Shown here: piece by piece, positions 1 through 64,000 of the stretch
Layout: each line of letters begins with the position of its first letter
How positions within the stretch are numbered: the first letter of the stretch is position 1
From: a virus
Direction: 5' to 3' (one strand)
Length of the DNA: 64,000 bases
IMG/VR virus record: IMGVR_UViG_3300033153_013649
Span: 95,838 to 159,837 of that record
Program-made: the position numbers and the translations under genes
The notes under the pieces: model-generated
Seen by the model: the letters and a program-made list of their open reading frames with translations, nothing else
What the model was told of the DNA's origin: nothing
Database searches by the model: none

Positions 1-1
1 T

Positions 2-283
2 CATAGGAAAACGTATGAGTTATCTATTAGAGATCTTGTTATAAATCATTTAATATCTCTTAATTTGAATTCTGGTGTAGCTAAAGTTTTTTTACCTTAT
101 TTAGATGAAAAACTCATTAGATTAATGGCTAAGATTCCATTAAAATGTAAAGTGGATACTAAGATTAGAAAAAAAGTTGTAGTAGAAATTGCTAGAAAAC
201 TTAATATACCTCAAGAGATTATAGAACGAAATAAATATGGTTTTTGTGATGCTTTTTTAATGAAAGATAAAGGAAGAAAATGA
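2..283 (+). CDS. Asparagine synthase-like C-terminal domain (partial, runs in from the window edge)
   Basis: Frame open from base 2; PYLD..L...IP..K...K......IP..II.RNKYGF resembles the C-terminus of AsnB-type domains. Confidence 0.6.
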   Translation, partial: HRKTYELSIRDLVINHLISLNLNSGVAKVFLPYLDEKLIRLMAKIPLKCKVDTKIRKKVVVEIARKLNIPQEIIERNKYGFCDAFLMKDKGRK

Positions 284-486
284 AATCCTTGAAATTAAAT
301 AAAGAGAAAGACGAGATTAGAAAGCCTCAAGATAAAGATAAACCGGAAAAAATTGATAAAAAAGACAAGGATTTTGAAGTTGAAAAAAAGAAGATCAAAA
401 AAGAAATAAAAGAAAAGATTCAAAAGGTTGAACTTTCGTTTGGAGATTTGATTGAAGAAGAAATAGAAAAGAGAGAAAAGGGGTAA
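280..486 (+). CDS. Lys/Glu-rich hypothetical protein with a leader-like motif (SFGDLIEEE) near its C-terminus
   Basis: ORF track; ATGA overlap with the previous gene. Confidence 0.6.
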   Translation: MKSLKLNKEKDEIRKPQDKDKPEKIDKKDKDFEVEKKKIKKEIKEKIQKVELSFGDLIEEEIEKREKG

Positions 487-490
487 AATT

Positions 491-718
491 ATGCCTTATA
501 CAAAAACTGATTATCCGGATGCAATAAAAAATCTCAAAGAAGGAGCAAGAAATAAATGGATTGAGGTTTTTAATGCCGTTTTTGACGAAAAGGGAGACGA
601 AGATACAGCAAGAATGGCTGCTTGGAAAGTAGTTAAAGACAAATACGGAAAAGATTATATGAAAGAATCAATAACCTTTGAAGAAGTTATTAGAGAACAA
701 CTAAGAAAAATTAAATAA
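491..718 (+). CDS. ChaB-family protein
   Basis: MPY...YPDAIKNL...AR..W...FNA......DE..A...AW..VK..Y matches the ChaB pattern. Confidence 0.75.
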   Translation: MPYTKTDYPDAIKNLKEGARNKWIEVFNAVFDEKGDEDTARMAAWKVVKDKYGKDYMKESITFEEVIREQLRKIK

Positions 719-732
719 AGGAAAAATATATT

Positions 733-924
733 ATGAGATATTCGGAATTAATTAGAGAAGCAATACACGAAGAAAAAGGCGATAAGAAGGAATATCAAGC
801 ATTTTTCAGAAAAGCTCTCAAAAAATTTGGTGTAACTGAACCAGATCAATTAGAAGGAGATAAGAAGAAAGAATTTTTTGATTATATCGATAAGAACTGG
901 AGCGCGAAATCAGAAACTGATTAG
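733..924 (+). CDS. Small head/internal protein with CTS-like leader
   Basis: Starts MRYSELIRE; YQAFF..ALKKFGV..P..L....KKEFFDYIDKNW resembles small T4-like prohead proteins. Confidence 0.7.
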   Translation: MRYSELIREAIHEEKGDKKEYQAFFRKALKKFGVTEPDQLEGDKKKEFFDYIDKNWSAKSETD

Positions 925-943
925 AAAATTTATAAGGAAAAAT

Positions 944-1171
944 ATGAAATATAGAGAAATATTAAATGAAGGATTCTTTTCAGAATTTCAAATTGTAGCT
1001 GGGGATTATTTCGGGGATAAATTCGTAAAAGATATGATGAAGATCAGCCGGAAAGAATCAGATTTAGTAAAAATCATATTAGCTACGGCTAAAAAACATA
1101 AAATTGAAAAAGATAATCAGAAACTTAAAGCTTTATTAAAGATGGCTGGTATGGTAAAAGGAAATATATAA
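944..1171 (+). CDS. Putative internal protein with CTS-like leader (start moved from 878)
   Basis: AAGGA RBS, then MKYREILNE. Confidence 0.7.
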   Translation: MKYREILNEGFFSEFQIVAGDYFGDKFVKDMMKISRKESDLVKIILATAKKHKIEKDNQKLKALLKMAGMVKGNI

Positions 1172-1293
1172 TGAATCATTCAGAAATATTAGAAGCAGAA
1201 TTAAAAGATGAAAAATTTTTTATTTATTTGATCAAAAACCGAATTATTAGAAAAAAATCAAAAGATCTTTTTAAAAAGAATAACAGAACTTAA
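1171..1293 (+). CDS. 40-aa peptide with CTS-like leader (not in ORF track)
   Basis: MNHSEILEAE; TAATG overlap with the upstream stop. Confidence 0.5.
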   Translation: MNHSEILEAELKDEKFFIYLIKNRIIRKKSKDLFKKNNRT

Positions 1294-1296
1294 AAA

Positions 1297-1539
1297 ATGA
1301 AATATCAAGAAGCTTTAGAGAGTAGATTTGATATGAGTAGTCGTAAAAGGATTAAAAGAGATCCCAAAAAGATTATGGTTACTTTAAAAAAGAATTATCC
1401 AAATATTAAATTTGAATTGAAAGATAATGTTTTATATGGAAATAAAAATCAATTAGGATCTTATCATTATGGATCTGGAAACGAATCGATTCAAGCTATT
1501 ATAGCTAAAATGAAAATGTTAGGACTTATTAAAAAGTAA
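1297..1539 (+). CDS. Putative internal protein with CTS-like leader
   Basis: MKYQEALE. Confidence 0.65.
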   Translation: MKYQEALESRFDMSSRKRIKRDPKKIMVTLKKNYPNIKFELKDNVLYGNKNQLGSYHYGSGNESIQAIIAKMKMLGLIKK

Positions 1540-1555
1540 AGGACCGAAAAATATT

Positions 1556-1978
1556 ATGAAATATAGAGAAATACTTGAAGGATTGAATCTTTCAGCTGCA
1601 ATTAAATCTCTTAAAATGGAAGAAGATCTTAAAACTCTTGCTAAAAAAAATCCGGGTAAAACAGGGAAACAATTAAAAAGAGAAATCATAACAATTGCTT
1701 CTAAATATATTGGAAAGTCTGAAATTAAAGATGTACATATTAAAGATCTAACACAGGAAGCTATAAAAGAATTTGATCGGATAATTAAAAAAGAAAAAAT
1801 AAGTGAAAAACTCGAACCTAATTGGATTATAGTTTTTAAGAATGGAAAAACTTTAGATATTAATAATGAACCAACAAACGTACCTTCTGAAACAGAGTAT
1901 TTTCAAACAGAGAAGGAAGCAATTAAGAGATTTAACAAGTTGAAGCTAAAAGGAAAAGCGGAAATAATAGAGGTATAA
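1556..1978 (+). CDS. Putative internal protein with CTS-like leader
   Basis: MKYREILE. Confidence 0.65.
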   Translation: MKYREILEGLNLSAAIKSLKMEEDLKTLAKKNPGKTGKQLKREIITIASKYIGKSEIKDVHIKDLTQEAIKEFDRIIKKEKISEKLEPNWIIVFKNGKTLDINNEPTNVPSETEYFQTEKEAIKRFNKLKLKGKAEIIEV

Positions 1979-1984
1979 AATAAA

Positions 1985-2134
1985 ATGAAATTCGGGGAGA
2001 TTGTGAATGAAGTAAATATTGATGCTATTAGATTAAATCAACTTACTAAATATGCTAGAACTAATAAAAAAGCTAAATATCAGATTTTAAAAAAGTTAAA
2101 AGAATTAATATTAAATATTGAAAAGGAAATCTAA
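1985..2134 (+). CDS. 49-aa peptide with CTS-like leader (not in ORF track)
   Basis: MKFGEIVNE; TAATG coupling to the next gene. Confidence 0.55.
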   Translation: MKFGEIVNEVNIDAIRLNQLTKYARTNKKAKYQILKKLKELILNIEKEI

Positions 2135-2319
2135 TGAATTTTGGTGATATTATAAACGAAGCTGCTTATCCAGGAAATATTGGATTTCAAGAATTAATAA
2201 ATTTTTATCGTGTAGCAAATAAAACTCAGATGAAAAAAATGCAAAACCTTATCGAAAAAGAAGATTGGTTAGGATTTAAAAAATTAATTCGAAAAACCTT
2301 AGGGATTAATTTACAATAA
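2134..2319 (+). CDS. Putative internal protein with CTS-like leader
   Basis: MNFGDIINE. Confidence 0.65.
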   Translation: MNFGDIINEAAYPGNIGFQELINFYRVANKTQMKKMQNLIEKEDWLGFKKLIRKTLGINLQ

Positions 2320-2340
2320 AATACAAAGAAGTTTTTTATT

Positions 2341-2592
2341 ATGAGATATTCGGAGATAATCGAAGAAGAAATTTTAAATGAAGGTAAACTCCTTACAGGA
2401 ATTATGATAGCTTTGGTATTATTTAAAGCTGCTGGAATGATTAATCGTACTGAATCAGATCCTATTACTCGTAAAGTTGCAGCAAAAATAACTAAATTAT
2501 CAGATGAAGAATTAGAAAAATTAAAATATAAATTTAATTTTAAAATTGATAAAAAAGAAGCAATTAAAACCTTAAAAAAATTGGGGTTCTAA
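2341..2592 (+). CDS. Putative internal protein with CTS-like leader and a hydrophobic helix
   Basis: MRYSEIIEEEILNE followed by LLTGIMIALVLF. Confidence 0.65.
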   Translation: MRYSEIIEEEILNEGKLLTGIMIALVLFKAAGMINRTESDPITRKVAAKITKLSDEELEKLKYKFNFKIDKKEAIKTLKKLGF

Positions 2593-2772
2593 AAATGAAA
2601 TTAAATAATTATCAACCGAATTTATGGGATACCCCCGAATTGTATAGAAATTCAAAGAAATCCTCGAGAGAGGAATACTGAAGATAATTTAAATTGTAAT
2701 GATCTTAATGGAATCTTCAGTTAGAGAATTCCATTTTTTATTTGAATAAAATTAAAATATAAAGGAAATAAT

Positions 2773-2877
2773 ATGAGTTCAGGACGTACAGCTAAAATAA
2801 AGAAACGGGAAAAGAAAAGGGTTCATCTTGAAAATATTAAACGAAAAAAAGAAATCAAAAAAGCAAAAAAAGATTGA
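2773..2877 (+). CDS. Very basic 34-aa peptide
   Basis: AAGGA RBS; MSSGRTAKIKKREKKRVHLENIKRKKEIKKAKKD. Confidence 0.45.
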   Translation: MSSGRTAKIKKREKKRVHLENIKRKKEIKKAKKD

Positions 2878-2902
2878 CAAATAAAGAATTATTTAGTATA
2901 TT
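2874..2902 (+). promoter_or_regulatory. Early sigma70-type promoter heading the tRNA island
   Basis: TTGACA-N17-TATATT with conserved TTTAG before the -10 box. Confidence 0.8.
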
Positions 2903-3092
2903 TAGTACATGGGTTCTTTGAAATTTTAAGCTATAGTTTAATATAGATTCAAGAGACATACTGGTATAACTATAGCTAGGCCAAACTATAGTTTGGCTTC
3001 CGGGATGAAGGAAGATTTGGCGGTACTAAATAATTAATCTAACTTGAATCGGATTTAAAAACCGACCTTCTAAAAAAAGGTAACCGCCATTT

Positions 3093-3164
3093 GGAATCGT
3101 GGATCATTGGTAGATCACCTGTCTGTCGAACAGGTTTAAATGGGTTCGATTCCCATCGATTCCG
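3093..3164 (+). tRNA. tRNA-Asp(GTC)
   Basis: Cloverleaf; CCTGT-CTGTCGA-ACAGG anticodon arm; TTCGATT T-loop. Confidence 0.9.
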
Positions 3165-3200
3165 CTTCCGCAAACATATAAGTTTTTTATCAAATTTTTT

Positions 3201-3274
3201 GCTGCCGTAGCTCAAGAGGGTAGAGCGTCTCACTTGTAATGAGAAAGTTGGGGGATCGTGGCCTCCCGGTAGCT
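3201..3274 (+). tRNA. tRNA-Thr(TGT), atypical T-loop ATCGTGG
   Basis: GCTGCCG/CGGTAGC acceptor; TCTCA-CTTGTAA-TGAGA. Confidence 0.85.
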
Positions 3275-3285
3275 CGAGAATTATT

Positions 3286-3363
3286 CTAGAAGTGAAGGAG
3301 TCTGGCTTTCCTTGTCCGCTTTGGAAGCGGGATATCTCGTCGGTTCGAATCCGGCCTTCTAGA
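3286..3363 (+). tRNA. tRNA-Pro(TGG)
   Basis: CTAGAAG/CTTCTAG acceptor; TCCGC-TTTGGAA-GCGGG. Confidence 0.9.
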
Positions 3364-3453
3364 CAAAGGTTTCGAGGGTTAAATCCTTGAAATTATTAAT
3401 TTCTAAAATAAAACCCCTTAAGATTAATAGATCCGTAGACAACTACATAATTC

Positions 3454-3534
3454 GGAACGGCGTTCAACGGTGAGATAAGCTGACTGTAAATCAGTGGCCT
3501 ACGTGCTTTGATGGTTCGAATCCATCCCGTTCCA
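3454..3534 (+). tRNA. tRNA-Tyr(GTA)
   Basis: GGAACGG/CCGTTCC; GCTGA-CTGTAAA-TCAGT; long variable arm. Confidence 0.9.
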
Positions 3535-3539
3535 CAATT

Positions 3540-3612
3540 TCCTGGGTAGTTTAATTGGAAGAACGCTGCACTGTTAATGCAGATGATGAAAGTTCGATTC
3601 TTTCCCCGGGAG
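3540..3612 (+). tRNA. tRNA-Asn(GTT)
   Basis: TCCTGGG/CCCGGGA; CTGCA-CTGTTAA-TGCAG. Confidence 0.9.
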
Positions 3613-3620
3613 CTTTTATT

Positions 3621-4028
3621 ATGATAAAATATTTTAAAAAAAATCCTCATATTCTTAAAGCGATAAATATTTTAGAAATAAATTATAGAGCTGGATCTGA
3701 TATTTTATTTGGTATAAATAAATTCAAAGAATTATTTATTAATATTCAAAAGGAAGGAATAAAATATCCTATAATTTGTGTTCTAGATATTAATAAAGAT
3801 TTTAAAATAAGATTTGGTAATAGAAGAGTAATTATAGCAAGACTTCTAAGAATTAAAGAAGTTCCAGTTCTTTTATATTATAATAAAAAAGAAAAGGGAA
3901 TTCTGCCTATTGATAATATAAAAGGGAGGACTGTTACTAAAGAAGAATTATGTATGTTCTTTGAAAACGATAAAAATATTCCTGGACTAAAATATCTTTT
4001 GGAGATTTTTAATGATAGTATATGCTGA
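3621..4028 (+). CDS. ParB/Srx-like domain protein (start moved out of tRNA-Asn)
   Basis: L..NIQKEGIKYPI...IRFGNRRVIIARLL.IKEVPV. Confidence 0.7.
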   Translation: MIKYFKKNPHILKAINILEINYRAGSDILFGINKFKELFINIQKEGIKYPIICVLDINKDFKIRFGNRRVIIARLLRIKEVPVLLYYNKKEKGILPIDNIKGRTVTKEELCMFFENDKNIPGLKYLLEIFNDSIC

Positions 4029-4497
4029 ACCGGAAGTTAAAGAAGTGATATTAAGATTTTCTTTTAAAAAAGAGAATTATAATAAAACTCAAACTCTTGA
4101 TATAGAAATAAAGAATTATAAAAAGTTAAAAAGTAATATTATAAAATACGGAATAGTTCATCCTTTAATTGGTAATAGTTTATATAAAAATAATAGAAAT
4201 TATCCTTATGTTATAAAATATGGAATTAGAAGATTTCATATTGCAAAAGAACTCGGTATACAAAGAATTCCAATATTGATATATGATTTACCTATATTAG
4301 AAGAATCCAAGAAGATAAATTGTAAATATAAATATAAAATCAATAATATGGAAGATTTATCAAAGTTATTTAAAGCTCATATTTCTAATTATCAAGTTCC
4401 AGATAATCTTATTACTCCAGGGTATGAAAATATTCCAGCAGGATTAAAAATTTTTATTAATTTATATAATACTTATCAAGAGGATTTATTCAAATGA
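4012..4497 (+). CDS. ParB/Srx-like domain protein (MIVYAEP family)
   Basis: L..NIIKYGIVHPLIG...YGIRRFHIAKELGIQRIP. Confidence 0.7.
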   Translation: MIVYAEPEVKEVILRFSFKKENYNKTQTLDIEIKNYKKLKSNIIKYGIVHPLIGNSLYKNNRNYPYVIKYGIRRFHIAKELGIQRIPILIYDLPILEESKKINCKYKYKINNMEDLSKLFKAHISNYQVPDNLITPGYENIPAGLKIFINLYNTYQEDLFK

Positions 4498-4952
4498 TAG
4501 TATACGCTGAACCAGATCCTTGGAAAGCTCAACCTAAAGATATATTTCGAAAAGATTTTAATATCGGTGGTCCGACAATGACTTCGAAAGAAGGATTTCA
4601 GAAATTAGAAAATAATATCAGAGAAAATAGAATGTTTCATCCTTTGATAGGAATAGCTTTACAAAATTGTCCATGGATTATTCAAATGGGAAATAGAAGA
4701 CTACTGATCGCTCGAAGATTAAAAATGGAAAAAGTTCCGATGATTATATATAGCCTTCCCCCTCTTGTACATCCTCGAGTGCATCCAAAACCAGGAACTT
4801 ATATAAAAAGAATTAAAGATTTTGAAGAAATTACAGCTTTGTTTTGTAAGGAAGGATTAGATTTTCCCGAAGAGAGTCGACGCAGAGACGGAGTCCCGCA
4901 TGGATTACAATTAATGAAAGATTTATTTAGAAAATGTGTTGACTTTGATTAA
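4494..4952 (+). CDS. ParB/Srx-like domain protein (MIVYAEP family)
   Basis: LENNIREN.MFHPLIG...MGNRRLLIARRLKMEKVP. Confidence 0.7.
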   Translation: MIVYAEPDPWKAQPKDIFRKDFNIGGPTMTSKEGFQKLENNIRENRMFHPLIGIALQNCPWIIQMGNRRLLIARRLKMEKVPMIIYSLPPLVHPRVHPKPGTYIKRIKDFEEITALFCKEGLDFPEESRRRDGVPHGLQLMKDLFRKCVDFD

Positions 4953-5030
4953 GTACTCGTAGCCAAGTGGTTTCACGGCAGCGGTCTGCAAAACCGTTAT
5001 ATATCGCGGGTTCGAATCCCGCCGAGTACT
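4953..5030 (+). tRNA. tRNA-Cys(GCA)
   Basis: GTACTCG/CGAGTAC; GCGGT-CTGCAAA-ACCGT. Confidence 0.9.
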
Positions 5031-5046
5031 CTATTATATTTCTAAA

Positions 5047-5117
5047 CGTGCCTGAGCTAAAACAGCTAATAATATTTCAAATCTCGTGAAGGTGGGTTCG
5101 ATTCCTCCCAGGCGCGC
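5047..5117 (+). pseudogene. Degenerate tRNA-like element (acceptor stem and T-loop kept, anticodon stem unpaired, loop TT-TCA-AA)
   Basis: CGTGCCTG/CAGGCGCG; AGCT-AAAAC-AGCT mini D-arm; GGTTCGATTCC. Confidence 0.5.
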
Positions 5118-5137
5118 AAAATTAATTAAAAAAGAGG

Positions 5138-5167
5138 TTGACAAACTATTATAGGATTTAGTACATT
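5138..5167 (+). promoter_or_regulatory. Early promoter
   Basis: TTGACA-N18-TACATT with TTTAG. Confidence 0.75.
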
Positions 5168-5181
5168 ATTATAAAAATTAT

Positions 5182-5318
5182 AAGGCATAGAGAGTTCCTT
5201 TTAATTATCACTCCCATAGAATAATACTCTCCGCCTTTAAATTTTTAGAGTAAAAACAAAAGGGGTTCCTATTTGAATCGATTGAGAGTCAACAATTACC
5301 CCTCGTTTGAAACTCTAA
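5182..5318 (+). ncRNA. Two tandem bulged stem-loop RNA elements in the leader of the TerD-type gene
   Basis: AAGGC-ATA-GAGAGT-TCCT...ACTCTC-C-GCCTT and AAAC-AAA-AGGGGT-TCCT...ACCCCT-C-GTTT share architecture with compensatory changes. Confidence 0.55.
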
Positions 5319-5336
5319 TAAAGGGGAAATAAAAAA

Positions 5337-7256
5337 ATGAAAGCAACAATAAAATTATTTAGAGCTGTTGAAATCAAAGATAAATATAAGACACGCTTAA
5401 ATAAAAGATTATTGCCAAAAACTGTAAGATCTGGATTTATATTTGCCCCTGAAGTAATCGGAAATTATTCTGAAGAGGAACTCGATGATTTATTTGAAAT
5501 AGTAGATAAAGAAATCGGATTATCTGCTGAACAAATGAATACATCCTTTCATAAATCTTGGAATAAAGTAAAAGAAGCAAGTATCGAACAATTAGTTTTA
5601 GAACAATTAGTTCACTATATTACGACTTATGGTTTCGAACACGCGGGACTTTATGATAAAGATTCTGTATATATTCCTAATGAAATTCTTGAAGTTCCAG
5701 AACTTGAAGATGGTATACGCTTAAGAGTTATCAAAGGATATACAAAAGAAGAATTAAAAGATAAATTGTTATCTTTGATCGGTTCAGGAATAGCTCTTAA
5801 AGAAGATACAGTAAATGATATACTTGAAGTTGCTGTTCAAATTGGAATAAATGAAGAAGATATAGATCAGATAAAGAATAAAGAAATTAAAGTTGCTCTT
5901 TATGACCGTTTAGGATTATTTCCAGAAAATCCAATTGAATTTTTAAGATATGTTGTTTATAAAACCATCGGAAAAACTCTTTTAATTAAAGATAATGATA
6001 CTATAACAGCAATTAAAGAAGCAGATATAGGAAAAAACTCAGACTTATTTTTTGAATATATAAATAAGTACGGTTTAGAAAAATTAGCTCAAGTATTCTT
6101 TAGATTTAAACCAATTTTTCTTGCTTTCAAAACAGATAATAAAATAAGAGAAAGCGGAATCATTAATAGAATAAGAAAACTTGCTAATATATATCATAAA
6201 CCAATGCCAGAAGATTTTTTGAATGAAATTACTTCTAAGATTGCAAAAAAAGAAGAAATTGATATTAATAAATTAAATAAAGAACTTGATAGAGTAAATA
6301 TATTTAGAAAAATCCGATTAGCTTATGCTTTAAAATACAGAACTTTAGAAACTGAATCAATTCTTTATAGACTTAGAAACGGGAAAGGATATGCTAAACC
6401 TTTTTCATATACAGGTAGCAAAACAGTTGTAAATAATATATTAAATCTTATACTTAATTCAATTTCTAATGATATTGCAAAAAACGTAAAAGGAAAGAAA
6501 ATATATATTCCTGACAATATGATTTATGCTCTTCCAGCAACAGAAAAACAGTTTACAGGGGAATTTCCTTCTGGTAGTTACATTTCAATTCCAAAAGATA
6601 TGGTAATGGGGATATTTTGGAAGAATGTTAAAAAAGATGGAATTAGACATAGAATCGATTTAGATCTTTCAATAATAAATGCAACAGATAAATTTGGATG
6701 GGATGCTGATTACAGATCACCTACTAGAGAGATTCTTTTTTCTGGAGATATAACAGATCCTCCAAAAAAAGGAGCTACCGAATTATTTTTTATTGCAAAA
6801 CAAAGTTTAGATTTTTATATTGTTTTTGTAAATTATTATAATTTTCTAGAAAATTCAGGAATAGAAGTTCCAATGCAAATATTAATTGCTCAAGAAGAAA
6901 TAAAAGATAAAAAAGCAGCTCGTAATTATACTGTTAATCCTAATAATGTAATAGCTACAGCAAATACTTCGATTAATAAAAGTCAGAAACTGTTAGGCTT
7001 TCTTGTTACAACTACTGGAGGATCGAAATTCTATTTTGCGGAAACATATTTAGGAAAAACAATAACTGCTGATTCTACATGTGAACTTGTTAAACACGGA
7101 AGACAGTTTCTTTTTGATTTTTATAGAAATACTATTAATTTAAATGATATGTTGTGCGATGCAGAGGCTGAAATTGTAGAAGATAGGGAAGAAGCTGATA
7201 TTGATTTATCTCCAGAAAATCTTGAAAAAGATACAATAATCAATTTGATTAGTTAA
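5337..7256 (+). CDS. Large helical protein with C-terminal TerD-like domain
   Basis: G.FPSGS...GIFW...RIDLDLS...GWDADYR...LFSGDITD...GATELF...VNYYN are TerD-type motifs. Confidence 0.65.
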   Translation: MKATIKLFRAVEIKDKYKTRLNKRLLPKTVRSGFIFAPEVIGNYSEEELDDLFEIVDKEIGLSAEQMNTSFHKSWNKVKEASIEQLVLEQLVHYITTYGFEHAGLYDKDSVYIPNEILEVPELEDGIRLRVIKGYTKEELKDKLLSLIGSGIALKEDTVNDILEVAVQIGINEEDIDQIKNKEIKVALYDRLGLFPENPIEFLRYVVYKTIGKTLLIKDNDTITAIKEADIGKNSDLFFEYINKYGLEKLAQVFFRFKPIFLAFKTDNKIRESGIINRIRKLANIYHKPMPEDFLNEITSKIAKKEEIDINKLNKELDRVNIFRKIRLAYALKYRTLETESILYRLRNGKGYAKPFSYTGSKTVVNNILNLILNSISNDIAKNVKGKKIYIPDNMIYALPATEKQFTGEFPSGSYISIPKDMVMGIFWKNVKKDGIRHRIDLDLSIINATDKFGWDADYRSPTREILFSGDITDPPKKGATELFFIAKQSLDFYIVFVNYYNFLENSGIEVPMQILIAQEEIKDKKAARNYTVNPNNVIATANTSINKSQKLLGFLVTTTGGSKFYFAETYLGKTITADSTCELVKHGRQFLFDFYRNTINLNDMLCDAEAEIVEDREEADIDLSPENLEKDTIINLIS

Positions 7257-7295
7257 TATAATAAATAATATCGTCTATTGGATTTAAAATTATAT

Positions 7296-7370
7296 GGTAT
7301 TCGTAGACAAACAGGTAAAGTCGTTCGGCTGTGACCCGAATCAATATGGGTTCGAATCCCATCGAATACC
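7296..7370 (+). tRNA. tRNA-His(GTG) with encoded G-1
   Basis: GGTATTCG/CGAATACC; TTCGG-CTGTGAC-CCGAA. Confidence 0.9.
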
Positions 7371-7403
7371 CACCAAGAAGGTTAAAATTACAAAGAGAAA
7401 ATT

Positions 7404-7700
7404 ATGGATATTATAGAAAATGGAACGAGAGTATTTGTAGTAAATTTTGAAGATAATGAATTAGAAATTTTTGATGGAACTATCGAAGGACCGACTTTTT
7501 TAAAAGATGAATTAACTCATTATGGAATAAGATTACCTCAAGTATATCAACAACCGGCGGAGATTGTACAGAGTCTTAAAGAAAACGTATTTGTTACTAA
7601 AAAATTAGCTTATGAAAGGGCAATATATCTTTTAGAAGAAAGAATTAAAGATTTTTCAAAAAAAATCGAAGTTCTTAGTTCACAATTAAGGTCAGAATAA
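7404..7700 (+). CDS. Hypothetical protein
   Basis: ORF track. Confidence 0.6.
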   Translation: MDIIENGTRVFVVNFEDNELEIFDGTIEGPTFLKDELTHYGIRLPQVYQQPAEIVQSLKENVFVTKKLAYERAIYLLEERIKDFSKKIEVLSSQLRSE

Positions 7701-7719
7701 AATATATAGGAGTTTTATA

Positions 7720-8181
7720 ATGTTTTTATTTTCATATATGTTATTACTTAGCTTGTTTTCTATTATTATTGGATTATTTTTTGGAATAACGGATGCTTAT
7801 ATATCAAGAAGAAAAGAAGATTCAGATAATATAGGATGGGATTATCCTTTTTGGGTTAAAAAATATATTCATATTTGGTGGCTAGGGGGTTTGATATTAA
7901 ACTTTTCTTTTATTTATTGGTTAGCTATTTTATCTCCGTTTAATATAATAAAAACTTTTTTGATAATGATGACGATTTTTTTTGCATTATCTGGATTATG
8001 TTGGGATATAACTTTTGCATATATCAAAACTGGAAAATTAATAACGGAGAAAACGATGCAATGGTGGTTAAGTATTCCGGGGATTATTAGAATAAGTTTT
8101 AAGACAAGAAAAGATGTAATAAGATTTCATATTATGAGAATAATTATTTTATTAGGTATGTGGGTATATGCATATATTTAA
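7720..8181 (+). CDS. Multi-pass membrane protein
   Basis: About four hydrophobic segments; AGGAG RBS. Confidence 0.65.
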   Translation: MFLFSYMLLLSLFSIIIGLFFGITDAYISRRKEDSDNIGWDYPFWVKKYIHIWWLGGLILNFSFIYWLAILSPFNIIKTFLIMMTIFFALSGLCWDITFAYIKTGKLITEKTMQWWLSIPGIIRISFKTRKDVIRFHIMRIIILLGMWVYAYI

Positions 8182-8304
8182 ATAAAACCAAAGTTTCTAT
8201 TTATTGTTCAAAGAATTATATTGTAATAATACGTGTTGGGTCTTCTCATTCGATTTCGATGAAGGGGAAGATCCAACTCGTTGAATTAATATGGTTTAAA
8301 GAAT

Positions 8305-8760
8305 ATGATAGTATATGCAGAACCAAAAACAAATCAAGTTCAGCCAAAATTTTCTTTAATTGATAAACAACGAGAATTTTATAATAAAAGAATCTTAACT
8401 AATAAAGGATATCCAGCATTAAAAGAAGATATTAAAAAAAATGGAATAGTTCATCCTTTAATTGGTAATAGTTGGAAGGGTTTTCCTTATACTGTTAAAA
8501 TTGGTTTAAGACGATTTTGGGCAGCAAGAGAACTAGGTATAGAAAGAATTCCGATATTAATATATGATTTACCGATATATACTTGGATTCCCGAATTTAA
8601 AGTTAATTGTGAATATAAATATAGATTAAAAAATATGGAAGATATATATGAATTATTCAAAGCTGTTGGAAAAAATTATCCAAAAGAAGATTTAATACCG
8701 GCCGGACAAAAATATTTTGTAAATTTATACGGTCAACATGGAATGAATATATTTAGATGA
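8305..8760 (+). CDS. ParB/Srx-like domain protein (MIVYAEP family)
   Basis: Close paralog of 4012..4497 (GIVHPLIGNS, RIPILIYDLPI, NCEYKY). Confidence 0.75.
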   Translation: MIVYAEPKTNQVQPKFSLIDKQREFYNKRILTNKGYPALKEDIKKNGIVHPLIGNSWKGFPYTVKIGLRRFWAARELGIERIPILIYDLPIYTWIPEFKVNCEYKYRLKNMEDIYELFKAVGKNYPKEDLIPAGQKYFVNLYGQHGMNIFR

Positions 8761-8770
8761 AAATAAAAAA

Positions 8771-8844
8771 AACCTTGGTCCAATTGGAAAAGACAGCAGA
8801 TTAAAACTCTGTAAGTTATAGAGGTTCAAATCTCTTCAAAGATA
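8771..8844 (+). pseudogene. Decayed tRNA-like sequence
   Basis: GTC-CAATTGGAAAA-GAC D-arm, GCAGA/TCTGT stem and GGTTCAAATC present; acceptor stem mismatched. Confidence 0.45.
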
Positions 8845-8859
8845 CTAAACTAATAAAAT

Positions 8860-8933
8860 ACTCCTGTACCAGAATTGGGATATGGGCTGGATTTAGATTC
8901 CAGAGTTTATGGGTTCGATTCCCATCAGGAGTA
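8860..8933 (+). tRNA. tRNA with TAG (Leu) anticodon but short variable loop
   Basis: ACTCCTG/CAGGAGT; CTGGA-TTTAGAT-TCCAG; 5-nt variable loop AGTTT. Confidence 0.8.
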
Positions 8934-8959
8934 CTCCTATAAAAAGAAAGGAAAAGGAT

Positions 8960-9565
8960 ATCATAAAAGATTATTTTTTAATCGGTCATCCGAGGTCTGG
9001 AAACGGTTTAATTAGAAATACTTTACAAGAAAATTTTCCAGAATTAAACTTTGTTCATTTTTCTCATTTAATTTTTACGCCAAGAAAAGATTTGAAATAT
9101 GTTTTTATTCAAAGACAGTTTGAATCTGTTTTGAATTCAATGTATAATATGTGGATTAATGATTTTCCTAAGAAATATATGAGCTTAGATGATTTTAGAA
9201 ATATTAAATATTCTAAACTTCCTTTTGATCCAAAAGTGCAAAGAAAAGCTAAATATAATGATAAAGGAAACAAAGTAGAAATAAGAAATTCTCAATTTGG
9301 CTGGCAATGGCTAATAAGAATAAACAGAACCCCTCGAGAATGGTATGATTATTATAATAATTATTGGCATCAACAAATCAATATGAATACTTCATTTATT
9401 CATCCAGTATTATATGAACAATTAATAGATCCAAAACTATTCCGTGAAATCATGGATAAGCTTTCAATATTTTTAATACATAAAACAAAAAGTACGTATG
9501 CTTGGTCGCAAATTACAGATAAAAGAATTGGAATATATCCGATAAATTATTCAGATAAAATTTAA
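8960..9565 (+). CDS. Sulfotransferase-like protein (no ATG outside the tRNA; probable ATC/ATA start)
   Basis: GHPRSGN resembles the 5'-PAPS loop; R......SMY 3'-phosphate-binding motif; V.YEQL. Confidence 0.6.
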   Translation: MIKDYFLIGHPRSGNGLIRNTLQENFPELNFVHFSHLIFTPRKDLKYVFIQRQFESVLNSMYNMWINDFPKKYMSLDDFRNIKYSKLPFDPKVQRKAKYNDKGNKVEIRNSQFGWQWLIRINRTPREWYDYYNNYWHQQINMNTSFIHPVLYEQLIDPKLFREIMDKLSIFLIHKTKSTYAWSQITDKRIGIYPINYSDKI

Positions 9566-9581
9566 ATTTTGTAAAAAGTTA

Positions 9582-9610
9582 TTGACAAATTCGATTTTAT
9601 TTAGTATATT
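9582..9610 (+). promoter_or_regulatory. Early promoter upstream of the RNase P S-domain-like RNA
   Basis: TTGACA-N17-TATATT with TTTAG. Confidence 0.8.
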
Positions 9611-9631
9611 ATAAATGAAAGGAACTTTAAA

Positions 9632-9810
9632 ACATCAAAGAATGGAGGGCTGAATTAAATCAGGCGAGGTAACTCGACGGAAGGTACAATAGAAACTATA
9701 CCGCCACGTTTGCCCACGTGGTAAGGGTGAAAAGAGAAGGCCTAAGAATCTTCTCTATTATCGGTAACGATTAATAGACGTAAACCTTCCCCCTCCCTTC
9801 TTTTTGATGT
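9632..9810 (+). ncRNA. Stand-alone RNase P RNA specificity (S) domain, type A-like, without catalytic domain
   Basis: P7-P14 recognisable in order, including ACGGAAGGTACAATAGAAA..ACCGCC, GGTAAGGGTGAAA and GTAAACC; closed by ACATCAAAGAA/TTCTTTTTGATGT. Confidence 0.8.
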
Positions 9811-9927
9811 AATTTCAAATAAGTTAAGAGAATTTGGACTAATGAATAAGAAGGCTAAAATAAATGTTATTTTTAATAGAATTTCGGGTACAAATCTCTT
9901 TAAAGATTTATATAAAAGAGAGGTAAC

Positions 9928-10299
9928 ATGAAAACATCAAAAAGATTTGGCGATTTATTTAGAGAATTACGCCTTAAAAACAGATATACACTAAGGGCAT
10001 ATTGCAGAAAGTTCAACCGTGATCCTGCTTATATTAGCAGAATTGAAAGAGGAATAACTCCCCCACCGGAAAACAGTGAAGAAATCGAAAATTATGCTAG
10101 ATCATTTAATTTAGAAGAAGGATCAAGACAGTGGATTGAATTTTATAATTTGGCTGTAGTTAGTAGAAAGAAAAAATCAGAACCCATATTATCCGAGAAA
10201 GAACTTGTTGGTAAATTACCATTATTTGTAACAACAACTAGCGGAAAGCCTCTTGATAATGATAAGTTAGATAAATTGATTGATATAATAAGAGATTAA
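9928..10299 (+). CDS. XRE-family helix-turn-helix regulator
   Basis: FGDLFRELRLK..YTLR......DPAYISRIERG..PPP. Confidence 0.85.
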   Translation: MKTSKRFGDLFRELRLKNRYTLRAYCRKFNRDPAYISRIERGITPPPENSEEIENYARSFNLEEGSRQWIEFYNLAVVSRKKKSEPILSEKELVGKLPLFVTTTSGKPLDNDKLDKLIDIIRD

Positions 10300-10307
10300 A
10301 TATTAAC

Positions 10308-10386
10308 GGGGCACAGGACTGCTAGGGGTGGTCGTCTCATTTGCGATGAGAAAAATTTCAGGTGGGTTCGAATCCCACGTGCTCCA
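10308..10386 (+). tRNA. tRNA-Ala(TGC)
   Basis: G3:U70 pair in GGGGCAC/GTGCTCC; TCTCA-TTTGCGA-TGAGA. Confidence 0.9.
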
Positions 10387-10436
10387 CAGATGGAAATTAT
10401 AGATCAGAAAAAAGAAAGAATAAAAAGGAAAAACTT

Positions 10437-10781
10437 ATGATTGAATTCAAAAATGAAATTGGGCTTTTAAAATCTATAAAAAAATCTCTGCAAGAATTTC
10501 AGGAGGAAAATAAAAGTCATGAATATTCTCATGAAAAAAAAGAAGAGAAAACGGAAAATTATTTGGATGAAATGATACTTTATGCATTTCGATATTGTCT
10601 CGGAAGGTCAAGTTATGCAGTTGGAATTTGTATCGAGTATCTTATTGATAATTGGGATAAGATCTCAAAGAAAAATAAGGCATTGATTCATAAAGAAATT
10701 AATCAAGCAATTGCTGATAATGATGCTGGTTGGGGATGTGATATTGAAGCATGGAAAAAGATCTTAAAACTTGAAAAGTAG
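10437..10781 (+). CDS. Phage hypothetical protein (start moved out of tRNA-Ala)
   Basis: AFRYCLGRSSY...CD...W motif; AAGGA RBS. Confidence 0.65.
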   Translation: MIEFKNEIGLLKSIKKSLQEFQEENKSHEYSHEKKEEKTENYLDEMILYAFRYCLGRSSYAVGICIEYLIDNWDKISKKNKALIHKEINQAIADNDAGWGCDIEAWKKILKLEK

Positions 10782-10871
10782 GAATCATATTTTAGATTCT
10801 AGATTGAAATTCTGGGAATTAGAGATAAGATTCAATTCGGTGGTATTACTAAAGAGAAAAAGGATTATATT

Positions 10872-11189
10872 ATGCTACCAAAATTAAAAAAAATCGATTT
10901 ATCGAAAAGATACCATGGCCCAAAAGATGTTAAGATTGGATGTGGAAAGCGACATGATGATATAAAGCCGAGTATTTTTACTCAATATTTAGCTAAAATT
11001 AATGGGTTTTGGCACGTTGTAAACTTTTCTGAACAATGGCATGGATTGATAGCTAAGGAGAATAATGATCGGCGGTTTGATTTAGATTCGGGGCGGCGGT
11101 TTGATTTAGATTCGGGGCAGAAAAACGATGGATCTGATTGGGAAGAATTATATGAAATTATAGATCAGAAAGGAGAAGAAAATGACTAG
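10872..11189 (+). CDS. Hypothetical protein with an internal 8-aa duplication
   Basis: RRFDLDSG twice. Confidence 0.6.
   Translation: MLPKLKKIDLSKRYHGPKDVKIGCGKRHDDIKPSIFTQYLAKINGFWHVVNFSEQWHGLIAKENNDRRFDLDSGRRFDLDSGQKNDGSDWEELYEIIDQKGEEND
11070..11117 (+). repeat. Perfect 24-bp tandem duplication
   Basis: CGGCGGTTTGATTTAGATTCGGGG twice. Confidence 0.95.
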
Positions 11190-11297
11190 TCCTTATGCAA
11201 AGAAACATTATCCGAAAAAGAAAAAACTTGGAAGAAAAAGTTTTAGGTATCTTCAATTACACGGAGAAAAAGCAAAGAAAAAATAATAAAAGAAATA

Positions 11298-11546
11298 TTG
11301 AAGAAGTTATCATTTTTTGAAATATTTATAACTTTTATTTTAGTATTTATATTTATTAAATTGGATACTTATAATTTCTATAAGGAATATTATGAAAAAT
11401 ATAAGAAAAGAAAAGATGTTGAACAAATTGAAGAAAAGCTGGAATTAAAGGTTTATGAATTTTATGATATATCTGTTGATATGGATTTAAGAGTTACCTT
11501 TTTAGGTGATTCTTTACTTGCAATTGATACTTTGAAAATTTATTAG
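11298..11546 (+). CDS. Small protein with N-terminal membrane anchor
   Basis: FFEIFITFILVFIFI. Confidence 0.55.
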   Translation: MKKLSFFEIFITFILVFIFIKLDTYNFYKEYYEKYKKRKDVEQIEEKLELKVYEFYDISVDMDLRVTFLGDSLLAIDTLKIY

Positions 11547-11559
11547 AATAAGAAATTTT

Positions 11560-11635
11560 GCGGGATAGGCTGAAAAGGATTAGGCGCCTGGCTTCCAACC
11601 AGGAATATTAATCGGTTCGATTCCGATATCCCGCT
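11560..11635 (+). tRNA. tRNA-Gly(TCC)
   Basis: GCGGGAT/ATCCCGC; CCTGG-CTTCCAA-CCAGG. Confidence 0.9.
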
Positions 11636-11654
11636 CTAAAATAATTATATAAAA

Positions 11655-12266
11655 ATGGAGATAATAAATAAAAGAGTACTTTTGATAAATATTTCTTATG
11701 AACCAATTACTGTAATTAATGTAGCAAGATCGATTCTTCTTATTTATAAAGGAAAAGCTCAAATAATTGAACATGAAGAAGAAATCAAACTTAGATCTAG
11801 TGGAAGATTTAATCCAAAAACAAATAAAAGAGAAAATTGGGAAATCAACTGTCCTACAGTTTTAAGATTAAAGAAATATGTTAAAGTTCCGAGAAGAAAT
11901 TTATTACCAGTTAAAAGTAATATTTGCCAAAGAGACAGATATATCTGTCAATATTGTGGGATTGAACTCAATTTTATAGATCTTACTTTAGATCATGTTA
12001 TTCCTTATAGTAAAGGAGGGAAAAGTACTTGGGAAAATTTAGTTGCTTCTTGTAGTAGATGTAATAATAAAAAAGGGGATAGAACTCCAAAACAAGCGGG
12101 AATGAAATTACTTTCTAAACCGAAAAAACCCCATGCGTTTCAAACTTTGAGATTTTATATCAAGACAATTAGAAGTCCCTGGAAACCATATTTATTTATG
12201 GAATCCTTTCCTGTTGAAAACACAGTATCTCAAGAAGATATTGCTATTGTAGAACGTTCTTTATAA
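11655..12266 (+). CDS. HNH endonuclease (McrA-like)
   Basis: RD..CQYCG...LTLDHVIP.SKGG..TWENLV.SC..CN..KG. Confidence 0.9.
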   Translation: MEIINKRVLLINISYEPITVINVARSILLIYKGKAQIIEHEEEIKLRSSGRFNPKTNKRENWEINCPTVLRLKKYVKVPRRNLLPVKSNICQRDRYICQYCGIELNFIDLTLDHVIPYSKGGKSTWENLVASCSRCNNKKGDRTPKQAGMKLLSKPKKPHAFQTLRFYIKTIRSPWKPYLFMESFPVENTVSQEDIAIVERSL

Positions 12267-12362
12267 GAGGGGTGGTGGAGTCTGGATTAATCACACTGGT
12301 CTTGAAAACCAGTAAATGTTGTAAAAGCATCATTTCGTGGGTTCAAATCCCACCCCCCTCTG
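12266..12362 (+). tRNA. tRNA-Ser(TGA)
   Basis: CTGGT-CTTGAAA-ACCAG; long variable arm. Confidence 0.85.
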
Positions 12363-12374
12363 CAAAATTAATCT

Positions 12375-12382
12375 TATAAATA
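12375..12382 (+). promoter_or_regulatory. T4-type late promoter TATAAATA (further intergenic copies at 24017, 26558, 40061, 51547, 57304)
   Basis: Exact gp55 consensus just upstream of gene starts; the AT-rich background lowers specificity. Confidence 0.55.
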
Positions 12383-12387
12383 GTTTT

Positions 12388-13005
12388 ATGAATGTTGAAA
12401 TAGTTGAAAAGAAAATAGACAAAAACAATTTAAGAAAAAATTGGGCAATTTGTTCATTCTATACCCCTGAATATTCAAAAGTAATATTAAATCTTATTGA
12501 TTCTATTCAAAATTTAAATTTAAATTACATAATTCATCAAGTTAGATTATCCAATAATTGGACAGCTAATACTCATTATAAACCCTTCTTTCTATTAGAT
12601 GTATTAAACGAACATCCAGAGTTGAAAGCAGTTGTTTGGGTAGATGCAGATGCAGTAATTATTCGGTATCCAAAACTTTTTGATAATTTAGAATGTGATT
12701 TTGCAGCTCATATTCATAAAACAAAGAATCAATTACTTTCTGGAACTCTATTTTTCAAAAACAACAATTCTGCTAAAACTCTTTTACGAATGTGGATAAA
12801 AGAATCGAGTAACAGACGAGGCCAATGGGATCAAAAAATATTACAAGAGACTAAAAATCAATGGAAAGGAAATTTCTATAATCTTCCCCCTCAATATTGT
12901 TTAGTTTTTGATAATATGAAACAATGGGGACCTCCGGTTATAGAACATTATCAATTTTCTAGAAAAATACGAAGAAAAGAAGTTACGATAAGGTCAGGAA
13001 TTTGA
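12388..13005 (+). CDS. GT-A fold glycosyltransferase (nucleotide-diphospho-sugar transferase-like)
   Basis: KP.FLL...VVWVDADA (DxD); SGTLFF; WDQ; LP..Y...FD; IEHYQ. Confidence 0.8.
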   Translation: MNVEIVEKKIDKNNLRKNWAICSFYTPEYSKVILNLIDSIQNLNLNYIIHQVRLSNNWTANTHYKPFFLLDVLNEHPELKAVVWVDADAVIIRYPKLFDNLECDFAAHIHKTKNQLLSGTLFFKNNNSAKTLLRMWIKESSNRRGQWDQKILQETKNQWKGNFYNLPPQYCLVFDNMKQWGPPVIEHYQFSRKIRRKEVTIRSGI

Positions 13006-13703
13006 TACTTGAAAATTTAAAAGACGGAGCTTGGAAAGGACATCGAGCATTTATTATTGGAGGGGGTCCTTCTTTAAAAGGATTCGATTGGAAATTACTT
13101 CGAAGGGAAAAGACAATTGGCGTTAATAAAGCAATATTGAAAATCTTTCCTGATATTATGATAGGAATGGATTATCGGTTTTGGAATAAGCTTTTATCCG
13201 GTGATTTAGGTGATGTTATTCTTAGAAGAGTTAAAAGAATGAAAGGCTTAAAAATATATTTTCGAACCGGTAAATCTTTAGCTAATAAATTTTCATGGGC
13301 AAATTTAATCGAAATTGTTCCTAATCAAAACAATAAAAATGCTTTTACTACTTCTTTTAGTAAAGGATTAGGACATGGAAAAAATTCAGGATTTACTGCT
13401 TTAAATGTTGCAGTTAATCTTCGAGCAAATCCAATTTATTTACTTGGTTTTGATATGAAAGGACATCCATCTACTAAAAAACAAGTTTGGTGGCACGAAG
13501 GATATCCATTTTCAGTAAATGATGAAAGTATATACAGACAATATATAAGAAATTTTGAAGTTCATGCTTTACCTGTAATAAATAAATTGGATTTGAAAGT
13601 TATAAATCTAAATCCAGCAAGTGAATTAAAATGTTTTGAATTTGCTAAACCGGAGGATATATTTGAAAATAATGAGATTCTTGAAGATGAATCCCTCTTA
13701 TAA
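13002..13703 (+). CDS. DUF115/MptE-like (Maf-type) putative transferase, paralog 1
   Basis: AFIIGGGPSL..IGVN..D...NSG..AL......IYLLGFDM. Confidence 0.7.
   Translation: MILENLKDGAWKGHRAFIIGGGPSLKGFDWKLLRREKTIGVNKAILKIFPDIMIGMDYRFWNKLLSGDLGDVILRRVKRMKGLKIYFRTGKSLANKFSWANLIEIVPNQNNKNAFTTSFSKGLGHGKNSGFTALNVAVNLRANPIYLLGFDMKGHPSTKKQVWWHEGYPFSVNDESIYRQYIRNFEVHALPVINKLDLKVINLNPASELKCFEFAKPEDIFENNEILEDESLL
13031..13104 (+). repeat. 74-bp direct repeat, identical copy at 14661-14734
   Basis: TTGGAAAGGACATCGAGCA...GAAATTACTTCGAA in both DUF115-like paralogs. Confidence 0.9.
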
Positions 13704-14574
13704 GAAATTTATCTATTGTATAGTTAGTTGGCTGATACTTATATTAATAATGGCTACTGTTAAATTTAAAATCGATGAGATTTCCCTTAGATATAAAATA
13801 GAAACGCTTCAGGCTGAATATGAAGTAAAAAGCCAAGGATATGATGTTTTGAAAGCGCAGTATACTGCTGCGGCGAATGACTATCTCGCCGATCGGAAAA
13901 TAGGGAGAGTCGTTCGCTCTGTTAATCCATGGCTAGACGATGAGCACGTTCAACTTTGGATCAAGATGCTTAAAGAAAGTGGAGACGGTATTCTTGCTGG
14001 TTTAAACAATTTTTCATTGAAGAAATTAGGCACCGGAGATTCGCTGTATTCTCTAAGACCAGGAATAGCTTTGCTCATTTCTGTTGGCGCATTCGAAAGT
14101 GATTTTAGGTTGTTTTCTGATAGTGGTAAGGGAGCATACGGTCCTATGCAGTTGAAAAAAATAACAGCTGTTCAGGTTGGCATCAAGGACCGTCAAGATC
14201 CAGAGGAAAATATAAGAGGTGGAGCATTACATCTTGTTTCATTATTACAAAAATACTACCAGTATCCAGATCAGCTCGAATTGGCGCTTGCCACTTACAA
14301 TGCGGGCGCCTCGCGTGTAAAAGGAAGATGGATTCCGGAATGGGGCGCCGAATGGCATGCAATATATTCCGGACTTTCTGCGGACATGACATTCAAGGAG
14401 ACGCGCACTTATGTTACGGCGGTGATGGAGCTAACCCGGCTCTTTGCCTCCGGTAGATGGAACTCCCTGGATCAGAACTTCTGGAGCAACTACCGGCAGT
14501 TTATTTTCCGCGCCGATTATGTCACTGTTTTCGACGAAGAAAAGATGCAGATTACGGAACAGGATGATTCATAA
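13687..14574 (+). CDS. Membrane-anchored lytic transglycosylase (SLT domain)
   Basis: N-terminal TM helix; FESDF, GAYGPMQL, ENIRGG, LALATYNAG, ETRTYV; visibly higher GC than neighbours. Confidence 0.85.
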   Translation: MNPSYKKFIYCIVSWLILILIMATVKFKIDEISLRYKIETLQAEYEVKSQGYDVLKAQYTAAANDYLADRKIGRVVRSVNPWLDDEHVQLWIKMLKESGDGILAGLNNFSLKKLGTGDSLYSLRPGIALLISVGAFESDFRLFSDSGKGAYGPMQLKKITAVQVGIKDRQDPEENIRGGALHLVSLLQKYYQYPDQLELALATYNAGASRVKGRWIPEWGAEWHAIYSGLSADMTFKETRTYVTAVMELTRLFASGRWNSLDQNFWSNYRQFIFRADYVTVFDEEKMQITEQDDS

Positions 14575-14622
14575 TATTGTAGTAGATAGTCTGAATAATT
14601 CGAACGATAAAACATTTTAAAT

Positions 14623-15291
14623 TTGAGGATATATTTGGGAATAAAAATAAAAGATAATATTTGGAAAGGACATCGAGCATTTATTATTGGAGGGGGTCCT
14701 TCTTTAAAAGGATTCGATTGGAAATTACTTCGAAATGAGAAAACAATCGGAATCAATAAAGCAATTATAGCTTTTGAACCAGATGTTCTTTTTTCAATGG
14801 ATAAATTATTTTGGAGTGTTGTATATCCAAACTTAGGAATTATTCCTAGATGTACTAAAATTTATTTAGATGGGAATATAATACCAAAATGTTCTCCTAA
14901 AATTACAAAATTAGGGATCATAAAATATCTAAGATATAAGGAAAGTCCTAAATTTTCGAAATCACTGAAAGATGGATTATCTAGTGAAGTTGATTCAGGA
15001 TATGCGGCTTTAAATTTAGCTCTTTTACTTGGTGCAGATCCGATTTATTTGCTCGGATATGATATGAAATTAAATAAAAATTCTGAACAAATATGGTGGC
15101 ATGATGGATATAAAAAATATTTTTTAAAGAACGCTATAGAAAATTATAAAAAAAGAATCTTTGCTTATGAGAAATATGCTAAACCGATAATAGATGATTA
15201 TTTTAAAGTTAAAGTTATTAATTTAAATATAAATAGTAATATAAAATGTTTTCCGTTTGCAAAAAGAGAGGAAATCTTTGAAAAGAGTTGA
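14623..15291 (+). CDS. DUF115/MptE-like putative transferase, paralog 2
   Basis: Same motifs as 13002..13703. Confidence 0.7.
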   Translation: MRIYLGIKIKDNIWKGHRAFIIGGGPSLKGFDWKLLRNEKTIGINKAIIAFEPDVLFSMDKLFWSVVYPNLGIIPRCTKIYLDGNIIPKCSPKITKLGIIKYLRYKESPKFSKSLKDGLSSEVDSGYAALNLALLLGADPIYLLGYDMKLNKNSEQIWWHDGYKKYFLKNAIENYKKRIFAYEKYAKPIIDDYFKVKVINLNINSNIKCFPFAKREEIFEKS

Positions 15292-15892
15292 TATAGTAAT
15301 ACCGAGTAAAAACAGGAGAGAAAAATTAGGAGTAGCAATTGAATCAATCGGAAAGGCTAAAGCCGACGATTACGATCTTCGAACAATTATTATTCAAAGA
15401 AAAGACATGAGATCTTTTGCTTGTTGGAATCTATATTGTCAAACTATGCAAGCAGATGCAGTTTTATTTTCTACAGACGATGTTGAATTTTTACCTAATG
15501 GAATAGAAATAGGATTTAAGAAATTTTTTGAAATATTTCCAGATACAGATGGAATATTAGGATTTCATCAAGCAAATATTGGATTTTCGAATGAGGGGCA
15601 TAAATATGCCTTTGGAATGATGGGAAAAAAGTTTTTAACTAGATTTCCAAATAAAAATCCTTTTTGTCCTGATTATATAGTATTTTGTGCAGAAACTGAA
15701 TTATGTAGATATGCTAATTCTATCGGTAAATATTATTTTGAAGAAAAAGCTAAGTTAAATCATTATCATCCTTCTCATGGAGGTACATGGGATGAGACAG
15801 GAAGAAAATACAGAGATCCAAAATTAACATCTATTGATCATAGAAATTCTGCTTTGAGAAAACAGAAAGGATTCCTTTGGGGAAAGAATTAA
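15278..15892 (+). CDS. Glycosyltransferase family 2-like protein
   Basis: VDIVIPSKNR...L...I.SI; FSTDDV; HYHP. Confidence 0.7.
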   Translation: MKRVDIVIPSKNRREKLGVAIESIGKAKADDYDLRTIIIQRKDMRSFACWNLYCQTMQADAVLFSTDDVEFLPNGIEIGFKKFFEIFPDTDGILGFHQANIGFSNEGHKYAFGMMGKKFLTRFPNKNPFCPDYIVFCAETELCRYANSIGKYYFEEKAKLNHYHPSHGGTWDETGRKYRDPKLTSIDHRNSALRKQKGFLWGKN

Positions 15893-15971
15893 GCGCCTGT
15901 ATACCCTCTCGCTACGAACGAGTAGAAAGGTTAACTAGGATTCCATATCGGTTCGATTCCGATCAGGCGTT
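15893..15971 (+). tRNA. Rearranged tRNA-like RNA with ACG (Arg) anticodon and no D-arm in the normal position
   Basis: GCGCCTG/CAGGCGT acceptor; CTCG-CTACGAA-CGAG only 8 nt after the acceptor; perfect T-arm ATCGG-TTCGATT-CCGAT. Confidence 0.7.
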
Positions 15972-15980
15972 CAAAATATT

Positions 15981-16175
15981 ATGGTAGAAAATCATTCTTG
16001 TGCAATGTGTTGTCATTTTGTTTTGCAAATGGCGTGGTCGTCTCGTTGCCAAATAATATCTAAGGAAGAAAAAGAAAGAGAAAAAATGATTTCTTATAGT
16101 ATAAGATCTCGTGAGAAAAACAGTTGTAGAAATTTTTGCTATAATCCTGGATGGTATTTGACTGAAAATTATTAA
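15981..16175 (+). CDS. Small Cys-rich protein
   Basis: CAMCCH..C..C pattern. Confidence 0.5.
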   Translation: MVENHSCAMCCHFVLQMAWSSRCQIISKEEKEREKMISYSIRSREKNSCRNFCYNPGWYLTENY

Positions 16176-16182
16176 AAAATTG

Positions 16183-16211
16183 TTGACAAACGTCTTTTAA
16201 TTTAGTATATT
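16183..16211 (+). promoter_or_regulatory. Early promoter
   Basis: TTGACA-N17-TATATT with TTTAG. Confidence 0.8.
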
Positions 16212-16586
16212 ATAATAAAAAGGAGAGGAATTGATTATGAATAATAATATGAAAATAGCTACTTATGTTAAACTCCGGGTTTCACTTTTTGGATTTTTTA
16301 GTGGAATATTAGTTATCATGTTTATTCTTTTGGTTTTTGCAAAATTAAAATCTTGTTTTAAAATTAAATAAAATTTTAAAAGGAAGGATTTAAACTATGA
16401 AAGAACGTTCTGATATTTCAAATAAGATTTTAGATAATCATTATCGTCTACTTTCTCTCGAAAAGAGAATTGATATTCTTGAAAAGGAACTTAAGGTTTT
16501 AAAGGAATCTGCGCCTACTAAAACAAATTTAGTAAATCCTATTAATCCTAACGACGGAATCTTATAAATATAACGCAAAATAAAAA

Positions 16587-16772
16587 ATGAAGATTAAACT
16601 TACTAAATTTTTAGTTAATAATAATTTTGCATGTGATTATAATCATGCTCGGGAGTTAATAAAAGACGGGAAAATTATATATAATTCTGTACCAGTTGAT
16701 CTAGAATGGTTTGTTGTTAATTATCATTCAAAGATTGCTAAAATAGGAACGTTCATTGATATAAGAAGCTAA
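16587..16772 (+). CDS. Stand-alone S4-like RNA-binding domain
   Basis: KL..FL....FA......ARELIKDGKI..N..PV fits the S4 pattern. Confidence 0.55.
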   Translation: MKIKLTKFLVNNNFACDYNHARELIKDGKIIYNSVPVDLEWFVVNYHSKIAKIGTFIDIRS

Positions 16773-16839
16773 TTAAGATCTTTATATCGATATAAAAGCT
16801 AATAAAAAAGATAATAAAGGAATTTTAAAAGACAATAAA

Positions 16840-16918
16840 GGCCCATTAGTTTAATGGAAAAACAATCGTCACATCGGCTTTTTACAGATAATTACCGGTT
16901 CGATTCCGGTATGGGTCT
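16840..16918 (+). tRNA. tRNA-like gene with expanded, undecodable anticodon loop
   Basis: Well-formed acceptor, D and T arms; 25-nt anticodon arm ATCGTCACATCGGCTTTTTACAGAT. Confidence 0.65.
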
Positions 16919-16928
16919 CTCGTACTTT

Positions 16929-16999
16929 TGGCCTATAGTGAAACAGAATCACATGAGACTTTGAATCTCATATTCTTGGTGCAATTCCAAGTGGGCCAG
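16929..16999 (+). tRNA. tRNA-Gln(TTG)
   Basis: TGGCCTA/TGGGCCA; TGAGA-CTTTGAA-TCTCA. Confidence 0.85.
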
Positions 17000-17006
17000 C
17001 AAAAAT

Positions 17007-17077
17007 TGAGATATAGTTAAAGGGAATAACTATTGTTTCTGAAACAATTATTCTAGGTTTGATTTCTAGTGCTTCAA
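17007..17077 (+). tRNA. tRNA-Gln(CTG), possibly decaying
   Basis: ATTGT-TTCTGAA-ACAAT; acceptor has one mismatch and G:U pairs. Confidence 0.6.
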
Positions 17078-17083
17078 CTACAA

Positions 17084-17207
17084 ATTATTTAGGGATCCAC
17101 GGCCAAGCAAAATTAGATACGCACTTGGGTATTCATTAATAAAGCTTTATTTCGAATACGTAGGATGCTAACAGGTCGGTGAAAGACCGGCTGGATTCTT
17201 AAATAAT
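17084..17207 (+). ncRNA. Unassigned multi-branch structured RNA
   Basis: 16-bp closing stem ATTATTTAGGGATCCA/TGGATTCTTAAATAAT enclosing 3-4 hairpins. Confidence 0.6.
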
Positions 17208-17212
17208 ATTAT

Positions 17213-17284
17213 ATTGAAATAATTCAAAAAGAAGAACGTTCGGTTTATATTCGAAAGGTCACAAGTTCGATTCTAATTCTTCAC
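17213..17284 (+). pseudogene. Decayed tRNA-like sequence (TAT in anticodon position)
   Basis: TTCGG-TTTATAT-TCGAA, AGGTC, AGTTCGATTCT; T and acceptor stems broken. Confidence 0.4.
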
Positions 17285-17312
17285 GATACAAACTCAAAAA
17301 TTTAAAAAATTT

Positions 17313-18029
17313 ATGGATATTAAATTACTTAATCAAACCAGAAAATTTTGGAGAACTAGAAATATTGATTATGCTAAATTTTCTAGAATATTAGTTAGTC
17401 CAGAAACTCGCAAGAAATTGTTAATTGGAGACAAAAAAGGTCTTAATAAACTTTGGGAAAAACAGACCAAAAAGGATTTTCAAAAAATATTTAAAGATAT
17501 AGATTGTCTTTCAATCAATTCTGTTTTAGAAATTGGATGTGGAGTTGGAAGAATATTAAAGGTATTAGAAGAACATAAATTATTTTCTAGAATTATAGGT
17601 GTTGATATATCTCCAAAAATGATTCAATATGCCGAAGAATATCTTAAACTTCAAGATAGTTCAACTATTGAATTATATCTTACCGATGGAGAAAATTTAC
17701 CAATAAAAGATAATTCAATTGATTTTGTTTTTTCAATAGTTACCTTTCAACACATGACTACTAAATCGATTGTAAAAGCTAATTTGAAAGAAATTTATAG
17801 GGTTCTTGTTCCAAAAGGTCTTGCGAGAATTCAAACAATAGAACATAAAAATCCAAATATAAAATCAGAAAATACTATTGCTGGATACAATGGATATTTT
17901 TTAAACGTTCGCGATAAAAAAGAAATGTTTCAAGAATATGGATTAAAAGTAATTAACTGGAGATATGATAAAGAGGTAAAACCGGCTAATCCCGAACTCC
18001 AATGGATTTGGTTAACTCTAGAGAAATAA
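17313..18029 (+). CDS. Class I SAM-dependent methyltransferase
   Basis: VLEIGCGVGR, GVDIS..MI, DFVFS..TFQH, EIYRVL.P.G. Confidence 0.9.
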   Translation: MDIKLLNQTRKFWRTRNIDYAKFSRILVSPETRKKLLIGDKKGLNKLWEKQTKKDFQKIFKDIDCLSINSVLEIGCGVGRILKVLEEHKLFSRIIGVDISPKMIQYAEEYLKLQDSSTIELYLTDGENLPIKDNSIDFVFSIVTFQHMTTKSIVKANLKEIYRVLVPKGLARIQTIEHKNPNIKSENTIAGYNGYFLNVRDKKEMFQEYGLKVINWRYDKEVKPANPELQWIWLTLEK

Positions 18030-18065
18030 TAGCTATTATTAGGATTATATTTTAAAGGAGAGACT

Positions 18066-19526
18066 TTGTATATAGCGGTTGATTCTACTAACGAGAACTT
18101 TTTAGTTCGAAAACTAGGTCAAGATGGCAAATCATCAATTACAAAGATGCCATTTCGAGCCTCTTTGTTTATAGCTTCAGAAAAAGCTTCGAAAGAATAT
18201 ATAGGATTTAAAACTGGAAAGCATCTCAAAAGATTTGATTTCTTTTCTAGACAAAATTACTGGGATTTTAAAAATAAAATGAAAGATGTTGGAATATATG
18301 GAGATATTTCTCCGATATTTCAATTTATACCAAAACTTAATATTAGATCCGAGAATATATCTTTTCTTCGTCCTTGGGGATTAGATATTGAGGTTTATTC
18401 AGAAAAAGAATTTCCTTATCCAGAAAGAGCTATAATTTATCCTATTGTATCTTTAACTTTAGGGGATTTAAGAAAAAAGAAATATTATACTTTCGTATAT
18501 GATATGGACGGAAAATGTACCCTTAAATCTCAACCGAATTGGGAAATTTTCGTTTATAGAAGCGAAGAAGATATGATGAATTCTTTTTCAAAATTCTGGA
18601 GACAAAACATAGCTAATATTCATATTCTAACAGGCTGGAATATTAATAAATTTGATATTCCTTATATAATTAGAAGAATGAATTATCTTTTTACTGGAGA
18701 TCCAGAAAAAATTTGTAAAGAGGTTCGGCTTCTTTCTCCGTTTAGAAATATCAAAAATAAAACAACAAAATATTCAGAAACAGAATATATTATTGCTGGA
18801 ATTCCGATTCTTGATTATTTAGCAGTATTTAAAAAATTCAATTTTCAATCCCGTCGTTCTTTTAAACTCGAAAATATAGCTCAAGAAGAACTAGGTCATG
18901 GAAAACTTGAAAATCCTTATTCTTCACTTCATGAATTATACAGAAAAGATATAAATACTTTTATAAATTATAATAGAAAAGATACAGAACTTCTTGAAGA
19001 AATCGATAATAAATTCAATTATTTGAATTTTATGATTACAATTGCTCTTATTACTAAAATCAATTATGAAAACGTTTTTAGTCCTATCCGCTGCTGGGAA
19101 TCTCTTATATATAATAAATTAATAGAGCAAAATATTGTTACTAATCCAGCTAGAAGATTTACTAAAACACGTGAATATCTCGGGGCCTATGTAAAACTTC
19201 CAGAGACTAAAATGTATAGAGATATTATTTCGTATGATCTTGTACAGCTCTATCCTTCAGTAATTAGGGCAGCAAATATATCTCCTGAAACTCTTATTGA
19301 AGGAGATTATGAAGAGAATGTAACGATTGAAAAATTTATGCTTGATGAATTCGAATCTAAAAAAGCACATAAAAATAACCAGATTTTACTTCCAACCGGA
19401 AATTATTATAAAAAAGAACCTCAAGGGGTATACCCTATTTTAATGGAAGAATTGTTCTTCAAAAGAATAGCTATTAAAGAGCAAATCAAAGAAAAAGAAA
19501 GAGAATTAAAAAAATTATTACAATGA
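18066..19526 (+). CDS. Family B DNA polymerase, N-terminal subunit only (gp43A-like)
   Basis: ExoI DIE, ExoII GWNINKFDIPY, ExoIII YNRKD, YLGAYV, motif A DLVQLYPS; stops before motifs B and C. Confidence 0.85.
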   Translation: MYIAVDSTNENFLVRKLGQDGKSSITKMPFRASLFIASEKASKEYIGFKTGKHLKRFDFFSRQNYWDFKNKMKDVGIYGDISPIFQFIPKLNIRSENISFLRPWGLDIEVYSEKEFPYPERAIIYPIVSLTLGDLRKKKYYTFVYDMDGKCTLKSQPNWEIFVYRSEEDMMNSFSKFWRQNIANIHILTGWNINKFDIPYIIRRMNYLFTGDPEKICKEVRLLSPFRNIKNKTTKYSETEYIIAGIPILDYLAVFKKFNFQSRRSFKLENIAQEELGHGKLENPYSSLHELYRKDINTFINYNRKDTELLEEIDNKFNYLNFMITIALITKINYENVFSPIRCWESLIYNKLIEQNIVTNPARRFTKTREYLGAYVKLPETKMYRDIISYDLVQLYPSVIRAANISPETLIEGDYEENVTIEKFMLDEFESKKAHKNNQILLPTGNYYKKEPQGVYPILMEELFFKRIAIKEQIKEKERELKKLLQ

Positions 19527-19762
19527 AAAATTTTTCTGCAGAAAATAAAGCAATGATTCTTGATTTTCTTGAAAAATCTGAAATAGGATCTATAGGAGAT
19601 AAAGATGATTTTTCTCTTTATACTTGGATGGAATGGTATATTTCAGAAGAAAATTTAGATTCGAATCAAAAGAAGGTATTAGAAGAATTTATTGAATGGA
19701 TATATTCTCAAAAAAGAATAAAGATAGAGGATCTCATAAGTAAATATTTTGATTTTAATTAA
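19523..19762 (+). CDS. Hypothetical protein
   Basis: ORF track; ATGA overlap. Confidence 0.55.
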   Translation: MKNFSAENKAMILDFLEKSEIGSIGDKDDFSLYTWMEWYISEENLDSNQKKVLEEFIEWIYSQKRIKIEDLISKYFDFN

Positions 19763-19774
19763 AAAGGAGAAATA

Positions 19775-20533
19775 ATGTCAGAAATAGCGAAACGTAAAGA
19801 TATGAAATTACCGATTCATACTTTCTCTTCTCGGACATTCGAATTACTTGATATGTTAGAAGATGAAAGTTTGATTAATCGAGAAGATATTATACATAAT
19901 CTTGCAATTTTTCCTAGATGGAACGGTGCATCAATATATCCATATACTATTGGCCAACATACTTTAGTAGCTCTTGAGATTCTCCAAAATTATTATGGAT
20001 TTCTTAAACCAAAAAAGAATAAAAAAAGAATTTTTCTTAATACTAATTCTGAATCAGAATTTAATCAGCTAAAATTAATGGCTCTTCATGATGCATCAGA
20101 AGCTTATATTGGAGATATTATTTCTCCTTTAAAAGAATTTTTGTATATTAAAATTCCAAAAAACGGAAAGATGGAGAAACTCGTAGAGAAAGGAAAGAAA
20201 AATTTAATTTCAATGGAAGAATTTGAGCTTAGTATTTCTAGAGCTATATATAATCGGTTTCATGTGATTTGTTATGATCCAAAGAAAACTAAATATGGAG
20301 AATTATTTGGAGATTCTCTTAGAATCCTTGATGTTGCTATGGCTTTTTATGAGGCAAAATATATATTTAATCCTCCACTTGATACTACTAAATGGAATTG
20401 TAGAGAACTTGAGAAAGTTCAAGACCTTAATGATCATATAGAACAAAATAAAGATTATTATTTTAGAGAAATGCATAGAAACGAAGTAAAAGAAAGATTA
20501 ATAAAAGAATTCGATAAACTTCAAATAATATGA
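19775..20533 (+). CDS. HD-domain phosphohydrolase (YfbR/YfdR-like nucleotidase)
   Basis: RWNG...YTIGQH...LHDASEAYIGDI.SPLK. Confidence 0.85.
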   Translation: MSEIAKRKDMKLPIHTFSSRTFELLDMLEDESLINREDIIHNLAIFPRWNGASIYPYTIGQHTLVALEILQNYYGFLKPKKNKKRIFLNTNSESEFNQLKLMALHDASEAYIGDIISPLKEFLYIKIPKNGKMEKLVEKGKKNLISMEEFELSISRAIYNRFHVICYDPKKTKYGELFGDSLRILDVAMAFYEAKYIFNPPLDTTKWNCRELEKVQDLNDHIEQNKDYYFREMHRNEVKERLIKEFDKLQII

Positions 20534-21009
20534 AAACACAATACGGAGATATTTTTTCTATTAGAACAGAAAATGATTTTTTAGTAGTTCCTACAAACGT
20601 TGGATGGAAAAGAAATAATCACAATGTTATGGGTGCAGGTATTGCTAGAAGAGCATCTATCATATATCCGGATTTACCGTTAAGTTATGGATGGCATTGT
20701 AAAAAGTATGGAAATAAAATATTTGTAAGTAAAAGAAATCATATTATTTGTCTTCCTTCTAAGCCTTTATTATATCCAAGAAAACCGCATTTAAGTTGGA
20801 CAGGGAATTCGAATAAATCTACAATTTCTAATTCTTACAGACAATTAAAATATTTTGCTAAAAATTATCCGGAAGAAAAGATTTATACCCCTTTATTTGG
20901 TACGGGAAATGGAAATATTCCTTTTAATATTGGAATGAAATTAATTAATTCAGCGAATTTACCCGATAATATAATTTTAATATTACCTCACGAATCCGCA
21001 GAGAAATGA
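20530..21009 (+). CDS. Macro-domain protein (ADP-ribose binding or hydrolysis)
   Basis: GDIF...VVPTN......VMGAGIAR...P.FGTGNG. Confidence 0.8.
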   Translation: MKTQYGDIFSIRTENDFLVVPTNVGWKRNNHNVMGAGIARRASIIYPDLPLSYGWHCKKYGNKIFVSKRNHIICLPSKPLLYPRKPHLSWTGNSNKSTISNSYRQLKYFAKNYPEEKIYTPLFGTGNGNIPFNIGMKLINSANLPDNIILILPHESAEK

Positions 21010-21078
21010 TAAAATAGAATTAATTTATATTAACAAATAAGAATTGAATTATTATATCATAATAATACGAAATAGAAG

Positions 21079-22212
21079 ATGGAAAAAATACATTATAAAA
21101 ACTTTGATAGACTAGAAAAAGAATATGTACAAAAAGGATTAATTCGCAAAAGTTATCATCCAATTTTTGATTTTGCAATTTATAATTATGGAATTAAAGT
21201 TCAATTTGAAGCTTTATGGGATGAAATAACTTTAGAAGTTCGGGGATTAATCCTAGATTCTAAAGGAAACATTATTGCTAGACCTTTTGATAAATTCTTT
21301 AATTATGAAGAACTAGTTTCTGGAGATGAAAATAAAAGACTTAAAATTAGGATTCCAAATGAAAGGGTAAAAAGGATCACAGAAAAAATAGACGGATCTC
21401 TTGGAATTCTTTATAAAGGATTAGACGGGAAACATTATATTGCAACTAGAGGATCATTTAATTCTGATCAAGCAATTAAAGCAAATGAAATTTTAAATAA
21501 GAAATATAATAATGAAGATTTTATGGATGGGTATACATATTTATTTGAAATTATTTATCCAGAAAATCGAATTATTATTAATTATGGAGAAACAGAAGAT
21601 CTTATTCTTTTGGCTGTTCGAAATAATAAAACAGGAGAATATTTAGACTTATATGAAAATTTTGATTCATCTAATTTTAATTTAGTTGTTTCAATTGAAA
21701 CAACAGATTATTGTAATCTCACAAAAGAAAATAAGATTAATAATGAAGGTTATGTAATTGAATTCGAATCAGGATTTCGAATGAAAATGAAATTTGAAGA
21801 ATATGTTAGATTACATAAATTTGTATCCGGATTTTCTAATATTAGTATTTGGGAAGTTTTGGCTTCTGGAGGAAATATATATGATCTTATTGAAAATATT
21901 CCGGACGAATTATATAATTGGATAAATAAACAAATCAAACATTTTAAATTCGAATTTGACAAATTATGTAATTTCTATTTTGAAGTTTTTAAAAATACTA
22001 AAGAAAAAATAACAAATTTATATGGAAAAGAATTAAATACTATTTTTTCCGATAAAGATATAAGAAAAATCTATGCAGATTTCTTTATTCGATCAGTAAA
22101 AAATCCTAATATTCTTTTTATGATGCTTGATAAAAAAGATTGGAAAAAAGCTATTTGGAAACAACTTAAACCTCAAGATAAAGAAATTTTTAGAAAGGAA
22201 TTTATTAAATGA
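21079..22212 (+). CDS. rnlA: RNA ligase 1 (T4 RnlA-like)
   Basis: RGLI, ARPFDKFFN, EKIDGSL, ATRGSF, FEII, EGYV, KMKF. Confidence 0.9.
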   Translation: MEKIHYKNFDRLEKEYVQKGLIRKSYHPIFDFAIYNYGIKVQFEALWDEITLEVRGLILDSKGNIIARPFDKFFNYEELVSGDENKRLKIRIPNERVKRITEKIDGSLGILYKGLDGKHYIATRGSFNSDQAIKANEILNKKYNNEDFMDGYTYLFEIIYPENRIIINYGETEDLILLAVRNNKTGEYLDLYENFDSSNFNLVVSIETTDYCNLTKENKINNEGYVIEFESGFRMKMKFEEYVRLHKFVSGFSNISIWEVLASGGNIYDLIENIPDELYNWINKQIKHFKFEFDKLCNFYFEVFKNTKEKITNLYGKELNTIFSDKDIRKIYADFFIRSVKNPNILFMMLDKKDWKKAIWKQLKPQDKEIFRKEFIK

Positions 22213-22706
22213 GTAAAGAATTAACAATTATTGAAGAAGAAAAATCTGTTGAAGAACCATGGAAAATGACAAGAGAAGATGCATATTGGAAAGAAATTGA
22301 TTTAAGGCAAGATCGCAGTTTAACAATCGGTGCAGCGGAGGTAAAGTTGCGAAGTGCTATCGGTCGGAAAAGAATTTTTGCATATAGCTCCGAGGTACAA
22401 CTTGCATCTAATAGGAATAAAATTATTAAATTTGAAGGTAGATATGTATTTAAAGATAAACTTACCCCCGAAATAAGAGAAGCAATGGAAAATCTTAAAA
22501 AAGTTAGAAAAGAAGCAGATGAGAAATACATAAGAGAAGCTACCCCTCTTAATGCTCATTATGAAACAGTTAAAAAAGCTGTATACGAAGGTAAGCCCGT
22601 TCCGCGAAAGGTACTTGAAGAATATAAGGATGAAAAGTGGGCGGATGAAGCTCTTGCTAAATTGTTAAAAGTTGAGAAAAAAACTTCTGAACTTGGTAAG
22701 GAATAA
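22209..22706 (+). CDS. Hypothetical protein
   Basis: ORF track; PWKMTRE and H...VK.A..EGKPVP..VL.EY motifs. Confidence 0.6.
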   Translation: MSKELTIIEEEKSVEEPWKMTREDAYWKEIDLRQDRSLTIGAAEVKLRSAIGRKRIFAYSSEVQLASNRNKIIKFEGRYVFKDKLTPEIREAMENLKKVRKEADEKYIREATPLNAHYETVKKAVYEGKPVPRKVLEEYKDEKWADEALAKLLKVEKKTSELGKE

Positions 22707-22762
22707 ATAGACTGAAGACTTTTAATAAAATAAAACTTATAAAAAATAAACGGAGGATTTAA

Positions 22763-23998
22763 TTGGACATATCTCAAGAAATCTTATCGGATATTATTGT
22801 TTATATGAAATACGCTCGTTACAATGATAAAAAACAAAGAAGAGAAACCTGGGAAGAAGTAGTAAGACGTAATAAAAGAATGCATCAAAAAAAATTTCCT
22901 GAATTAAAAGAAGAAATTGAAGAAATTTATAAATTAGTCTTAGATAAAAAAGTTTTGCCTTCAATGCGTTCAATGCAATTTGCTGGGAAATCAATTGAGA
23001 TTTCTCCAAATAGAATTTATAATTGTGCTTATTTACCAATTGATAGTATTGATGCTTTTCATGAAATTATGTTTTTGCTCCTTGGAGGTACAGGAATTGG
23101 AATTTCTGTTCAAAAACATCACGTAGAAAAACTCCCGAATATTATTAGACCTTATACTAAAAGAACTAAACGATTTCTTATCGGAGATTCTATAGAAGGA
23201 TGGGCAGAATCTATTAGAGTATTAATTAAATCTTATTTTCATGGCGGATCTACAATTAGATTTGATTTTTCTGATATTCGTCCTAAAGGAGCAAGATTAA
23301 TTACCTCGGGGGGAAAAGCTCCCGGGCCTCAACCTCTTAAAGAATGTCTTTTGAAAATTAGAGGATTATTAGATGAAAAAGAAAACGGGGATAAATTACA
23401 GCCAATAGAAGTTCATGATATAATATGCTATATTGCTGATACAGTACTTGCAGGTGGAATTAGACGAGCAGCTTTAATTTCTCTTTTCTCTGCTAAAGAT
23501 ATGGATATGATGAATGCCAAAACAGAAGAATGGTTTACTCATTATCCTCATAGAGGCAGAGCTAATAATTCTGTTGTTTTAGTTCGTCATAAGATCAAGA
23601 AAGAATATTTTGATGAAATATTTGAAAGAATGAAATTATCTCGATCCGGAGAGCCTGGAATATTTTTTACAAATGATCAAGATATTGGGACCAATCCGTG
23701 TTTAACTGGGGATATGTTAATATCTACTGAAAGTGGAAATATTTCTATAAAGGAATTAGTTGAATCAGAATTTGATTTACCTAAAGTTTATACTTATAAT
23801 GAAGCTTCAAAACAAGTTGAATTGAAAAAGATTAAAGATAAACTCCTTACAAAGAAAAATGCTAATATTATTAAACTTGAATTAGAAGATGGAAGTGAAA
23901 TTAAATTAACCCCAGATCATAAAGTATATACAGAAAACCGTGGATGGATTGAAGCTGCTCAATTAACAAATAAAGACATTCTTTTTCAAATCGATTAA
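22763..23998 (+). CDS. nrdJ: Class II ribonucleotide reductase N-extein plus N-terminal split intein (IntN from 23699)
   Basis: YAR..RRETW, PSMR, YNC, GGIRRAALI, EPG, TNP|CLTGD...LTPDH.VYT..RGW. Confidence 0.9.
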   Translation: MDISQEILSDIIVYMKYARYNDKKQRRETWEEVVRRNKRMHQKKFPELKEEIEEIYKLVLDKKVLPSMRSMQFAGKSIEISPNRIYNCAYLPIDSIDAFHEIMFLLLGGTGIGISVQKHHVEKLPNIIRPYTKRTKRFLIGDSIEGWAESIRVLIKSYFHGGSTIRFDFSDIRPKGARLITSGGKAPGPQPLKECLLKIRGLLDEKENGDKLQPIEVHDIICYIADTVLAGGIRRAALISLFSAKDMDMMNAKTEEWFTHYPHRGRANNSVVLVRHKIKKEYFDEIFERMKLSRSGEPGIFFTNDQDIGTNPCLTGDMLISTESGNISIKELVESEFDLPKVYTYNEASKQVELKKIKDKLLTKKNANIIKLELEDGSEIKLTPDHKVYTENRGWIEAAQLTNKDILFQID

Positions 23999-24001
23999 AA
24001 T

Positions 24002-24049
24002 TAAAAACCCCTATATTATAAATATATAAAAAAGACATAGGGGTTTTTA
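24002..24049 (+). promoter_or_regulatory. RBS-sequestering hairpin with a late promoter in its loop
   Basis: TAAAAACCCCTAT/ATAGGGGTTTTTA 13-bp stem; TATAAATA at 24017. Confidence 0.8.
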
Positions 24050-24873
24050 TGAAAACTTTAATTCAAAAATTTTATTTAGATTTTTCGAAAGGAAATATAT
24101 TTGAAATACCAGAAGAATTAAATATTGAATTTCAAATATATCTTTTAAAAGAAATAGATAAACATGGAAAATCAGCATATAGTTATTCTAAAAGAATATT
24201 TCTTAGAAATAAATATATTAAAGAAAATTATTCTGAATTTTTAATATTAAAAAAAGAATTAGAAGATCTTTATAATAGTGGATATGGATTTAAAAGAATC
24301 GCAAAACTAATAGATCTTTCTTATACAAAAACCAGATTTTTATTTTCTCTTTGTGAAATAAAAACAAGAAAAGGTCAATCGATTGTAACAGATGAACTCA
24401 GGAAATTAAGATCTGAAAATAGTAAAAAACATTATAAAAATAGAACTGGATATTTTAAAACATTTGAAAGACGAACAAATAAATCAATAAGAGGTGTTCA
24501 AGGATATTATTATAATAAATGGTTTAATAAATATGTTTGGTTGAGAAGTACTTATGAATATATCTTTGCTAAATGGTTAGATTTTCAAAATATTAAATGG
24601 GATATTGAAGTTGAAATGTTTAAACTTAAAGATTCATGGTATAGACCAGATTTTTTTATATATAAAAATAATAAAGTTGTAAAAATTGTAGAAATTAAAG
24701 GATATAAATATAGAGAAAATGAAAAATCTAATGAATTAAATAAACAATTAAATATTGATGTTATTCAAATTGAAAATATTAATCCTTATATAATAAATTC
24801 AAGTTATGGGAAGGAATTAAAACTTTGGAAAAAAGTACGTTTAAACGAATTAGAATTAAAAGAATTACAATAG
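24049..24873 (+). mobile_element. Free-standing homing endonuclease (PD-(D/E)XK type) between the intein halves
   Basis: RSTYE..FA..LD....W..E...YRPDF...VEIKG; HTH-like GFKRIAKLI. Confidence 0.8.
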
Positions 24874-25874
24874 AAAAAAATGAAGATGTATATGATTTAA
24901 AGATAAAAGATAACCATAATTTTTTCGCTAATGGATTATTAGTACATAATTGCGGGGAAATTTCTCTTCGTCCCTTTCAATTCTGTAATGTAGTTGAAAT
25001 AAATGCTTCTGATATTGAAACACAAGAAGAATTAGAAAATAGAATAAAAGCAGCAGCTTTTATTGGAACTCTTCAAGCAACATATACGGATTTTCATTAT
25101 CTTCGAGATATTTGGCAAACAACAACAGAAAAAGATGCATTGCTTGGAATAGGAATGACTGGAATAGCTTCTGGAAGAGTTCAAAAGCTCGATATTGAAT
25201 CTGCTGTACGAAAAGCATTGTATCAAAATACTAGACTAGCAAATAAAATTGGAATTAATAAAGCTGCAAGACTTACAACTATAAAACCAGCTGGTTCTTC
25301 TTCTATAGTTCTTGGTACTTCTTCTGGCATCCATCCATGGCATTCTCAATATTATATTAGAAGAATCAGAGTTGGAAAAAACGAAGCAATTTATAAATAT
25401 CTTTCTAAAAATCATCCAGAATTATTAGAAGATGATAAATTTCGTTCTCATGATCGATCAATAATTTCTATTCCTCAAAAAGCTCCAGAAGGAGCAATAA
25501 CAAGAGAAGAAACTGCAATCGAATTATTGGAAAGAGCTAAAGATATTCATCTAAGATGGATTCGTCCTGGACATAGATCTGGATCTAATTATAATAATGT
25601 ATCTATTACTGTTTCCGTTAAAGATGATGAATGGGAAGATATAAAGAAATGGATGTGGAAAAATAGAGAATATTATAATGGAATAACAGTTCTTCCCTAT
25701 GATGGAGGAACATATATTCAAGCTCCGTTTGAAGAATGTTCGAAAGAATATTATGAAGAATATTATAATAAATTAAAAAAAATTAATACAAAAGAAATTA
25801 TTGAATTTCAAGATAGTACAAATTTATCAGGGGAAGTGGCTTGTGGGGGAGGAATGAGTTGTGAAATAATTTAG
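24825..25874 (+). CDS. nrdJ: C-terminal split intein (42 aa) plus class II RNR C-extein
   Basis: VYDL....NHNFFANGLLVHN|CGEI; TTIKPAG; C-terminal CGGGMSC. Confidence 0.9.
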   Translation: MEKSTFKRIRIKRITIEKNEDVYDLKIKDNHNFFANGLLVHNCGEISLRPFQFCNVVEINASDIETQEELENRIKAAAFIGTLQATYTDFHYLRDIWQTTTEKDALLGIGMTGIASGRVQKLDIESAVRKALYQNTRLANKIGINKAARLTTIKPAGSSSIVLGTSSGIHPWHSQYYIRRIRVGKNEAIYKYLSKNHPELLEDDKFRSHDRSIISIPQKAPEGAITREETAIELLERAKDIHLRWIRPGHRSGSNYNNVSITVSVKDDEWEDIKKWMWKNREYYNGITVLPYDGGTYIQAPFEECSKEYYEEYYNKLKKINTKEIIEFQDSTNLSGEVACGGGMSCEII

Positions 25875-25887
25875 GTTTAATTAAAAA

Positions 25888-26475
25888 ATGATAAATAAAA
25901 TAATTTGTGGAGATTCTTTGAAAGTTCTTACGGGTTCAGAACATGTAGATTTGATAATTTCAGATCCTCCGTATCCAGATTTTTATACATCTGAATTCAA
26001 TTACAAAGACGAATTAATAGAAATATTCAATAGATATAATTGCCGGCAGTTTATTTTTTGGAGTGCTAAAGTTTCTTTTCCTTTATCTTATACTGCTCGA
26101 CATGTATGGGATAAAATTACTGGAGCAGCTTGTCAATATGATTTCATTTATGAAAGAAATGGATATAAAAAACAGAAAGTATTTAGAGGACATAGAATTA
26201 ATTCAACAGTGTCTGCACAATTTGCAAAAGAAAAATTCTATGGTCAAAAAGCTCAAAAGCCATTAAGTGTATTAATAAAATTAATAGAATATGCCTCGTC
26301 TAAAGAAGATTTAATACTCGATCCTTTTATGGGAACAGGTACTACTTGTATTGCATCAAAAATATTAGGACGAAAATATATCGGTATCGATATTAATCCA
26401 AAATGCTATAAAATAGTTCAAGAGCGTCTAACAAAGGTTCAACCAAAAGGAGATTGGAAAAGATTATTAGATTAA
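25888..26475 (+). CDS. DNA methyltransferase (N6-A/N4-C, beta class)
   Basis: DPPY, QKP..L, LDPFMGTGTT, IGIDIN. Confidence 0.85.
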   Translation: MINKIICGDSLKVLTGSEHVDLIISDPPYPDFYTSEFNYKDELIEIFNRYNCRQFIFWSAKVSFPLSYTARHVWDKITGAACQYDFIYERNGYKKQKVFRGHRINSTVSAQFAKEKFYGQKAQKPLSVLIKLIEYASSKEDLILDPFMGTGTTCIASKILGRKYIGIDINPKCYKIVQERLTKVQPKGDWKRLLD

Positions 26476-26505
26476 GATTTTTTATTTAAAATTCTTTCTT
26501 CCTAG

Positions 26506-26535
26506 AAATTTGCTACCTGATAGCAAATTTTTTTG
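26506..26535 (+). terminator. Probable intrinsic terminator
   Basis: AAATTTGCTA-CCTGA-TAGCAAATTT followed by a T-run. Confidence 0.6.
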
Positions 26536-26585
26536 TTTTAATAAAACTTCTTAATATTATAAATAATAATAAAAGGAGAAAGGTA

Positions 26586-26930
26586 ATGTTAATGCTATAT
26601 ATTCATTCGTTTGTGAAATCGTTGCTGCCATATATAGCATTACTGCATCGTAAAAACTGGTTGTTTGACAGAAGAGAGTATCCGCAATTATGGCACACAT
26701 GGAGTTGGATTGCACCCCGCGGAACAAGAAGAAGGGAATTGCTTTATAGAATTTGCGGAATTTTGACCGGGCACGAAATTAGTAAAACGGAATGGGGATA
26801 TGGAGGGGGAAATTTTGTTGATCGACATTGTCGATGGTGTGATAAATTGATGCGAGTTCATAAACTTGAAGACAAACCACCCGATTCCTTACAGGACTTG
26901 GTTGGACCATTGGGATTTTATGATAAATAA
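26586..26930 (+). CDS. Hypothetical protein (C...GH...CxxC)
   Basis: AAGGAG RBS; ORF track. Confidence 0.55.
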   Translation: MLMLYIHSFVKSLLPYIALLHRKNWLFDRREYPQLWHTWSWIAPRGTRRRELLYRICGILTGHEISKTEWGYGGGNFVDRHCRWCDKLMRVHKLEDKPPDSLQDLVGPLGFYDK

Positions 26931-26952
26931 TATGAGGATAAAAGGTATATTG

Positions 26953-29115
26953 ATGCATAAATATCTGATTATAATATTAATATTACTGCTGCCGTGCGGT
27001 GTTATCGGGCAGACGGCGGTGCATGATACGAGCACCGCATTCGATGCTGGATACATATACAGTAGGGATTCGCTTTACAGTGTAGCGCGAGGATCGACGA
27101 CCGGTAATAGTTCTGGCACCACCCTTCTCTGGTTCGGGCAGAACGACAATCTCGGCGGAGATAATTTTATTTCGCGTGCATTTTTCACTTTTGTTTTTAG
27201 TGACATTCCGGGAAGCGCAATCATTGATTCCGCAAAAATTGTATTAGATGGCAATAACGCTAATTATGGTACTCATTTTTGGTATAATATTTATGTAGCG
27301 ACATATTCCTCAATTGCTACGTCGGAGTTTGATGCGTTCATTGGCTGGCAAAGCGGAGTGCAAACATATACTGGAGACTCGCTGGCATTTTCACTTTATA
27401 CGGGGGATTATTCAGATGGCGACAATGTGATGTATATGAGGCAATCAGGATTAGATAGCATTACGGCTCACATCGGAGACAGCCTAAAATTAGTGATACT
27501 GAGCCGCGAAGATGTGGTGGCATCGGAGCCGACCAATAACGAGCATGTCCGATTTGAGATTAACCCAGAAATAATTGTTTCATATCATACGGCAGCTGGT
27601 GATTCGCCTCGCACTCTTACAAACTTTGATGTTTATGATGCCGGGCAGGATACAGCACTTTATACAGTTCATCCCGATACCGGCGATTTTTCCATGTGGG
27701 ATAGCATTGTTGTGTACGATGCGACAGATACGGCTACAGTTTACGGCGCATTCACAAGCGGCTCTCTGGCGGACACGGCGGGCACATTAAGCAATCTGAC
27801 AATCGGCGTCCTCGATACCCTGATTGCGGTGATGTACGCCCCGGTCGATACAATAGCTTATTCGCTGATTGATACCGTTACTACACTTTCAATATCTTCA
27901 CCAACTGCTCATTATGTTTTTGCGGGAGCTACTGGTAACAATGATGGCTCTGACTGGACAAACGCGTGGACTGAATTGCCTGCGACTTTAATACGAGGAG
28001 ACATATATTATGTTGGCGCCGGCACGTATAGTTCATATACTTTTGACGATGCTGTTTCCGGGACAGACAGTATTAAGATTTTATTTGCCGATTCTGCGAG
28101 TACTCCAGCTATTGCGTCAATAAATGGCTGGACTACGGCGATTGATGATAGCAATGCGGTATGGACTGCACCAACAACTTTTACGTCTAATTATTGGGTT
28201 ATGGACGGGCAGGTTGGCGGCGGCCCTGGTAATTGGACGTCGGGACACGGTTTTAGAACTAAGGGTACGAGTGGGGGACAAAGATTGATATTTTTCGACA
28301 ACGGTGCAAGTAATATTACAATAAGTCATTTTAATTTAGAGCATCGTGGATTAGATACTGAAACTGGCGATGATGGCATTTATCAAGCAGATAGTACTGT
28401 ACAAAATATTACTATTGACCATTGTTATTTACATGATTTCGGGAGAGTGCCTTTATTAACGAGATTCACGGATAATTGGTTGTTTGAATATAATTATGTT
28501 GCAAGAAATTCATCATCTCCGGCACAACACGCTGAAGCGTGGTCTGACCAGGGTAGCGATGATATGATTGTGAGATATAACATGTGGGCTGATATAGAGG
28601 GAACTGCCTTTTTAGCATTTCTTGGACAAGATGTCACCGCAGAGAGATGGGAGATTTATGGAAATGTATTTTTCTATACAACTGATAATTCTACTAATCG
28701 TGAAGGAATAGCATCAGGAACAATTATCACACGAGAATCTTGTTTTTCCAATAATATAAAAGTGTATAACAATACATTTATCAATATACCCGCACAAAGC
28801 GCTGGTATTTATTTATTCGGAACTGGAAATGAAATATATAATAATATTTGGTATAACTCTAATATGATTTTAACACTTCAAGGACAAGGAACATTTGATT
28901 ATAATTGGTATTATGGAAATACAGATTATAGAGATAGTAGTAATACAGATGCTTCTTTGGCTGGAGACGAAACTAATGGCGTTGTCGGAACTGGCGATCC
29001 ATTTGTAGACTGGCAGAATGGGAACTTCAGACTTAAAAAGGCGCCGATGGTTTTTGGGACAGGGGAGCTTATGAATATACCGCCGGAGGTTTTAATGTGT
29101 ACAATGTTGCTGTAA
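26953..29115 (+). CDS. Secreted beta-rich protein with parallel beta-helix repeats (N-terminal part)
   Basis: Signal peptide MHKYLIIILILLLPCGVIG; GNNDGSDWTNAW; IYGNVF/VYNNTF/IYNNIW repeats; GDPFVD..NGNFRL. Confidence 0.75.
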   Translation: MHKYLIIILILLLPCGVIGQTAVHDTSTAFDAGYIYSRDSLYSVARGSTTGNSSGTTLLWFGQNDNLGGDNFISRAFFTFVFSDIPGSAIIDSAKIVLDGNNANYGTHFWYNIYVATYSSIATSEFDAFIGWQSGVQTYTGDSLAFSLYTGDYSDGDNVMYMRQSGLDSITAHIGDSLKLVILSREDVVASEPTNNEHVRFEINPEIIVSYHTAAGDSPRTLTNFDVYDAGQDTALYTVHPDTGDFSMWDSIVVYDATDTATVYGAFTSGSLADTAGTLSNLTIGVLDTLIAVMYAPVDTIAYSLIDTVTTLSISSPTAHYVFAGATGNNDGSDWTNAWTELPATLIRGDIYYVGAGTYSSYTFDDAVSGTDSIKILFADSASTPAIASINGWTTAIDDSNAVWTAPTTFTSNYWVMDGQVGGGPGNWTSGHGFRTKGTSGGQRLIFFDNGASNITISHFNLEHRGLDTETGDDGIYQADSTVQNITIDHCYLHDFGRVPLLTRFTDNWLFEYNYVARNSSSPAQHAEAWSDQGSDDMIVRYNMWADIEGTAFLAFLGQDVTAERWEIYGNVFFYTTDNSTNREGIASGTIITRESCFSNNIKVYNNTFINIPAQSAGIYLFGTGNEIYNNIWYNSNMILTLQGQGTFDYNWYYGNTDYRDSSNTDASLAGDETNGVVGTGDPFVDWQNGNFRLKKAPMVFGTGELMNIPPEVLMCTMLL

Positions 29116-29726
29116 GTGACACAACGTACCGGTCGGCAATTATTTCTTTCGATACGGCAGCAACGACGGGGCTGGATTCGTTTGTTGTGATTTCGGCGTC
29201 GGACAGCAGCGAGCTTGAGAATTTCTGGCATTCGACCAGCGGGATGCTGGACTCGGCAAAAACGCTGACGAAAGATTCTCTTTACAACTATCGGATTGTG
29301 GCGTACTATGACGGCGTTGACACTTTTTATACTGGTCCGCTCAGCTTTACAACACTGGACGACCGGTACATTAATAATCTAAGATTGACAAATATCACAG
29401 ATACTACGGTGACGGCTGAATGGGACACGTCTTACGGCGCGGTTAAATCAGCGTTTGACAGTATGAGAGCAATCAACGATGCGGATTCAACTTTGCTTGC
29501 ATCTTTTGGCACCGATACGACCGGCGTTATAGATAATCTTACTGCAGGTACGACATATTATATCAGAATCGTGGGATATGCCAGTGATACCTTATATTAT
29601 ACTGAAAAGAGTACCTTTAAAACTAAATCATCAATTATTACTAAATGGGGATTTAATGCTGCTCCATGGAAAAAAGTCAAACAACTTATAATTTCATGGG
29701 GTAAATCGATATGGAGAAAATATTAA
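29040..29726 (+). CDS. Out-of-frame C-terminal part of the same protein (DRGAYEY plus fibronectin-III-like repeats)
   Basis: The -1 frame reads GADGFWDRGAYEYTAGGFNVYNVAVSD, then LTAGTTYYIRIVGY. Confidence 0.65.
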   Translation, partial: GADGFWDRGAYEYTAGGFNVYNVAVSDTTYRSAIISFDTAATTGLDSFVVISASDSSELENFWHSTSGMLDSAKTLTKDSLYNYRIVAYYDGVDTFYTGPLSFTTLDDRYINNLRLTNITDTTVTAEWDTSYGAVKSAFDSMRAINDADSTLLASFGTDTTGVIDNLTAGTTYYIRIVGYASDTLYYTEKSTFKTKSSIITKWGFNAAPWKKVKQLIISWGKSIWRKY

Positions 29727-29741
29727 AAAAAGGAATAAAAA

Positions 29742-30272
29742 ATGAAAATTTTATTAACTATAATAACAGCATTACTTTTTGCCGTTAATTCTTTTGGACA
29801 AACTATTCCCGTCGAGGGAAAGATTAACAATAATATATTAGAATTAAACCGACCGCTCGTTGCTAGATCAAGTACTATTGTTGCTAATTGGGGAAATAGT
29901 ATTCTTGTTGATACGTTAAGATTATCTACATCTAGTTCTGTTGATTCATCTATAGCATACGTCTCTTTTGAACAATCGGGGGCTATTTTTCATGCAACTC
30001 AAGCTAACGATTCAACAGATTTTATGATATATCTATATGCAGGGGTATGCGAAGATGCTTCAAATAGAACAGTAATTTTAATAGATTCACTCGATACTTC
30101 TGGAGATATTGATGAAGATGACGGATTTTGGAAAAATAATTCAGGAGATTATGTTTGGCATCATAATGTTCCTTTAAGTTCTCACTTTTTTTATGAAATT
30201 AAAGCTACAGTAAAAACAGGAACAGATACAAAAATATTTAATTCATACGTACTTAGATATAGGAGTAGATAA
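29742..30272 (+). CDS. Signal-peptide-bearing hypothetical protein
   Basis: MKILLTIITALLFAVNSFG. Confidence 0.65.
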   Translation: MKILLTIITALLFAVNSFGQTIPVEGKINNNILELNRPLVARSSTIVANWGNSILVDTLRLSTSSSVDSSIAYVSFEQSGAIFHATQANDSTDFMIYLYAGVCEDASNRTVILIDSLDTSGDIDEDDGFWKNNSGDYVWHHNVPLSSHFFYEIKATVKTGTDTKIFNSYVLRYRSR

Positions 30273-30802
30273 TGAACTGGAAAGAATTAGGTGAAGGTAT
30301 TTCCAAAAAAGTTCCCTTGATTGGAAATATTTTAAAAAATGCAACCTTCGAAGTAGGAGAATCGATTGGAAATATTATTTCTTCTGCTTTAGGTATTGAA
30401 AACGATGTAAATTTAATTTATAAATATTTGCAAGATAATCCAAATGCTATATTAAAATTACAAGAATTAGAAATGAAGCATAGGGAAAAAATTTACGACC
30501 TTGCTTTTGTTTCAGAAGAATTACGATTAAGAGATGTACAAAATGCTCGAAAAAGAGAACTCGGAATGGCAAAACTTACGGGTTCTAAAGATGTTCATTT
30601 ATATATCTTTAGTTATATCGTTTCTATTGGATTTTTTGGTATTATGGTATATCTAATGACTAAACCCCTTCCAGAAGGAAGTAGTGAAGCTGTTCTTATG
30701 TTATTTGGTGGATTAATTGGAGCGTTTACTTCTATTATATCTTATTTCTTTGGTTCAAGTAAATCAAGTGCGGAAAAAACAAATTTACTTGCTAAAAAAT
30801 AA
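30272..30802 (+). CDS. Probable holin
   Basis: DVQNARKRE followed by two TM helices ending YFFGSS. Confidence 0.7.
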   Translation: MNWKELGEGISKKVPLIGNILKNATFEVGESIGNIISSALGIENDVNLIYKYLQDNPNAILKLQELEMKHREKIYDLAFVSEELRLRDVQNARKRELGMAKLTGSKDVHLYIFSYIVSIGFFGIMVYLMTKPLPEGSSEAVLMLFGGLIGAFTSIISYFFGSSKSSAEKTNLLAKK

Positions 30803-30814
30803 TTTAAAAAAAGA

Positions 30815-30844
30815 TTGACAAAGCATTTTTAAATTTAGTAAATT
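30815..30844 (+). promoter_or_regulatory. Early promoter (further copies at 31274, 31648, 33294, 44616, 47333)
   Basis: TTGACA-N17/18-TA(T/A)ATT with TTTAG. Confidence 0.7.
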
Positions 30845-30872
30845 GTTACATATTTAATTTTCTTCTCCTCAA

Positions 30873-30910
30873 GAGGCTAACTTTCGGGTTAGCCTCATTT
30901 TTTGTTTTTT
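30873..30910 (+). terminator. Intrinsic terminator
   Basis: GAGGCTAAC-TTTCGG-GTTAGCCTC followed by a T-rich run. Confidence 0.85.
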
Positions 30911-30964
30911 AATATTATAAATTATACATAAAGAAAAATTAACGAGGAAGAGGGGGTAAATTAA

Positions 30965-31261
30965 ATAAAACTTTATACAAAAGAAATTCAAGAATATGAT
31001 TATGAAAATAAAGATTCGAATTTAGATCTTTTAAAAATAATCGTTCGAAAATATGTTGATTATCAATCTGAATATTTTATACAATTTTTTAGTGATTTTT
31101 ATATTTATGGAATTGATAAAGCAATAATATATCTCAAAAAATATAATGAAGAACCTCTTCTTCCAGATCAAAGACCTTTCCGAGATGATATTTTTCCTGA
31201 ATTAGAAAAAACAGTTAATGAAATAAAAAATAAAGTAATTAAATGGCTAGAAAAGAAATAA
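30965..31261 (+). CDS. Paralog of 31334..31639 with ATA start (not in ORF track)
   Basis: IKLYTKEIQEYD...VDYQSEY..QFF.DF.IYGID.AII aligns from residue 1; GAGGGGG upstream. Confidence 0.65.
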   Translation: MKLYTKEIQEYDYENKDSNLDLLKIIVRKYVDYQSEYFIQFFSDFYIYGIDKAIIYLKKYNEEPLLPDQRPFRDDIFPELEKTVNEIKNKVIKWLEKK

Positions 31262-31333
31262 TTCTCTTTTTTATTGACAATCTCTTTTTTTATTTAGTAT
31301 ATTATAAAGATTAATAGAATAAGGATTATAATA

Positions 31334-31639
31334 ATGAAACTTTATACAAAAGAAGTTCAAGAATATGATCATAAAACAGGAAATTCAAATTTTCGTTTAA
31401 TTGAGACGATCGTTGAACGTGTAGTAGATTATCAATACGAATATTCTACACAATTTTTTCAAGATTTTGAAATTTATGGAATCGATGAAGCGATTATTTC
31501 TCTCAAATATTATGATAAAAATCCAGTGATGTTGAATCATCGCCCGTTCAATCAAGAAGAAATTAAAAAACTTAAAGAGATAATAGAAAGAATAAGGAAA
31601 GAAATAAATGAATGGAAAGAAAAGACAACAAAAATTTAA
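31334..31639 (+). CDS. Early hypothetical protein
   Basis: Own promoter and RBS. Confidence 0.7.
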   Translation: MKLYTKEVQEYDHKTGNSNFRLIETIVERVVDYQYEYSTQFFQDFEIYGIDEAIISLKYYDKNPVMLNHRPFNQEEIKKLKEIIERIRKEINEWKEKTTKI

Positions 31640-31711
31640 AAAAGGTGTTGACAAGCTCCGTTTTATTTAGTATATTATATGGATTTTAATCTTTAGATAA
31701 AGGAGAAGAAA

Positions 31712-32050
31712 ATGAAAAATTTCAAAGATTCCGGCCAAGGGATTACTAAAGAATCCTTCGATCTTGTAAATGAAAAAATAAACGAGATAGGTAATCTTAT
31801 AACAATTCGAATATTATGGGACGGAAAAGGGGAGTGTGACACCATTTTTTTTGGTACTGAGGGAAGAATAAAATGTACTGGATTCGCAGTTGGATATCTA
31901 GGACAAGGTCCGAAAGTATTAGTAGATATTTTACAAAAAGTTACTAATATACCCTTCGTAAATCTTTCTATGACCGTATATTATTCCAATTGGAATAAAT
32001 CGGGCGAGATAGAAATACAAGTCGAAAACGGTTATGTTATTATAAAATAA
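31712..32050 (+). CDS. Early hypothetical protein
   Basis: Promoter and AAGGAG RBS; GF..GY.GQGP motif. Confidence 0.7.
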   Translation: MKNFKDSGQGITKESFDLVNEKINEIGNLITIRILWDGKGECDTIFFGTEGRIKCTGFAVGYLGQGPKVLVDILQKVTNIPFVNLSMTVYYSNWNKSGEIEIQVENGYVIIK

Positions 32051-32081
32051 ATAGAACGTTCAAAATTAAAAGGGGAAGAAA

Positions 32082-32741
32082 ATGAAAAGAGTAAAAATGA
32101 ATATAGACAAAGATGATGTAATTATTAAAGATCCCCCTGTTGAGAACGAACCCGATCATGTCTTATTGTTAACCGATGGAATTAATACAGAAACTTATGA
32201 ATATGCGCTTTTGAAATTAATGAAGGCTTATAATAACTGGCGAGTTCGAACCAGCCGGTACTGCCAGCTTCTTCCTACTTCTCCAGAAAATTTAGATAAA
32301 CTAAGAACAGTTGTTGTTGTATTAAATTCTCCAGGAGGATTTCTTAATACTGGATTTGCGATTTATGATTTACTTATGAGTCTCAAAGAAAAAGGAATGA
32401 AAATTATTACCTGTGGGATTGGAACTGTTGGAAGTGCTGCTACGGTAATTTATATGGCTGGAGAGAAAAGATATATATCTGAATCTTGTGTTTTTAATAT
32501 CCATGAACCTACTAGTTCTACAGGATCAGAAAAATATTCTGAATCAAAACGATCTCTTGAATTACTTCAAAAAGATTGGAATAAAGTACAAAATATTTAT
32601 ATTAAAGGAACAGGAACAAAAAATTGGATAGGATTTTTAAAAAATTATGATATAGATAAGGATGAAATTTATCTTAGATCCAAAGATTGTATAACTTATA
32701 GATTTTCGACTAACATAGGAATTCCGTTTGAAATATTTTAA
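32082..32741 (+). CDS. ClpP-like serine protease subunit
   Basis: LNSPGG..G.AIYD, G.VGSAAT.I..AG.KR, F.IHEP. Confidence 0.85.
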   Translation: MKRVKMNIDKDDVIIKDPPVENEPDHVLLLTDGINTETYEYALLKLMKAYNNWRVRTSRYCQLLPTSPENLDKLRTVVVVLNSPGGFLNTGFAIYDLLMSLKEKGMKIITCGIGTVGSAATVIYMAGEKRYISESCVFNIHEPTSSTGSEKYSESKRSLELLQKDWNKVQNIYIKGTGTKNWIGFLKNYDIDKDEIYLRSKDCITYRFSTNIGIPFEIF

Positions 32742-32743
32742 AT

Positions 32744-33280
32744 ATGCCAAAGTTTTGGAATAATCAAAAATATCACGAATGTCAACTAATATCTATTTGG
32801 AATGCTGGTATTTATTATAATCAAACTGTTCCTTTAAGATACGGAAAAGAATATATAGAAGATTGTGAAAGGGGCTGTACTATACACGGAAGTTGTATTA
32901 ATTCTAATCATGTAATTCATAAAATGCATTTAAAGCCGATTAAAGGGATATTAAGTTGGAATTGGATTAAAAGAAATAGAAAATATCCAGTTGAATATTC
33001 TTTATTTTGTCATCGAGGATATCATTCGGTTTTAGCTATAAAAGTTGATATTAAAAAGAAAAAAGTATTACTTGCTAATTATGCTAAAGATCGACTATAC
33101 TGGTTATCTGTAGATAGATTAATCAAATTACATAATAAACATGTAGTTCCTATCAAGTGGGTATTACAGAAAGAACGTACTAAAATCATCGATTATTGGC
33201 ATATTTTTAAATGTGAAATTAAAGAACTAAAGTTAAGTCGCTTCTTCCCAGGAAAAATGATTAAAGAAGTTGTAAAATAA
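32744..33280 (+). CDS. Possible papain-fold (C39-like) peptidase
   Basis: Q...ECQL..IWNA ... GYHSVLAI ... LAN. Confidence 0.45.
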   Translation: MPKFWNNQKYHECQLISIWNAGIYYNQTVPLRYGKEYIEDCERGCTIHGSCINSNHVIHKMHLKPIKGILSWNWIKRNRKYPVEYSLFCHRGYHSVLAIKVDIKKKKVLLANYAKDRLYWLSVDRLIKLHNKHVVPIKWVLQKERTKIIDYWHIFKCEIKELKLSRFFPGKMIKEVVK

Positions 33281-33283
33281 TCA

Positions 33284-33354
33284 AAAAAAGTTGTTGACAA
33301 CCTCCATTTTATTTAGTATATTATATAGACAATAAAATTGGAGAAGAAAATGAA
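33284..33354 (+). repeat. About 70-bp promoter-RBS-start cassette, identical copy at about 47323-47393
   Basis: AAAAAAGTTGTTGACAACCTCC...GGAGAAGAAAATGAAA. Confidence 0.9.
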
Positions 33355-33754
33355 AATCCACGAAGGTATTAAACATGAAGATAAGATTAAGATTAAATTA
33401 ACTGGTTCAGACTTACCTGATCGATTTGGTTGTTGGTCTAATCAAAGATTAATCGGTCTTCATGAAGATATATATGAATCAACGACTCGTGGAAAACATG
33501 GAAAAACCCCTCTTGAAGTTGCTATCCAATGTGAAAATAATTATAATAAAGCGAAAGAATTACATGGTACAGAAGATTATTGGCTTTCTCCAGTAGCTGC
33601 AATTTTAACAGCAGAAGCTCGCGAACCCGAAAAATATATAGAAGTTCAAATCGGGGATATTCTAGAAATAAATGGTCAGCTCTGGGAAGTTGGAGATCGG
33701 AAGAAGAATAAGTCTTTATGGTTTAACCTTACAAAATGGAAATATGTAAAATAG
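33350..33754 (+). CDS. Early hypothetical protein
   Basis: GGAG RBS and ATG within the repeated cassette. Confidence 0.7.
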   Translation: MKIHEGIKHEDKIKIKLTGSDLPDRFGCWSNQRLIGLHEDIYESTTRGKHGKTPLEVAIQCENNYNKAKELHGTEDYWLSPVAAILTAEAREPEKYIEVQIGDILEINGQLWEVGDRKKNKSLWFNLTKWKYVK

Positions 33755-33763
33755 GGGAAGAAA

Positions 33764-34684
33764 ATGGCACGAAAAAATTTTACAAAAAAGACAGTTAAAG
33801 AACTCGTAACTGATCGTATTATCGAACAACTTGATAAACAAGAAATTCCTTGGAGAAGAACTTGGGTATCAGAAGTTCCCACCTCTCTTAGTTCTGGTAA
33901 ACCTTATAGGGGATTGAATTATTTCATTCTTTCCTCTTTTGATTTCAAATCAAAATTCTGGGGGACCTTTAATCAGATTCAAGCTCTCGGTGGACGAGTT
34001 AAAAAAGGTGAAAAAGCAGCTATAGTTCAATTCTGGAAATTCGGTAGCTATCTAGAAAAAGATGAAGACGGAAATCCAATTATAACTGAATCAGGGGAAT
34101 TAAAAGAGGGGAAAAGGGTTTTATTACGATATTACAGAGTTTTTAATCTTGATCAAACTACAGGAGTTGATCTTAAAGGTAAGAAATATCAAGAACTTGT
34201 TAAATTAGCTGAAAAAAATAAAATTAATGTTGATTCAGAAAAAATATTAGAGAATTATTATAATCCTCCTTCTTATACTGAATCAATCACTGAAAATCCT
34301 AGGTATTCCCTCTCTCGAGACACTGTATTTATGCCTCCTATTGAAAATTTCGAGTCCTCCGATGAATATTATGCAACCCAGTTTCATGAATTAGTTCATT
34401 CTACAGGCCATGAATCTAGAAATAATCGATCTATTATGAATGGTAAGAATTCAGATCCTTATGCAGTAGAAGAATTAATAGCTGAAATCGGTGCTGCTTT
34501 ACTCTGTGGATATACTGGAATCGAAAATAAAAAAGTTTTTGAAAATAATGTCGCTTATATTCAAGAATGGAACAAGCGATTTAAAAACGACCGGAACGTT
34601 CTTTTGAAAGCTATTCAAGGTGCAAATAAAGGTGTTGATTTTATCCTTAATGAAAAAAAGAAACGAGATACTATAGATAATTAA
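33764..34684 (+). CDS. ardC: ArdC-like antirestriction protein (ssDNA-binding domain plus zincin-like domain)
   Basis: IPWRRTW, YRGLN, W.TFNQ....GG.VKKGEK, VFNLDQT, HELVHSTGH, YA.EELIAE.GAA. Confidence 0.85.
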   Translation: MARKNFTKKTVKELVTDRIIEQLDKQEIPWRRTWVSEVPTSLSSGKPYRGLNYFILSSFDFKSKFWGTFNQIQALGGRVKKGEKAAIVQFWKFGSYLEKDEDGNPIITESGELKEGKRVLLRYYRVFNLDQTTGVDLKGKKYQELVKLAEKNKINVDSEKILENYYNPPSYTESITENPRYSLSRDTVFMPPIENFESSDEYYATQFHELVHSTGHESRNNRSIMNGKNSDPYAVEELIAEIGAALLCGYTGIENKKVFENNVAYIQEWNKRFKNDRNVLLKAIQGANKGVDFILNEKKKRDTIDN

Positions 34685-34770
34685 AGGATATGCTACTGTT
34701 AATGTTTTGATGCAGAAACTCGTCATACTATACTTACTATTTATTTGTATAATATTTTGGAAAATCAACG

Positions 34771-35028
34771 ATGAAACAAATAGAGATTGAAAATTTAGAC
34801 ACGGAGCAATTAAGGGTGCTCCGTAAAATTATTAATCTAAAGGGATATAATGATGTATTTAAGATCATTTTATATCTCGATGATAGAATACCCTTTAATG
34901 AAATAAAGATATATCGTATGTCAAGTGATCCTTATAGCCCTACATTAACAGTATTCATTAAATCCATGAGGTCTCTCAACAATTCTCTTTTCAAAAAATG
35001 GAAAAAAAGACGGTCCCATGAAAAGTAA
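34771..35028 (+). CDS. Hypothetical protein
   Basis: ORF track. Confidence 0.5.
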   Translation: MKQIEIENLDTEQLRVLRKIINLKGYNDVFKIILYLDDRIPFNEIKIYRMSSDPYSPTLTVFIKSMRSLNNSLFKKWKKRRSHEK

Positions 35029-35240
35029 TACGAGAGCTCACTTGAAGATATTTAAATCAGATATTTATACCTATTCTCAACGGAGATTTAACCAAAATCG
35101 GGAGTATATAAAATGAAAAGAGATATAATATTACTCAGAAAATCTCAGGGTCTTGATCCAATAACAGGCCGAAAAATTAATCATTCTGAATCAACTACAG
35201 TTGAAGATTATAACGGTCAAAACGTAAAGGTACCCACTAA

Positions 35241-35597
35241 ATGGATAAAAAATCCAAAAAAGTAGAATACGATCGGGAAAAACTAGATTTAATAAGAATA
35301 GATCTTCTTCGAGTTCTTCATAGAGAATTTCCAAATCTTCAAACTAGAGTAAATGTACTTAAAACTTTCGAAGATCGTATAATATTTGATATAAGAGCTT
35401 ATCTTTACGGCCAACAAAAAGTTATAAAGTTTCCTGTAAACTGGTGGCAATGTTTTAAAGAAGAAATGATGCCAAAATGGTTTAATAGGATTTTTCCGAT
35501 AAAATACTATCATTATAATTTTGTTGCAGTTTTTCCTAATTTAGCTGTTAAATTAGATGAACCCGTATCATTTATCTATTTTAGAAATGATAAATAA
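35241..35597 (+). CDS. Hypothetical protein
   Basis: P.NWWQ.FKE...P.WF...FP motif. Confidence 0.6.
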   Translation: MDKKSKKVEYDREKLDLIRIDLLRVLHREFPNLQTRVNVLKTFEDRIIFDIRAYLYGQQKVIKFPVNWWQCFKEEMMPKWFNRIFPIKYYHYNFVAVFPNLAVKLDEPVSFIYFRNDK

Positions 35598-35638
35598 TAA
35601 AAAGGGAAAAATAATAAACAGTTAAAGGAAGGTTGTGG

Positions 35639-37090
35639 ATGAAACGGTTTAAACAAATCTTTACTCGATGTGAAGAAATTATATTAGAGGAAAAATTATC
35701 CGGGGTTAGTAAAGATCAATTTGCTCTTCGAAAACATCTTAATGATAGAATTAAGAATGATTTGAAAATTAAGATCTTTAAGAGTTCACGTAAGAAGATT
35801 CCTCATATAAGAGCCCCTCTTGGAAAAACAGATGCAGAAGTAAGAGATAAAATCAATAAACTTGGAAGATATTTAATACAACCTGCTGAAATTCAAATAT
35901 CTGCTAAGTTTCCTACATTTGTAATTACTACCCTCGATGATATTAGATTTGGAAAAAAAGGTCTTATTCATAAAGGAACAGAAGTTTATTTTGTTAACAA
36001 TCAAGAAACTTCTGGATTAATCAAAAAGAAAGAAACTTCTCCCGCTGGATTAGGATTAGGAGGAATGGAAATCACTGTTAGTAATTATATTAATATTATA
36101 ATGCAAAGAGTAAATCATGTACTTTCTGATCGTAAACAAATCATTCCCTTCTTCGAAGAATTACTTAGAAAATCTGCAACTGGTCAAGCTGTAACAAAAT
36201 TCGATAAATCCTATGAAGATATTTCATCTTCTGATATTGCAAACCTTGCTAATGATTTTGGTGAAATCACTGGAGCTATATGGTATGCAAAAGTAAAAAA
36301 AGGTACTAAAATATTTTTTCCTTCTGCTTCAAATGAACCTTTAATTGATTATAAGGTGTTTATTCCTGTTGGTAAAGGGAAATCAAAACGATTAATTTGG
36401 CAGGATATTAGTGCAAAAGCTGGGGCTGGAGCAAGCCCGAGTATTTCAGGTATAATTAGTTCATTGAATAATAATCCAAAGCTCTTTCTTAAAGATGGTA
36501 AATCTGTTAATGAGAAATATGTCAAAGTAAAAGATTTTATTAATGCTATAAACAATGAAGGAGTAGTAGAAGGTATTCTTTCTGCAAATAGAATTATGGA
36601 TTCGAAAGGATATAAAGTGGTTCAGAAAATAATAGGAACTACTTTAATTACAGAATCTGTAATTATTGATTATATGAGTAAATTCACCGATTGGGATACA
36701 AATCTAGATCCGAAAAAGAATGCTAAATTTCATTTACTCAAATTATATGATGTAATAGGAAGGAAAATTAAAGCCGAAGAAGCACGTAAATTATTTGCTA
36801 TTACACGAGGTCTAGATCCGAAAACTCGTGGATCAAGATTAATGGGATATATTTCTGCCCCTCTTGGATATCATATTGTTGATATAGTAAATCAACTTCC
36901 AGAATTTAATAATTTTCTTAATGATGCTCTTCGAAGTATTCAAATAATTCAAATTTATATAAATATAACAAAACGACAGATTTCTTATAAAATTAAAGAC
37001 TTTAAAGAATCAAATTTTAAATGGAAATATTCTGGTAGTGCACCAAATCCAAAAGTGAAAAAAATTGGTTTTGAATTAAAGAAAAAATAA
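35639..37090 (+). CDS. CTS-like leader plus putative PD-(D/E)XK nuclease-like domain
   Basis: MKRFKQIF..EEIILEE; DFGE..GA...FP..SNEPLIDY...ISAK. Confidence 0.55.
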   Translation: MKRFKQIFTRCEEIILEEKLSGVSKDQFALRKHLNDRIKNDLKIKIFKSSRKKIPHIRAPLGKTDAEVRDKINKLGRYLIQPAEIQISAKFPTFVITTLDDIRFGKKGLIHKGTEVYFVNNQETSGLIKKKETSPAGLGLGGMEITVSNYINIIMQRVNHVLSDRKQIIPFFEELLRKSATGQAVTKFDKSYEDISSSDIANLANDFGEITGAIWYAKVKKGTKIFFPSASNEPLIDYKVFIPVGKGKSKRLIWQDISAKAGAGASPSISGIISSLNNNPKLFLKDGKSVNEKYVKVKDFINAINNEGVVEGILSANRIMDSKGYKVVQKIIGTTLITESVIIDYMSKFTDWDTNLDPKKNAKFHLLKLYDVIGRKIKAEEARKLFAITRGLDPKTRGSRLMGYISAPLGYHIVDIVNQLPEFNNFLNDALRSIQIIQIYINITKRQISYKIKDFKESNFKWKYSGSAPNPKVKKIGFELKKK

Positions 37091-37788
37091 TGAATAGATT
37101 TAAGGAAATATATTTTTCTGAACCTTTATTAGAAGGAATTTATGATCCATCTATATTTAAAGGAATATTTATAGCTGGAGGCTCTGGTAGTGGAAAGAGT
37201 TTTATTACCGGGAAAGTAGTTCCCGGGCACGGATTTAAAATAATCAATTCAGATATTTTATTTGAAAGAATGATGAAGAAAGCTAATTTAGATCTTGATT
37301 TAGAAAAATTAAATACTAAACAACTTATCAAAAAGGATGAAATAAGAGCAAGAGCAAAAGAATTAACATTAAAAACAAAAAATAGATTTATTAAAAATCA
37401 CTTAGGATTAGTGATAGATGGTACAGGTCGAGATACGACTGTTATTGAACTACAAAAAAGAAGATTAGAATCTAACGGATATGATACTTTTATGATCTTT
37501 GTTAATACTTCTTTAGAGGTTGCTTTAGAAAGAAACGCTAATAGATTAAGAAAATTACCGGAAGATATGATAAAGAAATTTTGGAAAGATACTCAGAAAA
37601 ATATTGGCAGATATCAAAATATGTTTGGACCCTCGAATTTTTTAATTATAGATAATAATCATGTAGATGAAAAAATTTTAAATAAAGTTTGGAAATTAAT
37701 TAGTAAATTTGAAAAGAAACCAATTCAAAACCCAATTGCTAAAAATTTTATTGAAGCAGATAAAATAACGAGAGGAATAAAACAATGA
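37090..37788 (+). CDS. CTS-like leader plus P-loop kinase (AAA_33/zeta-toxin/PNK-like)
   Basis: MNRFKEIY..EPLLE; GGSGSGKS, INSD, VIDGTG, ALERNANR.R. Confidence 0.8.
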   Translation: MNRFKEIYFSEPLLEGIYDPSIFKGIFIAGGSGSGKSFITGKVVPGHGFKIINSDILFERMMKKANLDLDLEKLNTKQLIKKDEIRARAKELTLKTKNRFIKNHLGLVIDGTGRDTTVIELQKRRLESNGYDTFMIFVNTSLEVALERNANRLRKLPEDMIKKFWKDTQKNIGRYQNMFGPSNFLIIDNNHVDEKILNKVWKLISKFEKKPIQNPIAKNFIEADKITRGIKQ

Positions 37789-38117
37789 AATATAAAGAAA
37801 TTTTAAATGAAAAAATGAATCAAGAACATCATTATTTTGATGAACGATCGAAGAAATATATTCTTGCTGTTGGACCAAATCTTTATGAAGCTCGTAAAAT
37901 CGTAACTGGAAAGATAGGAGAAGAGCCAAAAAACGAAGTTATATTTGTAAAAATGGATTCTTCAGATGAAAAGAAAGCATTTCGACAGTTAGGGAAAGAT
38001 CTTCAACTTATAAAAAGAAAAGATTTTTTAAAGAAAATTTCTAAAAATTGGGGTATAAAAATTAACAATATTCATACAAGTACAAGATTATCAAAATTAG
38101 ATCTAAGAGAACTTTAA
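37785..38117 (+). CDS. Putative internal protein with CTS-like leader
   Basis: MKYKEILNE. Confidence 0.65.
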   Translation: MKYKEILNEKMNQEHHYFDERSKKYILAVGPNLYEARKIVTGKIGEEPKNEVIFVKMDSSDEKKAFRQLGKDLQLIKRKDFLKKISKNWGIKINNIHTSTRLSKLDLREL

Positions 38118-38119
38118 AT

Positions 38120-38365
38120 ATGAAATATAAAGAAATTCTTGAAAAGCAATGGCTTAAAGATGTTAAACCAAAATATCATCCTCCTGAAGGAACTTTTACA
38201 AAAAAAGCTGCTGCAATTGCGGCTCAATTATTAAAAGATTCTTCTTCTCCAGCTCAAGCAATGCAAAGATTAAATTTTTACATTAATCGTGCAGGAAAAG
38301 ATTTAACAAATAAAGCTGAATTAGAAAAAGCCAAAGACATTATTTCGAAAAAAATAGAATCATAA
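38120..38365 (+). CDS. CTS-like leader plus small domain resembling DUF3175
   Basis: MKYKEILE; PPEGTF....IA..L......AM.RLNFYINRAGK.L. Confidence 0.65.
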   Translation: MKYKEILEKQWLKDVKPKYHPPEGTFTKKAAAIAAQLLKDSSSPAQAMQRLNFYINRAGKDLTNKAELEKAKDIISKKIES

Positions 38366-38369
38366 TAAA

Positions 38370-38855
38370 ATGGTCAAATTTAAAGAAATATATTTAGATC
38401 CAAGGAGTATTCCAGAACCAACGGAGAAACAGATTAAATCTGGAAAATATCCAAAAAGATTAATTAAATGGCACGGATTAAAAATTCGAATTGAAAACGA
38501 AGAGGGAACAATCAGAAGAGGAATTGGACCCGATGGGATTCCTTGGGAAACAGAATTCAAGTATCCATACGGATATATCGAAGGATTCAAAGGATTAGAT
38601 AAAGATGAATTAGATGTATTTGTTGGTCCTTTAATTAACTTTCCTCCAGCAAATAAAGTATATATTGTTAATCAGGTTAAAGATGACGGATCACCAGACG
38701 AAGAAAAAATTATTATAGGAGTCGATAGTAAAGATTCTGCTAAAAAAGTATATCTTTCAAATTATGAAATAGGATGGAAAAATTATAGAAAAATAGAAGA
38801 AATGAGTATTAGAGAATTTTTATTATGGATACATAATAAAAACAATAGATCTTAA
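38370..38855 (+). CDS. CTS-like leader plus inorganic pyrophosphatase-like domain
   Basis: MVKFKEIY; IEN..G..R.G, YGYI....G.D.DELDVFVG, DEEK..IG, YL.NY..GW. Confidence 0.75.
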   Translation: MVKFKEIYLDPRSIPEPTEKQIKSGKYPKRLIKWHGLKIRIENEEGTIRRGIGPDGIPWETEFKYPYGYIEGFKGLDKDELDVFVGPLINFPPANKVYIVNQVKDDGSPDEEKIIIGVDSKDSAKKVYLSNYEIGWKNYRKIEEMSIREFLLWIHNKNNRS

Positions 38856-38916
38856 TAGGAAATAAAAAATATGAACTGCCGAGATTCAAAGAAACTAAAG
38901 AAAGAACGAGAAAATC

Positions 38917-40050
38917 TTGGATAAAAAAAAGCAAAAAATAATGATTAAGGAGGAGTGGTCAAGTCCGTATAATCCATTTAATACATTTAAAGCTTTAATT
39001 TGGAGAGAATGGTTTGAAGGGATTGTAAACGGAGAATTTTTACCCCCTGTTACATTAGATACAGATCCTTCTAATATTTGTAATTTTAAATGTATATGGT
39101 GTAACTCCTATCAAATTCATTGTAAAGATCAGATGTTACCCGAAGAACATCTTATTGCTCTTGCAAAATTTTATGGTGAATGGGGAATTAAATCTACATG
39201 CGTTGCTGGGGGAGGTGAGCCTCTAACAAATCCAGGATTCAATAATTTTATAATACATTTATCTAAGAACAAAGTACAGTCAGGAGTAGTAACTAATGGT
39301 TCACTTATGACTGACGATCATATAAATACTATAGTCCGCAACTCTCGTTTTTGTGGATTTTCAATGGATGCTGGTAAACCAGAAACGTATGCTAAAGTGA
39401 AAGGTCTAAGGAAAAAACAAGGGGAACAAATCTTTATAAAGGTAGTTGATAATATTGCAAAGATGGCCAAAGAAGCATCGAAATTTAAATCTGAATTTAG
39501 AATAGGATATAAATATCTTATTCACCCAGATAATGCTCTTGAAATATACGATGCTGCTGTTCTGGCTAAAAATCTTGGAATTGATGATTTTCACCTAAGA
39601 CCCGTTGGCTGGGATAATATTAACATTACTAGAAAAAAGGATCCAATTTCTTTTAAAGGATTATTAGATGAAATAAATGACCAGATCCAACGCGCGCTGG
39701 AGTTAGAAGACAACAAATTCAAATTCTTTGGAGTGAGACATAAGTTTAGTCCAGATATGAAAAAGAAAGTTAACTTCTCTAAATGTCGAGCATTACCATT
39801 ACATCTAACTTTTGGAGCTGATGGAAACGTACATTTATGCTTTGACAGAAGGGGGGATAAAGATTTAATACTATGTAAACATTTCCCAGAAGTTAAAGAA
39901 GTACTTACTGTTTGGGGTTCAGATTATCACAAGGAAATGATGGATAAAATAAATCCGGAAAAAGACTGTCCAAGGTGTACTCTCGGTCCCCATCAGGAAA
40001 TAATAGAAAAAGTATTCATGAAAGATGATATGTGCAGAATGTTTCCATAA
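38917..40050 (+). CDS. Radical SAM protein with SPASM/twitch-like C-terminus
   Basis: CNFKCIWC, GGGEP, TNG, C...GADGNV..C, CPRC. Confidence 0.9.
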   Translation: MDKKKQKIMIKEEWSSPYNPFNTFKALIWREWFEGIVNGEFLPPVTLDTDPSNICNFKCIWCNSYQIHCKDQMLPEEHLIALAKFYGEWGIKSTCVAGGGEPLTNPGFNNFIIHLSKNKVQSGVVTNGSLMTDDHINTIVRNSRFCGFSMDAGKPETYAKVKGLRKKQGEQIFIKVVDNIAKMAKEASKFKSEFRIGYKYLIHPDNALEIYDAAVLAKNLGIDDFHLRPVGWDNINITRKKDPISFKGLLDEINDQIQRALELEDNKFKFFGVRHKFSPDMKKKVNFSKCRALPLHLTFGADGNVHLCFDRRGDKDLILCKHFPEVKEVLTVWGSDYHKEMMDKINPEKDCPRCTLGPHQEIIEKVFMKDDMCRMFP

Positions 40051-40091
40051 TGATGGATTTTATAAATAATATTATAAAAAGATAAATTATA

Positions 40092-40490
40092 ATGAAATAT
40101 TCGGAAGTATTAGTTTTAATTGAAGCTAGATCTGGATCTCAAGATACCTTCAAAGTTATGAAAAATTTTATATTCACAAATAGTATAAGTGGTACAAGAA
40201 AAAAATTAAAATCTTGGGAAATAGATCCAAAATATTCAAACAAATTAACAATTATAGCGTTTGAAAAAGGAACAGGAAATCTAGTAGTCGCAGAAGAAGG
40301 AGACGAAAACACAGAAGATTTTGTTTTAGTAGAAAAAGACCAATGGGAAAAAGCTCTTAAAGAAAAAGCCATAAAGCAGATTGGAAATAATTATAATGAA
40401 TTTTTAAATTGGCTTAAAGAAGGAGGGATTAATCCAAAAGGTTATTTATTAGATTTAAAAGATGCTTTCGGGAAAACTTTTAAATATTAA
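40092..40490 (+). CDS. Putative internal protein, paralog of 42257..42847
   Basis: MKYSEVL..IE; SQDTFKVMK.F.FT shared. Confidence 0.65.
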   Translation: MKYSEVLVLIEARSGSQDTFKVMKNFIFTNSISGTRKKLKSWEIDPKYSNKLTIIAFEKGTGNLVVAEEGDENTEDFVLVEKDQWEKALKEKAIKQIGNNYNEFLNWLKEGGINPKGYLLDLKDAFGKTFKY

Positions 40491-40533
40491 AAATTATGAG
40501 AAAACCTTTTAAAACAAAATAAGGTAAATTATA

Positions 40534-41043
40534 ATGAAATATTCTGAAATATTAGCAGAAGCAAATAAAAAACCTAAAGTTCCATCTAGAGTACCAAAAA
40601 CCCTCAAAGAAGTTTATAAGGCTTGGGGATCTATTCCAAAAACGCATGAAGAAGCCGTTGAGATGATGCATTGGTTTGGTAAAACATTTTCTAAAAAATT
40701 AAATAAAGAAGTTTTTGAAGTAACCAAAAAATGTATTGTTGAATCTTATGCTTGGGGCCCCTTTGAATGTGATGAAGGAGGTATTACTGATGCTTGGTGG
40801 AAAAAAGCATTCTTAGATTCAGCGTATGATGAAGAATATATAGAAGAAACAAAATTATATGCTAAAGCTAATAAAATGTCAGTTGATAAAATTCGAAAAA
40901 TCTGGAGTAAAGTTAAAGAGAATGTAGATGCTAATAATTTTATTCGGATGATGGATTGGATAACAGACGAATATGATGAACCGGCTATTTATTATTTATA
41001 CGTTAAAATGCCTACTTCTACCAATATGGATATTGGATATTAA
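40534..41043 (+). CDS. Putative internal protein with CTS-like leader
   Basis: MKYSEILAE. Confidence 0.65.
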   Translation: MKYSEILAEANKKPKVPSRVPKTLKEVYKAWGSIPKTHEEAVEMMHWFGKTFSKKLNKEVFEVTKKCIVESYAWGPFECDEGGITDAWWKKAFLDSAYDEEYIEETKLYAKANKMSVDKIRKIWSKVKENVDANNFIRMMDWITDEYDEPAIYYLYVKMPTSTNMDIGY

Positions 41044-42260
41044 TGCGAAATAGATTCAAACAAATCCTAAACGAATTAGTACATTTAGAGTACGAATATC
41101 GCGATCAGGGTAAAGAATTTATTAATAAATTATTTAATAAATTTGTTACTGTTACTGTGAAAGTTGATTTTGCTGCTCTTGCTGTAGAGAATACGGGTAG
41201 AAAAATCACGTATTGGGGAAGAGAAGGAAAGAAAGAAATAACTCCGGTCATTCGTAAGTCTTTTGATTATTATGAAGATGCTATTGCTTATTTAGAAACT
41301 AAAAACCTCACTAAGATCATTCCACCTGGTTGGAAAATATATTTCGAAATGGCTAATAATTACAACTTCGGCGCCATGGGAAATATGGTTATAGCTTATC
41401 CAAAACGTCCAAAAAATAATTTAGTCCTTAACTATGCTACAGATGGTTCAGGGAAACGTATTGTTCCTTCTGATCCAAAAGTACTTAAAATAGCAAAAGA
41501 TCTTGACGTGCATCCTCCAGTGGTATTGTTTGCTGGAAAATTAAACGGAGCACAGAAAAAGAAGATTCTCGACTTTTTCAATATGAACGAAGACGAAAGA
41601 AGAGATAAACTGGGGCATGAGAATTTTACTAACTATTTCGTCTCTCTCTTTAATTCTAAATTCTCTGGAATGATGGGAACTAGAATTATGGAAGGGCTAG
41701 TATTCTATTTCAATAATGATGAAAACGATGTTTATATGGCTAAGGTTATCGATCCAATGTTTAAAATCGAACACACCCTCTCCGGAGATGATCCACGTAC
41801 AGTAAAACTTAGAGAACTTGAAAATCGCAAACGGGGATGGTTCAAACAAATGGTGGGATGGATAAATAAAAATAGGGGTAAAATTAAAGTTCTTATAAGA
41901 AAAGTACAAATTCCTGATAATATTGTTGACTATGATGATAAATTTTTGTATATTATGGATGAAACAGCTTACCAATTATGGCTAAGAAATCTCAAACAAA
42001 AAATGGAGAAGGAATTTGAAGGTTACGTTGACGAAGAAAAGAACTTCAGAAATTTCAACTGGAAAGAATTTACAAACCCGCAACTCATATCTGAACTTAA
42101 AAAGAACGATGTTCTTAAATTATTTTACCGTGTATTTTCTGTTGTTTATTACCAAGAGCATAAAAGAGGATCCGGGAAAATCGGAGACAAGGAAAGTGTT
42201 GCAAAAATCAATGACCTAGCAAAATTCATCAAACAACATATTGAAAAGAGATTAAAATGA
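41043..42260 (+). CDS. CTS-like leader plus divergent ATP-grasp/RNA-ligase-like nucleotidyltransferase
   Basis: MRNRFKQILNE; motif I-like TVKVDF, IYFE, MEGLVF, MAKVID..F. Confidence 0.55.
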   Translation: MRNRFKQILNELVHLEYEYRDQGKEFINKLFNKFVTVTVKVDFAALAVENTGRKITYWGREGKKEITPVIRKSFDYYEDAIAYLETKNLTKIIPPGWKIYFEMANNYNFGAMGNMVIAYPKRPKNNLVLNYATDGSGKRIVPSDPKVLKIAKDLDVHPPVVLFAGKLNGAQKKKILDFFNMNEDERRDKLGHENFTNYFVSLFNSKFSGMMGTRIMEGLVFYFNNDENDVYMAKVIDPMFKIEHTLSGDDPRTVKLRELENRKRGWFKQMVGWINKNRGKIKVLIRKVQIPDNIVDYDDKFLYIMDETAYQLWLRNLKQKMEKEFEGYVDEEKNFRNFNWKEFTNPQLISELKKNDVLKLFYRVFSVVYYQEHKRGSGKIGDKESVAKINDLAKFIKQHIEKRLK

Positions 42261-42847
42261 AATATAAAGAAATATTAACAAAAGTTAAATCTAGAACTTC
42301 CTCTGGATCTGAAAAGGAAACATCACCACCTAAAGTTAAAATAAGATCTCAAGATACTTTCAAAGTTATGAAAAAATTTACATTTACAGATGTTACAATT
42401 GGAAGGCACCTTCCTCATGGCGGTGATAGGGGTAAGGCGGCGAAATTTTGGAAAATAAGCCCTAATCATCCAAGTAAATTAATGGTTTTAGCGTTTGATA
42501 TCAAATCTGGAGACTGTGTAGTAATAGATTATAATATAGTAAAATCAAAAGTAAAAAAAGCAGCTTTATATAAATATTTTTTAGTAAAAAAAGAAGAACT
42601 AGAAAGAGCTTTAGAAGAAGAAGCTCTAGAGTTTCTTGGTAATTTTAAAGGAGATTTTTTAAAGTGGATAGAAAAAGATAGAATTTTAAATTATTATCCT
42701 GATCAAGAATTATTTTATAGATCTCCCAAAATTTATAAATCTATGTTAGATAGAGCTATAGAAGGATTAGATGCAGTAGGTTTTTTATATTATTTAAAAT
42801 CAGAAATTTTTTTCTTTAGTAATCGATCCCTTAATTTCAAATATTAA
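42257..42847 (+). CDS. Putative internal protein, paralog of 40092..40490
   Basis: MKYKEIL; SQDTFKVMKKF. Confidence 0.65.
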   Translation: MKYKEILTKVKSRTSSGSEKETSPPKVKIRSQDTFKVMKKFTFTDVTIGRHLPHGGDRGKAAKFWKISPNHPSKLMVLAFDIKSGDCVVIDYNIVKSKVKKAALYKYFLVKKEELERALEEEALEFLGNFKGDFLKWIEKDRILNYYPDQELFYRSPKIYKSMLDRAIEGLDAVGFLYYLKSEIFFFSNRSLNFKY

Positions 42848-42862
42848 AAACAAGAGATTAAA

Positions 42863-43066
42863 ATGAGATATAAAGAAATATTAGAAAAATCCAAAAACTT
42901 ATCAATGCTAGATAAGCGCCAAATATCTATAGCAAAAAAAACTTTAAGTATGCCTGATGCAATGGGAGGAGTTATGGGAGGACCTAGTAAAAGAGAAGCT
43001 CGAGAAATTTTAATAAAATTTGGATATTCTGATAAAGAAATTAAAAAATTGGAAAAAGGGAAATGA
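42863..43066 (+). CDS. Putative internal protein with CTS-like leader
   Basis: MRYKEILE. Confidence 0.65.
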   Translation: MRYKEILEKSKNLSMLDKRQISIAKKTLSMPDAMGGVMGGPSKREAREILIKFGYSDKEIKKLEKGK

Positions 43067-43428
43067 AAATGAAATATAAAGAATTAAATCAATCTTTAAA
43101 TGAAGGGGTCAAAATAAAAGAAGAATGGATGTCTGAATATGGAGTTGGATATATTGAAATTGATGGAGCTGAATCTCAACATGGAACTCTTAAAGGAAGA
43201 ATTGATAGTGGATATACTACCGATGGAAAAGCAAGTATAGAAATTTCTACATCTGCTCAAAATTTCAAAATAAACTTTAAGCCCCCTAAATTTACAAATA
43301 AAGAATCTCGCAGCGAAGCAAATGCATGGGTTGCTGAAAGACTTGATAATATGAAAAAAGATCTTCTTAAATTAAAGGGAGATTTTGATAAAAAAGCTAT
43401 AACTATAGCAAAAAAATATTCAAAATAA
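43063..43428 (+). CDS. Putative internal protein with CTS-like leader
   Basis: MKYKEL...LNE. Confidence 0.65.
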   Translation: MKMKYKELNQSLNEGVKIKEEWMSEYGVGYIEIDGAESQHGTLKGRIDSGYTTDGKASIEISTSAQNFKINFKPPKFTNKESRSEANAWVAERLDNMKKDLLKLKGDFDKKAITIAKKYSK

Positions 43429-43473
43429 GAAAGAATTTCATAAGAAGATTTAGAATAAGTTATTTAAGAAATA

Positions 43474-44067
43474 ATGAAACGCTTTTTTTCTGAAATATTT
43501 AACGAAGCTCTCGATAAGAAAGAATTAGTACAAGCTTCTAAACCTGCAGTATTAATACAAGGTAGATTTCAACCTCTTACTTTAGGTCATACTACAGCAG
43601 CAAAAAATTTAATGAAAAAACATCCAGGAGGAAAACTAATCTTTGGAGTAGTCAGAGGCTTAGGAAGCTCAGAAAACAAAGAATTAAATCCTTTTTCTTT
43701 TAAAGAACAATCAAAATTTATTAAAAAAGTATTTCCTCAAGCGGTAATTATGGAATTCAAAAATGGATTTACCCCTGATAATATTCTCGAAGCTAGAAAA
43801 AAAGGATTTGAAATTATAGCTTTTATTGCTGGGGAAGATAGAATAAAAAGTTATAAAGAACAATTGAAATATTTTGATAAAATAAAAAGAGAAAATCCAG
43901 ATTTCGAAAAGCCTCAAGCAGTTCCAATCGGTATAAAAAGAGTTGGGGATATTTCAGCTACTAAAGTAAGAGAAGCTATAAGAAACAATGAAGAGAAAAT
44001 CTTCCGAGCTAATATGCCTAAAGCTCTTTATGATGAATTCGAATTTATGAAAAAAATAATCAAATGA
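43474..44067 (+). CDS. CTS-like leader plus HIGH-superfamily nucleotidyltransferase (cytidylyltransferase-like)
   Basis: MKRFFSEIFNE; GRFQPLTLGH, NPFS, AGEDR, ISATKVR. Confidence 0.85.
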   Translation: MKRFFSEIFNEALDKKELVQASKPAVLIQGRFQPLTLGHTTAAKNLMKKHPGGKLIFGVVRGLGSSENKELNPFSFKEQSKFIKKVFPQAVIMEFKNGFTPDNILEARKKGFEIIAFIAGEDRIKSYKEQLKYFDKIKRENPDFEKPQAVPIGIKRVGDISATKVREAIRNNEEKIFRANMPKALYDEFEFMKKIIK

Positions 44068-44220
44068 AAAAATCAGAAAAACCAAAAAAGAAAAAATCTT
44101 CTAGATCTGGATATCGATTTAAAGATTTATTAAAAGAACAAGATATTTTACTTATACATAAAATTCAAAATTCTCTTAGAGAAAACGAAAAAGAAAACCA
44201 AAAATAAAAAAAGAAAAAAG

Positions 44221-44619
44221 ATGACAATTTTCAGAGAAGCTTTAAACGAAAATAAAAATCGAATTACTAAAGCTATGCCAAGATCTTTGAAAAATAAGAT
44301 AATGAACGAAATTTACAAAAAAGTTCTCACAAATAAAACTTTTAAAGAAATTCCAATTAGTAAAATTTCAGAGATTTTCGAAAAACATGGCGCCGTTTTA
44401 CTTCAAGAGGATTATACTCCTTGGGCAGGCTTTTTACTTGGTTCAGAAGGAAGCGCTTCTATTATGATAGGAGACAAAAATCTCGGGCATCCCTTATCAG
44501 AAGAGAAATTTAATTCTTCGGGAGAATTCTGGTTTCCTCAATTCAAAAACGCTTGGTTTCAAATTCAATGGTATAAGTTACCGTCCGGGAATTATGAAAT
44601 AACTGCATATATTAGTTGA
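44221..44619 (+). CDS. Putative internal protein with CTS-like leader
   Basis: MTIFREALNE; WYKLPSGNYEITAYIS C-terminus. Confidence 0.65.
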   Translation: MTIFREALNENKNRITKAMPRSLKNKIMNEIYKKVLTNKTFKEIPISKISEIFEKHGAVLLQEDYTPWAGFLLGSEGSASIMIGDKNLGHPLSEEKFNSSGEFWFPQFKNAWFQIQWYKLPSGNYEITAYIS

Positions 44620-44662
44620 CAAACTAATCTTAGATTTAGTATATTATAAAAAAAGGAGAATA

Positions 44663-45364
44663 ATGGCTAAAGAATGTTTTTTTAGTATTCAGACTTCTAT
44701 GTCTGGTACTAATTGGGAACAATTTGCAAAAATACTTGGTTTATTTTATATTGATCCTTCTAATATTTCCGAAAACGTTTATAAATTTCGAGATGATATA
44801 TCTCAAAAAGAAATAGACGAATTTATAAAGAAGATATTTTTAAAGCATAAAGAATCTGAAGAATCTTTAATCGGATTTAATTCTGTAAATTATATTTTAA
44901 AATTCTTGTTCCAAAACACAACAAATCCAATAACAAAAAACATGTGTATTAAAATTGCTCGGGCAAAATGGCATTATGATGTTGCATATTCTCTTTATAA
45001 AAGTCTAGGATTTTTTATTGGAATAGTTCCAATATGTAAAGCTCATGATTTTAATTCTGACGGATACATGAATTTTACTGGGAATCCTATTGATCTTTAT
45101 GCTGGAGCTGAATATCCAAATCTTAGAAAAAAAGTTATTAGACATTCTATTCGCGGATTAAGAATGATAAAAAATATATATGATTATGCGAACAGATTCG
45201 GATATTTGAGTTGGATAACTTCTAAGGGGAAAGTCATGACGGCTCAATTACAAGACGGAATTCTACCTGTTAATGTACTTATAAATATTCCAGCCAAAGA
45301 TAATTCTTGGATGGATAATCCAATTACAGAAGAAAGCATTTGGAAATGGACACAAGGTAACTAA
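44663..45364 (+). CDS. Early hypothetical protein
   Basis: Promoter at 44616; AGGAG RBS. Confidence 0.65.
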   Translation: MAKECFFSIQTSMSGTNWEQFAKILGLFYIDPSNISENVYKFRDDISQKEIDEFIKKIFLKHKESEESLIGFNSVNYILKFLFQNTTNPITKNMCIKIARAKWHYDVAYSLYKSLGFFIGIVPICKAHDFNSDGYMNFTGNPIDLYAGAEYPNLRKKVIRHSIRGLRMIKNIYDYANRFGYLSWITSKGKVMTAQLQDGILPVNVLINIPAKDNSWMDNPITEESIWKWTQGN

Positions 45365-45373
45365 ATATAATAT

Positions 45374-47098
45374 ATGAATGCAAAAGTAATATTCAGAACT
45401 ATAAGATGGAAAAATTTCTTATCTTATGGAAATACATGGACGGAAATACCATTAGATTCTGGTAATATTACTGTTATAACCGGAAAGAACGGAAGTGGGA
45501 AATCCTCCTTTTTAGACGCTCTTTATTTTGTTCTTATAGGTGCTCCTCTTCGCGAAGATATGAATAAAGATGGATTAGTTAATAATATAAACAAAAAAAG
45601 ATGTATTGTAGAAATAGAATTTGATACAAAAGGAAAACATTATTTAGTTAGACGGGGGATTAATCCAGCTATATTTGAAATAATAGAAGAAGGAGAACCT
45701 CTTAGAGAAGATGGAAAAAGAATAACTTTTTTTCAAGAAAAATTAGAAGCTATAACAGGATTAAATAAAAATCTTATTCGAAGTAATATCCTTATAAATT
45801 CATCTCTTAAATCCTTTTTCAAATTATATAAACACGAAAAAAGAGCAGTTCTCGACGATATTTTTAATTTAGAAAATTTTAATAAAATGTTCGAGAAAGA
45901 AAAAGCTACTAGAGAAAAAATATTACTTGATATTAAAGATAAAGAGCATAAACTCGAAATTCTTAAAGAATCTTATAAATATCAAAAAGAACAACTTAAA
46001 CAATATGAACAAATTATTGAAACTATAAAACGTCGATCTAGATCTGATAAAGAAATTATTGAGAACAAAATAAAGAAATTAGAAAAAGAAGTAGAAGAGA
46101 TTCTTAATAATATTCATCTTATTTCAGAAGAACTTGCAATCATAGAAGAAAAAAATTATAAAAGCCAAGAAGATTTAAATCAAATCGAAAAAATCAAATC
46201 TGAAATTCAAAAAGAACTAGATCTGATTTCAAAAGAAAAACCAATTAAAAAAACTTGCAATGAATGTGAACAAATTCTTCCGAAGAATATAATAGAAAAA
46301 TTAATTAACAAAAGAGAAAAAAAAATTAAAGCCAGAGAAAAAAAAGTTAAAGACCTAAAAGAAGAGTTAAAGAATTATATTCCAAAACCAAAAATTTTAC
46401 CTGTAGTTCGTTTAAAAAGAAGATTAGAAAAATTTAAAAGAGAAAAACACGTAAATCGAGAATTAGTTAAAAAATATCAAGAAGAATTAGATTCTTTCTC
46501 TTTCAAAATTCCTAAAAAACCAGAAATTGATCTTGAAAAAACAAAAAAGAAAGCTAGAACTATTCAACAAAATATTAAAAAACAAAAAAAACAATTTTCT
46601 TATCTTAAAGTAATGGATAAAATACTTAAAGATGGTGATTTGAAAACATATATTATAATGAAATATATTCCTTTTATAAATGAACAGTTTAATTATTATG
46701 TAGAAGTTTTTAATTTAGATTGTAAATTTAAATTCGATAATATGCTTAATCTTATTCCAATTTCTAGAAAATACCAAGGATACAAATATGGAAGTTTCAG
46801 TTCTGGTCAACAGATGAGATTAAATTTAGCTTTACTTTATACTTTTATTCAATTAGCTAAAATTATTAATTTCGGAACACTTAATCTTATGTATAATATT
46901 TTAGTTCTTGACGAATATATTGACCATGGATTAGATAATATAGGAATTGATGATTTTTTAGTAACTATCATCGAAAAAAACAAAAAGGAAAGAATTTCAA
47001 TTTTTATAATTTCCCATAAATTTGAATCTGGAAATACTGATTTTAAATCCCTTAAGGTTTATTTAGATAAAGGATTTTCGAAAATAAAAGAGGAATAA
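45374..47098 (+). CDS. gp46: Recombination ATPase, gp46/SbcC/Rad50-like
   Basis: KNFLSYGN, GKNGSGKS, coiled coil with CNEC hook, FSSGQ, LDE, ISH. Confidence 0.92.
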   Translation: MNAKVIFRTIRWKNFLSYGNTWTEIPLDSGNITVITGKNGSGKSSFLDALYFVLIGAPLREDMNKDGLVNNINKKRCIVEIEFDTKGKHYLVRRGINPAIFEIIEEGEPLREDGKRITFFQEKLEAITGLNKNLIRSNILINSSLKSFFKLYKHEKRAVLDDIFNLENFNKMFEKEKATREKILLDIKDKEHKLEILKESYKYQKEQLKQYEQIIETIKRRSRSDKEIIENKIKKLEKEVEEILNNIHLISEELAIIEEKNYKSQEDLNQIEKIKSEIQKELDLISKEKPIKKTCNECEQILPKNIIEKLINKREKKIKAREKKVKDLKEELKNYIPKPKILPVVRLKRRLEKFKREKHVNRELVKKYQEELDSFSFKIPKKPEIDLEKTKKKARTIQQNIKKQKKQFSYLKVMDKILKDGDLKTYIIMKYIPFINEQFNYYVEVFNLDCKFKFDNMLNLIPISRKYQGYKYGSFSSGQQMRLNLALLYTFIQLAKIINFGTLNLMYNILVLDEYIDHGLDNIGIDDFLVTIIEKNKKERISIFIISHKFESGNTDFKSLKVYLDKGFSKIKEE

Positions 47099-47099
47099 A

Positions 47100-47336
47100 T
47101 TGAAAAATCTTACTCAACAAGAAATTAATGGTATATTAAGAGAAATTGATATAAGAAGTACTACAGAAGAAGAGAAAATATTTTTTAGTAATTCAAAGGA
47201 TGATCCGAATTCGCCTCAAAATTTTCGTTACCGATATGAATATAGATCTCCAATAATTAAACAAAGCGCTCTAATAATATTGAAATATCCATATTTACCT
47301 TCGAAAATTTATCATAAAAAACAAAAAAGTTGTTGA
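47100..47336 (+). CDS. Hypothetical protein
   Basis: GAGGA RBS with TTG start. Confidence 0.45.
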   Translation: MKNLTQQEINGILREIDIRSTTEEEKIFFSNSKDDPNSPQNFRYRYEYRSPIIKQSALIILKYPYLPSKIYHKKQKSC

Positions 47337-47388
47337 CAACCTCCATTTTATTTAGTATATTATATAGACAATAAAATTGGAGAAGAAA

Positions 47389-47856
47389 ATGAAATATAAG
47401 ATTACTGAAATTTTAAAACAAGCTCGAGAAGATTCTCGTCAAGTTAAAAATATGGCTTATCGCTCTTTATCAGACAAACAGAAAATAGTTCGCGGACGGG
47501 GGCGTAAGATAGAAATTTTTAGTTATTCTGGATCTCTATTATGTGAAGTGCTTTGGACAGCTAATTTCTATAATACAAAAAAGGAAATCGATTTTGCTAT
47601 TAAAAAAATAGAAAATCGTTGTCTTGAAGAAAGAGAATCAATTACCGTTTCTTTAATTCATGAATTTGATTTATGCGAATCTCTTAATGATTATGAATGG
47701 TGTATTCCATTTGATGAGTTTGCAGAAACAATCGTTTTTAAAATGATCAGAGAACAAGGATCAGATCATATTACTAAATTATATTTTCCTAATACTGACC
47801 CTCGAATAGAAAAACATAATTCACAATGTGAATGTAATTATTGTATAAAGAATTAA
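47389..47856 (+). CDS. Early hypothetical protein
   Basis: Follows the duplicated promoter cassette. Confidence 0.7.
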   Translation: MKYKITEILKQAREDSRQVKNMAYRSLSDKQKIVRGRGRKIEIFSYSGSLLCEVLWTANFYNTKKEIDFAIKKIENRCLEERESITVSLIHEFDLCESLNDYEWCIPFDEFAETIVFKMIREQGSDHITKLYFPNTDPRIEKHNSQCECNYCIKN

Positions 47857-47859
47857 GAG

Positions 47860-48444
47860 ATGAAAACGAAATTAAAAGATATTACTGAAATTTCGAAACA
47901 GACTAGAGAATATTCTAACCAAATTGAAAATATGACTTCTCTATCTGATCAACAGAAAATGATAATTGATATTGGATCAAAATCTTCTTGGCCAGCTAAT
48001 CTTCTATCGAATTTTGCTAAATCTCCGTTTACTATTCATGGGATAAAATGTAATTCGATGGAAGGATTTATTCAGGCTTTGAAATTTAAAAATCCTGAAG
48101 TTCAAATTAAAGTTTGTCAGCTTGTAGGATTAGAAGCTAAAAAAAGAGGATATAATATAAAATGGTGGGAAAGACCAGAAAGAGAACAATTGTTCTGGAA
48201 GGGTATCGGATTTAAAGCTCACGGTTCAGTTCACATGAAATTAATAGGGCACGCTTTATATTGTAAATTTGGAGCTAAAAATAATAGCAATTTCCAAGCG
48301 GCTTTATTAGCTACTGGTGAAGCTAAATTAGTTCATTCTATCGGGAAAGAAGAACGAACTTCACTTAGAGCTAGTGATTTCTGTAGATTATTAACTCAAA
48401 TAAGAAATGGAATTAGAGGAAGATATGTTCCGAATTTTAAATAA
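47860..48444 (+). CDS. NADAR-family protein (T4 gp30.3-like)
   Basis: LSNFA..PF..HG....SMEGFIQALKF, F..ALLATG...L.HS.G. Confidence 0.75.
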   Translation: MKTKLKDITEISKQTREYSNQIENMTSLSDQQKMIIDIGSKSSWPANLLSNFAKSPFTIHGIKCNSMEGFIQALKFKNPEVQIKVCQLVGLEAKKRGYNIKWWERPEREQLFWKGIGFKAHGSVHMKLIGHALYCKFGAKNNSNFQAALLATGEAKLVHSIGKEERTSLRASDFCRLLTQIRNGIRGRYVPNFK

Positions 48445-48503
48445 TTAAGAAAAAGAATTAATTATACTAAATATCAAATGTTAAACTATTAAAGGAGAAG
48501 AAA

Positions 48504-48908
48504 ATGAAGGCATCTTATGAATTAACAATTAAAAAAAACAAAAATATAGTAAATGACCAAATTCTTGAAAGTACTTTTTTATCCTCTTGTGATCATAAAT
48601 TCGATTCAGAATTTTGTACTGAATGTGGACAAAGAAAAAGAACTGTTACTCTAAAAACTGAAGTATGTTTCGAAATCGGTCTTGTATTGGGAAATTCTAT
48701 AGAATCAATTCAAGAAAGATTTAGTTGTGATGGAGAATTTGATCCCTTAAGTGAGAAAATAAAATGGAATTCTCCTTTAAAAGATATGTGTACAATATCT
48801 AAAAAATTCCCTAATCTCTTTTTTATTCTTAAAAAGTCGGGAGATAATCCAGAAGATTCTTGGAAAGCGTATTTTAAAAATGGAATTCGATTTCAAATTC
48901 TCACGTAG
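48504..48908 (+). CDS. Hypothetical protein with zinc-ribbon motif
   Basis: C.H....FCTECG. Confidence 0.6.
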   Translation: MKASYELTIKKNKNIVNDQILESTFLSSCDHKFDSEFCTECGQRKRTVTLKTEVCFEIGLVLGNSIESIQERFSCDGEFDPLSEKIKWNSPLKDMCTISKKFPNLFFILKKSGDNPEDSWKAYFKNGIRFQILT

Positions 48909-49014
48909 AAGTTAAATATGAAAAATTTGACGAAAACAAATTAAAATATTTATGAGGTCATGAATTTAATTCAAATTTTTGTACTGAATGTAAACAAATA
49001 ACAAAAAGGAAGAT

Positions 49015-49245
49015 ATGATATCAATAGTACTAGCACTGGCAGCTTGCTTGTTTCTCGTTATCTTTTACTTAGTAAGTAAAGAAGAAAACGCGGGTTATCT
49101 AGTAGATAGACTAGGTACGAGCCTCGGAATATTAATTATGATTGCATTTCTAGGATTAATGACTTTTGCAGCTATCTTAACTCTTATAGCATGGTCCGGT
49201 ATATTCTACTACTACATAATCATGCCTCTAATAAATCTGTTTTAA
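49015..49245 (+). CDS. Small membrane protein
   Basis: Two hydrophobic segments. Confidence 0.6.
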   Translation: MISIVLALAACLFLVIFYLVSKEENAGYLVDRLGTSLGILIMIAFLGLMTFAAILTLIAWSGIFYYYIIMPLINLF

Positions 49246-49257
49246 AAGGAAAATAAG

Positions 49258-50028
49258 ATGAGTAAAATCGAGTGGGTACAAAACCCAGATGGCACACGGG
49301 GCGAGACTTGGAACTTGTGGCATGGATGTACAAAAATCAGTCCGGGTTGTAAACACTGTTATGCGGAACGGTTCGCTAAGCGGCTTGGGTCGTGCAAAAA
49401 ATATGATGGCACGATTAAATACTTTCCTGAACGCAATAACCAACCGCTGCACTGGAAAAAGCCGAGAATGATATTCGTTAACAGTATGAGCGATTTGTTC
49501 CATGAGAGCTTATCTTTTGAAACAATATTCACAATTTCAGCTATAATATCTATAATGAGCGCAACTCCTCGACATGTTTATCAGATTTTAACAAAGAGAC
49601 CAGAACAGGCATTGTTTTATAATTTTCCATCAAACGTCTGGCTCGGCGTATCGGTGGAATCCCTTGAATATCTACCTCGGATTGAGACCCTTTTAAAAAT
49701 TCCGACGACAGTGCGGTTTGTGAGTTTTGAACCTCTATTGTCTGATGTTGGAGATATATCAGAATATTTACCTCATGAAATAAGGTTGGCGTTCCCGGAT
49801 TATGAACGTTCAAGATTAGATGGAATTGACTGGGTAATTGTTGGCTGCGAATCGGGTCCAAATCGACGCCCCTGTAAGCTAGAATGGGTGCGGAATATCG
49901 TTGCCCAGTGTAAAAACGCACATGTACCCGTGTTCGTCAAGCAGCTTAGCCTTAACGGTAAAGTCGAACACAACGTCGAGAGGTTCCCGGCGGATTTGCA
50001 AATTCGGGAATTTCCGAAACAGGGGTAA
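49258..50028 (+). CDS. Phage Gp37/Gp68 (DUF5131) family protein
   Basis: MSKIEW...TWN.W.GCTKISPGC.HCYA, IFVNSMSDLFH, QILTKRP, WVIVGCESG. Confidence 0.9.
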   Translation: MSKIEWVQNPDGTRGETWNLWHGCTKISPGCKHCYAERFAKRLGSCKKYDGTIKYFPERNNQPLHWKKPRMIFVNSMSDLFHESLSFETIFTISAIISIMSATPRHVYQILTKRPEQALFYNFPSNVWLGVSVESLEYLPRIETLLKIPTTVRFVSFEPLLSDVGDISEYLPHEIRLAFPDYERSRLDGIDWVIVGCESGPNRRPCKLEWVRNIVAQCKNAHVPVFVKQLSLNGKVEHNVERFPADLQIREFPKQG

Positions 50029-50077
50029 AATGTTATAAAGAAGTAAAAAGTGGAATACAACGAAGAGGATAAGCTAA

Positions 50078-50308
50078 ATGAACAAAAACAATCAACCTAA
50101 AAAGAGCGTAAGGCTAGAATGCTCCTGTATCGACTGGAGGGAGAATCATCCGATATTCGTTAATATGTTTATGTACATGATGGTTCACGGACAGGGCGGA
50201 TACAATGGAAAACTTTATACTTATTGCCCCTGGTGCGGCAAAAAACTGGAGAAAGTGGGAGAGTATAATTATGTCCAAAAACTCCTTCGTGATAGTCGAA
50301 GTGAATAA
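50078..50308 (+). CDS. Small zinc-ribbon protein
   Basis: CSC...YCPWCGKKL. Confidence 0.6.
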   Translation: MNKNNQPKKSVRLECSCIDWRENHPIFVNMFMYMMVHGQGGYNGKLYTYCPWCGKKLEKVGEYNYVQKLLRDSRSE

Positions 50309-50522
50309 TACTTTCAAGGCTCGACGTGGATGGACAAAAAGAATATCAGATATAATTAATCTTGAGGAACATGAATGTTATCCCGGTGAATTATGGGAGT
50401 GTGAAATTGTTTCAAGAGAAGATAACAAGGTTAAACTTTTAGATAAAGTTGTGAGATATTATGAAAGAAGAGATAAATTTAAAAAGCTGTATATGAAAAA
50501 AAAGGAAAAACAACAACTATAA
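50271..50522 (+). CDS. Hypothetical protein
   Basis: ORF track frame; GGAG RBS before MSKN. Confidence 0.5.
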   Translation: MSKNSFVIVEVNNTFKARRGWTKRISDIINLEEHECYPGELWECEIVSREDNKVKLLDKVVRYYERRDKFKKLYMKKKEKQQL

Positions 50523-50635
50523 GAAAAATACTTAATTGGAGTTGTTACATAATATAATTTGCCAGATTTTACAACTAATAATGAAGAAATATGTAGTTTC
50601 AATATCCAATTTAATTTGAACGAGAGGTTCTCGAA

Positions 50636-50896
50636 ATGAAAAAACAGACAAAACTTAATTATGTAAAATTTGAAATGAAATGCCCCGAATGTAACGTCTT
50701 GTTAAAAGATTTTCTAACAGACAATGCTTCAGGGGTTTTACAATGTAATTCGATTGACCTATGGAAGGTATTCAATTTTTATACTCTTTGTCCTAATTGC
50801 GACACGTGGATCGAGTTTAATAGAAAGCCTCAAAATATAACCATTGAGGATTTCGAAATGACACAAATGAAACGAACCTGGGATCTCTTTAAATAA
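50636..50896 (+). CDS. Zinc-ribbon protein
   Basis: CPEC...CPNC. Confidence 0.6.
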   Translation: MKKQTKLNYVKFEMKCPECNVLLKDFLTDNASGVLQCNSIDLWKVFNFYTLCPNCDTWIEFNRKPQNITIEDFEMTQMKRTWDLFK

Positions 50897-51469
50897 TTAA
50901 TCTTCTAAACATTTATATAAAGCAAAAGCATCAATCATATCATTAATTGGGTTCTCATAGATTTTCTGCTCGAGCTCATTTTTTTGTATCCATTTTAAAA
51001 GTACATTGTTCGGATAATCTTTCCTAAATTGTTCTACCATAAGAACTTTAGAAGCTGCTCCGTTTCCTGTAAAATTCTTTTTTACTGTTCCAGGTTGAAA
51101 AACATTAATATAAATTCCTCTTTGCAAAAGTTGAGATTTTACAAATCCAGTAAATTCTCCAATATCAAAAACATATCCTGGATCAGTTTTACCAAATCCA
51201 TAAGCATATCCTTCTATTGCTACTTCAATAACATTATGGATCATCATAATCTCCATAATCATTTCTGCATTTTTTTGGTATCTCTGCAGATTTCTAGTTA
51301 ATTTACTTTCTTTTAGATTATATCCTGCACTTTGATTTCCATGAATCCATTTTTCTCCTTTTGTCATCTTCGGCCATTTTTGTGTTTTATGAAAGAAATA
51401 AAAATGGTTATTAGAAATATAAATTCCTGTTCCATCTATCGAAATATCTAATCCAGCTTTTGTATACAT
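50897..51469 (-). CDS. RuvC-like Holliday junction resolvase
   Basis: AGLDIS...TG, VAIEGY, IGE..G, P.TVKK..TGNG.ASK, D..DA; own promoter at 51489-51518 on the minus strand. Confidence 0.85.
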   Translation of the reverse strand: MYTKAGLDISIDGTGIYISNNHFYFFHKTQKWPKMTKGEKWIHGNQSAGYNLKESKLTRNLQRYQKNAEMIMEIMMIHNVIEVAIEGYAYGFGKTDPGYVFDIGEFTGFVKSQLLQRGIYINVFQPGTVKKNFTGNGAASKVLMVEQFRKDYPNNVLLKWIQKNELEQKIYENPINDMIDAFALYKCLED

Positions 51470-51576
51470 AATTTCTTTTCCTTTATAAAATATAAAAAAA
51501 TTAAAGACCGTTTGTCAATAAGTATTTATCTTTTATTCTTCAATAATATAAATAACTAAAAAACAGTGGATAAATT

Positions 51577-52677
51577 ATGTACAAAGATTTTAAGATTAAA
51601 TCAGAAGGAAAGATAGATTCGCCGTTTGAATTTGGTACTAATATTGATATAAACACTAATCTATTTTTTGTAGAATTAGGAGGAAATAACGAAAATATAA
51701 TCGCTTCAAATAAAAGTCAAGCAGACTTAGCTAAAATGATGATTAAAAGTATTAATATGCCTGATATCACATTTGAAGATTTAAATATATTCAAGGGAGG
51801 ATACGAAAAAACTTTTGCTGGCAGTAGAACGATTGGAGATTTTGAAATTACTTCTTATAATGATATAAATTCTGAAACTTTAAACTTTTGGAATAATTGG
51901 ATCAATTATATATTTGTTGGAAAGAAAGGTCTTTTTGACTATAGATCGTTTCCCGATGAATATAAATTAAATATTTCTATTGAAAAACTTGGACGAACTA
52001 ATTATAAAACAATTTCTAAATATAATCTTATTGGAGTTTATCCGAAAAATTTATCTGGTTTAAATCTCGATAAGTCTGGAGAATCTGCCCCCTTGGATTT
52101 TGTGATCGGCCTTTCTGTAGATCAAATTAAATTTGAAATTACAGAAAAAAAAGAAACAGAAGGAGAAGTAGAATTATTAAAACTAAGATCCGATCTTAAA
52201 AATCTCGACAAAGAAATGCAATGGCAAGTCACCAAAGGAAAATTAATAGATACTAATACTTTAAAAGATAAAATGAATCTTGCTGGTTTTGCTAGAGCTC
52301 GAGAGACAATTCAAGAAAAATTAAAAAGATCCGCGCAAGAAATACTAAAACAGGCAGCAAGAGAATTTGAAAAGAAAATTCGAGCTAGAATACCTCATCC
52401 TCTAGATGATATTTCTTTTCTCGATTGGCAGAAAAATATCCAAATATTATATGATGCTATAGAAGGATATACAAGAAATCAAATTCTTAAAGGAATAAAT
52501 GAATTAACGAGTATAGGAGGAAGAAAATCTAATATTTCTATCTCTTGGGATGAACCAACTAATACTTCGGGAGAGATTCCAGAAATTTCGTGGGATAATC
52601 CAACTAATACTCCGGCGGAAATTCCAGATTTCAGTTATCTTTTAAATTTTCCGCCAACAACAAATAAAAGGCCTTAA
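51577..52677 (+). CDS. Tail tube-like protein (gp19/gp54 family) with long C-terminal extension
   Basis: MP.I.F...AG.RT..DF.IT.Y.D......F..W...I; Y.L.GVYP. Confidence 0.7.
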   Translation: MYKDFKIKSEGKIDSPFEFGTNIDINTNLFFVELGGNNENIIASNKSQADLAKMMIKSINMPDITFEDLNIFKGGYEKTFAGSRTIGDFEITSYNDINSETLNFWNNWINYIFVGKKGLFDYRSFPDEYKLNISIEKLGRTNYKTISKYNLIGVYPKNLSGLNLDKSGESAPLDFVIGLSVDQIKFEITEKKETEGEVELLKLRSDLKNLDKEMQWQVTKGKLIDTNTLKDKMNLAGFARARETIQEKLKRSAQEILKQAAREFEKKIRARIPHPLDDISFLDWQKNIQILYDAIEGYTRNQILKGINELTSIGGRKSNISISWDEPTNTSGEIPEISWDNPTNTPAEIPDFSYLLNFPPTTNKRP

Positions 52678-52756
52678 TTCGAATCAAAATGCAAAGCAGT
52701 TAAAAATTATACGTAGAATTAAATTCCTAAAATATATAAAGAAACAGGAGTAAGGA

Positions 52757-53206
52757 ATGAAAAAGTTTTTTAAAAATTTAAATATCATACCTTATATTAT
52801 TGACGGAAAAACTTATTTTATTCGTGATATTTTTGATATAGATAAAATCTATTCTATTGTAGATAAATATATAAAAAATATCAAATTCTATGAAGTTCAT
52901 AAATTACAAGATGGAGACAAATGGGAAAGTTTAGCTTTAAAATACTATGGAAATCAAAAAATGTTCTGGATCCTGATATTAATAAACGAAATGGATGATC
53001 CTTATTATGATTTTGCTTTAACTCTTAGAGAAATTGCTAGAGCTACTTATTATAATAGTTTATCTGATCTAGCATTGCAAAATAGAATTGTAAATTATAA
53101 TAGAGCATTAATAAATAATGATACAAAAAGAGAACTAAGAATATTAAAACCTGAATATATTTCAAAATTTGAATTTGAAATATTTAACGTATTAAAAAAA
53201 TCTTAA
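52757..53206 (+). CDS. gp53: Baseplate wedge gp53-like (LysM-type) protein
   Basis: FFK....I.Y; GD..E.LA.KYYG....W.IL..N...DP..D; N..KR.L.ILKPEY. Confidence 0.85.
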   Translation: MKKFFKNLNIIPYIIDGKTYFIRDIFDIDKIYSIVDKYIKNIKFYEVHKLQDGDKWESLALKYYGNQKMFWILILINEMDDPYYDFALTLREIARATYYNSLSDLALQNRIVNYNRALINNDTKRELRILKPEYISKFEFEIFNVLKKS

Positions 53207-53220
53207 GGGAGAAAAATATT

Positions 53221-53949
53221 ATGTCTAAAGAATTTCAATTTACTTATAAAAGCATTATAACAGGAGAAGAAATTCCTTATAATGCGATGACTGTAAGAAA
53301 TCAAAGACAATTAATAGAAATATTAGAAAATATTGATTCTGGAGTCGAAGAAGATATAAATTTTATTCAATTATTAAAGAGAATATGTGGAGAACTGATA
53401 GGAATTCCATATACTAATTTATTTTATAATGATTTCGAATATCTAGTGTTTCTTATAAGATATAGGACTTACGGAGAAACTATAAGGTATCATCTTACTG
53501 ATGAATCTGGAGAATTTTTAAAGGGTCCTTCAGATAAAATTAGAGAATTCAAATTTAATATTCTTAAAGATATAAATGTTCCAAAGGTAAAAGATAAAAA
53601 AGCCAGAGCTGAAATAAAAATGGAGAACGGAGACATTGTTATTATTTCCCCTTTATATTGTGAAGAATATTTTAATTTGAATTTAGATGCAAGTGAAACA
53701 AAACTTGGTCTTGAATTAATTACTACTTCTCTAAGGAAATTTAAACGGGGAGATGATCAAATTAAAGAATTTTTTGATATTAATGAGAAAATAGAATATA
53801 TAGATAAATTATCTCTTAAAGATCTAAAACGACTAACAAAAAATTTCGAAACGTTTCCTAGAATATCTCTAAATAAAAAAGAAAATGTAGATGGTATGGT
53901 CTACAGAGTTTCTTTTGGAGATATGCGTTCAAATTTTTTCGAACTATAA
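53221..53949 (+). CDS. gp26: Baseplate hub assembly protein, gp26-like
   Basis: Y..MTV, D.EYL...IR..TYGE.I, ends NFF; position after gp53. Confidence 0.7.
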   Translation: MSKEFQFTYKSIITGEEIPYNAMTVRNQRQLIEILENIDSGVEEDINFIQLLKRICGELIGIPYTNLFYNDFEYLVFLIRYRTYGETIRYHLTDESGEFLKGPSDKIREFKFNILKDINVPKVKDKKARAEIKMENGDIVIISPLYCEEYFNLNLDASETKLGLELITTSLRKFKRGDDQIKEFFDINEKIEYIDKLSLKDLKRLTKNFETFPRISLNKKENVDGMVYRVSFGDMRSNFFEL

Positions 53950-54134
53950 TAACAAACGGGGTTAAATTACGAACCTTATATAATTTAATATATTTTTTGA
54001 AAAGAGAAATTGGATTAAGTATTCAGGAAATTGATAATCTACGACCTTTTGAAATTGATATTTTTGAAATGCTTTGGGTTATAGATGAAAAGAAAAAACA
54101 ACAAGCTCGAAAACAAAGGGAAAGAACAAGATAA
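53934..54134 (+). CDS. gp51-like domain in the -1 frame, no start codon of its own
   Basis: LSIQEIDNLRPFEIDIF motif; frame entered at slippery T TTT TTC. Confidence 0.65.
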   Translation, partial: FFRTIITNGVKLRTLYNLIYFLKREIGLSIQEIDNLRPFEIDIFEMLWVIDEKKKQQARKQRERTR

Positions 54135-54137
54135 AAG

Positions 54138-54326
54138 ATGGAAACAATAAAACTATGTACGGCTAAAGAAAGATGGACAGGATGTCGAATTAAAAAGAAT
54201 CTTTGTTGTGTGTTTTGTGAATATTTAGACGAATGTTTGTATAAATTCGAACAAGATAAAAAAAATAAAATTAGACCTTGTGAACCAGGATTTGAAAAAA
54301 ATTGTGAATTTTTATCAGAGGTTTAA
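54138..54326 (+). CDS. Small Cys-rich protein
   Basis: C..C..CCVFC...C..C..C. Confidence 0.55.
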   Translation: METIKLCTAKERWTGCRIKKNLCCVFCEYLDECLYKFEQDKKNKIRPCEPGFEKNCEFLSEV

Positions 54327-54815
54327 ATGCCAAATCCTCTTGAATTTATCAAAAAAAAGCTTAAGATTGGAGAATGGAAATTTCGAGGTTTTAAACCTGG
54401 ATATATTTACAGTTATAAGTATGATCCTAAATATCGAGATACCCTTGCTTATTATGATGGGTTCCCGTTGATCATTTTCCTTAAATTTGTTAAAGGAGGA
54501 TTCTACGGTTTGAATATTCATTTTACTCCAATGAAGATTCGAGAAAAGATGTTTAAACAATTTAAATATAAACAAGGAAAAAAAGAAGAAATAAGATCAG
54601 AATCCGTTTGGACAAGTTTAAATACTGTTAGAAGATATTTTCCAGTCATAATTCGTAGATATTTGACTGGGCATATAAGAGGAAGAATAATAGCTATTCC
54701 CCCAACAAAATATACTGTAGAAGAATTAAAAAACTTTCCAACAGAAAAATTTTTTAAACTTTCTTCAAATGAAATATTTAAAATTGCAATGCTACAAAGA
54801 AAGAGTAAAAAATAA
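54327..54815 (+). CDS. gp2: DNA end protector protein, gp2-like
   Basis: PG.IY.Y.YDPKY..TL.YYD.FPL...GF.GLN.HF...I.RYL..H. Confidence 0.85.
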   Translation: MPNPLEFIKKKLKIGEWKFRGFKPGYIYSYKYDPKYRDTLAYYDGFPLIIFLKFVKGGFYGLNIHFTPMKIREKMFKQFKYKQGKKEEIRSESVWTSLNTVRRYFPVIIRRYLTGHIRGRIIAIPPTKYTVEELKNFPTEKFFKLSSNEIFKIAMLQRKSKK

Positions 54816-56533
54816 TGGCAAAAGAATTAATTGAACGACAACAAGAAAGAAATATACAATTAGCTCAGGATCGATCACTGAAAAATATTGTGATTCAGAA
54901 TACAGAACTTTTAAAATTACGAAAAGAACAAAAAAATAGATCCGAAAAAGCAGATAAAGAATCAGCAAAGAAATTAAAAGATTTGTTTCAGAGAAAAGCA
55001 GAGGGAGAATCGGGGGTTTTAAAAAAGATGTTTGGGGAAGCTTTAGATAAAAATAGAAAATCTAGAGAAAAAAAAGACGTCGCAAGACAAAAACAATTAG
55101 TTAAAGAAATGTTAATTTCTAAAGGAGAAGATAGAAAATTAGCATTTAAACAATTACAAATTCTTCTTCAAAAACAAAAAAAAGAAAAAGATACTTTGAG
55201 GTCTTTTTTAGCTGGTAAATTAAAAGGAACAGAAGAAAGATCTGCATCACAACTAATATTTTCTAAATTTTCAAATCTTATAGGAAGACAACAAGGAGTA
55301 TTAAAAAAGGAAGCAATTTCTATATTTAACGAACAAAAAGATATTGTCCAGGCAGGAATCGAAAAATCAGAAGAAAGAGAGAAATTTGCAGAGGAAAAAA
55401 AAGAAAGAAGAAATATAGAACTTGCGGCAGAAATTAATACAAGCACAATTAAAGATGATAAGATAAGAGAAGAATCTAATAAACATCTCGGCCTTCTTGT
55501 TAAAGAAAATGTTTCTATTAATCATTTTTTAAGTGAATCTCAAAAATATCAACTTAGAAATGAAAAAGAATCTGATAGAGAACATAAAGAAGAAATTGCT
55601 AAATTAGAAGGAATTCGTCATGATTTAGGAATCATATCTCAATTAAAGCAATCAAGAGAAACGGGATGGGCAGGTAGTATACAAAGAGGAGAAGGAGAGG
55701 GAAGAGGAGGAGGAAATTTATTTACTACGGGCGCAAGTCTCCTTTATATAGGAGGAAAATTAAAAAGAATCTGGAAATATTTATTTAAAGATAAAAGCCT
55801 TTTCGGAAAAATCGGAGAAAAAATCGGAGGGGGAAAAGAATTAATAGGAAAAGGATTCAAAGGGGCTAAAAGCCTTTTCGGAAAAATCGGAGAAAAAATC
55901 GGGATAAAAGAATTAGCAAAAGTAGGACCTAAAGGAACTAAAGGCCTTTTCGGAAAAATCGGAGAAAAGCTCGGAATAAAATTACTTCTTAAAGGCGGTA
56001 CAAAATCAGCTCTTAAAAAAATTCCATTAATCGGATTAGCAGCAGGAATAGGATTTGGAATTGAGAGATTACTTTCTTCAAAGGATTCCCTCGGAGCGGC
56101 AGGAGAAGCTGTATCAGGACTTGCAAGTACTATACCCTTTGTAGGTACTGCAATAAGTTCTCTTCTCGATGCAGAACTAATATATAGAGATATACTCGAA
56201 GAACGTATAAAAAAATTCGAAAAAGGTGTTTCTTATAAGATTAACGAGTTAGGAGAATTAGAAGAAATTAAACCAAAAACTATTCCAACTAGAGAATCCG
56301 CGACTAAAAAAATGCAAAGAAAAAATAAAGAGGCTGAAGATATTGTCCTCAATGAAATAAGAAATATAACAAATAATAGAGAAGCTCTAATGACTCAACC
56401 TGTTTATGTAACGAATAATAATTCTATTCTTCAATCTGCTCCTCCTCCTCCAGTAACTCAACCGATAGTTTCTTCTAAGAATTTTACAGAAGAACATATA
56501 ATTCTTAAATTAGTAGAAAGAGGGGTATTATAA
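54815..56533 (+). CDS. Tape-measure/gp29-like protein
   Basis: Coiled-coil N-terminus, Gly/Lys repeats, LKKIPLIGL..G; lies between gp26/gp51 and gp48. Confidence 0.6.
   Translation: MAKELIERQQERNIQLAQDRSLKNIVIQNTELLKLRKEQKNRSEKADKESAKKLKDLFQRKAEGESGVLKKMFGEALDKNRKSREKKDVARQKQLVKEMLISKGEDRKLAFKQLQILLQKQKKEKDTLRSFLAGKLKGTEERSASQLIFSKFSNLIGRQQGVLKKEAISIFNEQKDIVQAGIEKSEEREKFAEEKKERRNIELAAEINTSTIKDDKIREESNKHLGLLVKENVSINHFLSESQKYQLRNEKESDREHKEEIAKLEGIRHDLGIISQLKQSRETGWAGSIQRGEGEGRGGGNLFTTGASLLYIGGKLKRIWKYLFKDKSLFGKIGEKIGGGKELIGKGFKGAKSLFGKIGEKIGIKELAKVGPKGTKGLFGKIGEKLGIKLLLKGGTKSALKKIPLIGLAAGIGFGIERLLSSKDSLGAAGEAVSGLASTIPFVGTAISSLLDAELIYRDILEERIKKFEKGVSYKINELGELEEIKPKTIPTRESATKKMQRKNKEAEDIVLNEIRNITNNREALMTQPVYVTNNNSILQSAPPPPVTQPIVSSKNFTEEHIILKLVERGVL
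55793..55978 (+). repeat. Three imperfect copies of GCCTTTTCGGAAAAATCGGAGAAAA (LFGKIGEK)
   Basis: Seen directly in DNA and protein. Confidence 0.9.
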
Positions 56534-56534
56534 T

Positions 56535-57308
56535 ATGCCTACTTACCGATATCCTTCAAAATCATCGATAACTACTAATTATCGAATGATTCTTTTTGAA
56601 GAAATATCTTTTAAAAATTCTCTAGAATTAGATGACGTTTCAGGAGCAAGAAGGATATCTAATGATCTTTTTATTAAAAATCACATATATTTAGAGATGC
56701 CTTCTTCTATAGATATTTCTGAATCTCATTCTTGGGAACAGCAAGATATATTAGCAGGATCTATGGGAAAAATAGCAGCTGAATCAGCAAGAGATTGGGC
56801 AGTAGGTCTTGCACAAGGTATTTCAAATCTAATGCCAGGAGATAATACTGGAACTAATATATTAAATAAAGCAACTGGATCAGCAGCTTTAAGTAGAGGG
56901 GTTAATTATTTAGCAAATCCTCATAAAGCAATAATTTATTCCGGAACAGCACAGAGAGATATATTATTTGAAATACCTTTTTATGCAGAAAATATATCAG
57001 AAGCAAAAGAAATAATTAAGATTATTAATATTTTTAAAGAAGGATCAAGAGGGAAAATGACAGAAAGTGTAGGCATTAAAAGTCCTGATGTTTGGCATAT
57101 TAAAGTACCTATATTAGAAGAAAGAGGAAACGAAGTAATCCAAGAACTCGCAGATTTAGGAACTATTCCGTTCGCTTTAGTAAGTATAAATCTATCTATT
57201 AATTCTAAAATTTTGTATCATCAAAAATATCCTGTACATGTACAAGGAACTTTACGTTTCCAAGAAATTGCTCCTAGATATGCAGGGGTACAGGATTATA
57301 ATTTATAA
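56535..57308 (+). CDS. gp48: Baseplate tail tube cap, gp48-like
   Basis: YRYP, IYL.MP..I...SH.W, NP....Y.G...R...F, EA.EI.KII..FK, L.FQEI. Confidence 0.7.
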   Translation: MPTYRYPSKSSITTNYRMILFEEISFKNSLELDDVSGARRISNDLFIKNHIYLEMPSSIDISESHSWEQQDILAGSMGKIAAESARDWAVGLAQGISNLMPGDNTGTNILNKATGSAALSRGVNYLANPHKAIIYSGTAQRDILFEIPFYAENISEAKEIIKIINIFKEGSRGKMTESVGIKSPDVWHIKVPILEERGNEVIQELADLGTIPFALVSINLSINSKILYHQKYPVHVQGTLRFQEIAPRYAGVQDYNL

Positions 57309-57332
57309 ATAAATAAAAAAGGATAATAACTT

Positions 57333-59180
57333 GTGGATCTTTTTAATTGGTTAAAAAGAAACAAAGAAGACGATTTTAAATCAGATGCAGAAAGAGATAT
57401 ATCTAATGTTGGTGTTGATACTAAAGATATATCCTATGATTTAGCTGCATCTGCTAATGATTACATACCAAATATAGTTGGAACTCATTCTTCAGGAGTA
57501 TTTACTGGAGCATTTGGAGGATTATATTTAAGTCAAACTAAAAATACTTTTCCTCTTTATGCTATGCATGCTCTTGTAAAATCATATCAATGGATGGCTC
57601 AAGATCCAGATATAAATTTTGCAATCGATGAAATTATTAATGAAATGACCGTAACAGATGATAAAGATGAAATATTAGATTTAAATCTAGATAAACTCGA
57701 TTTTCAAGATAATATTAAAGAAAAAATGTTAGAAGAATTTAAAGTTATAATAAATCTTTTAGATTTTAATAATACAGCACATATTCAACTTCATAATTTT
57801 TTCGTAAACGGTAGGGTATTTTATAAAATAGATGTTAATAAAAAACGAATAGAAGAAGGTATTAAAGAAATAAAAAATATTTCCCCTTTTGATGTAGTTG
57901 CTTATTTTGACGGAGAAGGTGTAGCTAGTGTTACGGGTACAAAAAAACCAATTAATACTAAAGGAGAGCCAATTAGTTTTCAAGAAGGATATATAATTAC
58001 AGAAAATGCTTTTAGAAGTATTTATAATCTAGGTCTTACTTCTACTGCATTTGTACATCAAAAGGAATCACAAAAATTTACTAAAGAATATTTTGCTATC
58101 CCTAAAGAGCTAATGATATATCAACATTCCGGTCTTATTGATTGGAGATACAACGTTCCAATTTCTCATTTACAACTTGTCTTAAAAACTTTAAATCAGC
58201 TTAGATTACTTCGAGATGCAATGATTATTTATCGCCTTACTCGAGCACCCGAACGCTTTTTATTCAACGTTGAAGTTGGAAAAATGCCACCTACTAAAGC
58301 TCAGGAATATGTCGAAAAAGTATCTCATGCCTTAAAACAAAATATTGTTTATGATCCAGAACTTGGAACTTTTAAAGACGAATCTGATAAATTATCAATT
58401 TATAAAGATTGGTTTTTCCCTCAACAAGATGGAAAAGGAACTTCTGTAGAAACTATTCAATCTAATAACATGACAGAACAGCTAGAAGAAGTTCAAGAAT
58501 TACAGAGAACTTTATATCGTCAACTTAAGATTCCCTTTCAAAGATTTTTACAAGAAGATGGAGTAAGAATATTTTCTAACGAAGGAGAAATTGAATATTC
58601 AGAAATAAAATTTTACAAATACATAAAGAAACTTCAGATTCAATTCAACTTTGTAATCAAAGAGTTGTTCAAAAAACAATTAGTAATGAAAAAAATTATT
58701 GATGCTGATACTTTTGATAAAATAAAGAACGATATTAAAGTACTTTGGGGATCTGAAAATATATATCAAAAAACAAAAGAAATTGGAATTCTTCGTAGAA
58801 AAATTGCTCTTCTAAGTGAAATTCAGGAACATGTTGGAAGATATGGTATTAGCGAAGAATGGATAATAAAATATATTATGAGATTTAATGCAGAAGAAAT
58901 TAAAGAAGCAGAAAAAATTATTATTGATGAACTTAAAAAAGAAAATTATAAACAACAAATTCGAGATGGAGATATAAAATTCAACGAAAACGGAGAAGAG
59001 ATGGTCGAAGATGACGAGACAGGTGAAATGATAACCAAAAAGGAAAGAGAAAAACGGAATAAAGAAAAAGCAGCAGCAGAAGAAAAACCAGAAGAAGAGG
59101 AAGAACCGGAAGAAGAGGAAGAGGAAGAAGGGGAAGAGGAAGAAGAGGAGGAAGAACCAGAAGAAAAGAAAGAAGGTTAA
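57333..59180 (+). CDS. gp20: Portal protein (T4 gp20-like) with acidic C-terminal tail
   Basis: AIDEIINE, NQLRLLRDAMIIYRLTRAPER..F.VEVG.MP..KA.EY, LKIP..R, E.KF.K.I. Confidence 0.95.
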   Translation: MDLFNWLKRNKEDDFKSDAERDISNVGVDTKDISYDLAASANDYIPNIVGTHSSGVFTGAFGGLYLSQTKNTFPLYAMHALVKSYQWMAQDPDINFAIDEIINEMTVTDDKDEILDLNLDKLDFQDNIKEKMLEEFKVIINLLDFNNTAHIQLHNFFVNGRVFYKIDVNKKRIEEGIKEIKNISPFDVVAYFDGEGVASVTGTKKPINTKGEPISFQEGYIITENAFRSIYNLGLTSTAFVHQKESQKFTKEYFAIPKELMIYQHSGLIDWRYNVPISHLQLVLKTLNQLRLLRDAMIIYRLTRAPERFLFNVEVGKMPPTKAQEYVEKVSHALKQNIVYDPELGTFKDESDKLSIYKDWFFPQQDGKGTSVETIQSNNMTEQLEEVQELQRTLYRQLKIPFQRFLQEDGVRIFSNEGEIEYSEIKFYKYIKKLQIQFNFVIKELFKKQLVMKKIIDADTFDKIKNDIKVLWGSENIYQKTKEIGILRRKIALLSEIQEHVGRYGISEEWIIKYIMRFNAEEIKEAEKIIIDELKKENYKQQIRDGDIKFNENGEEMVEDDETGEMITKKEREKRNKEKAAAEEKPEEEEEPEEEEEEEGEEEEEEEEPEEKKEG

Positions 59181-59462
59181 ATGAAAACAACACTTAAAAT
59201 ATTACTAATTATAGGATTTTTATTAACTTCGATTAATATTCATCCAGCAAATACCGGACCAGATCTAGATTCTCTAATCAGAAAATCTGAAGCTAAGACG
59301 AGATATATTTGTAATTTTGAAGGAGCAAAAGTATATATTGCTTATAAAGAAGTTTCACCTGATATTTTATTGAGAATAATTGCTAAAGAATATCCTTCAA
59401 AAAGCAAAGGACAATCTGAAATAGTTAAAATAGATACAATTAAATATGTAAAAGTAAAATGA
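59181..59462 (+). CDS. Signal-peptide-bearing hypothetical protein
   Basis: Hydrophobic N-terminus. Confidence 0.55.
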   Translation: MKTTLKILLIIGFLLTSINIHPANTGPDLDSLIRKSEAKTRYICNFEGAKVYIAYKEVSPDILLRIIAKEYPSKSKGQSEIVKIDTIKYVKVK

Positions 59463-59809
59463 AATTATTAGATAAATATTTAATAGCTGGATTAGTATTT
59501 TTTATGCTAACAACCTTTTATTTAATTTCTAAGCCAACTGAAATTGAACAGGTTCCCGGTGCTCCTATAGTTACGATAGAAGAAGATAATATTGATTATA
59601 GTTACTTAGTAAAAGAGAAAACAGATCCAATTTCTAAAAAAACCGGATTAGTATTTTATAGAAGAGAAAAATCAATATTAGAAAAAGAGGTTATAGGAAA
59701 TATTACCACTAAAGATGGTGGATTAATCGGATTTATATTAACAACAATATTATTATTAGCAAAAGAAAAAATTGTAATTACATTAAAGAAATTATTTTCG
59801 GGAGATTAA
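59459..59809 (+). CDS. Two-TM membrane protein
   Basis: N- and C-terminal hydrophobic helices. Confidence 0.55.
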   Translation: MKLLDKYLIAGLVFFMLTTFYLISKPTEIEQVPGAPIVTIEEDNIDYSYLVKEKTDPISKKTGLVFYRREKSILEKEVIGNITTKDGGLIGFILTTILLLAKEKIVITLKKLFSGD

Positions 59810-59810
59810 T

Positions 59811-59972
59811 GTGACTAAATATCATCAAGCGATAAATGAGAAAAGAGGATTAAAATTGATCGACAAGATATTTGCTGGATTAGAAACAATTCCAGAATTT
59901 AAAAATCTTTCTATGGATAAACAAGGAGAAATTTCTATTGCTGTAGAAAAAATGATAAAAGGTAAAATTTAA
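59811..59972 (+). CDS. 53-aa peptide with CTS-like leader (not in ORF track)
   Basis: GGAG RBS, GTG start, MTKYHQAINE. Confidence 0.5.
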   Translation: MTKYHQAINEKRGLKLIDKIFAGLETIPEFKNLSMDKQGEISIAVEKMIKGKI

Positions 59973-59987
59973 AAAAGGAAAATTGAA

Positions 59988-60335
59988 ATGTCAAATAATA
60001 ATTATGTTAAAAGAGTAGGGGAAAAGATAGCTGCTGCTCTCATTAATAATTATAAAAAAGAAGATTCTTCTACTTTATTAAATGAAAAATCATCTTCTAA
60101 GAAAAAATCAACAGTTGAAGAATTTAGAGAAGAAATTTCATCCGCAGAAAGTGAAATAACTTATATTAGAAAAGAATTGATTAAATTAGAAAAATTCTTG
60201 GGAAAGATTTCTAAAAATGCAACTTCAAACGATTTAAATGAAATCATTAAAACCTTTAAAGATATTAAACATAATGGAGAATTCCTCGTTGAAATTGGCA
60301 AAATTGGAATGTCTTTAGATGTAGAAACGAAATAA
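59988..60335 (+). CDS. Coiled-coil hypothetical protein, probably prohead-associated
   Basis: Contains LLNE; head-gene context. Confidence 0.55.
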   Translation: MSNNNYVKRVGEKIAAALINNYKKEDSSTLLNEKSSSKKKSTVEEFREEISSAESEITYIRKELIKLEKFLGKISKNATSNDLNEIIKTFKDIKHNGEFLVEIGKIGMSLDVETK

Positions 60336-60349
60336 AAAAGGAAATTTTA

Positions 60350-60775
60350 ATGATAAGGTTTAAAGAATTATTCAAGAAAAAAATGATAGAAGAAGGGGAG
60401 GAAAGCGTTTCTTCTTACAGCTCTTCTGGAGCAGAAAATACGGATATAGCGAGAGCTCCCGCGCGTATCGGTAAAAAGAAGAAAAAGATTTTAAAAAAAG
60501 AAATTCCGAGTGTATCTGAAAAACTATTCGATCAATCATTACTTCCAACTGGATATGTTTTTGTAGGAAAATCTGATAAAGAAGTTTCTGTCCGAACATT
60601 AAAATATCCCGGTTTGGATATTTTTATCCAATATGATAAAAATGATAATATTACTTTTTTTAGAGTATATGATTGGGAAAAAGAAGAAACAAACCTATTT
60701 TTATATAAAAACGGAAAAGTAAAGGAATCTAAAGGTAAAGGAAGATTGATTGCTAAAGATTTTGGATTAATTTAA
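60350..60775 (+). CDS. Putative internal protein with CTS-like leader
   Basis: MIRFKELF...MIEE. Confidence 0.6.
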   Translation: MIRFKELFKKKMIEEGEESVSSYSSSGAENTDIARAPARIGKKKKKILKKEIPSVSEKLFDQSLLPTGYVFVGKSDKEVSVRTLKYPGLDIFIQYDKNDNITFFRVYDWEKEETNLFLYKNGKVKESKGKGRLIAKDFGLI

Positions 60776-60778
60776 TAT

Positions 60779-61240
60779 ATGGGAAAACTTAAAGCTCCAC
60801 GAAATAAAAGAAATAAAAGAATTAAACAAGGACAATATATTTGTAAAAATCCTCAAAAATACGCAGGAGATCCAACGACAATTAGATATATGTCAAGTTT
60901 GGAATTATCTTTTATGAAATATTTAGATAATTATCCAAATATTTTAAAATGGGGGTCAGAAACAATAATAATACCTTATTTTGATAAATCTAGCAATAAA
61001 AAAAGAAATTACTACGTTGATATTTATGTAGAATATTTAGGAACAGATAACGAAAAACATAAGGCTCTTATAGAAATAAAACCTTCGTCTCAATGTAAAA
61101 AGCCGAAGATAAAAACAAAAACTTATAACCAACGCATGAAACTTTGGATACAAAATCAATCTAAATGGCAAGCAGCAAAAAATTGGGCGGAAAATAGAGA
61201 GATGAGATTTTTTCTTTTAACAGAAAAGGATATTCGTTAG
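60779..61240 (+). CDS. gp4: Head completion nuclease, gp4-like (TnsA-N fold)
   Basis: KNPQKY.GD...I.Y.SS.E, W.SE...IPY, YYVD, LIEIKP, NQ.KW.AA, LTEKD. Confidence 0.92.
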   Translation: MGKLKAPRNKRNKRIKQGQYICKNPQKYAGDPTTIRYMSSLELSFMKYLDNYPNILKWGSETIIIPYFDKSSNKKRNYYVDIYVEYLGTDNEKHKALIEIKPSSQCKKPKIKTKTYNQRMKLWIQNQSKWQAAKNWAENREMRFFLLTEKDIR

Positions 61241-61300
61241 TTGGCATAAGTGGATTAAGGTTTTCTAAAGTTATTAAAAAAGATACTATAAACAAAGTAA

Positions 61301-62179
61301 ATGAAAAGATTTAAACAAATATATTTAGATCCTATATTAGAACTAAGTGAAAAATCAACAGTCTATCATAGAAATACAGCCAATTTAAAAATTGGTTCAA
61401 TAATGACTGCAGCTAAAGCTAAAAAAGGTGGAAAGCATTGGTTAGCTAGAAGAGAAGATGAACAATTAATAGAAGATATAAGAAGGAAATATTATAAAAA
61501 TAAACCGTCTAGATTCGATTGTATATACTCATCTGTAATTCCAAAAGCTAGATTCATGTCAAAAGGAGCTTTATATGAATTGAAACCTCTTGGAAAAATG
61601 CACATGACTAATTCAAAAATAATCGATGATATGAGTACTCTTAAGGATCTTGATGATAAAATTGCTGCAGCTCACAAATATTGGAATCCTAGTAGCGATT
61701 TTTTAACAAAAAGAAATATAATTGATATTGAAGTGTTATCAGATAAAGCGTTAGTTTTAAGAAAAGTTGATGATGAATGGAATAATGGAGATAGAGTAAG
61801 ATTAAAAACAGAGTGTACAGTTATTTGGTACGCGTACGGTCTCGATGATAATACAAAGTTATCTGATGAAGAAATAGAACAAATATTAAAACACAAGAGT
61901 ATTAAATCCTATGAAGAAGAACAAGGTATATCCGCTAGATATAAAGTAACATTTAAAAAAGGCACTAAAGGAGAAATATCAAGAGTCAAATATACAGATA
62001 AAGAAAGAAGAAGTCCTGATTCTGGTCCTAGGAAGTATCTTGTAAGATTTGATCAATTAGATTTAAGAATAGATGGAATAAAAAATACTAATTTTAGTTT
62101 TCATCCTTTTTATGTTACAGCAAAAGGGCAAAAACCAGAACAATCTCAGAGAGTAGAGTATTTTCTTGAAAAGATTTAA
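61301..62179 (+). CDS. CTS-like leader plus possible ADP-ribosyltransferase-fold domain
   Basis: MKRFKQIY..PILE; VYH, E..RR.YY..KPSR..CIY, YW, EVL. Confidence 0.5.
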   Translation: MKRFKQIYLDPILELSEKSTVYHRNTANLKIGSIMTAAKAKKGGKHWLARREDEQLIEDIRRKYYKNKPSRFDCIYSSVIPKARFMSKGALYELKPLGKMHMTNSKIIDDMSTLKDLDDKIAAAHKYWNPSSDFLTKRNIIDIEVLSDKALVLRKVDDEWNNGDRVRLKTECTVIWYAYGLDDNTKLSDEEIEQILKHKSIKSYEEEQGISARYKVTFKKGTKGEISRVKYTDKERRSPDSGPRKYLVRFDQLDLRIDGIKNTNFSFHPFYVTAKGQKPEQSQRVEYFLEKI

Positions 62180-62268
62180 AATCTAGATATAGAAAAGAAA
62201 AATTAAACTAGATTAAAGAGAAAATGAGTTTATCAACTACGAACCTGAAATATAAAAAAGGAAAAAAT

Positions 62269-62685
62269 ATGAAAAAAATATGGACAATCTTAATAATCGG
62301 TTTATGCTCTTCTTTTCTCTGTAGTTGTGCAAATGGAATATACACAAAAATATATCCAAGATCTTATGTTGTTCCAGTAAGAATCAAAGTTGGTCCTTCT
62401 TATCCTTATTATTATTCCTATTATCCTTATTGGAATTTAAATTATTGGCCACCTACAATTTATAGAAGAAGTTTTTATCCTTTGATATGGAATCCCGTTT
62501 ATACAAGAGAGATTAGATCAATAGAAGAGAAGAAAAGAACTTTTTCTAGAAGTAAAAGTAATAGAAGTTCTATATTCAGATCAGAACCTTCAAAAAGTTC
62601 TAGTTTAAGAGGTATTTCAATTAAAAGAAGAATCATTAAACGAAAAAACAACAGTAAATCTAGGAGATTATCATCGCAATTATAA
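62269..62685 (+). CDS. Putative lipoprotein with Tyr/Pro-rich middle and Arg/Ser-rich tail
   Basis: MKKIWTILIIGL...LCSC lipobox-like sequence. Confidence 0.55.
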   Translation: MKKIWTILIIGLCSSFLCSCANGIYTKIYPRSYVVPVRIKVGPSYPYYYSYYPYWNLNYWPPTIYRRSFYPLIWNPVYTREIRSIEEKKRTFSRSKSNRSSIFRSEPSKSSSLRGISIKRRIIKRKNNSKSRRLSSQL

Positions 62686-63884
62686 ACAATAAAATTGATA
62701 ATCCTTTTATCATTTCAAATATTTCAATTGAAGGATTAGATATAGAAGAAGATTTTATAGTATTTAGATTTGAAGAAAGTTTATTTAATCCTTTTATTGT
62801 AGGAACAATTGATTTAAATAGGAAAATGATAGATAATCTAGAATCGTGGAATAAAAAAGAACTCGGTTTTATTAATAGAATTTTATCATTTGAATGGGGA
62901 ACAAATTTAGAAAATAAAGAAGAGTCAAAAAAAATAGATTTTTTAATTTATACTATAATCGAAAAGAATTCTAGATATATAAGTCTAGGATTAATTCAAA
63001 AAGATGCAATAGATTGTTTTACTAAAGAATTTTGTGACGGTTGGGAAAATAAATTAATAAGTCAAATAATTAATGATATTTTACAAAAACACGCGAACAT
63101 TAAAGCTGATATAATTGAATCAAAAACAAAGCTTTCTTTTACTAACCCTCTAAACTGGACTCCTATAAGAGCACTTTTATATTTGATGCCGATGTTTACT
63201 TCTAAAAAAGGGGATAACTGTTGTTTCTTTTATTCAACTTCGAATAACGAATGGTTTATTAAATCATTAAATACCTTTTTGGAAAAAGAAAATCCTGATC
63301 CAGAAACATTTATTAAACAAGTACCCGATCAATCAAAAGAATCTAAAAGAAAAGGTGAAAGAGTTGCAACGATTTCAAATATAAAAGAATATTATTTTCC
63401 TGCAGAAAACAATAATCTATTAGTTCAATTACAAAATAATACTTTTGGTTTTTCATTAAATGAATATAATATTAAAACAAAAACTTTAAATTCAAATAAT
63501 ATAAATAATAATGTAGAAGATAGTATAAAGTTATTAGGAAGAAATAGTGCACTCGTAGAAAATTTTGATAGTTCTTATAAGAATTGTTTTTATATTTCTG
63601 GAATTAACGGAGAAGAAATTGAAAAAAATACAGCTATATTTGAATATGTAAAAAATAATAAGATTTTTATTATTGTTTGTGGATTTAATCAAAGAGAATT
63701 AGGAGATAAAGTAGTTTTGGATTTATCTTCTAGATTTGATTTATTAGATGATCCAATGCAAGAATATTCAGGAGAAGCTATAATAACAACTATTAAACAT
63801 ATTTTTACTAAAGATTCTTATATACAAAGAATTGAATTATTTAAATCTGGATTAGAAAATTTTGAAGAAAAAATAGCATTATAA
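62673..63884 (+). CDS. Baseplate hub-like (gp27-type) protein; probable ATC start upstream of the annotated ATG
   Basis: Open frame upstream of 62826 contains EESLFNPFIVG; C-terminal LGD.V...YSG..IITTIKH.F. Confidence 0.6.
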   Translation: MAIINNKIDNPFIISNISIEGLDIEEDFIVFRFEESLFNPFIVGTIDLNRKMIDNLESWNKKELGFINRILSFEWGTNLENKEESKKIDFLIYTIIEKNSRYISLGLIQKDAIDCFTKEFCDGWENKLISQIINDILQKHANIKADIIESKTKLSFTNPLNWTPIRALLYLMPMFTSKKGDNCCFFYSTSNNEWFIKSLNTFLEKENPDPETFIKQVPDQSKESKRKGERVATISNIKEYYFPAENNNLLVQLQNNTFGFSLNEYNIKTKTLNSNNINNNVEDSIKLLGRNSALVENFDSSYKNCFYISGINGEEIEKNTAIFEYVKNNKIFIIVCGFNQRELGDKVVLDLSSRFDLLDDPMQEYSGEAIITTIKHIFTKDSYIQRIELFKSGLENFEEKIAL

Positions 63885-63901
63885 AATAAAGGGATCCAAA
63901 C

Positions 63902-64000
63902 ATGAGTAAAGAATTAATACTAAAAATGATACGAGCAGCAAATTCTGAAGATTTTGTTGATTTTAAAGAAAACTTTGATGAAGTAATGATCGATAAAATG
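63902..64000 (+). CDS. Prohead core protein gp67-like (partial)
   Basis: MSKELILKMIRAANSEDFVDFKENFDEVM. Confidence 0.45.
   Translation, partial: MSKELILKMIRAANSEDFVDFKENFDEVMIDKM

What the first reader, a model, noticed from the sequence alone, without database searches (positions are those of the whole stretch)
9582..9810. Phage-encoded RNase P specificity domain with no catalytic domain: candidate tRNA-elbow-binding ncRNA
Seen: an early promoter (9582) precedes a ~180-nt non-coding element whose helices follow type-A RNase P RNA in order. These are P7 GAGGG/CCCTC, P8 CTGA-ATTAAA-TCAG, P9 CGAG-GTAA-CTCG, P10/11 GGAAGGT/ACCTTCC, J11/12 ACAATAGAAACTATACC, P12 CCACGT/ACGTGG, J12/13 TAAGGGTGAAA, P13 AGAGAAG/CTTCTCT and P14 ATTATCG-GTAA-CGATTAAT. 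Where the catalytic domain should attach there is only a closing helix (ACATCAAAGAA/TTCTTTTTGATGT). The P4 motifs GAGGAAAGTCC and AGAANNCGGCTTA are not in the flanks, and I saw them nowhere else in the window. Established: J11/12 and J12/13 form the interdigitated T-loops that stack on the tRNA D/T elbow, while catalysis needs P1-P5/P15. Inference: this is a separate tRNA-binding module inside a tRNA island. It could shield or chaperone tRNAs against host nucleases, compete with host RNase P, or act in trans with a separately encoded C-domain. The adenosines normally bulged at P10/P11 can be fully paired here, which hints at altered function. I know of no described S-domain-only RNA family but could not search.
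Basis: partly seen in the sequence, partly recalled or inferred. Interest (0 to 1): 0.92.

Follow-up and report, generated by a model that had tools for sequence, protein, structure and literature searches.

The report
Phage RNA: RNase P specificity half alone
A complete T4-like phage genome carries, inside its tRNA gene cluster and behind its own promoter, a ~180-base RNA that is a clear relative of only the tRNA-elbow-binding half of bacterial RNase P, with no catalytic half anywhere in the genome; I found no natural RNA of this kind in the papers or sequence collections I could search.

Summary
Infernal aligns window 9637-9795 (+) to columns 61-218 of 367 of RNaseP_bact_a (P7-P14 only) at 72.6 bits, E 4e-22. 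In the homologous register 44 of 44 pairs I listed are standard. Stem GC is 54% against 28% in unpaired bases, and the residues that contact the tRNA T-loop are kept. An 11-bp clamp closes the domain where P5 would be.

The genome is complete (159,837 bp, terminal repeats). Neither Infernal, nor nhmmer profiles of the catalytic core, nor P4 motif scans find a C-domain in it. The promoter at 9582 is one of 21 copies of the phage's own consensus.

I found no homologue in IMG/VR, JGI metagenomes, GTDB genomes or cultured phages, and the nearest relative lacks the element. So there is no covariation among orthologues and no expression evidence.

Best reading: a selected, stand-alone descendant of the S-domain that binds the elbow of tRNAs or tRNA-like RNAs. 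Its role is unknown.

On other DNA the scan has found the mirror image (C-domain-only phage RNAs), and its two earlier "S-domain-only" claims were refuted. This is the first one a covariance model supports.

The parts
9582..9610 (+). Sigma-70-type promoter (TTGACA, 17 nt, TATATT). Predicted start near 9617.
   Evidence: 11 of 12, best site in the region; one of 21 plus-strand copies of the phage consensus GTTGACAAA..TTTAGTATATTATA. Most other copies visibly precede an SD and a start codon; one (2874) sits about 220 nt upstream of the first tRNA gene (3093).
9632..9642 (+). 5' strand of the closing clamp, at the position of P5
   Evidence: 11 standard pairs with 9798-9810 (7 bp, a 2-nt bulge, 4 bp). 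It replaces J5/7 and the P6 strand of full-length RNase P RNA.
9637..9795 (+). Stretch homologous to the RNase P type-A specificity domain (P7-P14)
   Evidence: RF00010 columns 61-218 of 367, 72.6 bits, E 4.3e-22; the same hit is the only one in the whole genome.
9644..9678 (+). P7 5' strand (9644-9649), P8 hairpin (9650-9663), P9 hairpin with GUAA loop and bulged A9677 (9664-9678)
   Evidence: all pairs standard. A9677 aligns with E. coli A118.
9679..9700 (+). P10 and P11 5' strands, then J11/12 (first T-loop region)
   Evidence: J11/12 matches the consensus at 9 of 12 positions. A9689 corresponds to E. coli A130 and U9690 to C131.
9701..9733 (+). P12 hairpin (9701-9726) and J12/13 GGUAAGGGUGAAAA (second T-loop region)
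   Evidence: A9730 and A9731 correspond to E. coli A180 and A181.
9734..9776 (+). P13 (9734-9755) and P14 (9756-9776, loop GGUAAC)
   Evidence: 6 and 8 standard pairs. The L14 sequence is identical to the family consensus.
9777..9796 (+). J14/11, then the 3' strands of P11, P10 and P7. Contains the conserved CGUAAAC with bulged AA, and a 3-nt insert CUU.
   Evidence: A9783 corresponds to E. coli A233. The CUU insert creates the alternative 7-bp pairing with 9679-9685.
9798..9810 (+). 3' strand of the closing clamp. It is U-rich (UUCUUUUUGAUGU) and follows directly after the GC-rich P7.
   Evidence: Whether it also acts as a termination signal is inference.
9811..9927 (+). AT-rich spacer with no significant structure, no consensus terminator and no second sigma-70 promoter
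   Evidence: MFE -13.7 kcal/mol, z +0.20; no terminator-like or plus-strand promoter-like site. Local Infernal alignment does not extend into it.
9928..10299 (+). Downstream gene for a 123-aa XRE-type HTH protein, possibly on the same transcript
   Evidence: HTH_31, E 4.4e-07. Its three homologues elsewhere have no S-domain RNA beside them.
10308..10387 (+). tRNA-Ala(UGC), the next gene of the tRNA cluster

Best explanation
This is a real, selected, non-coding RNA gene of about 180-195 nt that descends from the specificity domain of a bacterial type-A RNase P RNA. The catalytic domain has been removed exactly at the domain boundary and replaced by an 11-bp clamp. The RNA is made from one of the phage's standard sigma-70-type promoters. 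It is either a short transcript or the structured 5' part of a transcript that runs on into the HTH gene and tRNA-Ala. Because it keeps the helices, the intradomain docking loop L14 and the two T-loop junctions with the tRNA-contacting residues, it most likely folds like the S-domain. It would then stack on the D-loop/T-loop elbow of tRNAs, pre-tRNAs or the phage's odd tRNA-like RNAs without cutting them. I think the most likely use is as a tRNA-holding RNA that works with the phage's own tRNA supply and repair set (14 tRNA genes, an Rnl2-family ligase, a CCA-adding enzyme). Shown: homology, domain limits, absence of a C-domain, promoter class, preserved pairing. Inferred: expression, the fold of the T-loop platform, tRNA binding and the biological role.
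For: Homology and limits: RF00010 columns 61-218 only, 72.6 bits, E 4e-22. It is the sole hit in the complete 159,837-bp genome with direct terminal repeats.

No catalytic half: a sensitive cmscan of the tRNA island and of 82-87 kb finds nothing else. nhmmer profiles of the P4/CR-I and CR-IV/V regions built from 51-53 RNase P RNAs give at most 4 bits in the genome, against 11 and 15 bits for a phage mini RNase P control. P4 motifs occur at chance level. There is no RnpA gene.

Selection for structure: 44 of 44 listed pairs are standard in the homologous register, and the 11-bp clamp adds 11 more. GC is 54% in paired and 28% in unpaired positions, in a genome of about 29% GC. The fold has z -4.66. 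The helices differ in sequence from the family consensus while the junctions are kept.

tRNA-contact residues: the equivalents of E. coli A118, A130, A180, A181 and A233 are all A (residues as named in PMC11143913). The one change (C131 to U) also occurs in full-length bacterial RNase P RNAs with intact P4.

Not a recent capture among what I sampled: only 45-60% identity to 49 type-A S-domains. The score is in the range of phage-borne rather than bacterial copies.

Promoter: one of 21 consensus copies.

Context: tRNA cluster, RNA ligase, CCA-adding enzyme.

Established knowledge: the two domains fold independently, and the interdigitated T-loops of the S-domain stack on the tRNA elbow (PMC4919913, PMC11143913).
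Against: It is a single instance. No homologue turned up in IMG/VR, JGI metagenomes, GTDB genomes or cultured phages, so there is no covariation among orthologues. The nearest relative (portal 47% identical) is syntenic but has no such RNA.

Nearest-neighbour energies favour a 7-bp GGAAGGU/ACCUUCC helix over canonical P10 plus P11 (-61.6 against -47.8 kcal/mol). That pairing would alter the base of the T-loop platform.

No terminator-like site is found after the element, so it may be a leader and not a free RNA.

The isolated S-domain lacks the acceptor-stem and 3'-end contacts of the full ribozyme, so I expect its affinity for tRNA to be lower than that of the whole ribozyme (my inference, not measured).
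Confidence: 0.6

Rival explanations
1. Relic: a non-functional leftover of an RNase P RNA gene, either captured from a host or formerly complete in the phage, whose catalytic half was deleted.
For: Phages do carry RNase P RNA genes. A 419,707-bp terminally repeated phage record has a full-length copy at 148 bits, and contig L163 has a reduced one beside four tRNA genes. The element is absent from the nearest relative, and no family was found.
Against: The cut falls exactly at the S/C domain boundary and is sealed by 11 new base pairs. All 44 listed pairs are standard, and GC is held at 54% in stems against 28% in loops and about 29% in the genome. The junction residues are intact. A consensus phage promoter sits directly in front. 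The element is 45-60% identical to the sampled S-domains, so it is not a fresh insert from any of them, and decay over that distance should have broken stems.
Confidence: 0.12
2. Cis-acting leader: the S-domain is the 5' untranslated sensor of the downstream HTH mRNA (and tRNA-Ala). It would read tRNA abundance or state as a T-box Stem I does.
For: No terminator-like site and no second sigma-70 promoter lie between the element and the HTH start codon 118 nt downstream. The other copies of this promoter sit far closer to what they drive: most visibly precede an SD and a start codon. T-box Stem I uses the same interdigitated T-loop device (PMC4919913).
Against: The 118-nt spacer shows no structure beyond shuffles (z +0.20). 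I saw no terminator/antiterminator pair, specifier loop or pairing that would sequester the SD. The three homologues of the HTH gene elsewhere have no such RNA upstream.
Confidence: 0.12
3. Half of a two-piece RNase P: the S-domain assembles in trans with a C-domain RNA, either one encoded elsewhere in the phage in a form too diverged to recognise, or one from another source. This would restore elbow measurement to a minimal ribozyme.
For: Separately made S- and C-domain RNAs reconstitute activity in vitro (PMC6783828; PMC11143913). C-domain-only RNAs are catalytically active but bind pre-tRNA less well (PMC5839562; PMC11143913). Phage contigs carry RNase P RNAs that lack the T-loop core (L163; scan notes). 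The L9 GNRA loop, which docks on P1 in full-length RNA, is kept. The genome has an unassigned ~250-nt structured RNA at C1:85,985-86,240.
Against: No C-domain signal exists in the complete genome by three methods. The 250-nt RNA has no Rfam match even at E 10 on 321 nt, and I could see no P4-like pairing in it by eye. The host's own RNase P already has an S-domain. L8, which contacts P4, has diverged and P8 is one pair shorter.
Confidence: 0.08
4. A complete but highly diverged RNase P RNA spanning 9610-9913, with a degenerate P4 (the other first reader's reading, e1-5734311).
For: AAAGGAACUUU at 9618-9628 loosely resembles the P4 5' strand (compare GAGGAACUUCC in L163). AAGUU in the 3' flank (about 9822-9826) could pair with part of it.
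Against: Only about 15 nt lie between the predicted start and the clamp, so there is no room for P1-P3. The 118-nt 3' flank is unstructured. It has no match to the CR-IV/V profile and no P15, P18 or ACAGAA..CGGCUUA-like element. Infernal does not extend the alignment. A 5-bp AU-rich complement is expected by chance in DNA with about 29% GC.
Confidence: 0.03

Closest known systems
Specificity domain of bacterial type-A RNase P RNA (Rfam RF00010; E. coli M1 RNA nt ~85-240; T. maritima holoenzyme-tRNA complex PDB 3Q1Q as cited in PMC4919913)
   Same: Same helices in the same order (P7, P8, P9, P10/11, P12, P13, P14). Both T-loop junctions are conserved, as are the L14 GGUAAC loop, the bulged A in P9, the AA bulge in P11 and the tRNA-contacting adenines.
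   Different: It is not attached to any C-domain. J5/7 and the P6 strand are replaced by an 11-bp clamp. L8 has diverged and P8 is one pair shorter. A 3-nt insert allows an alternative continuous P10/11 helix. It is AU-rich, encoded by a phage, and scores below the family gathering threshold (72.6 against 100 bits).
Engineered isolated S-domain RNAs and two-piece (S + C) RNase P ribozymes (PMC6783828; domain experiments reviewed in PMC11143913)
   Same: The same domain limits that experimenters chose. They rest on the S-domain being an independently folding unit that can act in trans.
   Different: Those are laboratory constructs. This one is a natural gene with its own promoter, and no partner C-domain was found.
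Phage-borne miniature RNase P RNAs that keep the C-domain and lose the S-domain core (seen here in L163/L168; scan notes e1-371790, e1-5337829, e1-5356571)
   Same: Also derived from RNase P RNA, carried by a phage and placed among tRNA genes.
   Different: The opposite half. Those keep P4 and the catalytic core and delete P11-P14. This one keeps P7-P14 and has no P4.
T-box riboswitch Stem I distal platform and the ribosomal L1 stalk (PMC4919913)
   Same: They use interdigitated T-loops to stack on the tRNA elbow without catalysis. That is how I think this RNA works.
   Different: Per that review the three known instances of the motif arose independently. Stem I is a cis-acting leader with a specifier loop and an antiterminator, none of which is seen here. 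This RNA is a true homologue of the RNase P version.
Type T RNase P RNA of Pyrobaculum, which lacks the S-domain
   Same: It shows that the two RNase P domains can be separated in nature.
   Different: It is the catalytic half that survives there, and it remains an enzyme.
T4 small stable RNAs (species 1 and 2, rnaC and rnaD) encoded in the T4 tRNA cluster
   Same: Stable non-tRNA RNAs of unknown function inside the tRNA cluster of a T4-type phage.
   Different: No sequence relation was tested, and as far as I know those RNAs are not related to RNase P.

Membership tests
Bacterial type-A RNase P RNA (RF00010) | S-domain helices P7-P14 in canonical order with conserved J11/12 and J12/13 | tested here: met
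   alignment to columns 61-218, E 4e-22; all listed pairs are standard.
Bacterial type-A RNase P RNA (RF00010) | T-loop-binding-site residues (E. coli A118, A130/C131, A180/A181, A233) | tested here: met
   mapped against E. coli rnpB: A9677, A9689, U9690, A9730, A9731, A9783. Only C131 is changed (to U), as in some full-length bacterial copies.
Bacterial type-A RNase P RNA (RF00010) | Catalytic domain: P1-P5, the P4 pseudoknot with GAGGAAAGUCC and ACAGAA..CGGCUUA, and P15-P18 | tested here: not met
   Searches find no alignment outside columns 61-218. Searches find the motifs at chance level; profile hits of at most 4 bits, against 11-15 bits in the control.
Bacterial type-A RNase P RNA (RF00010) | Score at or above the Rfam gathering threshold (100 bits) | tested here: not met
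   72.6 bits. It is not listed at the gathering threshold.
Bacterial type-A RNase P RNA (RF00010) | Cleavage of pre-tRNA 5' leaders | not testable with these tools
   Needs an in vitro assay. Not expected, since the catalytic core is absent.
Free-standing tRNA-elbow binder built on interdigitated T-loops (functional class: RNase P S-domain, T-box Stem I, L1 stalk) | Two pentanucleotide T-loops that can interdigitate, flanked by supporting helices | tested here: inconclusive
   The sequence of both junctions is conserved with the RNase P version. The tertiary fold cannot be computed here, and an alternative P10/11 pairing competes with it.
Free-standing tRNA-elbow binder built on interdigitated T-loops (functional class: RNase P S-domain, T-box Stem I, L1 stalk) | Physical binding to the tRNA elbow | not testable with these tools
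   Needs a gel shift, footprinting or a structure.
T-box leader | Specifier loop plus a terminator/antiterminator (or SD-sequestering) switch downstream of the elbow-binding platform | tested here: not met
   no terminator-like site; the spacer has no structure beyond shuffles; no T-box match among the Rfam hits at E up to 10.
Phage miniature (C-domain-only) RNase P RNA | Intact P4 and catalytic core, with the S-domain reduced or absent | tested here: not met
   The architecture is the opposite: compare the L163 alignment.

The most novel reading that the evidence does not exclude
A phage has converted half of the RNase P ribozyme into a free-standing, non-catalytic tRNA-elbow clamp. It would be a fourth natural use of the interdigitated T-loop device and the first natural RNA made of the S-domain alone. 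The phage would use it to hold, shield or hand over tRNAs (or its unusual tRNA-like RNAs) during infection, perhaps with its ligase and CCA-enzyme repair set or against host tRNA-targeting defences.
Probability: 0.45. Interest if true: 0.9.

Novelty: new variant of a known kind. Interest (0 to 1): 0.8.

Why it matters
RNase P RNA is among the best-studied ribozymes. That its two domains are modular has been shown mainly by cutting them apart in the laboratory. A natural gene for the specificity half alone would show that evolution made the same cut and found a use for a tRNA-elbow binder with no catalytic part. A 2016 review proposed searching non-coding and viral transcriptomes for exactly this kind of RNA (PMC4919913). 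Together with the phage RNAs that keep only the catalytic half, it suggests that phages take RNase P apart and reuse the pieces. It also gives a compact, testable RNA of about 180 nt for studying elbow recognition, phage control of the tRNA pool, and possible counter-measures to host defences that target tRNAs.

Tried and rejected
1. Homologue hunts that found nothing.
- blastn against 50,697 phage records at E 1e-3 and at E 10, and against E. coli genomes.
- Four junction patterns in IMG/VR. Hits were full-length RNase P RNAs at provirus or host borders or in jumbo phages, or chance matches in coding DNA. Two of these scans each returned 49 stretches, so they may have been capped.
- One pattern in JGI metagenomes and one in GTDB genomes.
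- 34 T4-like IMG/VR records, including the two nearest.
- Synteny through the downstream HTH gene and the upstream ORF, which has no homologue.

2. Sequencing runs. None was listed for this stretch and no RNA holder was listed. Expression and the assembly therefore could not be checked with reads.

3. C-domain candidates.
- My first permissive P4 pairing scan gave 125 AT-rich chance hits and was discarded.
- The GC-rich ~250-nt RNA at C1:85,985-86,240 was examined as a possible hidden C-domain and rejected.
- The ~120-nt RNA at 17084-17207 has no RNase P match.

4. Donor or host. The best of 49 S-domains is a SAR86 MAG at 60% identity, which is too distant to name a donor.

5. L163 and L168. 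The junction-pattern match that brought them in lies inside an HNH ORF and is a chance match. It is not a separate S-domain.

6. Baseline. In 151 genomes of one bacterial phylum, 148 had full-length hits and none had an S-domain-only hit.

Full report
**What is there.** Window 9582-9810 holds a sigma-70-type promoter: TTGACA, a 17-nt spacer, then TATATT. It matches 11 of 12 positions and is the best site in 8700-12500. About 20 nt downstream begins a GC-enriched, ORF-free stretch.

At the gathering threshold Rfam reports only tRNAs in the window. At the E-value threshold, cmscan aligns 9637-9795 (+) to RNaseP_bact_a (RF00010) columns 61-218 of 367, at 72.6 bits and E 4.3e-22. Those columns are J5/7 to the 3' strand of P7, which is the whole specificity (S) domain and nothing else.

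**Fold.** I wrote out the pairs implied by the model alignment and checked them.
- P7 has 6 pairs, P8 has 4, P9 has 5, P10 has 2, P11 has 4, P12 has 9, P13 has 6 and P14 has 8.
- All 44 are standard pairs.
- Three further model pairs are lost to deletions at helix ends, and two are non-standard in this sequence.

An 11-bp clamp (9632-9642 with 9798-9810) closes the domain where P5 lies in the full-length RNA. It absorbs the J5/7 segment that normally carries the P6 strand.

The 196-nt stretch 9620-9815 folds at -62.6 kcal/mol against -42.2 for shuffles (z -4.66). GC is 54% at paired positions and 28% at unpaired ones. The unpaired value is close to the genome background of about 29%. This is what selection for helix stability looks like in an AT-rich genome.

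**Functional residues.** I aligned the element to E. coli rnpB. The residues that a recent review names as the T-stem-loop binding site and the stacking platform are E. coli A118, A130/C131, A180/A181 and A233 (PMC11143913). They correspond to A9677, A9689/U9690, A9730/A9731 and A9783.
- Only C131 differs (it is U here). The same U occurs in full-length RNase P RNAs with intact P4 from gut Alphaproteobacteria, SAR86 and others.
- L14 (GGUAAC) is identical to the consensus.
- The core of L13 (UAAGA) is kept.
- The L9 GNRA loop is kept.
- L8 has diverged.

**One real difference.** A 3-nt insert (CUU, 9786-9788) lets GGAAGGU (9679-9685) pair continuously with ACCUUCC (9784-9790). Nearest-neighbour energies prefer this to canonical P10 plus P11 with its AA bulge (-61.6 against -47.8 kcal/mol). 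The calculation ignores the tertiary T-loop structure, so it cannot decide which form exists. Still, it is a genuine caveat for the tRNA-binding model, and it could even be a switch.

**No catalytic half.** The window is bases 95,838-159,837 of a 159,837-bp virus record with direct terminal repeats, rated 100% complete.
- The S-domain hit is the only RF00010 match in the record at E up to 10.
- A more permissive cmscan of the whole tRNA island and of a GC-rich region at 82-87 kb finds nothing more.
- I built nhmmer profiles of the two most conserved catalytic-core stretches (P4/CR-I and CR-IV/V with the P4 3' strand) from 51-53 RNase P RNAs. Their best scores in the genome are 4.1 and 4.0 bits, with the hits scattered. 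They score 11.1 and 15.2 bits on a phage mini RNase P used as a control.
- The P4 motifs occur at chance frequency.
- The 118-nt 3' flank is unstructured (z +0.20).
- Only about 15 nt precede the clamp.

There is no RnpA gene.

**The phage and the neighbourhood.** This is a distant T4-type phage.
- Its portal is about 30% identical to the portal (T4 gp20-type) of cultured T4-like coliphages.
- It has a T4-type DNA polymerase and a gp46-like nuclease.
- Its GC content is about 29%.
- The element lies inside a cluster of 14 tRNA genes.
- The promoter belongs to a family of 21 plus-strand sites that share GTTGACAAA..TTTAGTATATTATA. Most visibly precede an SD and a start codon, and one sits about 220 nt upstream of the first tRNA gene.
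- Elsewhere the genome encodes an Rnl2-family RNA ligase and a CCA-adding-type nucleotidyltransferase.

So this phage invests in tRNA supply and repair.

**Is it a family?** I could not find a second example.
- blastn against cultured phages finds nothing.
- Junction-pattern scans of IMG/VR return full-length RNase P RNAs or chance coding matches. Scans of JGI metagenomes and GTDB genomes give the same.
- Thirty-four T4-like IMG/VR records have no RF00010 hit.
- The nearest relative (portal 47% identical, 85-kb contig) is syntenic on both sides. It has a shorter variable region with two tRNA genes and no such RNA.
- The downstream HTH gene has three homologues, none next to an S-domain.
- The upstream ORF has no homologue.
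- As a baseline, 148 of 151 genomes of one bacterial phylum have a full-length hit and none has an S-only hit.

The lineage is poorly sampled: only five portal relatives at 43-49% identity appear among 5.8 billion proteins. Absence of homologues is therefore weak evidence. It does mean that the usual proof of a structured RNA, covariation among orthologues, is missing. No sequencing run could be listed either.

**Relic or gene?** Five points argue for a gene.
1. The deletion limits coincide with the domain boundary and are sealed by a new helix.
2. All listed stems are intact, and GC is concentrated in them.
3. The junction nucleotides are conserved, while the helices differ from the family consensus by paired changes.
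4. The element is only 45-60% identical to 49 sampled type-A S-domains. Its score resembles the low scores of phage-borne copies (148 bits for a whole RNA in a 419,707-bp phage record) rather than the 163-356 bits of bacterial genes. This points to long residence in phages, not a fresh capture.
5. A consensus promoter sits directly in front.

I put the relic reading at about 0.12.

**How it probably works.** Three things are established.
- The S- and C-domains fold independently and reassemble in trans (PMC6783828, PMC11143913).
- The C-domain alone can cleave but binds pre-tRNA less well (PMC5839562, PMC11143913).
- The S-domain's two interdigitated T-loops stack on the flat D-loop/T-loop elbow. 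T-box Stem I and the L1 stalk use the same device without catalysis (PMC4919913).

From this I infer that the phage RNA is a non-catalytic elbow binder. Its role is open. Inhibiting host RNase P seems unlikely, because the phage needs that enzyme for its own tRNAs. Acting as the missing half of a two-piece ribozyme lacks a partner (about 0.08). A T-box-like leader role for the HTH gene lacks any switch element (about 0.12).

I favour a trans-acting holder or shield for tRNAs or tRNA-like RNAs that is linked to the phage's tRNA supply and repair functions. No step of that has been shown.

The U-rich 3' strand of the clamp follows directly after the GC-rich P7. It might serve as an end signal. 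This is only a suggestion.

**Relation to known things and novelty.** The RNA is a homologue of the RNase P S-domain. It is not a member of RF00010 as an enzyme family, because the C-domain test fails.

Rfam 15 has no S-domain-only family. Five literature searches found no phage or stand-alone natural S-domain.

Within this scan, earlier reports describe many phage RNAs that keep only the catalytic half, and I met one myself (L163). Two earlier "S-domain-like" claims on other DNA were refuted by their follow-ups. This is the first such claim backed by a strong covariance-model match.

I rate it a new variant of a known kind. It would surprise specialists, but it rests on one sequence.

Noticed in passing
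L163:604-910 (-), and L168:1094-1290 (-): A 307-nt RNase P RNA (96.7 bits, global alignment to RF00010) with intact P4, P7-P9 and P15. The P11-P14 core (91 model columns) is replaced by 29 nt and P18 is absent. It sits beside four tRNA genes and an HNH ORF. L168 is near-identical but has an internal deletion. It is the mirror image of the window's element.
   Followed up: partly
G006 (IMGVR_UViG_3300044557_000292) 307574-307935 (-); also L177 and L183: A 419,707-bp terminally repeated, 100%-complete phage record carries a full-length but low-scoring RNase P RNA (148 bits). L177 (a 480,838-bp record) and L183 (a 45,912-bp contig) carry copies with the P4 variant GAGGAAAGUCG.
   Followed up: no
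same genome, C1:85,985-86,240 (+) = L169:3985-4240: An ORF-free RNA candidate of about 250 nt with GC of about 53%. It has its own TTGACA promoter and a ~20-bp closing helix followed by U7 (MFE -88.4 kcal/mol, z -3.76). It has no Rfam match even at E 10. It lies just upstream of the CCA-adding enzyme gene. Its identity is unknown.
   Followed up: partly
same genome, C1:82,880-83,020 (+) = L169:880-1020: An oversized tRNA-like sequence. It has a 7-bp acceptor stem (GAACGAG/CUCGUUC), a terminal T-arm and a second internal T-arm-like hairpin (GGGGUUCGACUCCCC). Neither ARAGORN nor Rfam calls it. It lies upstream of the RNA ligase gene.
   Followed up: no
whole genome; in the window at 2874, 9582, 16183, 31274, 31648, 33294, 44616, 47333: Twenty-one plus-strand copies and one minus-strand copy of an extended promoter consensus, GTTGACAAA, about 11 nt, TTTAGTATATTATA. 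This looks like the phage's main early promoter class.
   Followed up: partly
window 17084-17207 (+): A multi-branch RNA candidate of about 120 nt right after the tRNA-Gln pair. It has a long closing helix and a GGUC-GGUGAAA-GACC hairpin. It has no Rfam match at E up to 5.
   Followed up: no
window 12266-12361 (+): The tRNA-Ser(UGA) gene scores 46.9 bits on the tRNA-Sec model (gathering score 47) in the permissive scan. Most likely this is only its long variable arm.
   Followed up: no
L134:2412-2470 (-): A type II hammerhead ribozyme match (36.7 bits, gathering score 37) in a 68-kb P22-portal-type phage contig that was fetched for its HTH homologue.
   Followed up: no
window 4012-4952 and 8305-8760: Paralogous small ParB_N-like proteins that begin MIVYAEP are repeated through the tRNA island (repeat families D3, D4, D6, D9 and D10; ParB_N, E 7e-08).
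   Followed up: no

Follow-up and report, generated by a model that had tools for sequence, protein, structure and literature searches.

Why should consecutive genes of a T4-like phage begin with much the same short peptide, and what would the enzymes encoded among them do in infection? The window analysed here is a stretch of 64,000 nucleotides from a 160-kb T4-like phage genome with 29% G+C. Within positions 35639–44619, the leader peptide is present at the start of 13 of 14 ORFs (Table 1), consistent with the initial annotation, which had described one block of leader-tagged ORFs at 35639–44067. The likeliest start of the first ORF is the ATG at 35639 (MKRFKQIF) as compared with an upstream TTG at 35633. 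Late-type promoter motifs mark both the beginning of the block and its resumption after the radical SAM insert, a point in favour of the packaging account developed below; perfect copies of the consensus are also found upstream of gp22, gp23 and sheath-sized genes of the same genome. No terminator was found between the sigma-70-like promoter at 33294 and the block; read-through from this promoter could conceivably enter the block, which counts against that account.

Table 1. Promoter motifs and genes in and around the tagged block (a slash marks the predicted end of the leader)
Feature	Coordinates	Strand	Leader	Remarks
Sigma-70-like promoter TTGACA-17-TATATT	33294..33322	+		Upstream of block, before untagged genes
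Late-promoter-like motif GATAAATA	35589..35596	+		44 nt upstream of 35633; 1 base off TATAAATA consensus
Tagged 483-aa basic protein	35639..37090	+	MKRFKQIF...ILE/E	C-terminal candidate PD-(D/E)XK-like core
Tagged P-loop kinase, zeta-toxin/PNK-like clade	37090..37788	+	MNRFKEIYFSEPLLE/GIYDP	Pfam AAA_17, AAA_33, Zeta_toxin
Tagged 110-aa basic protein	37785..38117	+	MKYKEILNE/K	No function call
Tagged 81-aa basic protein	38120..38365	+	MKYKEILE/K	DUF3175 match PF11373, 30.1 bits vs cut-off 27
Tagged stand-alone InPase	38370..38855	+	MVKFKEIYLDPRSIPE/P	PF18823, domain residues 19–154
Untagged radical SAM gene	38917..40050	+		PF04055, E 3e-15; CNFKCIWC at residue 55
Late-promoter consensus TATAAATA	40061..40068	+		31 nt upstream of tagged ORF 40092
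Tagged 132-aa protein	40092..40490	+	MKYSEVLVLIE/A	Paralogue of 42257, 31% identity, E 1e-13
Tagged 169-aa protein	40534..41043	+	MKYSEILAE/A	No function call
Tagged RNA-ligase-fold adenylyltransferase	41043..42260	+	MRNRFKQILNE/L	Assigned by fold and family
Tagged 196-aa basic protein	42257..42847	+	MKYKEILTK...	Paralogue of 40092
Tagged 67-aa basic protein	42863..43066	+	MRYKEILE/K	
Tagged 119-aa protein	43069..43428	+	MKYKELNQSLNE/G	
Tagged HIGH-superfamily nucleotidyltransferase, NMNAT/PPAT-like	43474..44067	+	MKRFFSEIFNE/A	PF01467
Tagged 132-aa protein	44221..44619	+	MTIFREALNE/N	Last ORF of block
Sigma-70-like promoter TTGACA-18-TATATT	44616..44645	+		Closes block

The leader follows the pattern M-K-(x)-[YF]-[KS]-E-I-L..(L/I)xE, with an aromatic residue near position 4, a hydrophobic one near position 7 and an (L/I)xE end, and is close to the T4 capsid-targeting sequence (CTS) MKTYQEFIAE, with which T4 ipII and ipIII start (ipI starts MKTFKEF). 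Residues 4 and 7 of the T4 CTS are needed for targeting and residues 8 and 10 for processing, and gp21 cleavage follows L/I-x-E (PMC9026906; PMC3012670). Genome-wide, a leader-like motif starting at residue 2–6 is found in 27 of 202 ORFs (the non-nested plus-strand set) against 0.78 expected from the motif rate at internal positions, an N-terminal enrichment of ~35-fold. The leader is conserved at the protein level, because synonymous codons vary between its copies (ATT/ATA/ATC, TTA/CTT/CTA and AGA/CGG/CGC).

Such residue-level conservation, with synonymous and conservative changes, argues against the leader being a translation-initiation or regulatory feature, or a scar of gene-cassette recombination, in front of enzymes that stay cytoplasmic like ordinary metabolic genes. 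Starts rich in AAA, TAT, GAA and ATT are cheap at 29% G+C, and the nucleotidyltransferase homologue of Stenotrophomonas phage Moby has no leader, so this enzyme can work without one; both points favour a leader unrelated to packaging. However, the Glu-ending pattern recurs in distant relatives of higher G+C and matches the experimentally defined CTS of T4, a relative detected in virions carries it, and it is absent from the replication and tRNA-island genes as well as from the radical SAM gene. We consider this explanation quite unlikely. Comparison of homologues shows the leader to be a separable appendage ahead of the start of the catalytic domain, across hundreds of relatives. Among the closest homologues of the ligase-like protein, 14 of 21 carry M[KR]xF..[YF][IL]xE directly before a conserved HL, and those lacking a leader begin at this HL. 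The kinase has more than 576 relatives in IMG/VR, nearly all of those examined carrying an (L/I)xE/G leader; on viral contigs, about 70 of 79 examined homologues have a leader of the MKTF.ELQE/G type (for example, MKTFKELQE/GVYDP and MIRFSEFIAE/GV), and the nucleotidyltransferase proteins adjoining kinase homologues are also tagged. In the AF2 model of the ligase-like protein, residues 1–9, which form the leader, are disordered (pLDDT below 50).

The genome also encodes a gp21-type prohead protease (Peptidase_S77, 56.7 bits versus a cut-off of 27), whose GHP and SSRGLGS motifs align with T4 gp21. In its capsid protein, AGLTE/V aligns with FLTE65/A of T4 gp23, the propeptide of which comprises 65 residues (PMC9026906), and the L-T-E cut site is kept. 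Because they share a T4-type head-loading leader, the tagged proteins probably travel in the virion and enter the host together with the DNA. Among the cyanophages, experiment has placed the cytidylyltransferase T4-GC190 in the virion (PMC3037559), and S-SCSM1 ORF91 (NMNAT-like) is present in virions by mass spectrometry (PMC9602691); ORF91 starts MKSFLQFLKEAAE (MKSFLQFLKE) and matches the window nucleotidyltransferase at E 5e-10. A cytidylyltransferase and a kinase were found in S-CREM2 virions, where, according to the authors, cyanophage mass spectrometry may include abundant co-purifying proteins (PMC10665884). By analogy with T4 IPI–III and Alt and with the virion mass spectrometry of these relatives, it is likely that the leader would dock the cargo proteins onto the prohead scaffolding core and be cut off after Glu by the prohead protease, and that the mature, mostly basic proteins would remain in the head with the DNA and be ejected into the host at infection. 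Counting against this account, the cut site in several tagged ORFs is F-x-E or lies 15–18 residues in; no (L/I)xE was found in the first 26 residues of tagged ORF 42257. The initial proposal is supported in part: delivery of the tagged enzymes with the DNA has several independent, indirect lines in its favour (the leader, the gp21-type protease, the L-T-E site, the appendage-like position of the leader in relatives and the virion mass spectrometry of relatives), and the radical SAM gene falls outside the set.

The folds that had been read at first as a P-loop kinase, an inorganic pyrophosphatase-like (InPase) domain, a ligase-like nucleotidyltransferase and a HIGH-type nucleotidyltransferase all held on closer analysis. 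The kinase matches AAA_17 (2e-9), AAA_33 (2e-8) and Zeta_toxin (1e-6; 28.4 bits versus a cut-off of 22.3) in Pfam and has a Walker A motif, GGSGSGKS, at residue 30. Searched against the PDB, its family profile matches zeta toxin (2e-6), PSTK (2e-3) and CthPnkp kinase (0.01), with PezT also among the matches. Phosphorylation by zeta toxins targets UDP-GlcNAc, and that by the zeta-like AvrRxo1 targets NAD. The Zeta_toxin score over cut-off and the top rank of zeta toxin among the PDB matches would suit a kinase injected as a zeta-toxin-like effector that phosphorylates a host nucleotide sugar or NAD and so blocks cell-wall synthesis or metabolism of the host, with the other enzymes as independent cargo; the frequency of toxin-type domains in injected phage proteins (PMC5512222) points the same way. 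The match is limited, however, to the P-loop core (residues 18–127 of 221), and tight linkage or fusion with the nucleotidyltransferase points to a shared pathway, which makes an effector of this kind improbable.

The ligase-like protein is modelled by AF2 (pLDDT 90.8) as a fold domain (residues ~10–246) followed by a helical C-terminal domain. Foldseek matches the model to T4 Rnl2 (E 4e-6), and VIA to NgrRnl (Z 12.8), T4 Rnl2 (Z 11.5), Trl1 (Z 11.1) and Rnl1 (Z 10.9). K40, E102, E217–G218 and K234 are conserved, the catalytic Lys, Glu and Lys are kept, and the glycine of motif I (KxDG) is replaced by Phe43. A Pfam search of the window protein itself gave no match; PF09414 is matched by 17 of its 64 long relatives, and a BFVD search ranks viral RNA ligases and the fused form highest. 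The HIGH-type protein scores 25.2 bits for PF01467 (cut-off 21), the only match to this family in the genome, and contains GRFQPLTLGH at residue 30 and ISATKVR at residue 160. At least 45 ligase-like relatives carry a homologue of it as their C-terminal domain, and it is represented in 160 phage records, for the most part T4-like cyanophages.

The ligase-like and HIGH nucleotidyltransferase domains are fused in P0002 and in 43 of the 64 long relatives. In 20 of 57 loci, the gene immediately after the kinase is the nucleotidyltransferase; the two are fused in L024, and HTVC008M gp129–gp130 shows this order as well. Further fusion partners of the nucleotidyltransferase among relatives are Pol-beta NTase and PAP2 domains. 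Such fusion and adjacency show that three of the enzymes, namely the zeta/PNK-like kinase, the adenylyltransferase of RNA-ligase fold and the HIGH nucleotidyltransferase, belong to a single functional set. What is new here is the tagged stand-alone InPase and the occurrence of the ligase and the nucleotidyltransferase as a split pair.

This linkage also bears on a NadR-like route to NAD+, since NadR itself combines a P-loop kinase and a HIGH nucleotidyltransferase (PMC9503650), in parallel with the adjacency or fusion in relatives. The packaged kinase would phosphorylate nicotinamide riboside or a related nucleoside, the nucleotidyltransferase would convert NMN to NAD+ and the InPase would pull the reaction forward, countering NAD+-depleting defences or feeding NAD+-using effectors at time zero. 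NMNATs are the best named matches of the nucleotidyltransferase (NF002243, TIGR01527), its PDB matches include MJ0541 and NadM, it has GRFQP..GH and ISxTxxR, and the cyanophage papers name the virion protein NMNAT-like (PMC10665884; PMC9602691). Yet all NMNAT models of NCBIfam score far under cut-off (22.6 versus 127 bits), PPAT matches are equal or better, the kinase falls outside the NadR RNK type, its nearest matches being zeta toxin and PSTK, and NadV was not found in the genome. Moreover, the usual RNA-ligase-fold fusion, or the Pol-beta NTase fusion of some relatives, is left unaccounted for, and restoring a metabolite pool with a few hundred injected molecules of enzyme seems rather ineffective. 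We regard this route as unlikely.

The InPase (PF18823, E 4e-41, 140 bits versus a cut-off of 26.8) is a family I pyrophosphatase-type OB domain of phage polyvalent proteins, with DKDELD at residues 77–82. In other phages, this domain lies inside large virion, portal or DarB-like proteins; it is found in phage proteins for which packaging is predicted (PMC5512222). The radical SAM gene, described from the outset as untagged in mid-block, indeed has no leader; every NCBIfam score is below cut-off, and matches occur in only 4 phage records, all distant. It is an unrelated, rare insert outside the tagged set. At the head of the block, the C-terminal part of the 35639 protein may form a PD-(D/E)XK-like core. 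Searches of Pfam, PHROG and NCBIfam gave no match; there are four homologues plus one in Kyanoviridae phage C48C1, with E209, D237, S258 and K260 invariant. Its AF2 model (pLDDT 69, the N-terminal ~125 residues poorly modelled) gives weak structural matches (MspI, E 0.21; I-Ssp6803I, Z 5.2), and the Atlas leads (RE_HaeIII, HinP1I and PDDEXK_1) are weak but convergent.

The tagged proteins are mostly basic (pI 9–10), a property shared with the DNA-contacting internal proteins of T4 (PMC3012670), as would be expected if they were packaged as inert, DNA-condensing internal proteins whose enzyme folds are relics. This is very improbable for the enzymes, whose catalytic residues are kept throughout large families: K40, E102, E217 and K234 of the ligase, the Walker A motif and lid arginines of the kinase, T/HxGH and ISxTxxR of the nucleotidyltransferase and the acidic signature of the InPase. 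As for the small tagged proteins, they probably serve either as inhibitors of the T4-IP type or as internal proteins associated with DNA.

We tentatively propose that the packaged enzymes act on nucleic-acid ends, most likely those of host or phage RNA or tRNA that defence nucleases have cleaved. In this scheme, a 5'-phosphate would be produced by the kinase, adenylylation and sealing would fall to the ligase-like enzyme, and the pyrophosphate released in both nucleotidyl transfers would be cleared by the InPase; if so, repair could start ahead of any phage gene expression. Several observations count against the RNA-repair step: neither a 2',3'-cyclic phosphodiesterase/3'-phosphatase nor KptA was detected, the nearest match of the kinase is zeta toxin, which phosphorylates small molecules, motif I has Phe in place of its glycine, and the phage encodes a separate, untagged canonical RNA ligase. 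The scheme assigns no step to the HIGH nucleotidyltransferase, for which we know of no place in heal-and-seal repair. Taken as a whole, and by analogy, a block of capsid cargo with an enzyme set for nucleic-acid ends appears to be the best explanation, held with moderate confidence.

Our comparison with known systems reveals that the block resembles T4 IPI, IPII, IPIII and Alt in its ~10-residue N-terminal leader with aromatic residue 4, hydrophobic residue 7 and an (L/I)xE end, in the gp21-type protease, in the unrelated, mostly basic bodies behind a shared leader, and in the presence of an enzyme (Alt in T4) among the cargo. In T4, only a handful of genes are tagged, whereas about 24–27 are tagged here, and their mature parts have no sequence homology to IPI–III. 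Four enzymes of the predicted cargo here (kinase, RNA-ligase-fold enzyme, HIGH nucleotidyltransferase and pyrophosphatase) have, to our knowledge, no counterpart among the known cargo of T4. The cyanophage virion proteins T4-GC190, Syn9 gp184, S-SCSM1 ORF91 and S-CREM2 ORF154 share a homologous HIGH nucleotidyltransferase domain, a similar leader and a T4-like background. By comparison with these proteins of 380–600 residues, which contain extra domains such as DUF5824, the window protein is bare (197 residues). In the literature searched, no paper links their presence in virions to a capsid-targeting leader.

The ligase-like enzyme shares the nucleotidyltransferase fold of T4 Rnl2, Naegleria NgrRnl/Rnl5, fungal Trl1 and T4 Rnl1 (Z 11–13), together with motif I Lys, motif III Glu, motif IV EG and motif V Lys of ATP-dependent RNA ligases. 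It differs from these in its low identity (~13–16%), the replaced motif I glycine, a C-terminal helical domain matching no known ligase accessory domain, and relatives that usually carry a fused HIGH nucleotidyltransferase. With its P-loop kinase and RNA-ligase-fold enzyme, the gene set recalls T4 Pnkp plus Rnl1, whose tRNA repair counters the PrrC anticodon nuclease, and fungal Trl1 (ligase–kinase–CPDase). Here, however, a 3'-end healing domain was not found, the kinase is nearer to zeta toxin than to Pnk, and the enzymes are capsid-tagged beside the untagged RNA ligase, while T4 Pnkp and Rnl1 are early-expressed. As effectors delivered alongside DNA, the tagged proteins resemble the polyvalent proteins of Iyer, Burroughs, Aravind et al. 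2017 (PMC5512222). An ArdC-N plus MPTase gene 1 kb upstream is a further likeness to these proteins. Polyvalent proteins are giant multidomain polypeptides cut by an internal peptidase, whereas the present cargo is encoded by separate small genes, each with its own leader.

All ORFs named in the initial annotation are present, and the block that it described as leader-tagged is borne out. Thirteen of its 14 plus-strand ORFs, each named here by its start coordinate in the window, carry an N-terminal leader, the sole exception being the radical SAM gene that had been annotated as untagged. The leader follows the pattern M-[KR]-(x)-[YF]-[KSQ]-[EQ]-[ILV]-[LFY], with (L/I/F)-x-E a few residues on, as in MKYSEILAE and MNRFKEIYFSEPLLE. 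An [LIFVM]xE tripeptide ending at residues 6–18 occurs in 12 of the 13 tagged ORFs, and 42257 is without any. Genome-wide, a leader-like motif beginning at residues 2–6 is found in 27 of 202 non-nested ORFs, as compared with 0.78 expected from the internal frequency of the motif. Codons vary among the leader copies while the residue classes are kept, indicating that selection acts on the peptide. Tagged ORFs are also clustered elsewhere (Table), including a group amid the late structural genes with the leaders MKYREILE, MGRFKELLE, MKFSEIINE, MSKFIKEFLE and MKKFSTILNE. In addition, a 282-residue tagged ORF (MKKFSKILLEK) directly follows the gene for an untagged canonical RNA ligase (PF09414, 80.5 bits, 373 residues), ~11–12 kb before the window. 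The majority of the tagged proteins are basic. A megablast search of the tagged block against phage records returned no matches.

Table. Positions of the features discussed, in the window, the whole genome record or loci of relatives
Feature	Sequence	Position	Strand
Leader-tagged block (14 ORFs)	window	35639–44619	+
Radical SAM gene, untagged	window	38917–40050	+
ClpP-related serine protease gene	window	32082–32741	+
ArdC-type gene, untagged	window	33764–34684	+
Further tagged group	window	733–2592	
Further tagged group	window	60350–62179	
Tagged ORFs after capsid genes, before the window	genome	6455–10836	
Untagged canonical RNA ligase with the tagged ORF that follows it	genome	83225–85235	
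282-residue tagged ORF	genome	84387	
Sigma-70-like promoter, intergenic	window	31274	+
Sigma-70-like promoter, intergenic	window	31648	+
Sigma-70-like promoter, intergenic	window	33294	+
Sigma-70-like promoter, intergenic	window	44616	+
Sigma-70-like promoter, intergenic	window	47333	+
Marine multidomain nucleotidyltransferase	L060	5351–8122	
Marine multidomain nucleotidyltransferase	L056	5165–7519	
Marine multidomain nucleotidyltransferase	L072	4211–7603	
Marine multidomain nucleotidyltransferase	L024	1111–4656	
DUF6267 locus	L003	6242–7474	
DUF6267 locus	L005	3782–4744	
DUF6267 locus	L007	8293–9516	

The window forms the final 64 kb of a complete T4-like genome record of 159,837 bp, which has a G+C content of 29% and direct repeats at its termini. 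Among its genes is one for a gp21-type prohead protease (PF03420, 56.7 bits, cut-off 27), in which GHP and SSRGLGS are kept in alignment with T4 gp21; downstream of it, behind TATAAATA late promoters, lie genes of the sizes expected for scaffold, major capsid and vertex proteins. A tblastn search with the N-terminal 101 residues of the capsid protein gave no match; T4 gp23 was then aligned directly, and AGLTE/V of the capsid protein (the slash marks the presumed cut) aligns with FLTE65/A, the known maturation site of gp23, whose propeptide comprises 65 residues (PMC9026906). The phage, which already encodes the gp21-type protease, also carries a ClpP-related serine protease gene that matches the NCBIfam model 'head maturation protease, ClpP-related' at 53.9 bits, under the cut-off of 120.

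Direct comparison of the window leaders with the T4 internal proteins reveals a close likeness, as ipII and ipIII start with MKTYQEFIAE/A and ipI with MKTFKEF. [quoted passage not shown] The window leaders conform to the T4 CTS rule in that they are ~10 residues long and place aromatic or hydrophobic residues at positions ~4 and ~7. Judged from homologue alignments, the leader is a separable add-on, and the position of its Glu coincides with the beginning of the conserved domain in both the ligase-like and the kinase families. Fourteen of the 21 relatives nearest to the ligase-like protein have M[KR]xF..[YF][IL]xE directly ahead of a conserved HL, and the leaderless relatives begin at this HL. 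Likewise, ~70 of 79 kinase relatives examined begin with leaders such as MKTFKELQE/GVYDP, MKSYKQLIE/GV and MIRFSEFIAE/GV, where Glu-Gly always marks the domain boundary. Residues 1–9 of the ligase-like protein are unstructured in the AF2 model.

Virion data exist for relatives of the tagged enzymes. Homologues of the HIGH nucleotidyltransferase occur in 160 phage records, the majority from T4-like cyanophages. Sullivan et al. counted the cytidylyltransferase T4-GC190 among the cyanophage core genes and among the virion proteins determined by experiment (PMC3037559). The NMNAT-like S-SCSM1 ORF91 and S-CREM2 ORF154, plus kinases, were found in purified virions, and the authors remark that such proteins are detected frequently, yet caution about co-purification (PMC9602691; PMC10665884). 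The mass spectrometry sources among the homologues also include S-SM1 virions. S-SCSM1 ORF91 begins with MKSFLQFLKEAAE, its virion-protein neighbour ORF89 with MDSKTFNSLSE, and Syn9 gp184 with MKKFSAFLSEAE. In the searchable literature, no paper ties the virion cytidylyltransferase or NMNAT-like proteins to a capsid-targeting leader. By analogy with T4, it is quite probable that the tagged proteins are head cargo: the leader would take them into the prohead core, the gp21 homologue would trim it, and the proteins would be ejected from the head together with the DNA. Packaged proteins act ahead of any phage gene readout and thus bear on whether infection takes hold. If this reading of the leader is right, cargo, including whole enzyme sets, is predictable from sequence in thousands of uncultured T4-like phages, and the recurring 'cytidylyltransferase/NMNAT-like' proteins and kinases in cyanophage virion proteomes are explained.

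The annotation of ORF 37090 (232 residues) as a P-loop kinase is supported by its Walker A motif GGSGSGKS and by Pfam matches over cut-off (AAA_17, 38.2 versus 27 bits; AAA_33, 34.9 versus 27; Zeta_toxin, 28.4 versus 22.3). Its nearest match is zeta toxin (1gvn, E 2e-6 with a family profile); PSTK comes next, then adenylate kinases and the kinase of CthPnkp. More than 576 relatives were retrieved from IMG/VR with a three-kinase alignment, which alone worked; the scan with a single kinase sequence yielded zero. As to co-occurrence across related phages, the kinase and nucleotidyltransferase genes are found together in relatives; the inorganic pyrophosphatase (InPase) and the 483-residue protein of ORF 35639 were not found in those kinase loci. 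A nucleotidyltransferase gene lies directly 3' of the kinase gene in 20 of the 57 loci with enough flank, the order is identical in HTVC008M gp129–gp130, and at L024, a locus around one kinase relative, the two enzymes form a single 1181-residue ORF. Domains of the Pol-beta NTase, PAP2 or DUF5824 type are also present on the tagged nucleotidyltransferase proteins of relatives. Those of marine relatives are small multidomain proteins that combine the HIGH domain with Pol-beta NTase and DUF5824 or with a PAP2 phosphatase and DUF5824, the L024 fusion being a further form.

In HTVC008M, Syn9 and C48C1, the kinase and cytidylyltransferase genes are consistently accompanied by one for a DUF6267 protein (N-terminal HLEHxED), which in C48C1 begins with the leader-like MMLDFKNFITE. 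We considered DUF6267 (HTVC008M gp127, Syn9 gp183) as kin of the ligase-like family, and hhalign shows no relation; DUF6267 is absent from the genome under study.

ORF 41043 (405 residues), annotated as ligase-like, has no Pfam match, and sequence-only PDB searches with it, 43474 and the 483-residue protein gave nothing useful. IMG/VR scans with the ligase-like protein and with its two-sequence alignment retrieved zero relatives, and phmmer against 1.84 billion representatives (50% clustering) retrieved 198. The AF2 model built with the alignment of these relatives (pLDDT 90.8) adopts the RNA-ligase nucleotidyltransferase fold over residues 10–246, in agreement with the annotation. Foldseek matches T4 Rnl2 (2hvq) with E 4e-6, and VIA matches NgrRnl (6vt9) with Z 12.8 and an rmsd of 3.1 over 182 residues, followed by T4 Rnl2 (1s68, Z 11.5), Trl1 (Z 11.1) and Rnl1 (Z 10.9), with DNA ligases at ~Z 8. 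These structural matches cover model residues 8–246, and residues 250–405 form a helical part. The best BFVD match is a 'cytidyltransferase-like domain-containing protein', followed by viral RNA ligases. The catalytic positions are all present, namely K40 (motif I), E102 (motif III), E217–G218 (motif IV) and K234 (motif V), with K40 conserved in 100, E102 in 80 and K234 in 103 of 107 family sequences. Motif I reads K-V-D-F in place of the full KxDG; the Gly position is Q, S, T or F in the tagged subfamily, whereas it is G in most of the wider family.

A natural fusion of the two proteins, P0002 (567 residues), joins a 41043-like part (36% identity) to a 43474-like part (33% identity). Among 64 long ligase-like relatives, CTP_transf_like is found on 43 and a PF09414 RNA_ligase match in 17. 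At least 45 of the 64 have a C-terminal domain that ORF 43474 matches, so the window holds a split version of a common fusion, with a leader on each half. Together, the 198 representatives define a large uncharacterised RNA-ligase-fold family, most long forms of which are fused to a HIGH nucleotidyltransferase. The C-terminus of P0002 (...KIVSFKQFREML; Logan contig of 5276 bp) itself resembles a capsid-targeting leader; a predicted gene that extends into the tagged gene after it, or the loss of a stop codon, may account for this.

The assignment of ORF 43474 (197 residues) as a HIGH nucleotidyltransferase agrees with its PF01467 match, GRFQPLTLGH at residue 30 and ISATKVR at residue 160. The (H/T)xGH and ISxTxxR motifs are common to the entire HIGH superfamily. 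With a family profile, 43474 is equidistant from NMNAT and PPAT, the PPAT matches being equally good, and it scores below all curated cut-offs (among the NMNAT models, NF002243, 22.6 versus 127 bits; TIGR01527, 17.1 versus 181). A NadR-like route to NAD is the main rival for the function of the set; we consider it distinctly unlikely, and NadV, whose absence speaks against it, is missing from this genome, which also rules out a NadV plus NMNAT salvage pathway.

ORF 38370 (161 residues), annotated as pyrophosphatase-like, contains a full InPase domain (PF18823, E 4e-41, 140.4 bits against 26.8) that spans profile positions 1–134 of 135 and keeps the acidic signature DKDELD. Elsewhere, InPase forms part of large virion, portal, minor-head or DarB-like proteins; the phage proteins bearing it are predicted to be injected (PMC5512222). 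By comparison, 38370 is a single domain, and polyvalent proteins comprise at least two effector domains per polypeptide; it acts in the manner of a module from a polyvalent protein without being one. A word-indexed search turned up no further stand-alone InPase of comparable length, which is weak evidence. If the leader reading is right, InPase would be a polyvalent-protein domain deliverable by the T4 leader route rather than within a giant polyprotein.

For the 483-residue protein of ORF 35639, four homologues were found, plus one in the Kyanoviridae phage C48C1. Its AF2 model is mediocre (pLDDT 69), and the matches to PD-(D/E)XK enzymes are weak (MspI, E 0.21; HinP1I, E 0.75; I-Ssp6803I, Z 5.2), with Atlas leads at low TM. 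The invariant residues D237 and S258-x-K260 lie on predicted adjacent strands, with Ser replacing the acid of the D...(D/E)xK motif that goes with an alpha-beta-beta-beta-alpha-beta core. Of the eight small tagged proteins, the sole informative match is to DUF3175, and 40092 and 42257 are paralogues.

The protein of the radical SAM gene carries CxxxCxxC at residue 55 and weakly resembles a tungsten-cofactor maturase, viperin and SPASM-type enzymes, under every curated cut-off; four distant phage records match and no others. We rejected it as a member of the set because it lacks the leader, is seldom found in phages and has a new late-type promoter after it; it gives the impression of a separate insertion within the block. 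Some 1 kb upstream of the block, an ArdC-type gene without a leader (ArdC-N, 2e-25; zincin peptidase MPTase-PolyVal, 2e-28) belongs to a unit starting at the sigma-70-like promoter 33294. Anti-restriction modules of this type are characteristic of conjugative elements and polyvalent proteins; here, one is found in a T4-like phage.

Five near-identical sigma-70-like promoters (TTGACA, 17–18 nt, TATATT; 11/12 matches) probably mark early transcription units, and strong ones at 33294 and 44616 flank the block. Within it, GATAAATA precedes the first tagged ORF by 44 nt, and TATAAATA is placed 31 nt upstream of the first tagged ORF beyond the radical SAM gene. Given these late-promoter motifs, late expression of the tagged block is plausible; no convincing terminator was found between the transcription units.

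Fusion and adjacency say that the kinase, the nucleotidyltransferase and the ligase-like enzyme would act together. We tentatively suggest, at somewhat less than even chances, that the set works on nucleic-acid ends, most likely of RNA, because the RNA-ligase fold has kept its catalytic residues, the kinase shows affinities to PNK and PSTK, and relatives have Pol-beta NTase partners. The task of InPase would be to clear the PPi that the two nucleotidyl transfers produce. Against an action on RNA ends stand the zeta-toxin affinity of the kinase, the unexplained role of the HIGH nucleotidyltransferase and the second, untagged canonical RNA ligase of the phage. In addition, Pfam, PHROGs and NCBIfam found no 3'-end healing phosphoesterase domain in the block, and KptA (PF01885) is absent from the genome. 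A broader proposal, which we hold to be rather unlikely, is that T4-like phages of many habitats carry a head-packaged kit for nucleic-acid-end repair, comprising a kinase, an RNA-ligase-fold enzyme, HIGH with or without Pol-beta nucleotidyltransferases and, here, a pyrophosphatase, each part being loaded by a T4-type leader and injected along with the DNA, so that host nuclease damage to tRNA or mRNA could be reversed before phage gene expression. If true, it would be a protein-level counter-defence undescribed for any phage.

As compared with known systems, the delivery principle (CTS plus gp21) is that of T4 itself, of which, to our knowledge, few packaged proteins are known (IPI*, Alt, gp2), and CTS-type leaders are already in practical use to tag foreign proteins for packaging into T4-type heads. 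Virion-borne NMNAT-like proteins and kinases have been reported before in cyanophages, and polyvalent proteins are the source of the idea of injected effector domains. By comparison, the leader as a common mark of such enzymes, the ligase–nucleotidyltransferase family and the tagged stand-alone InPase appear to be new.
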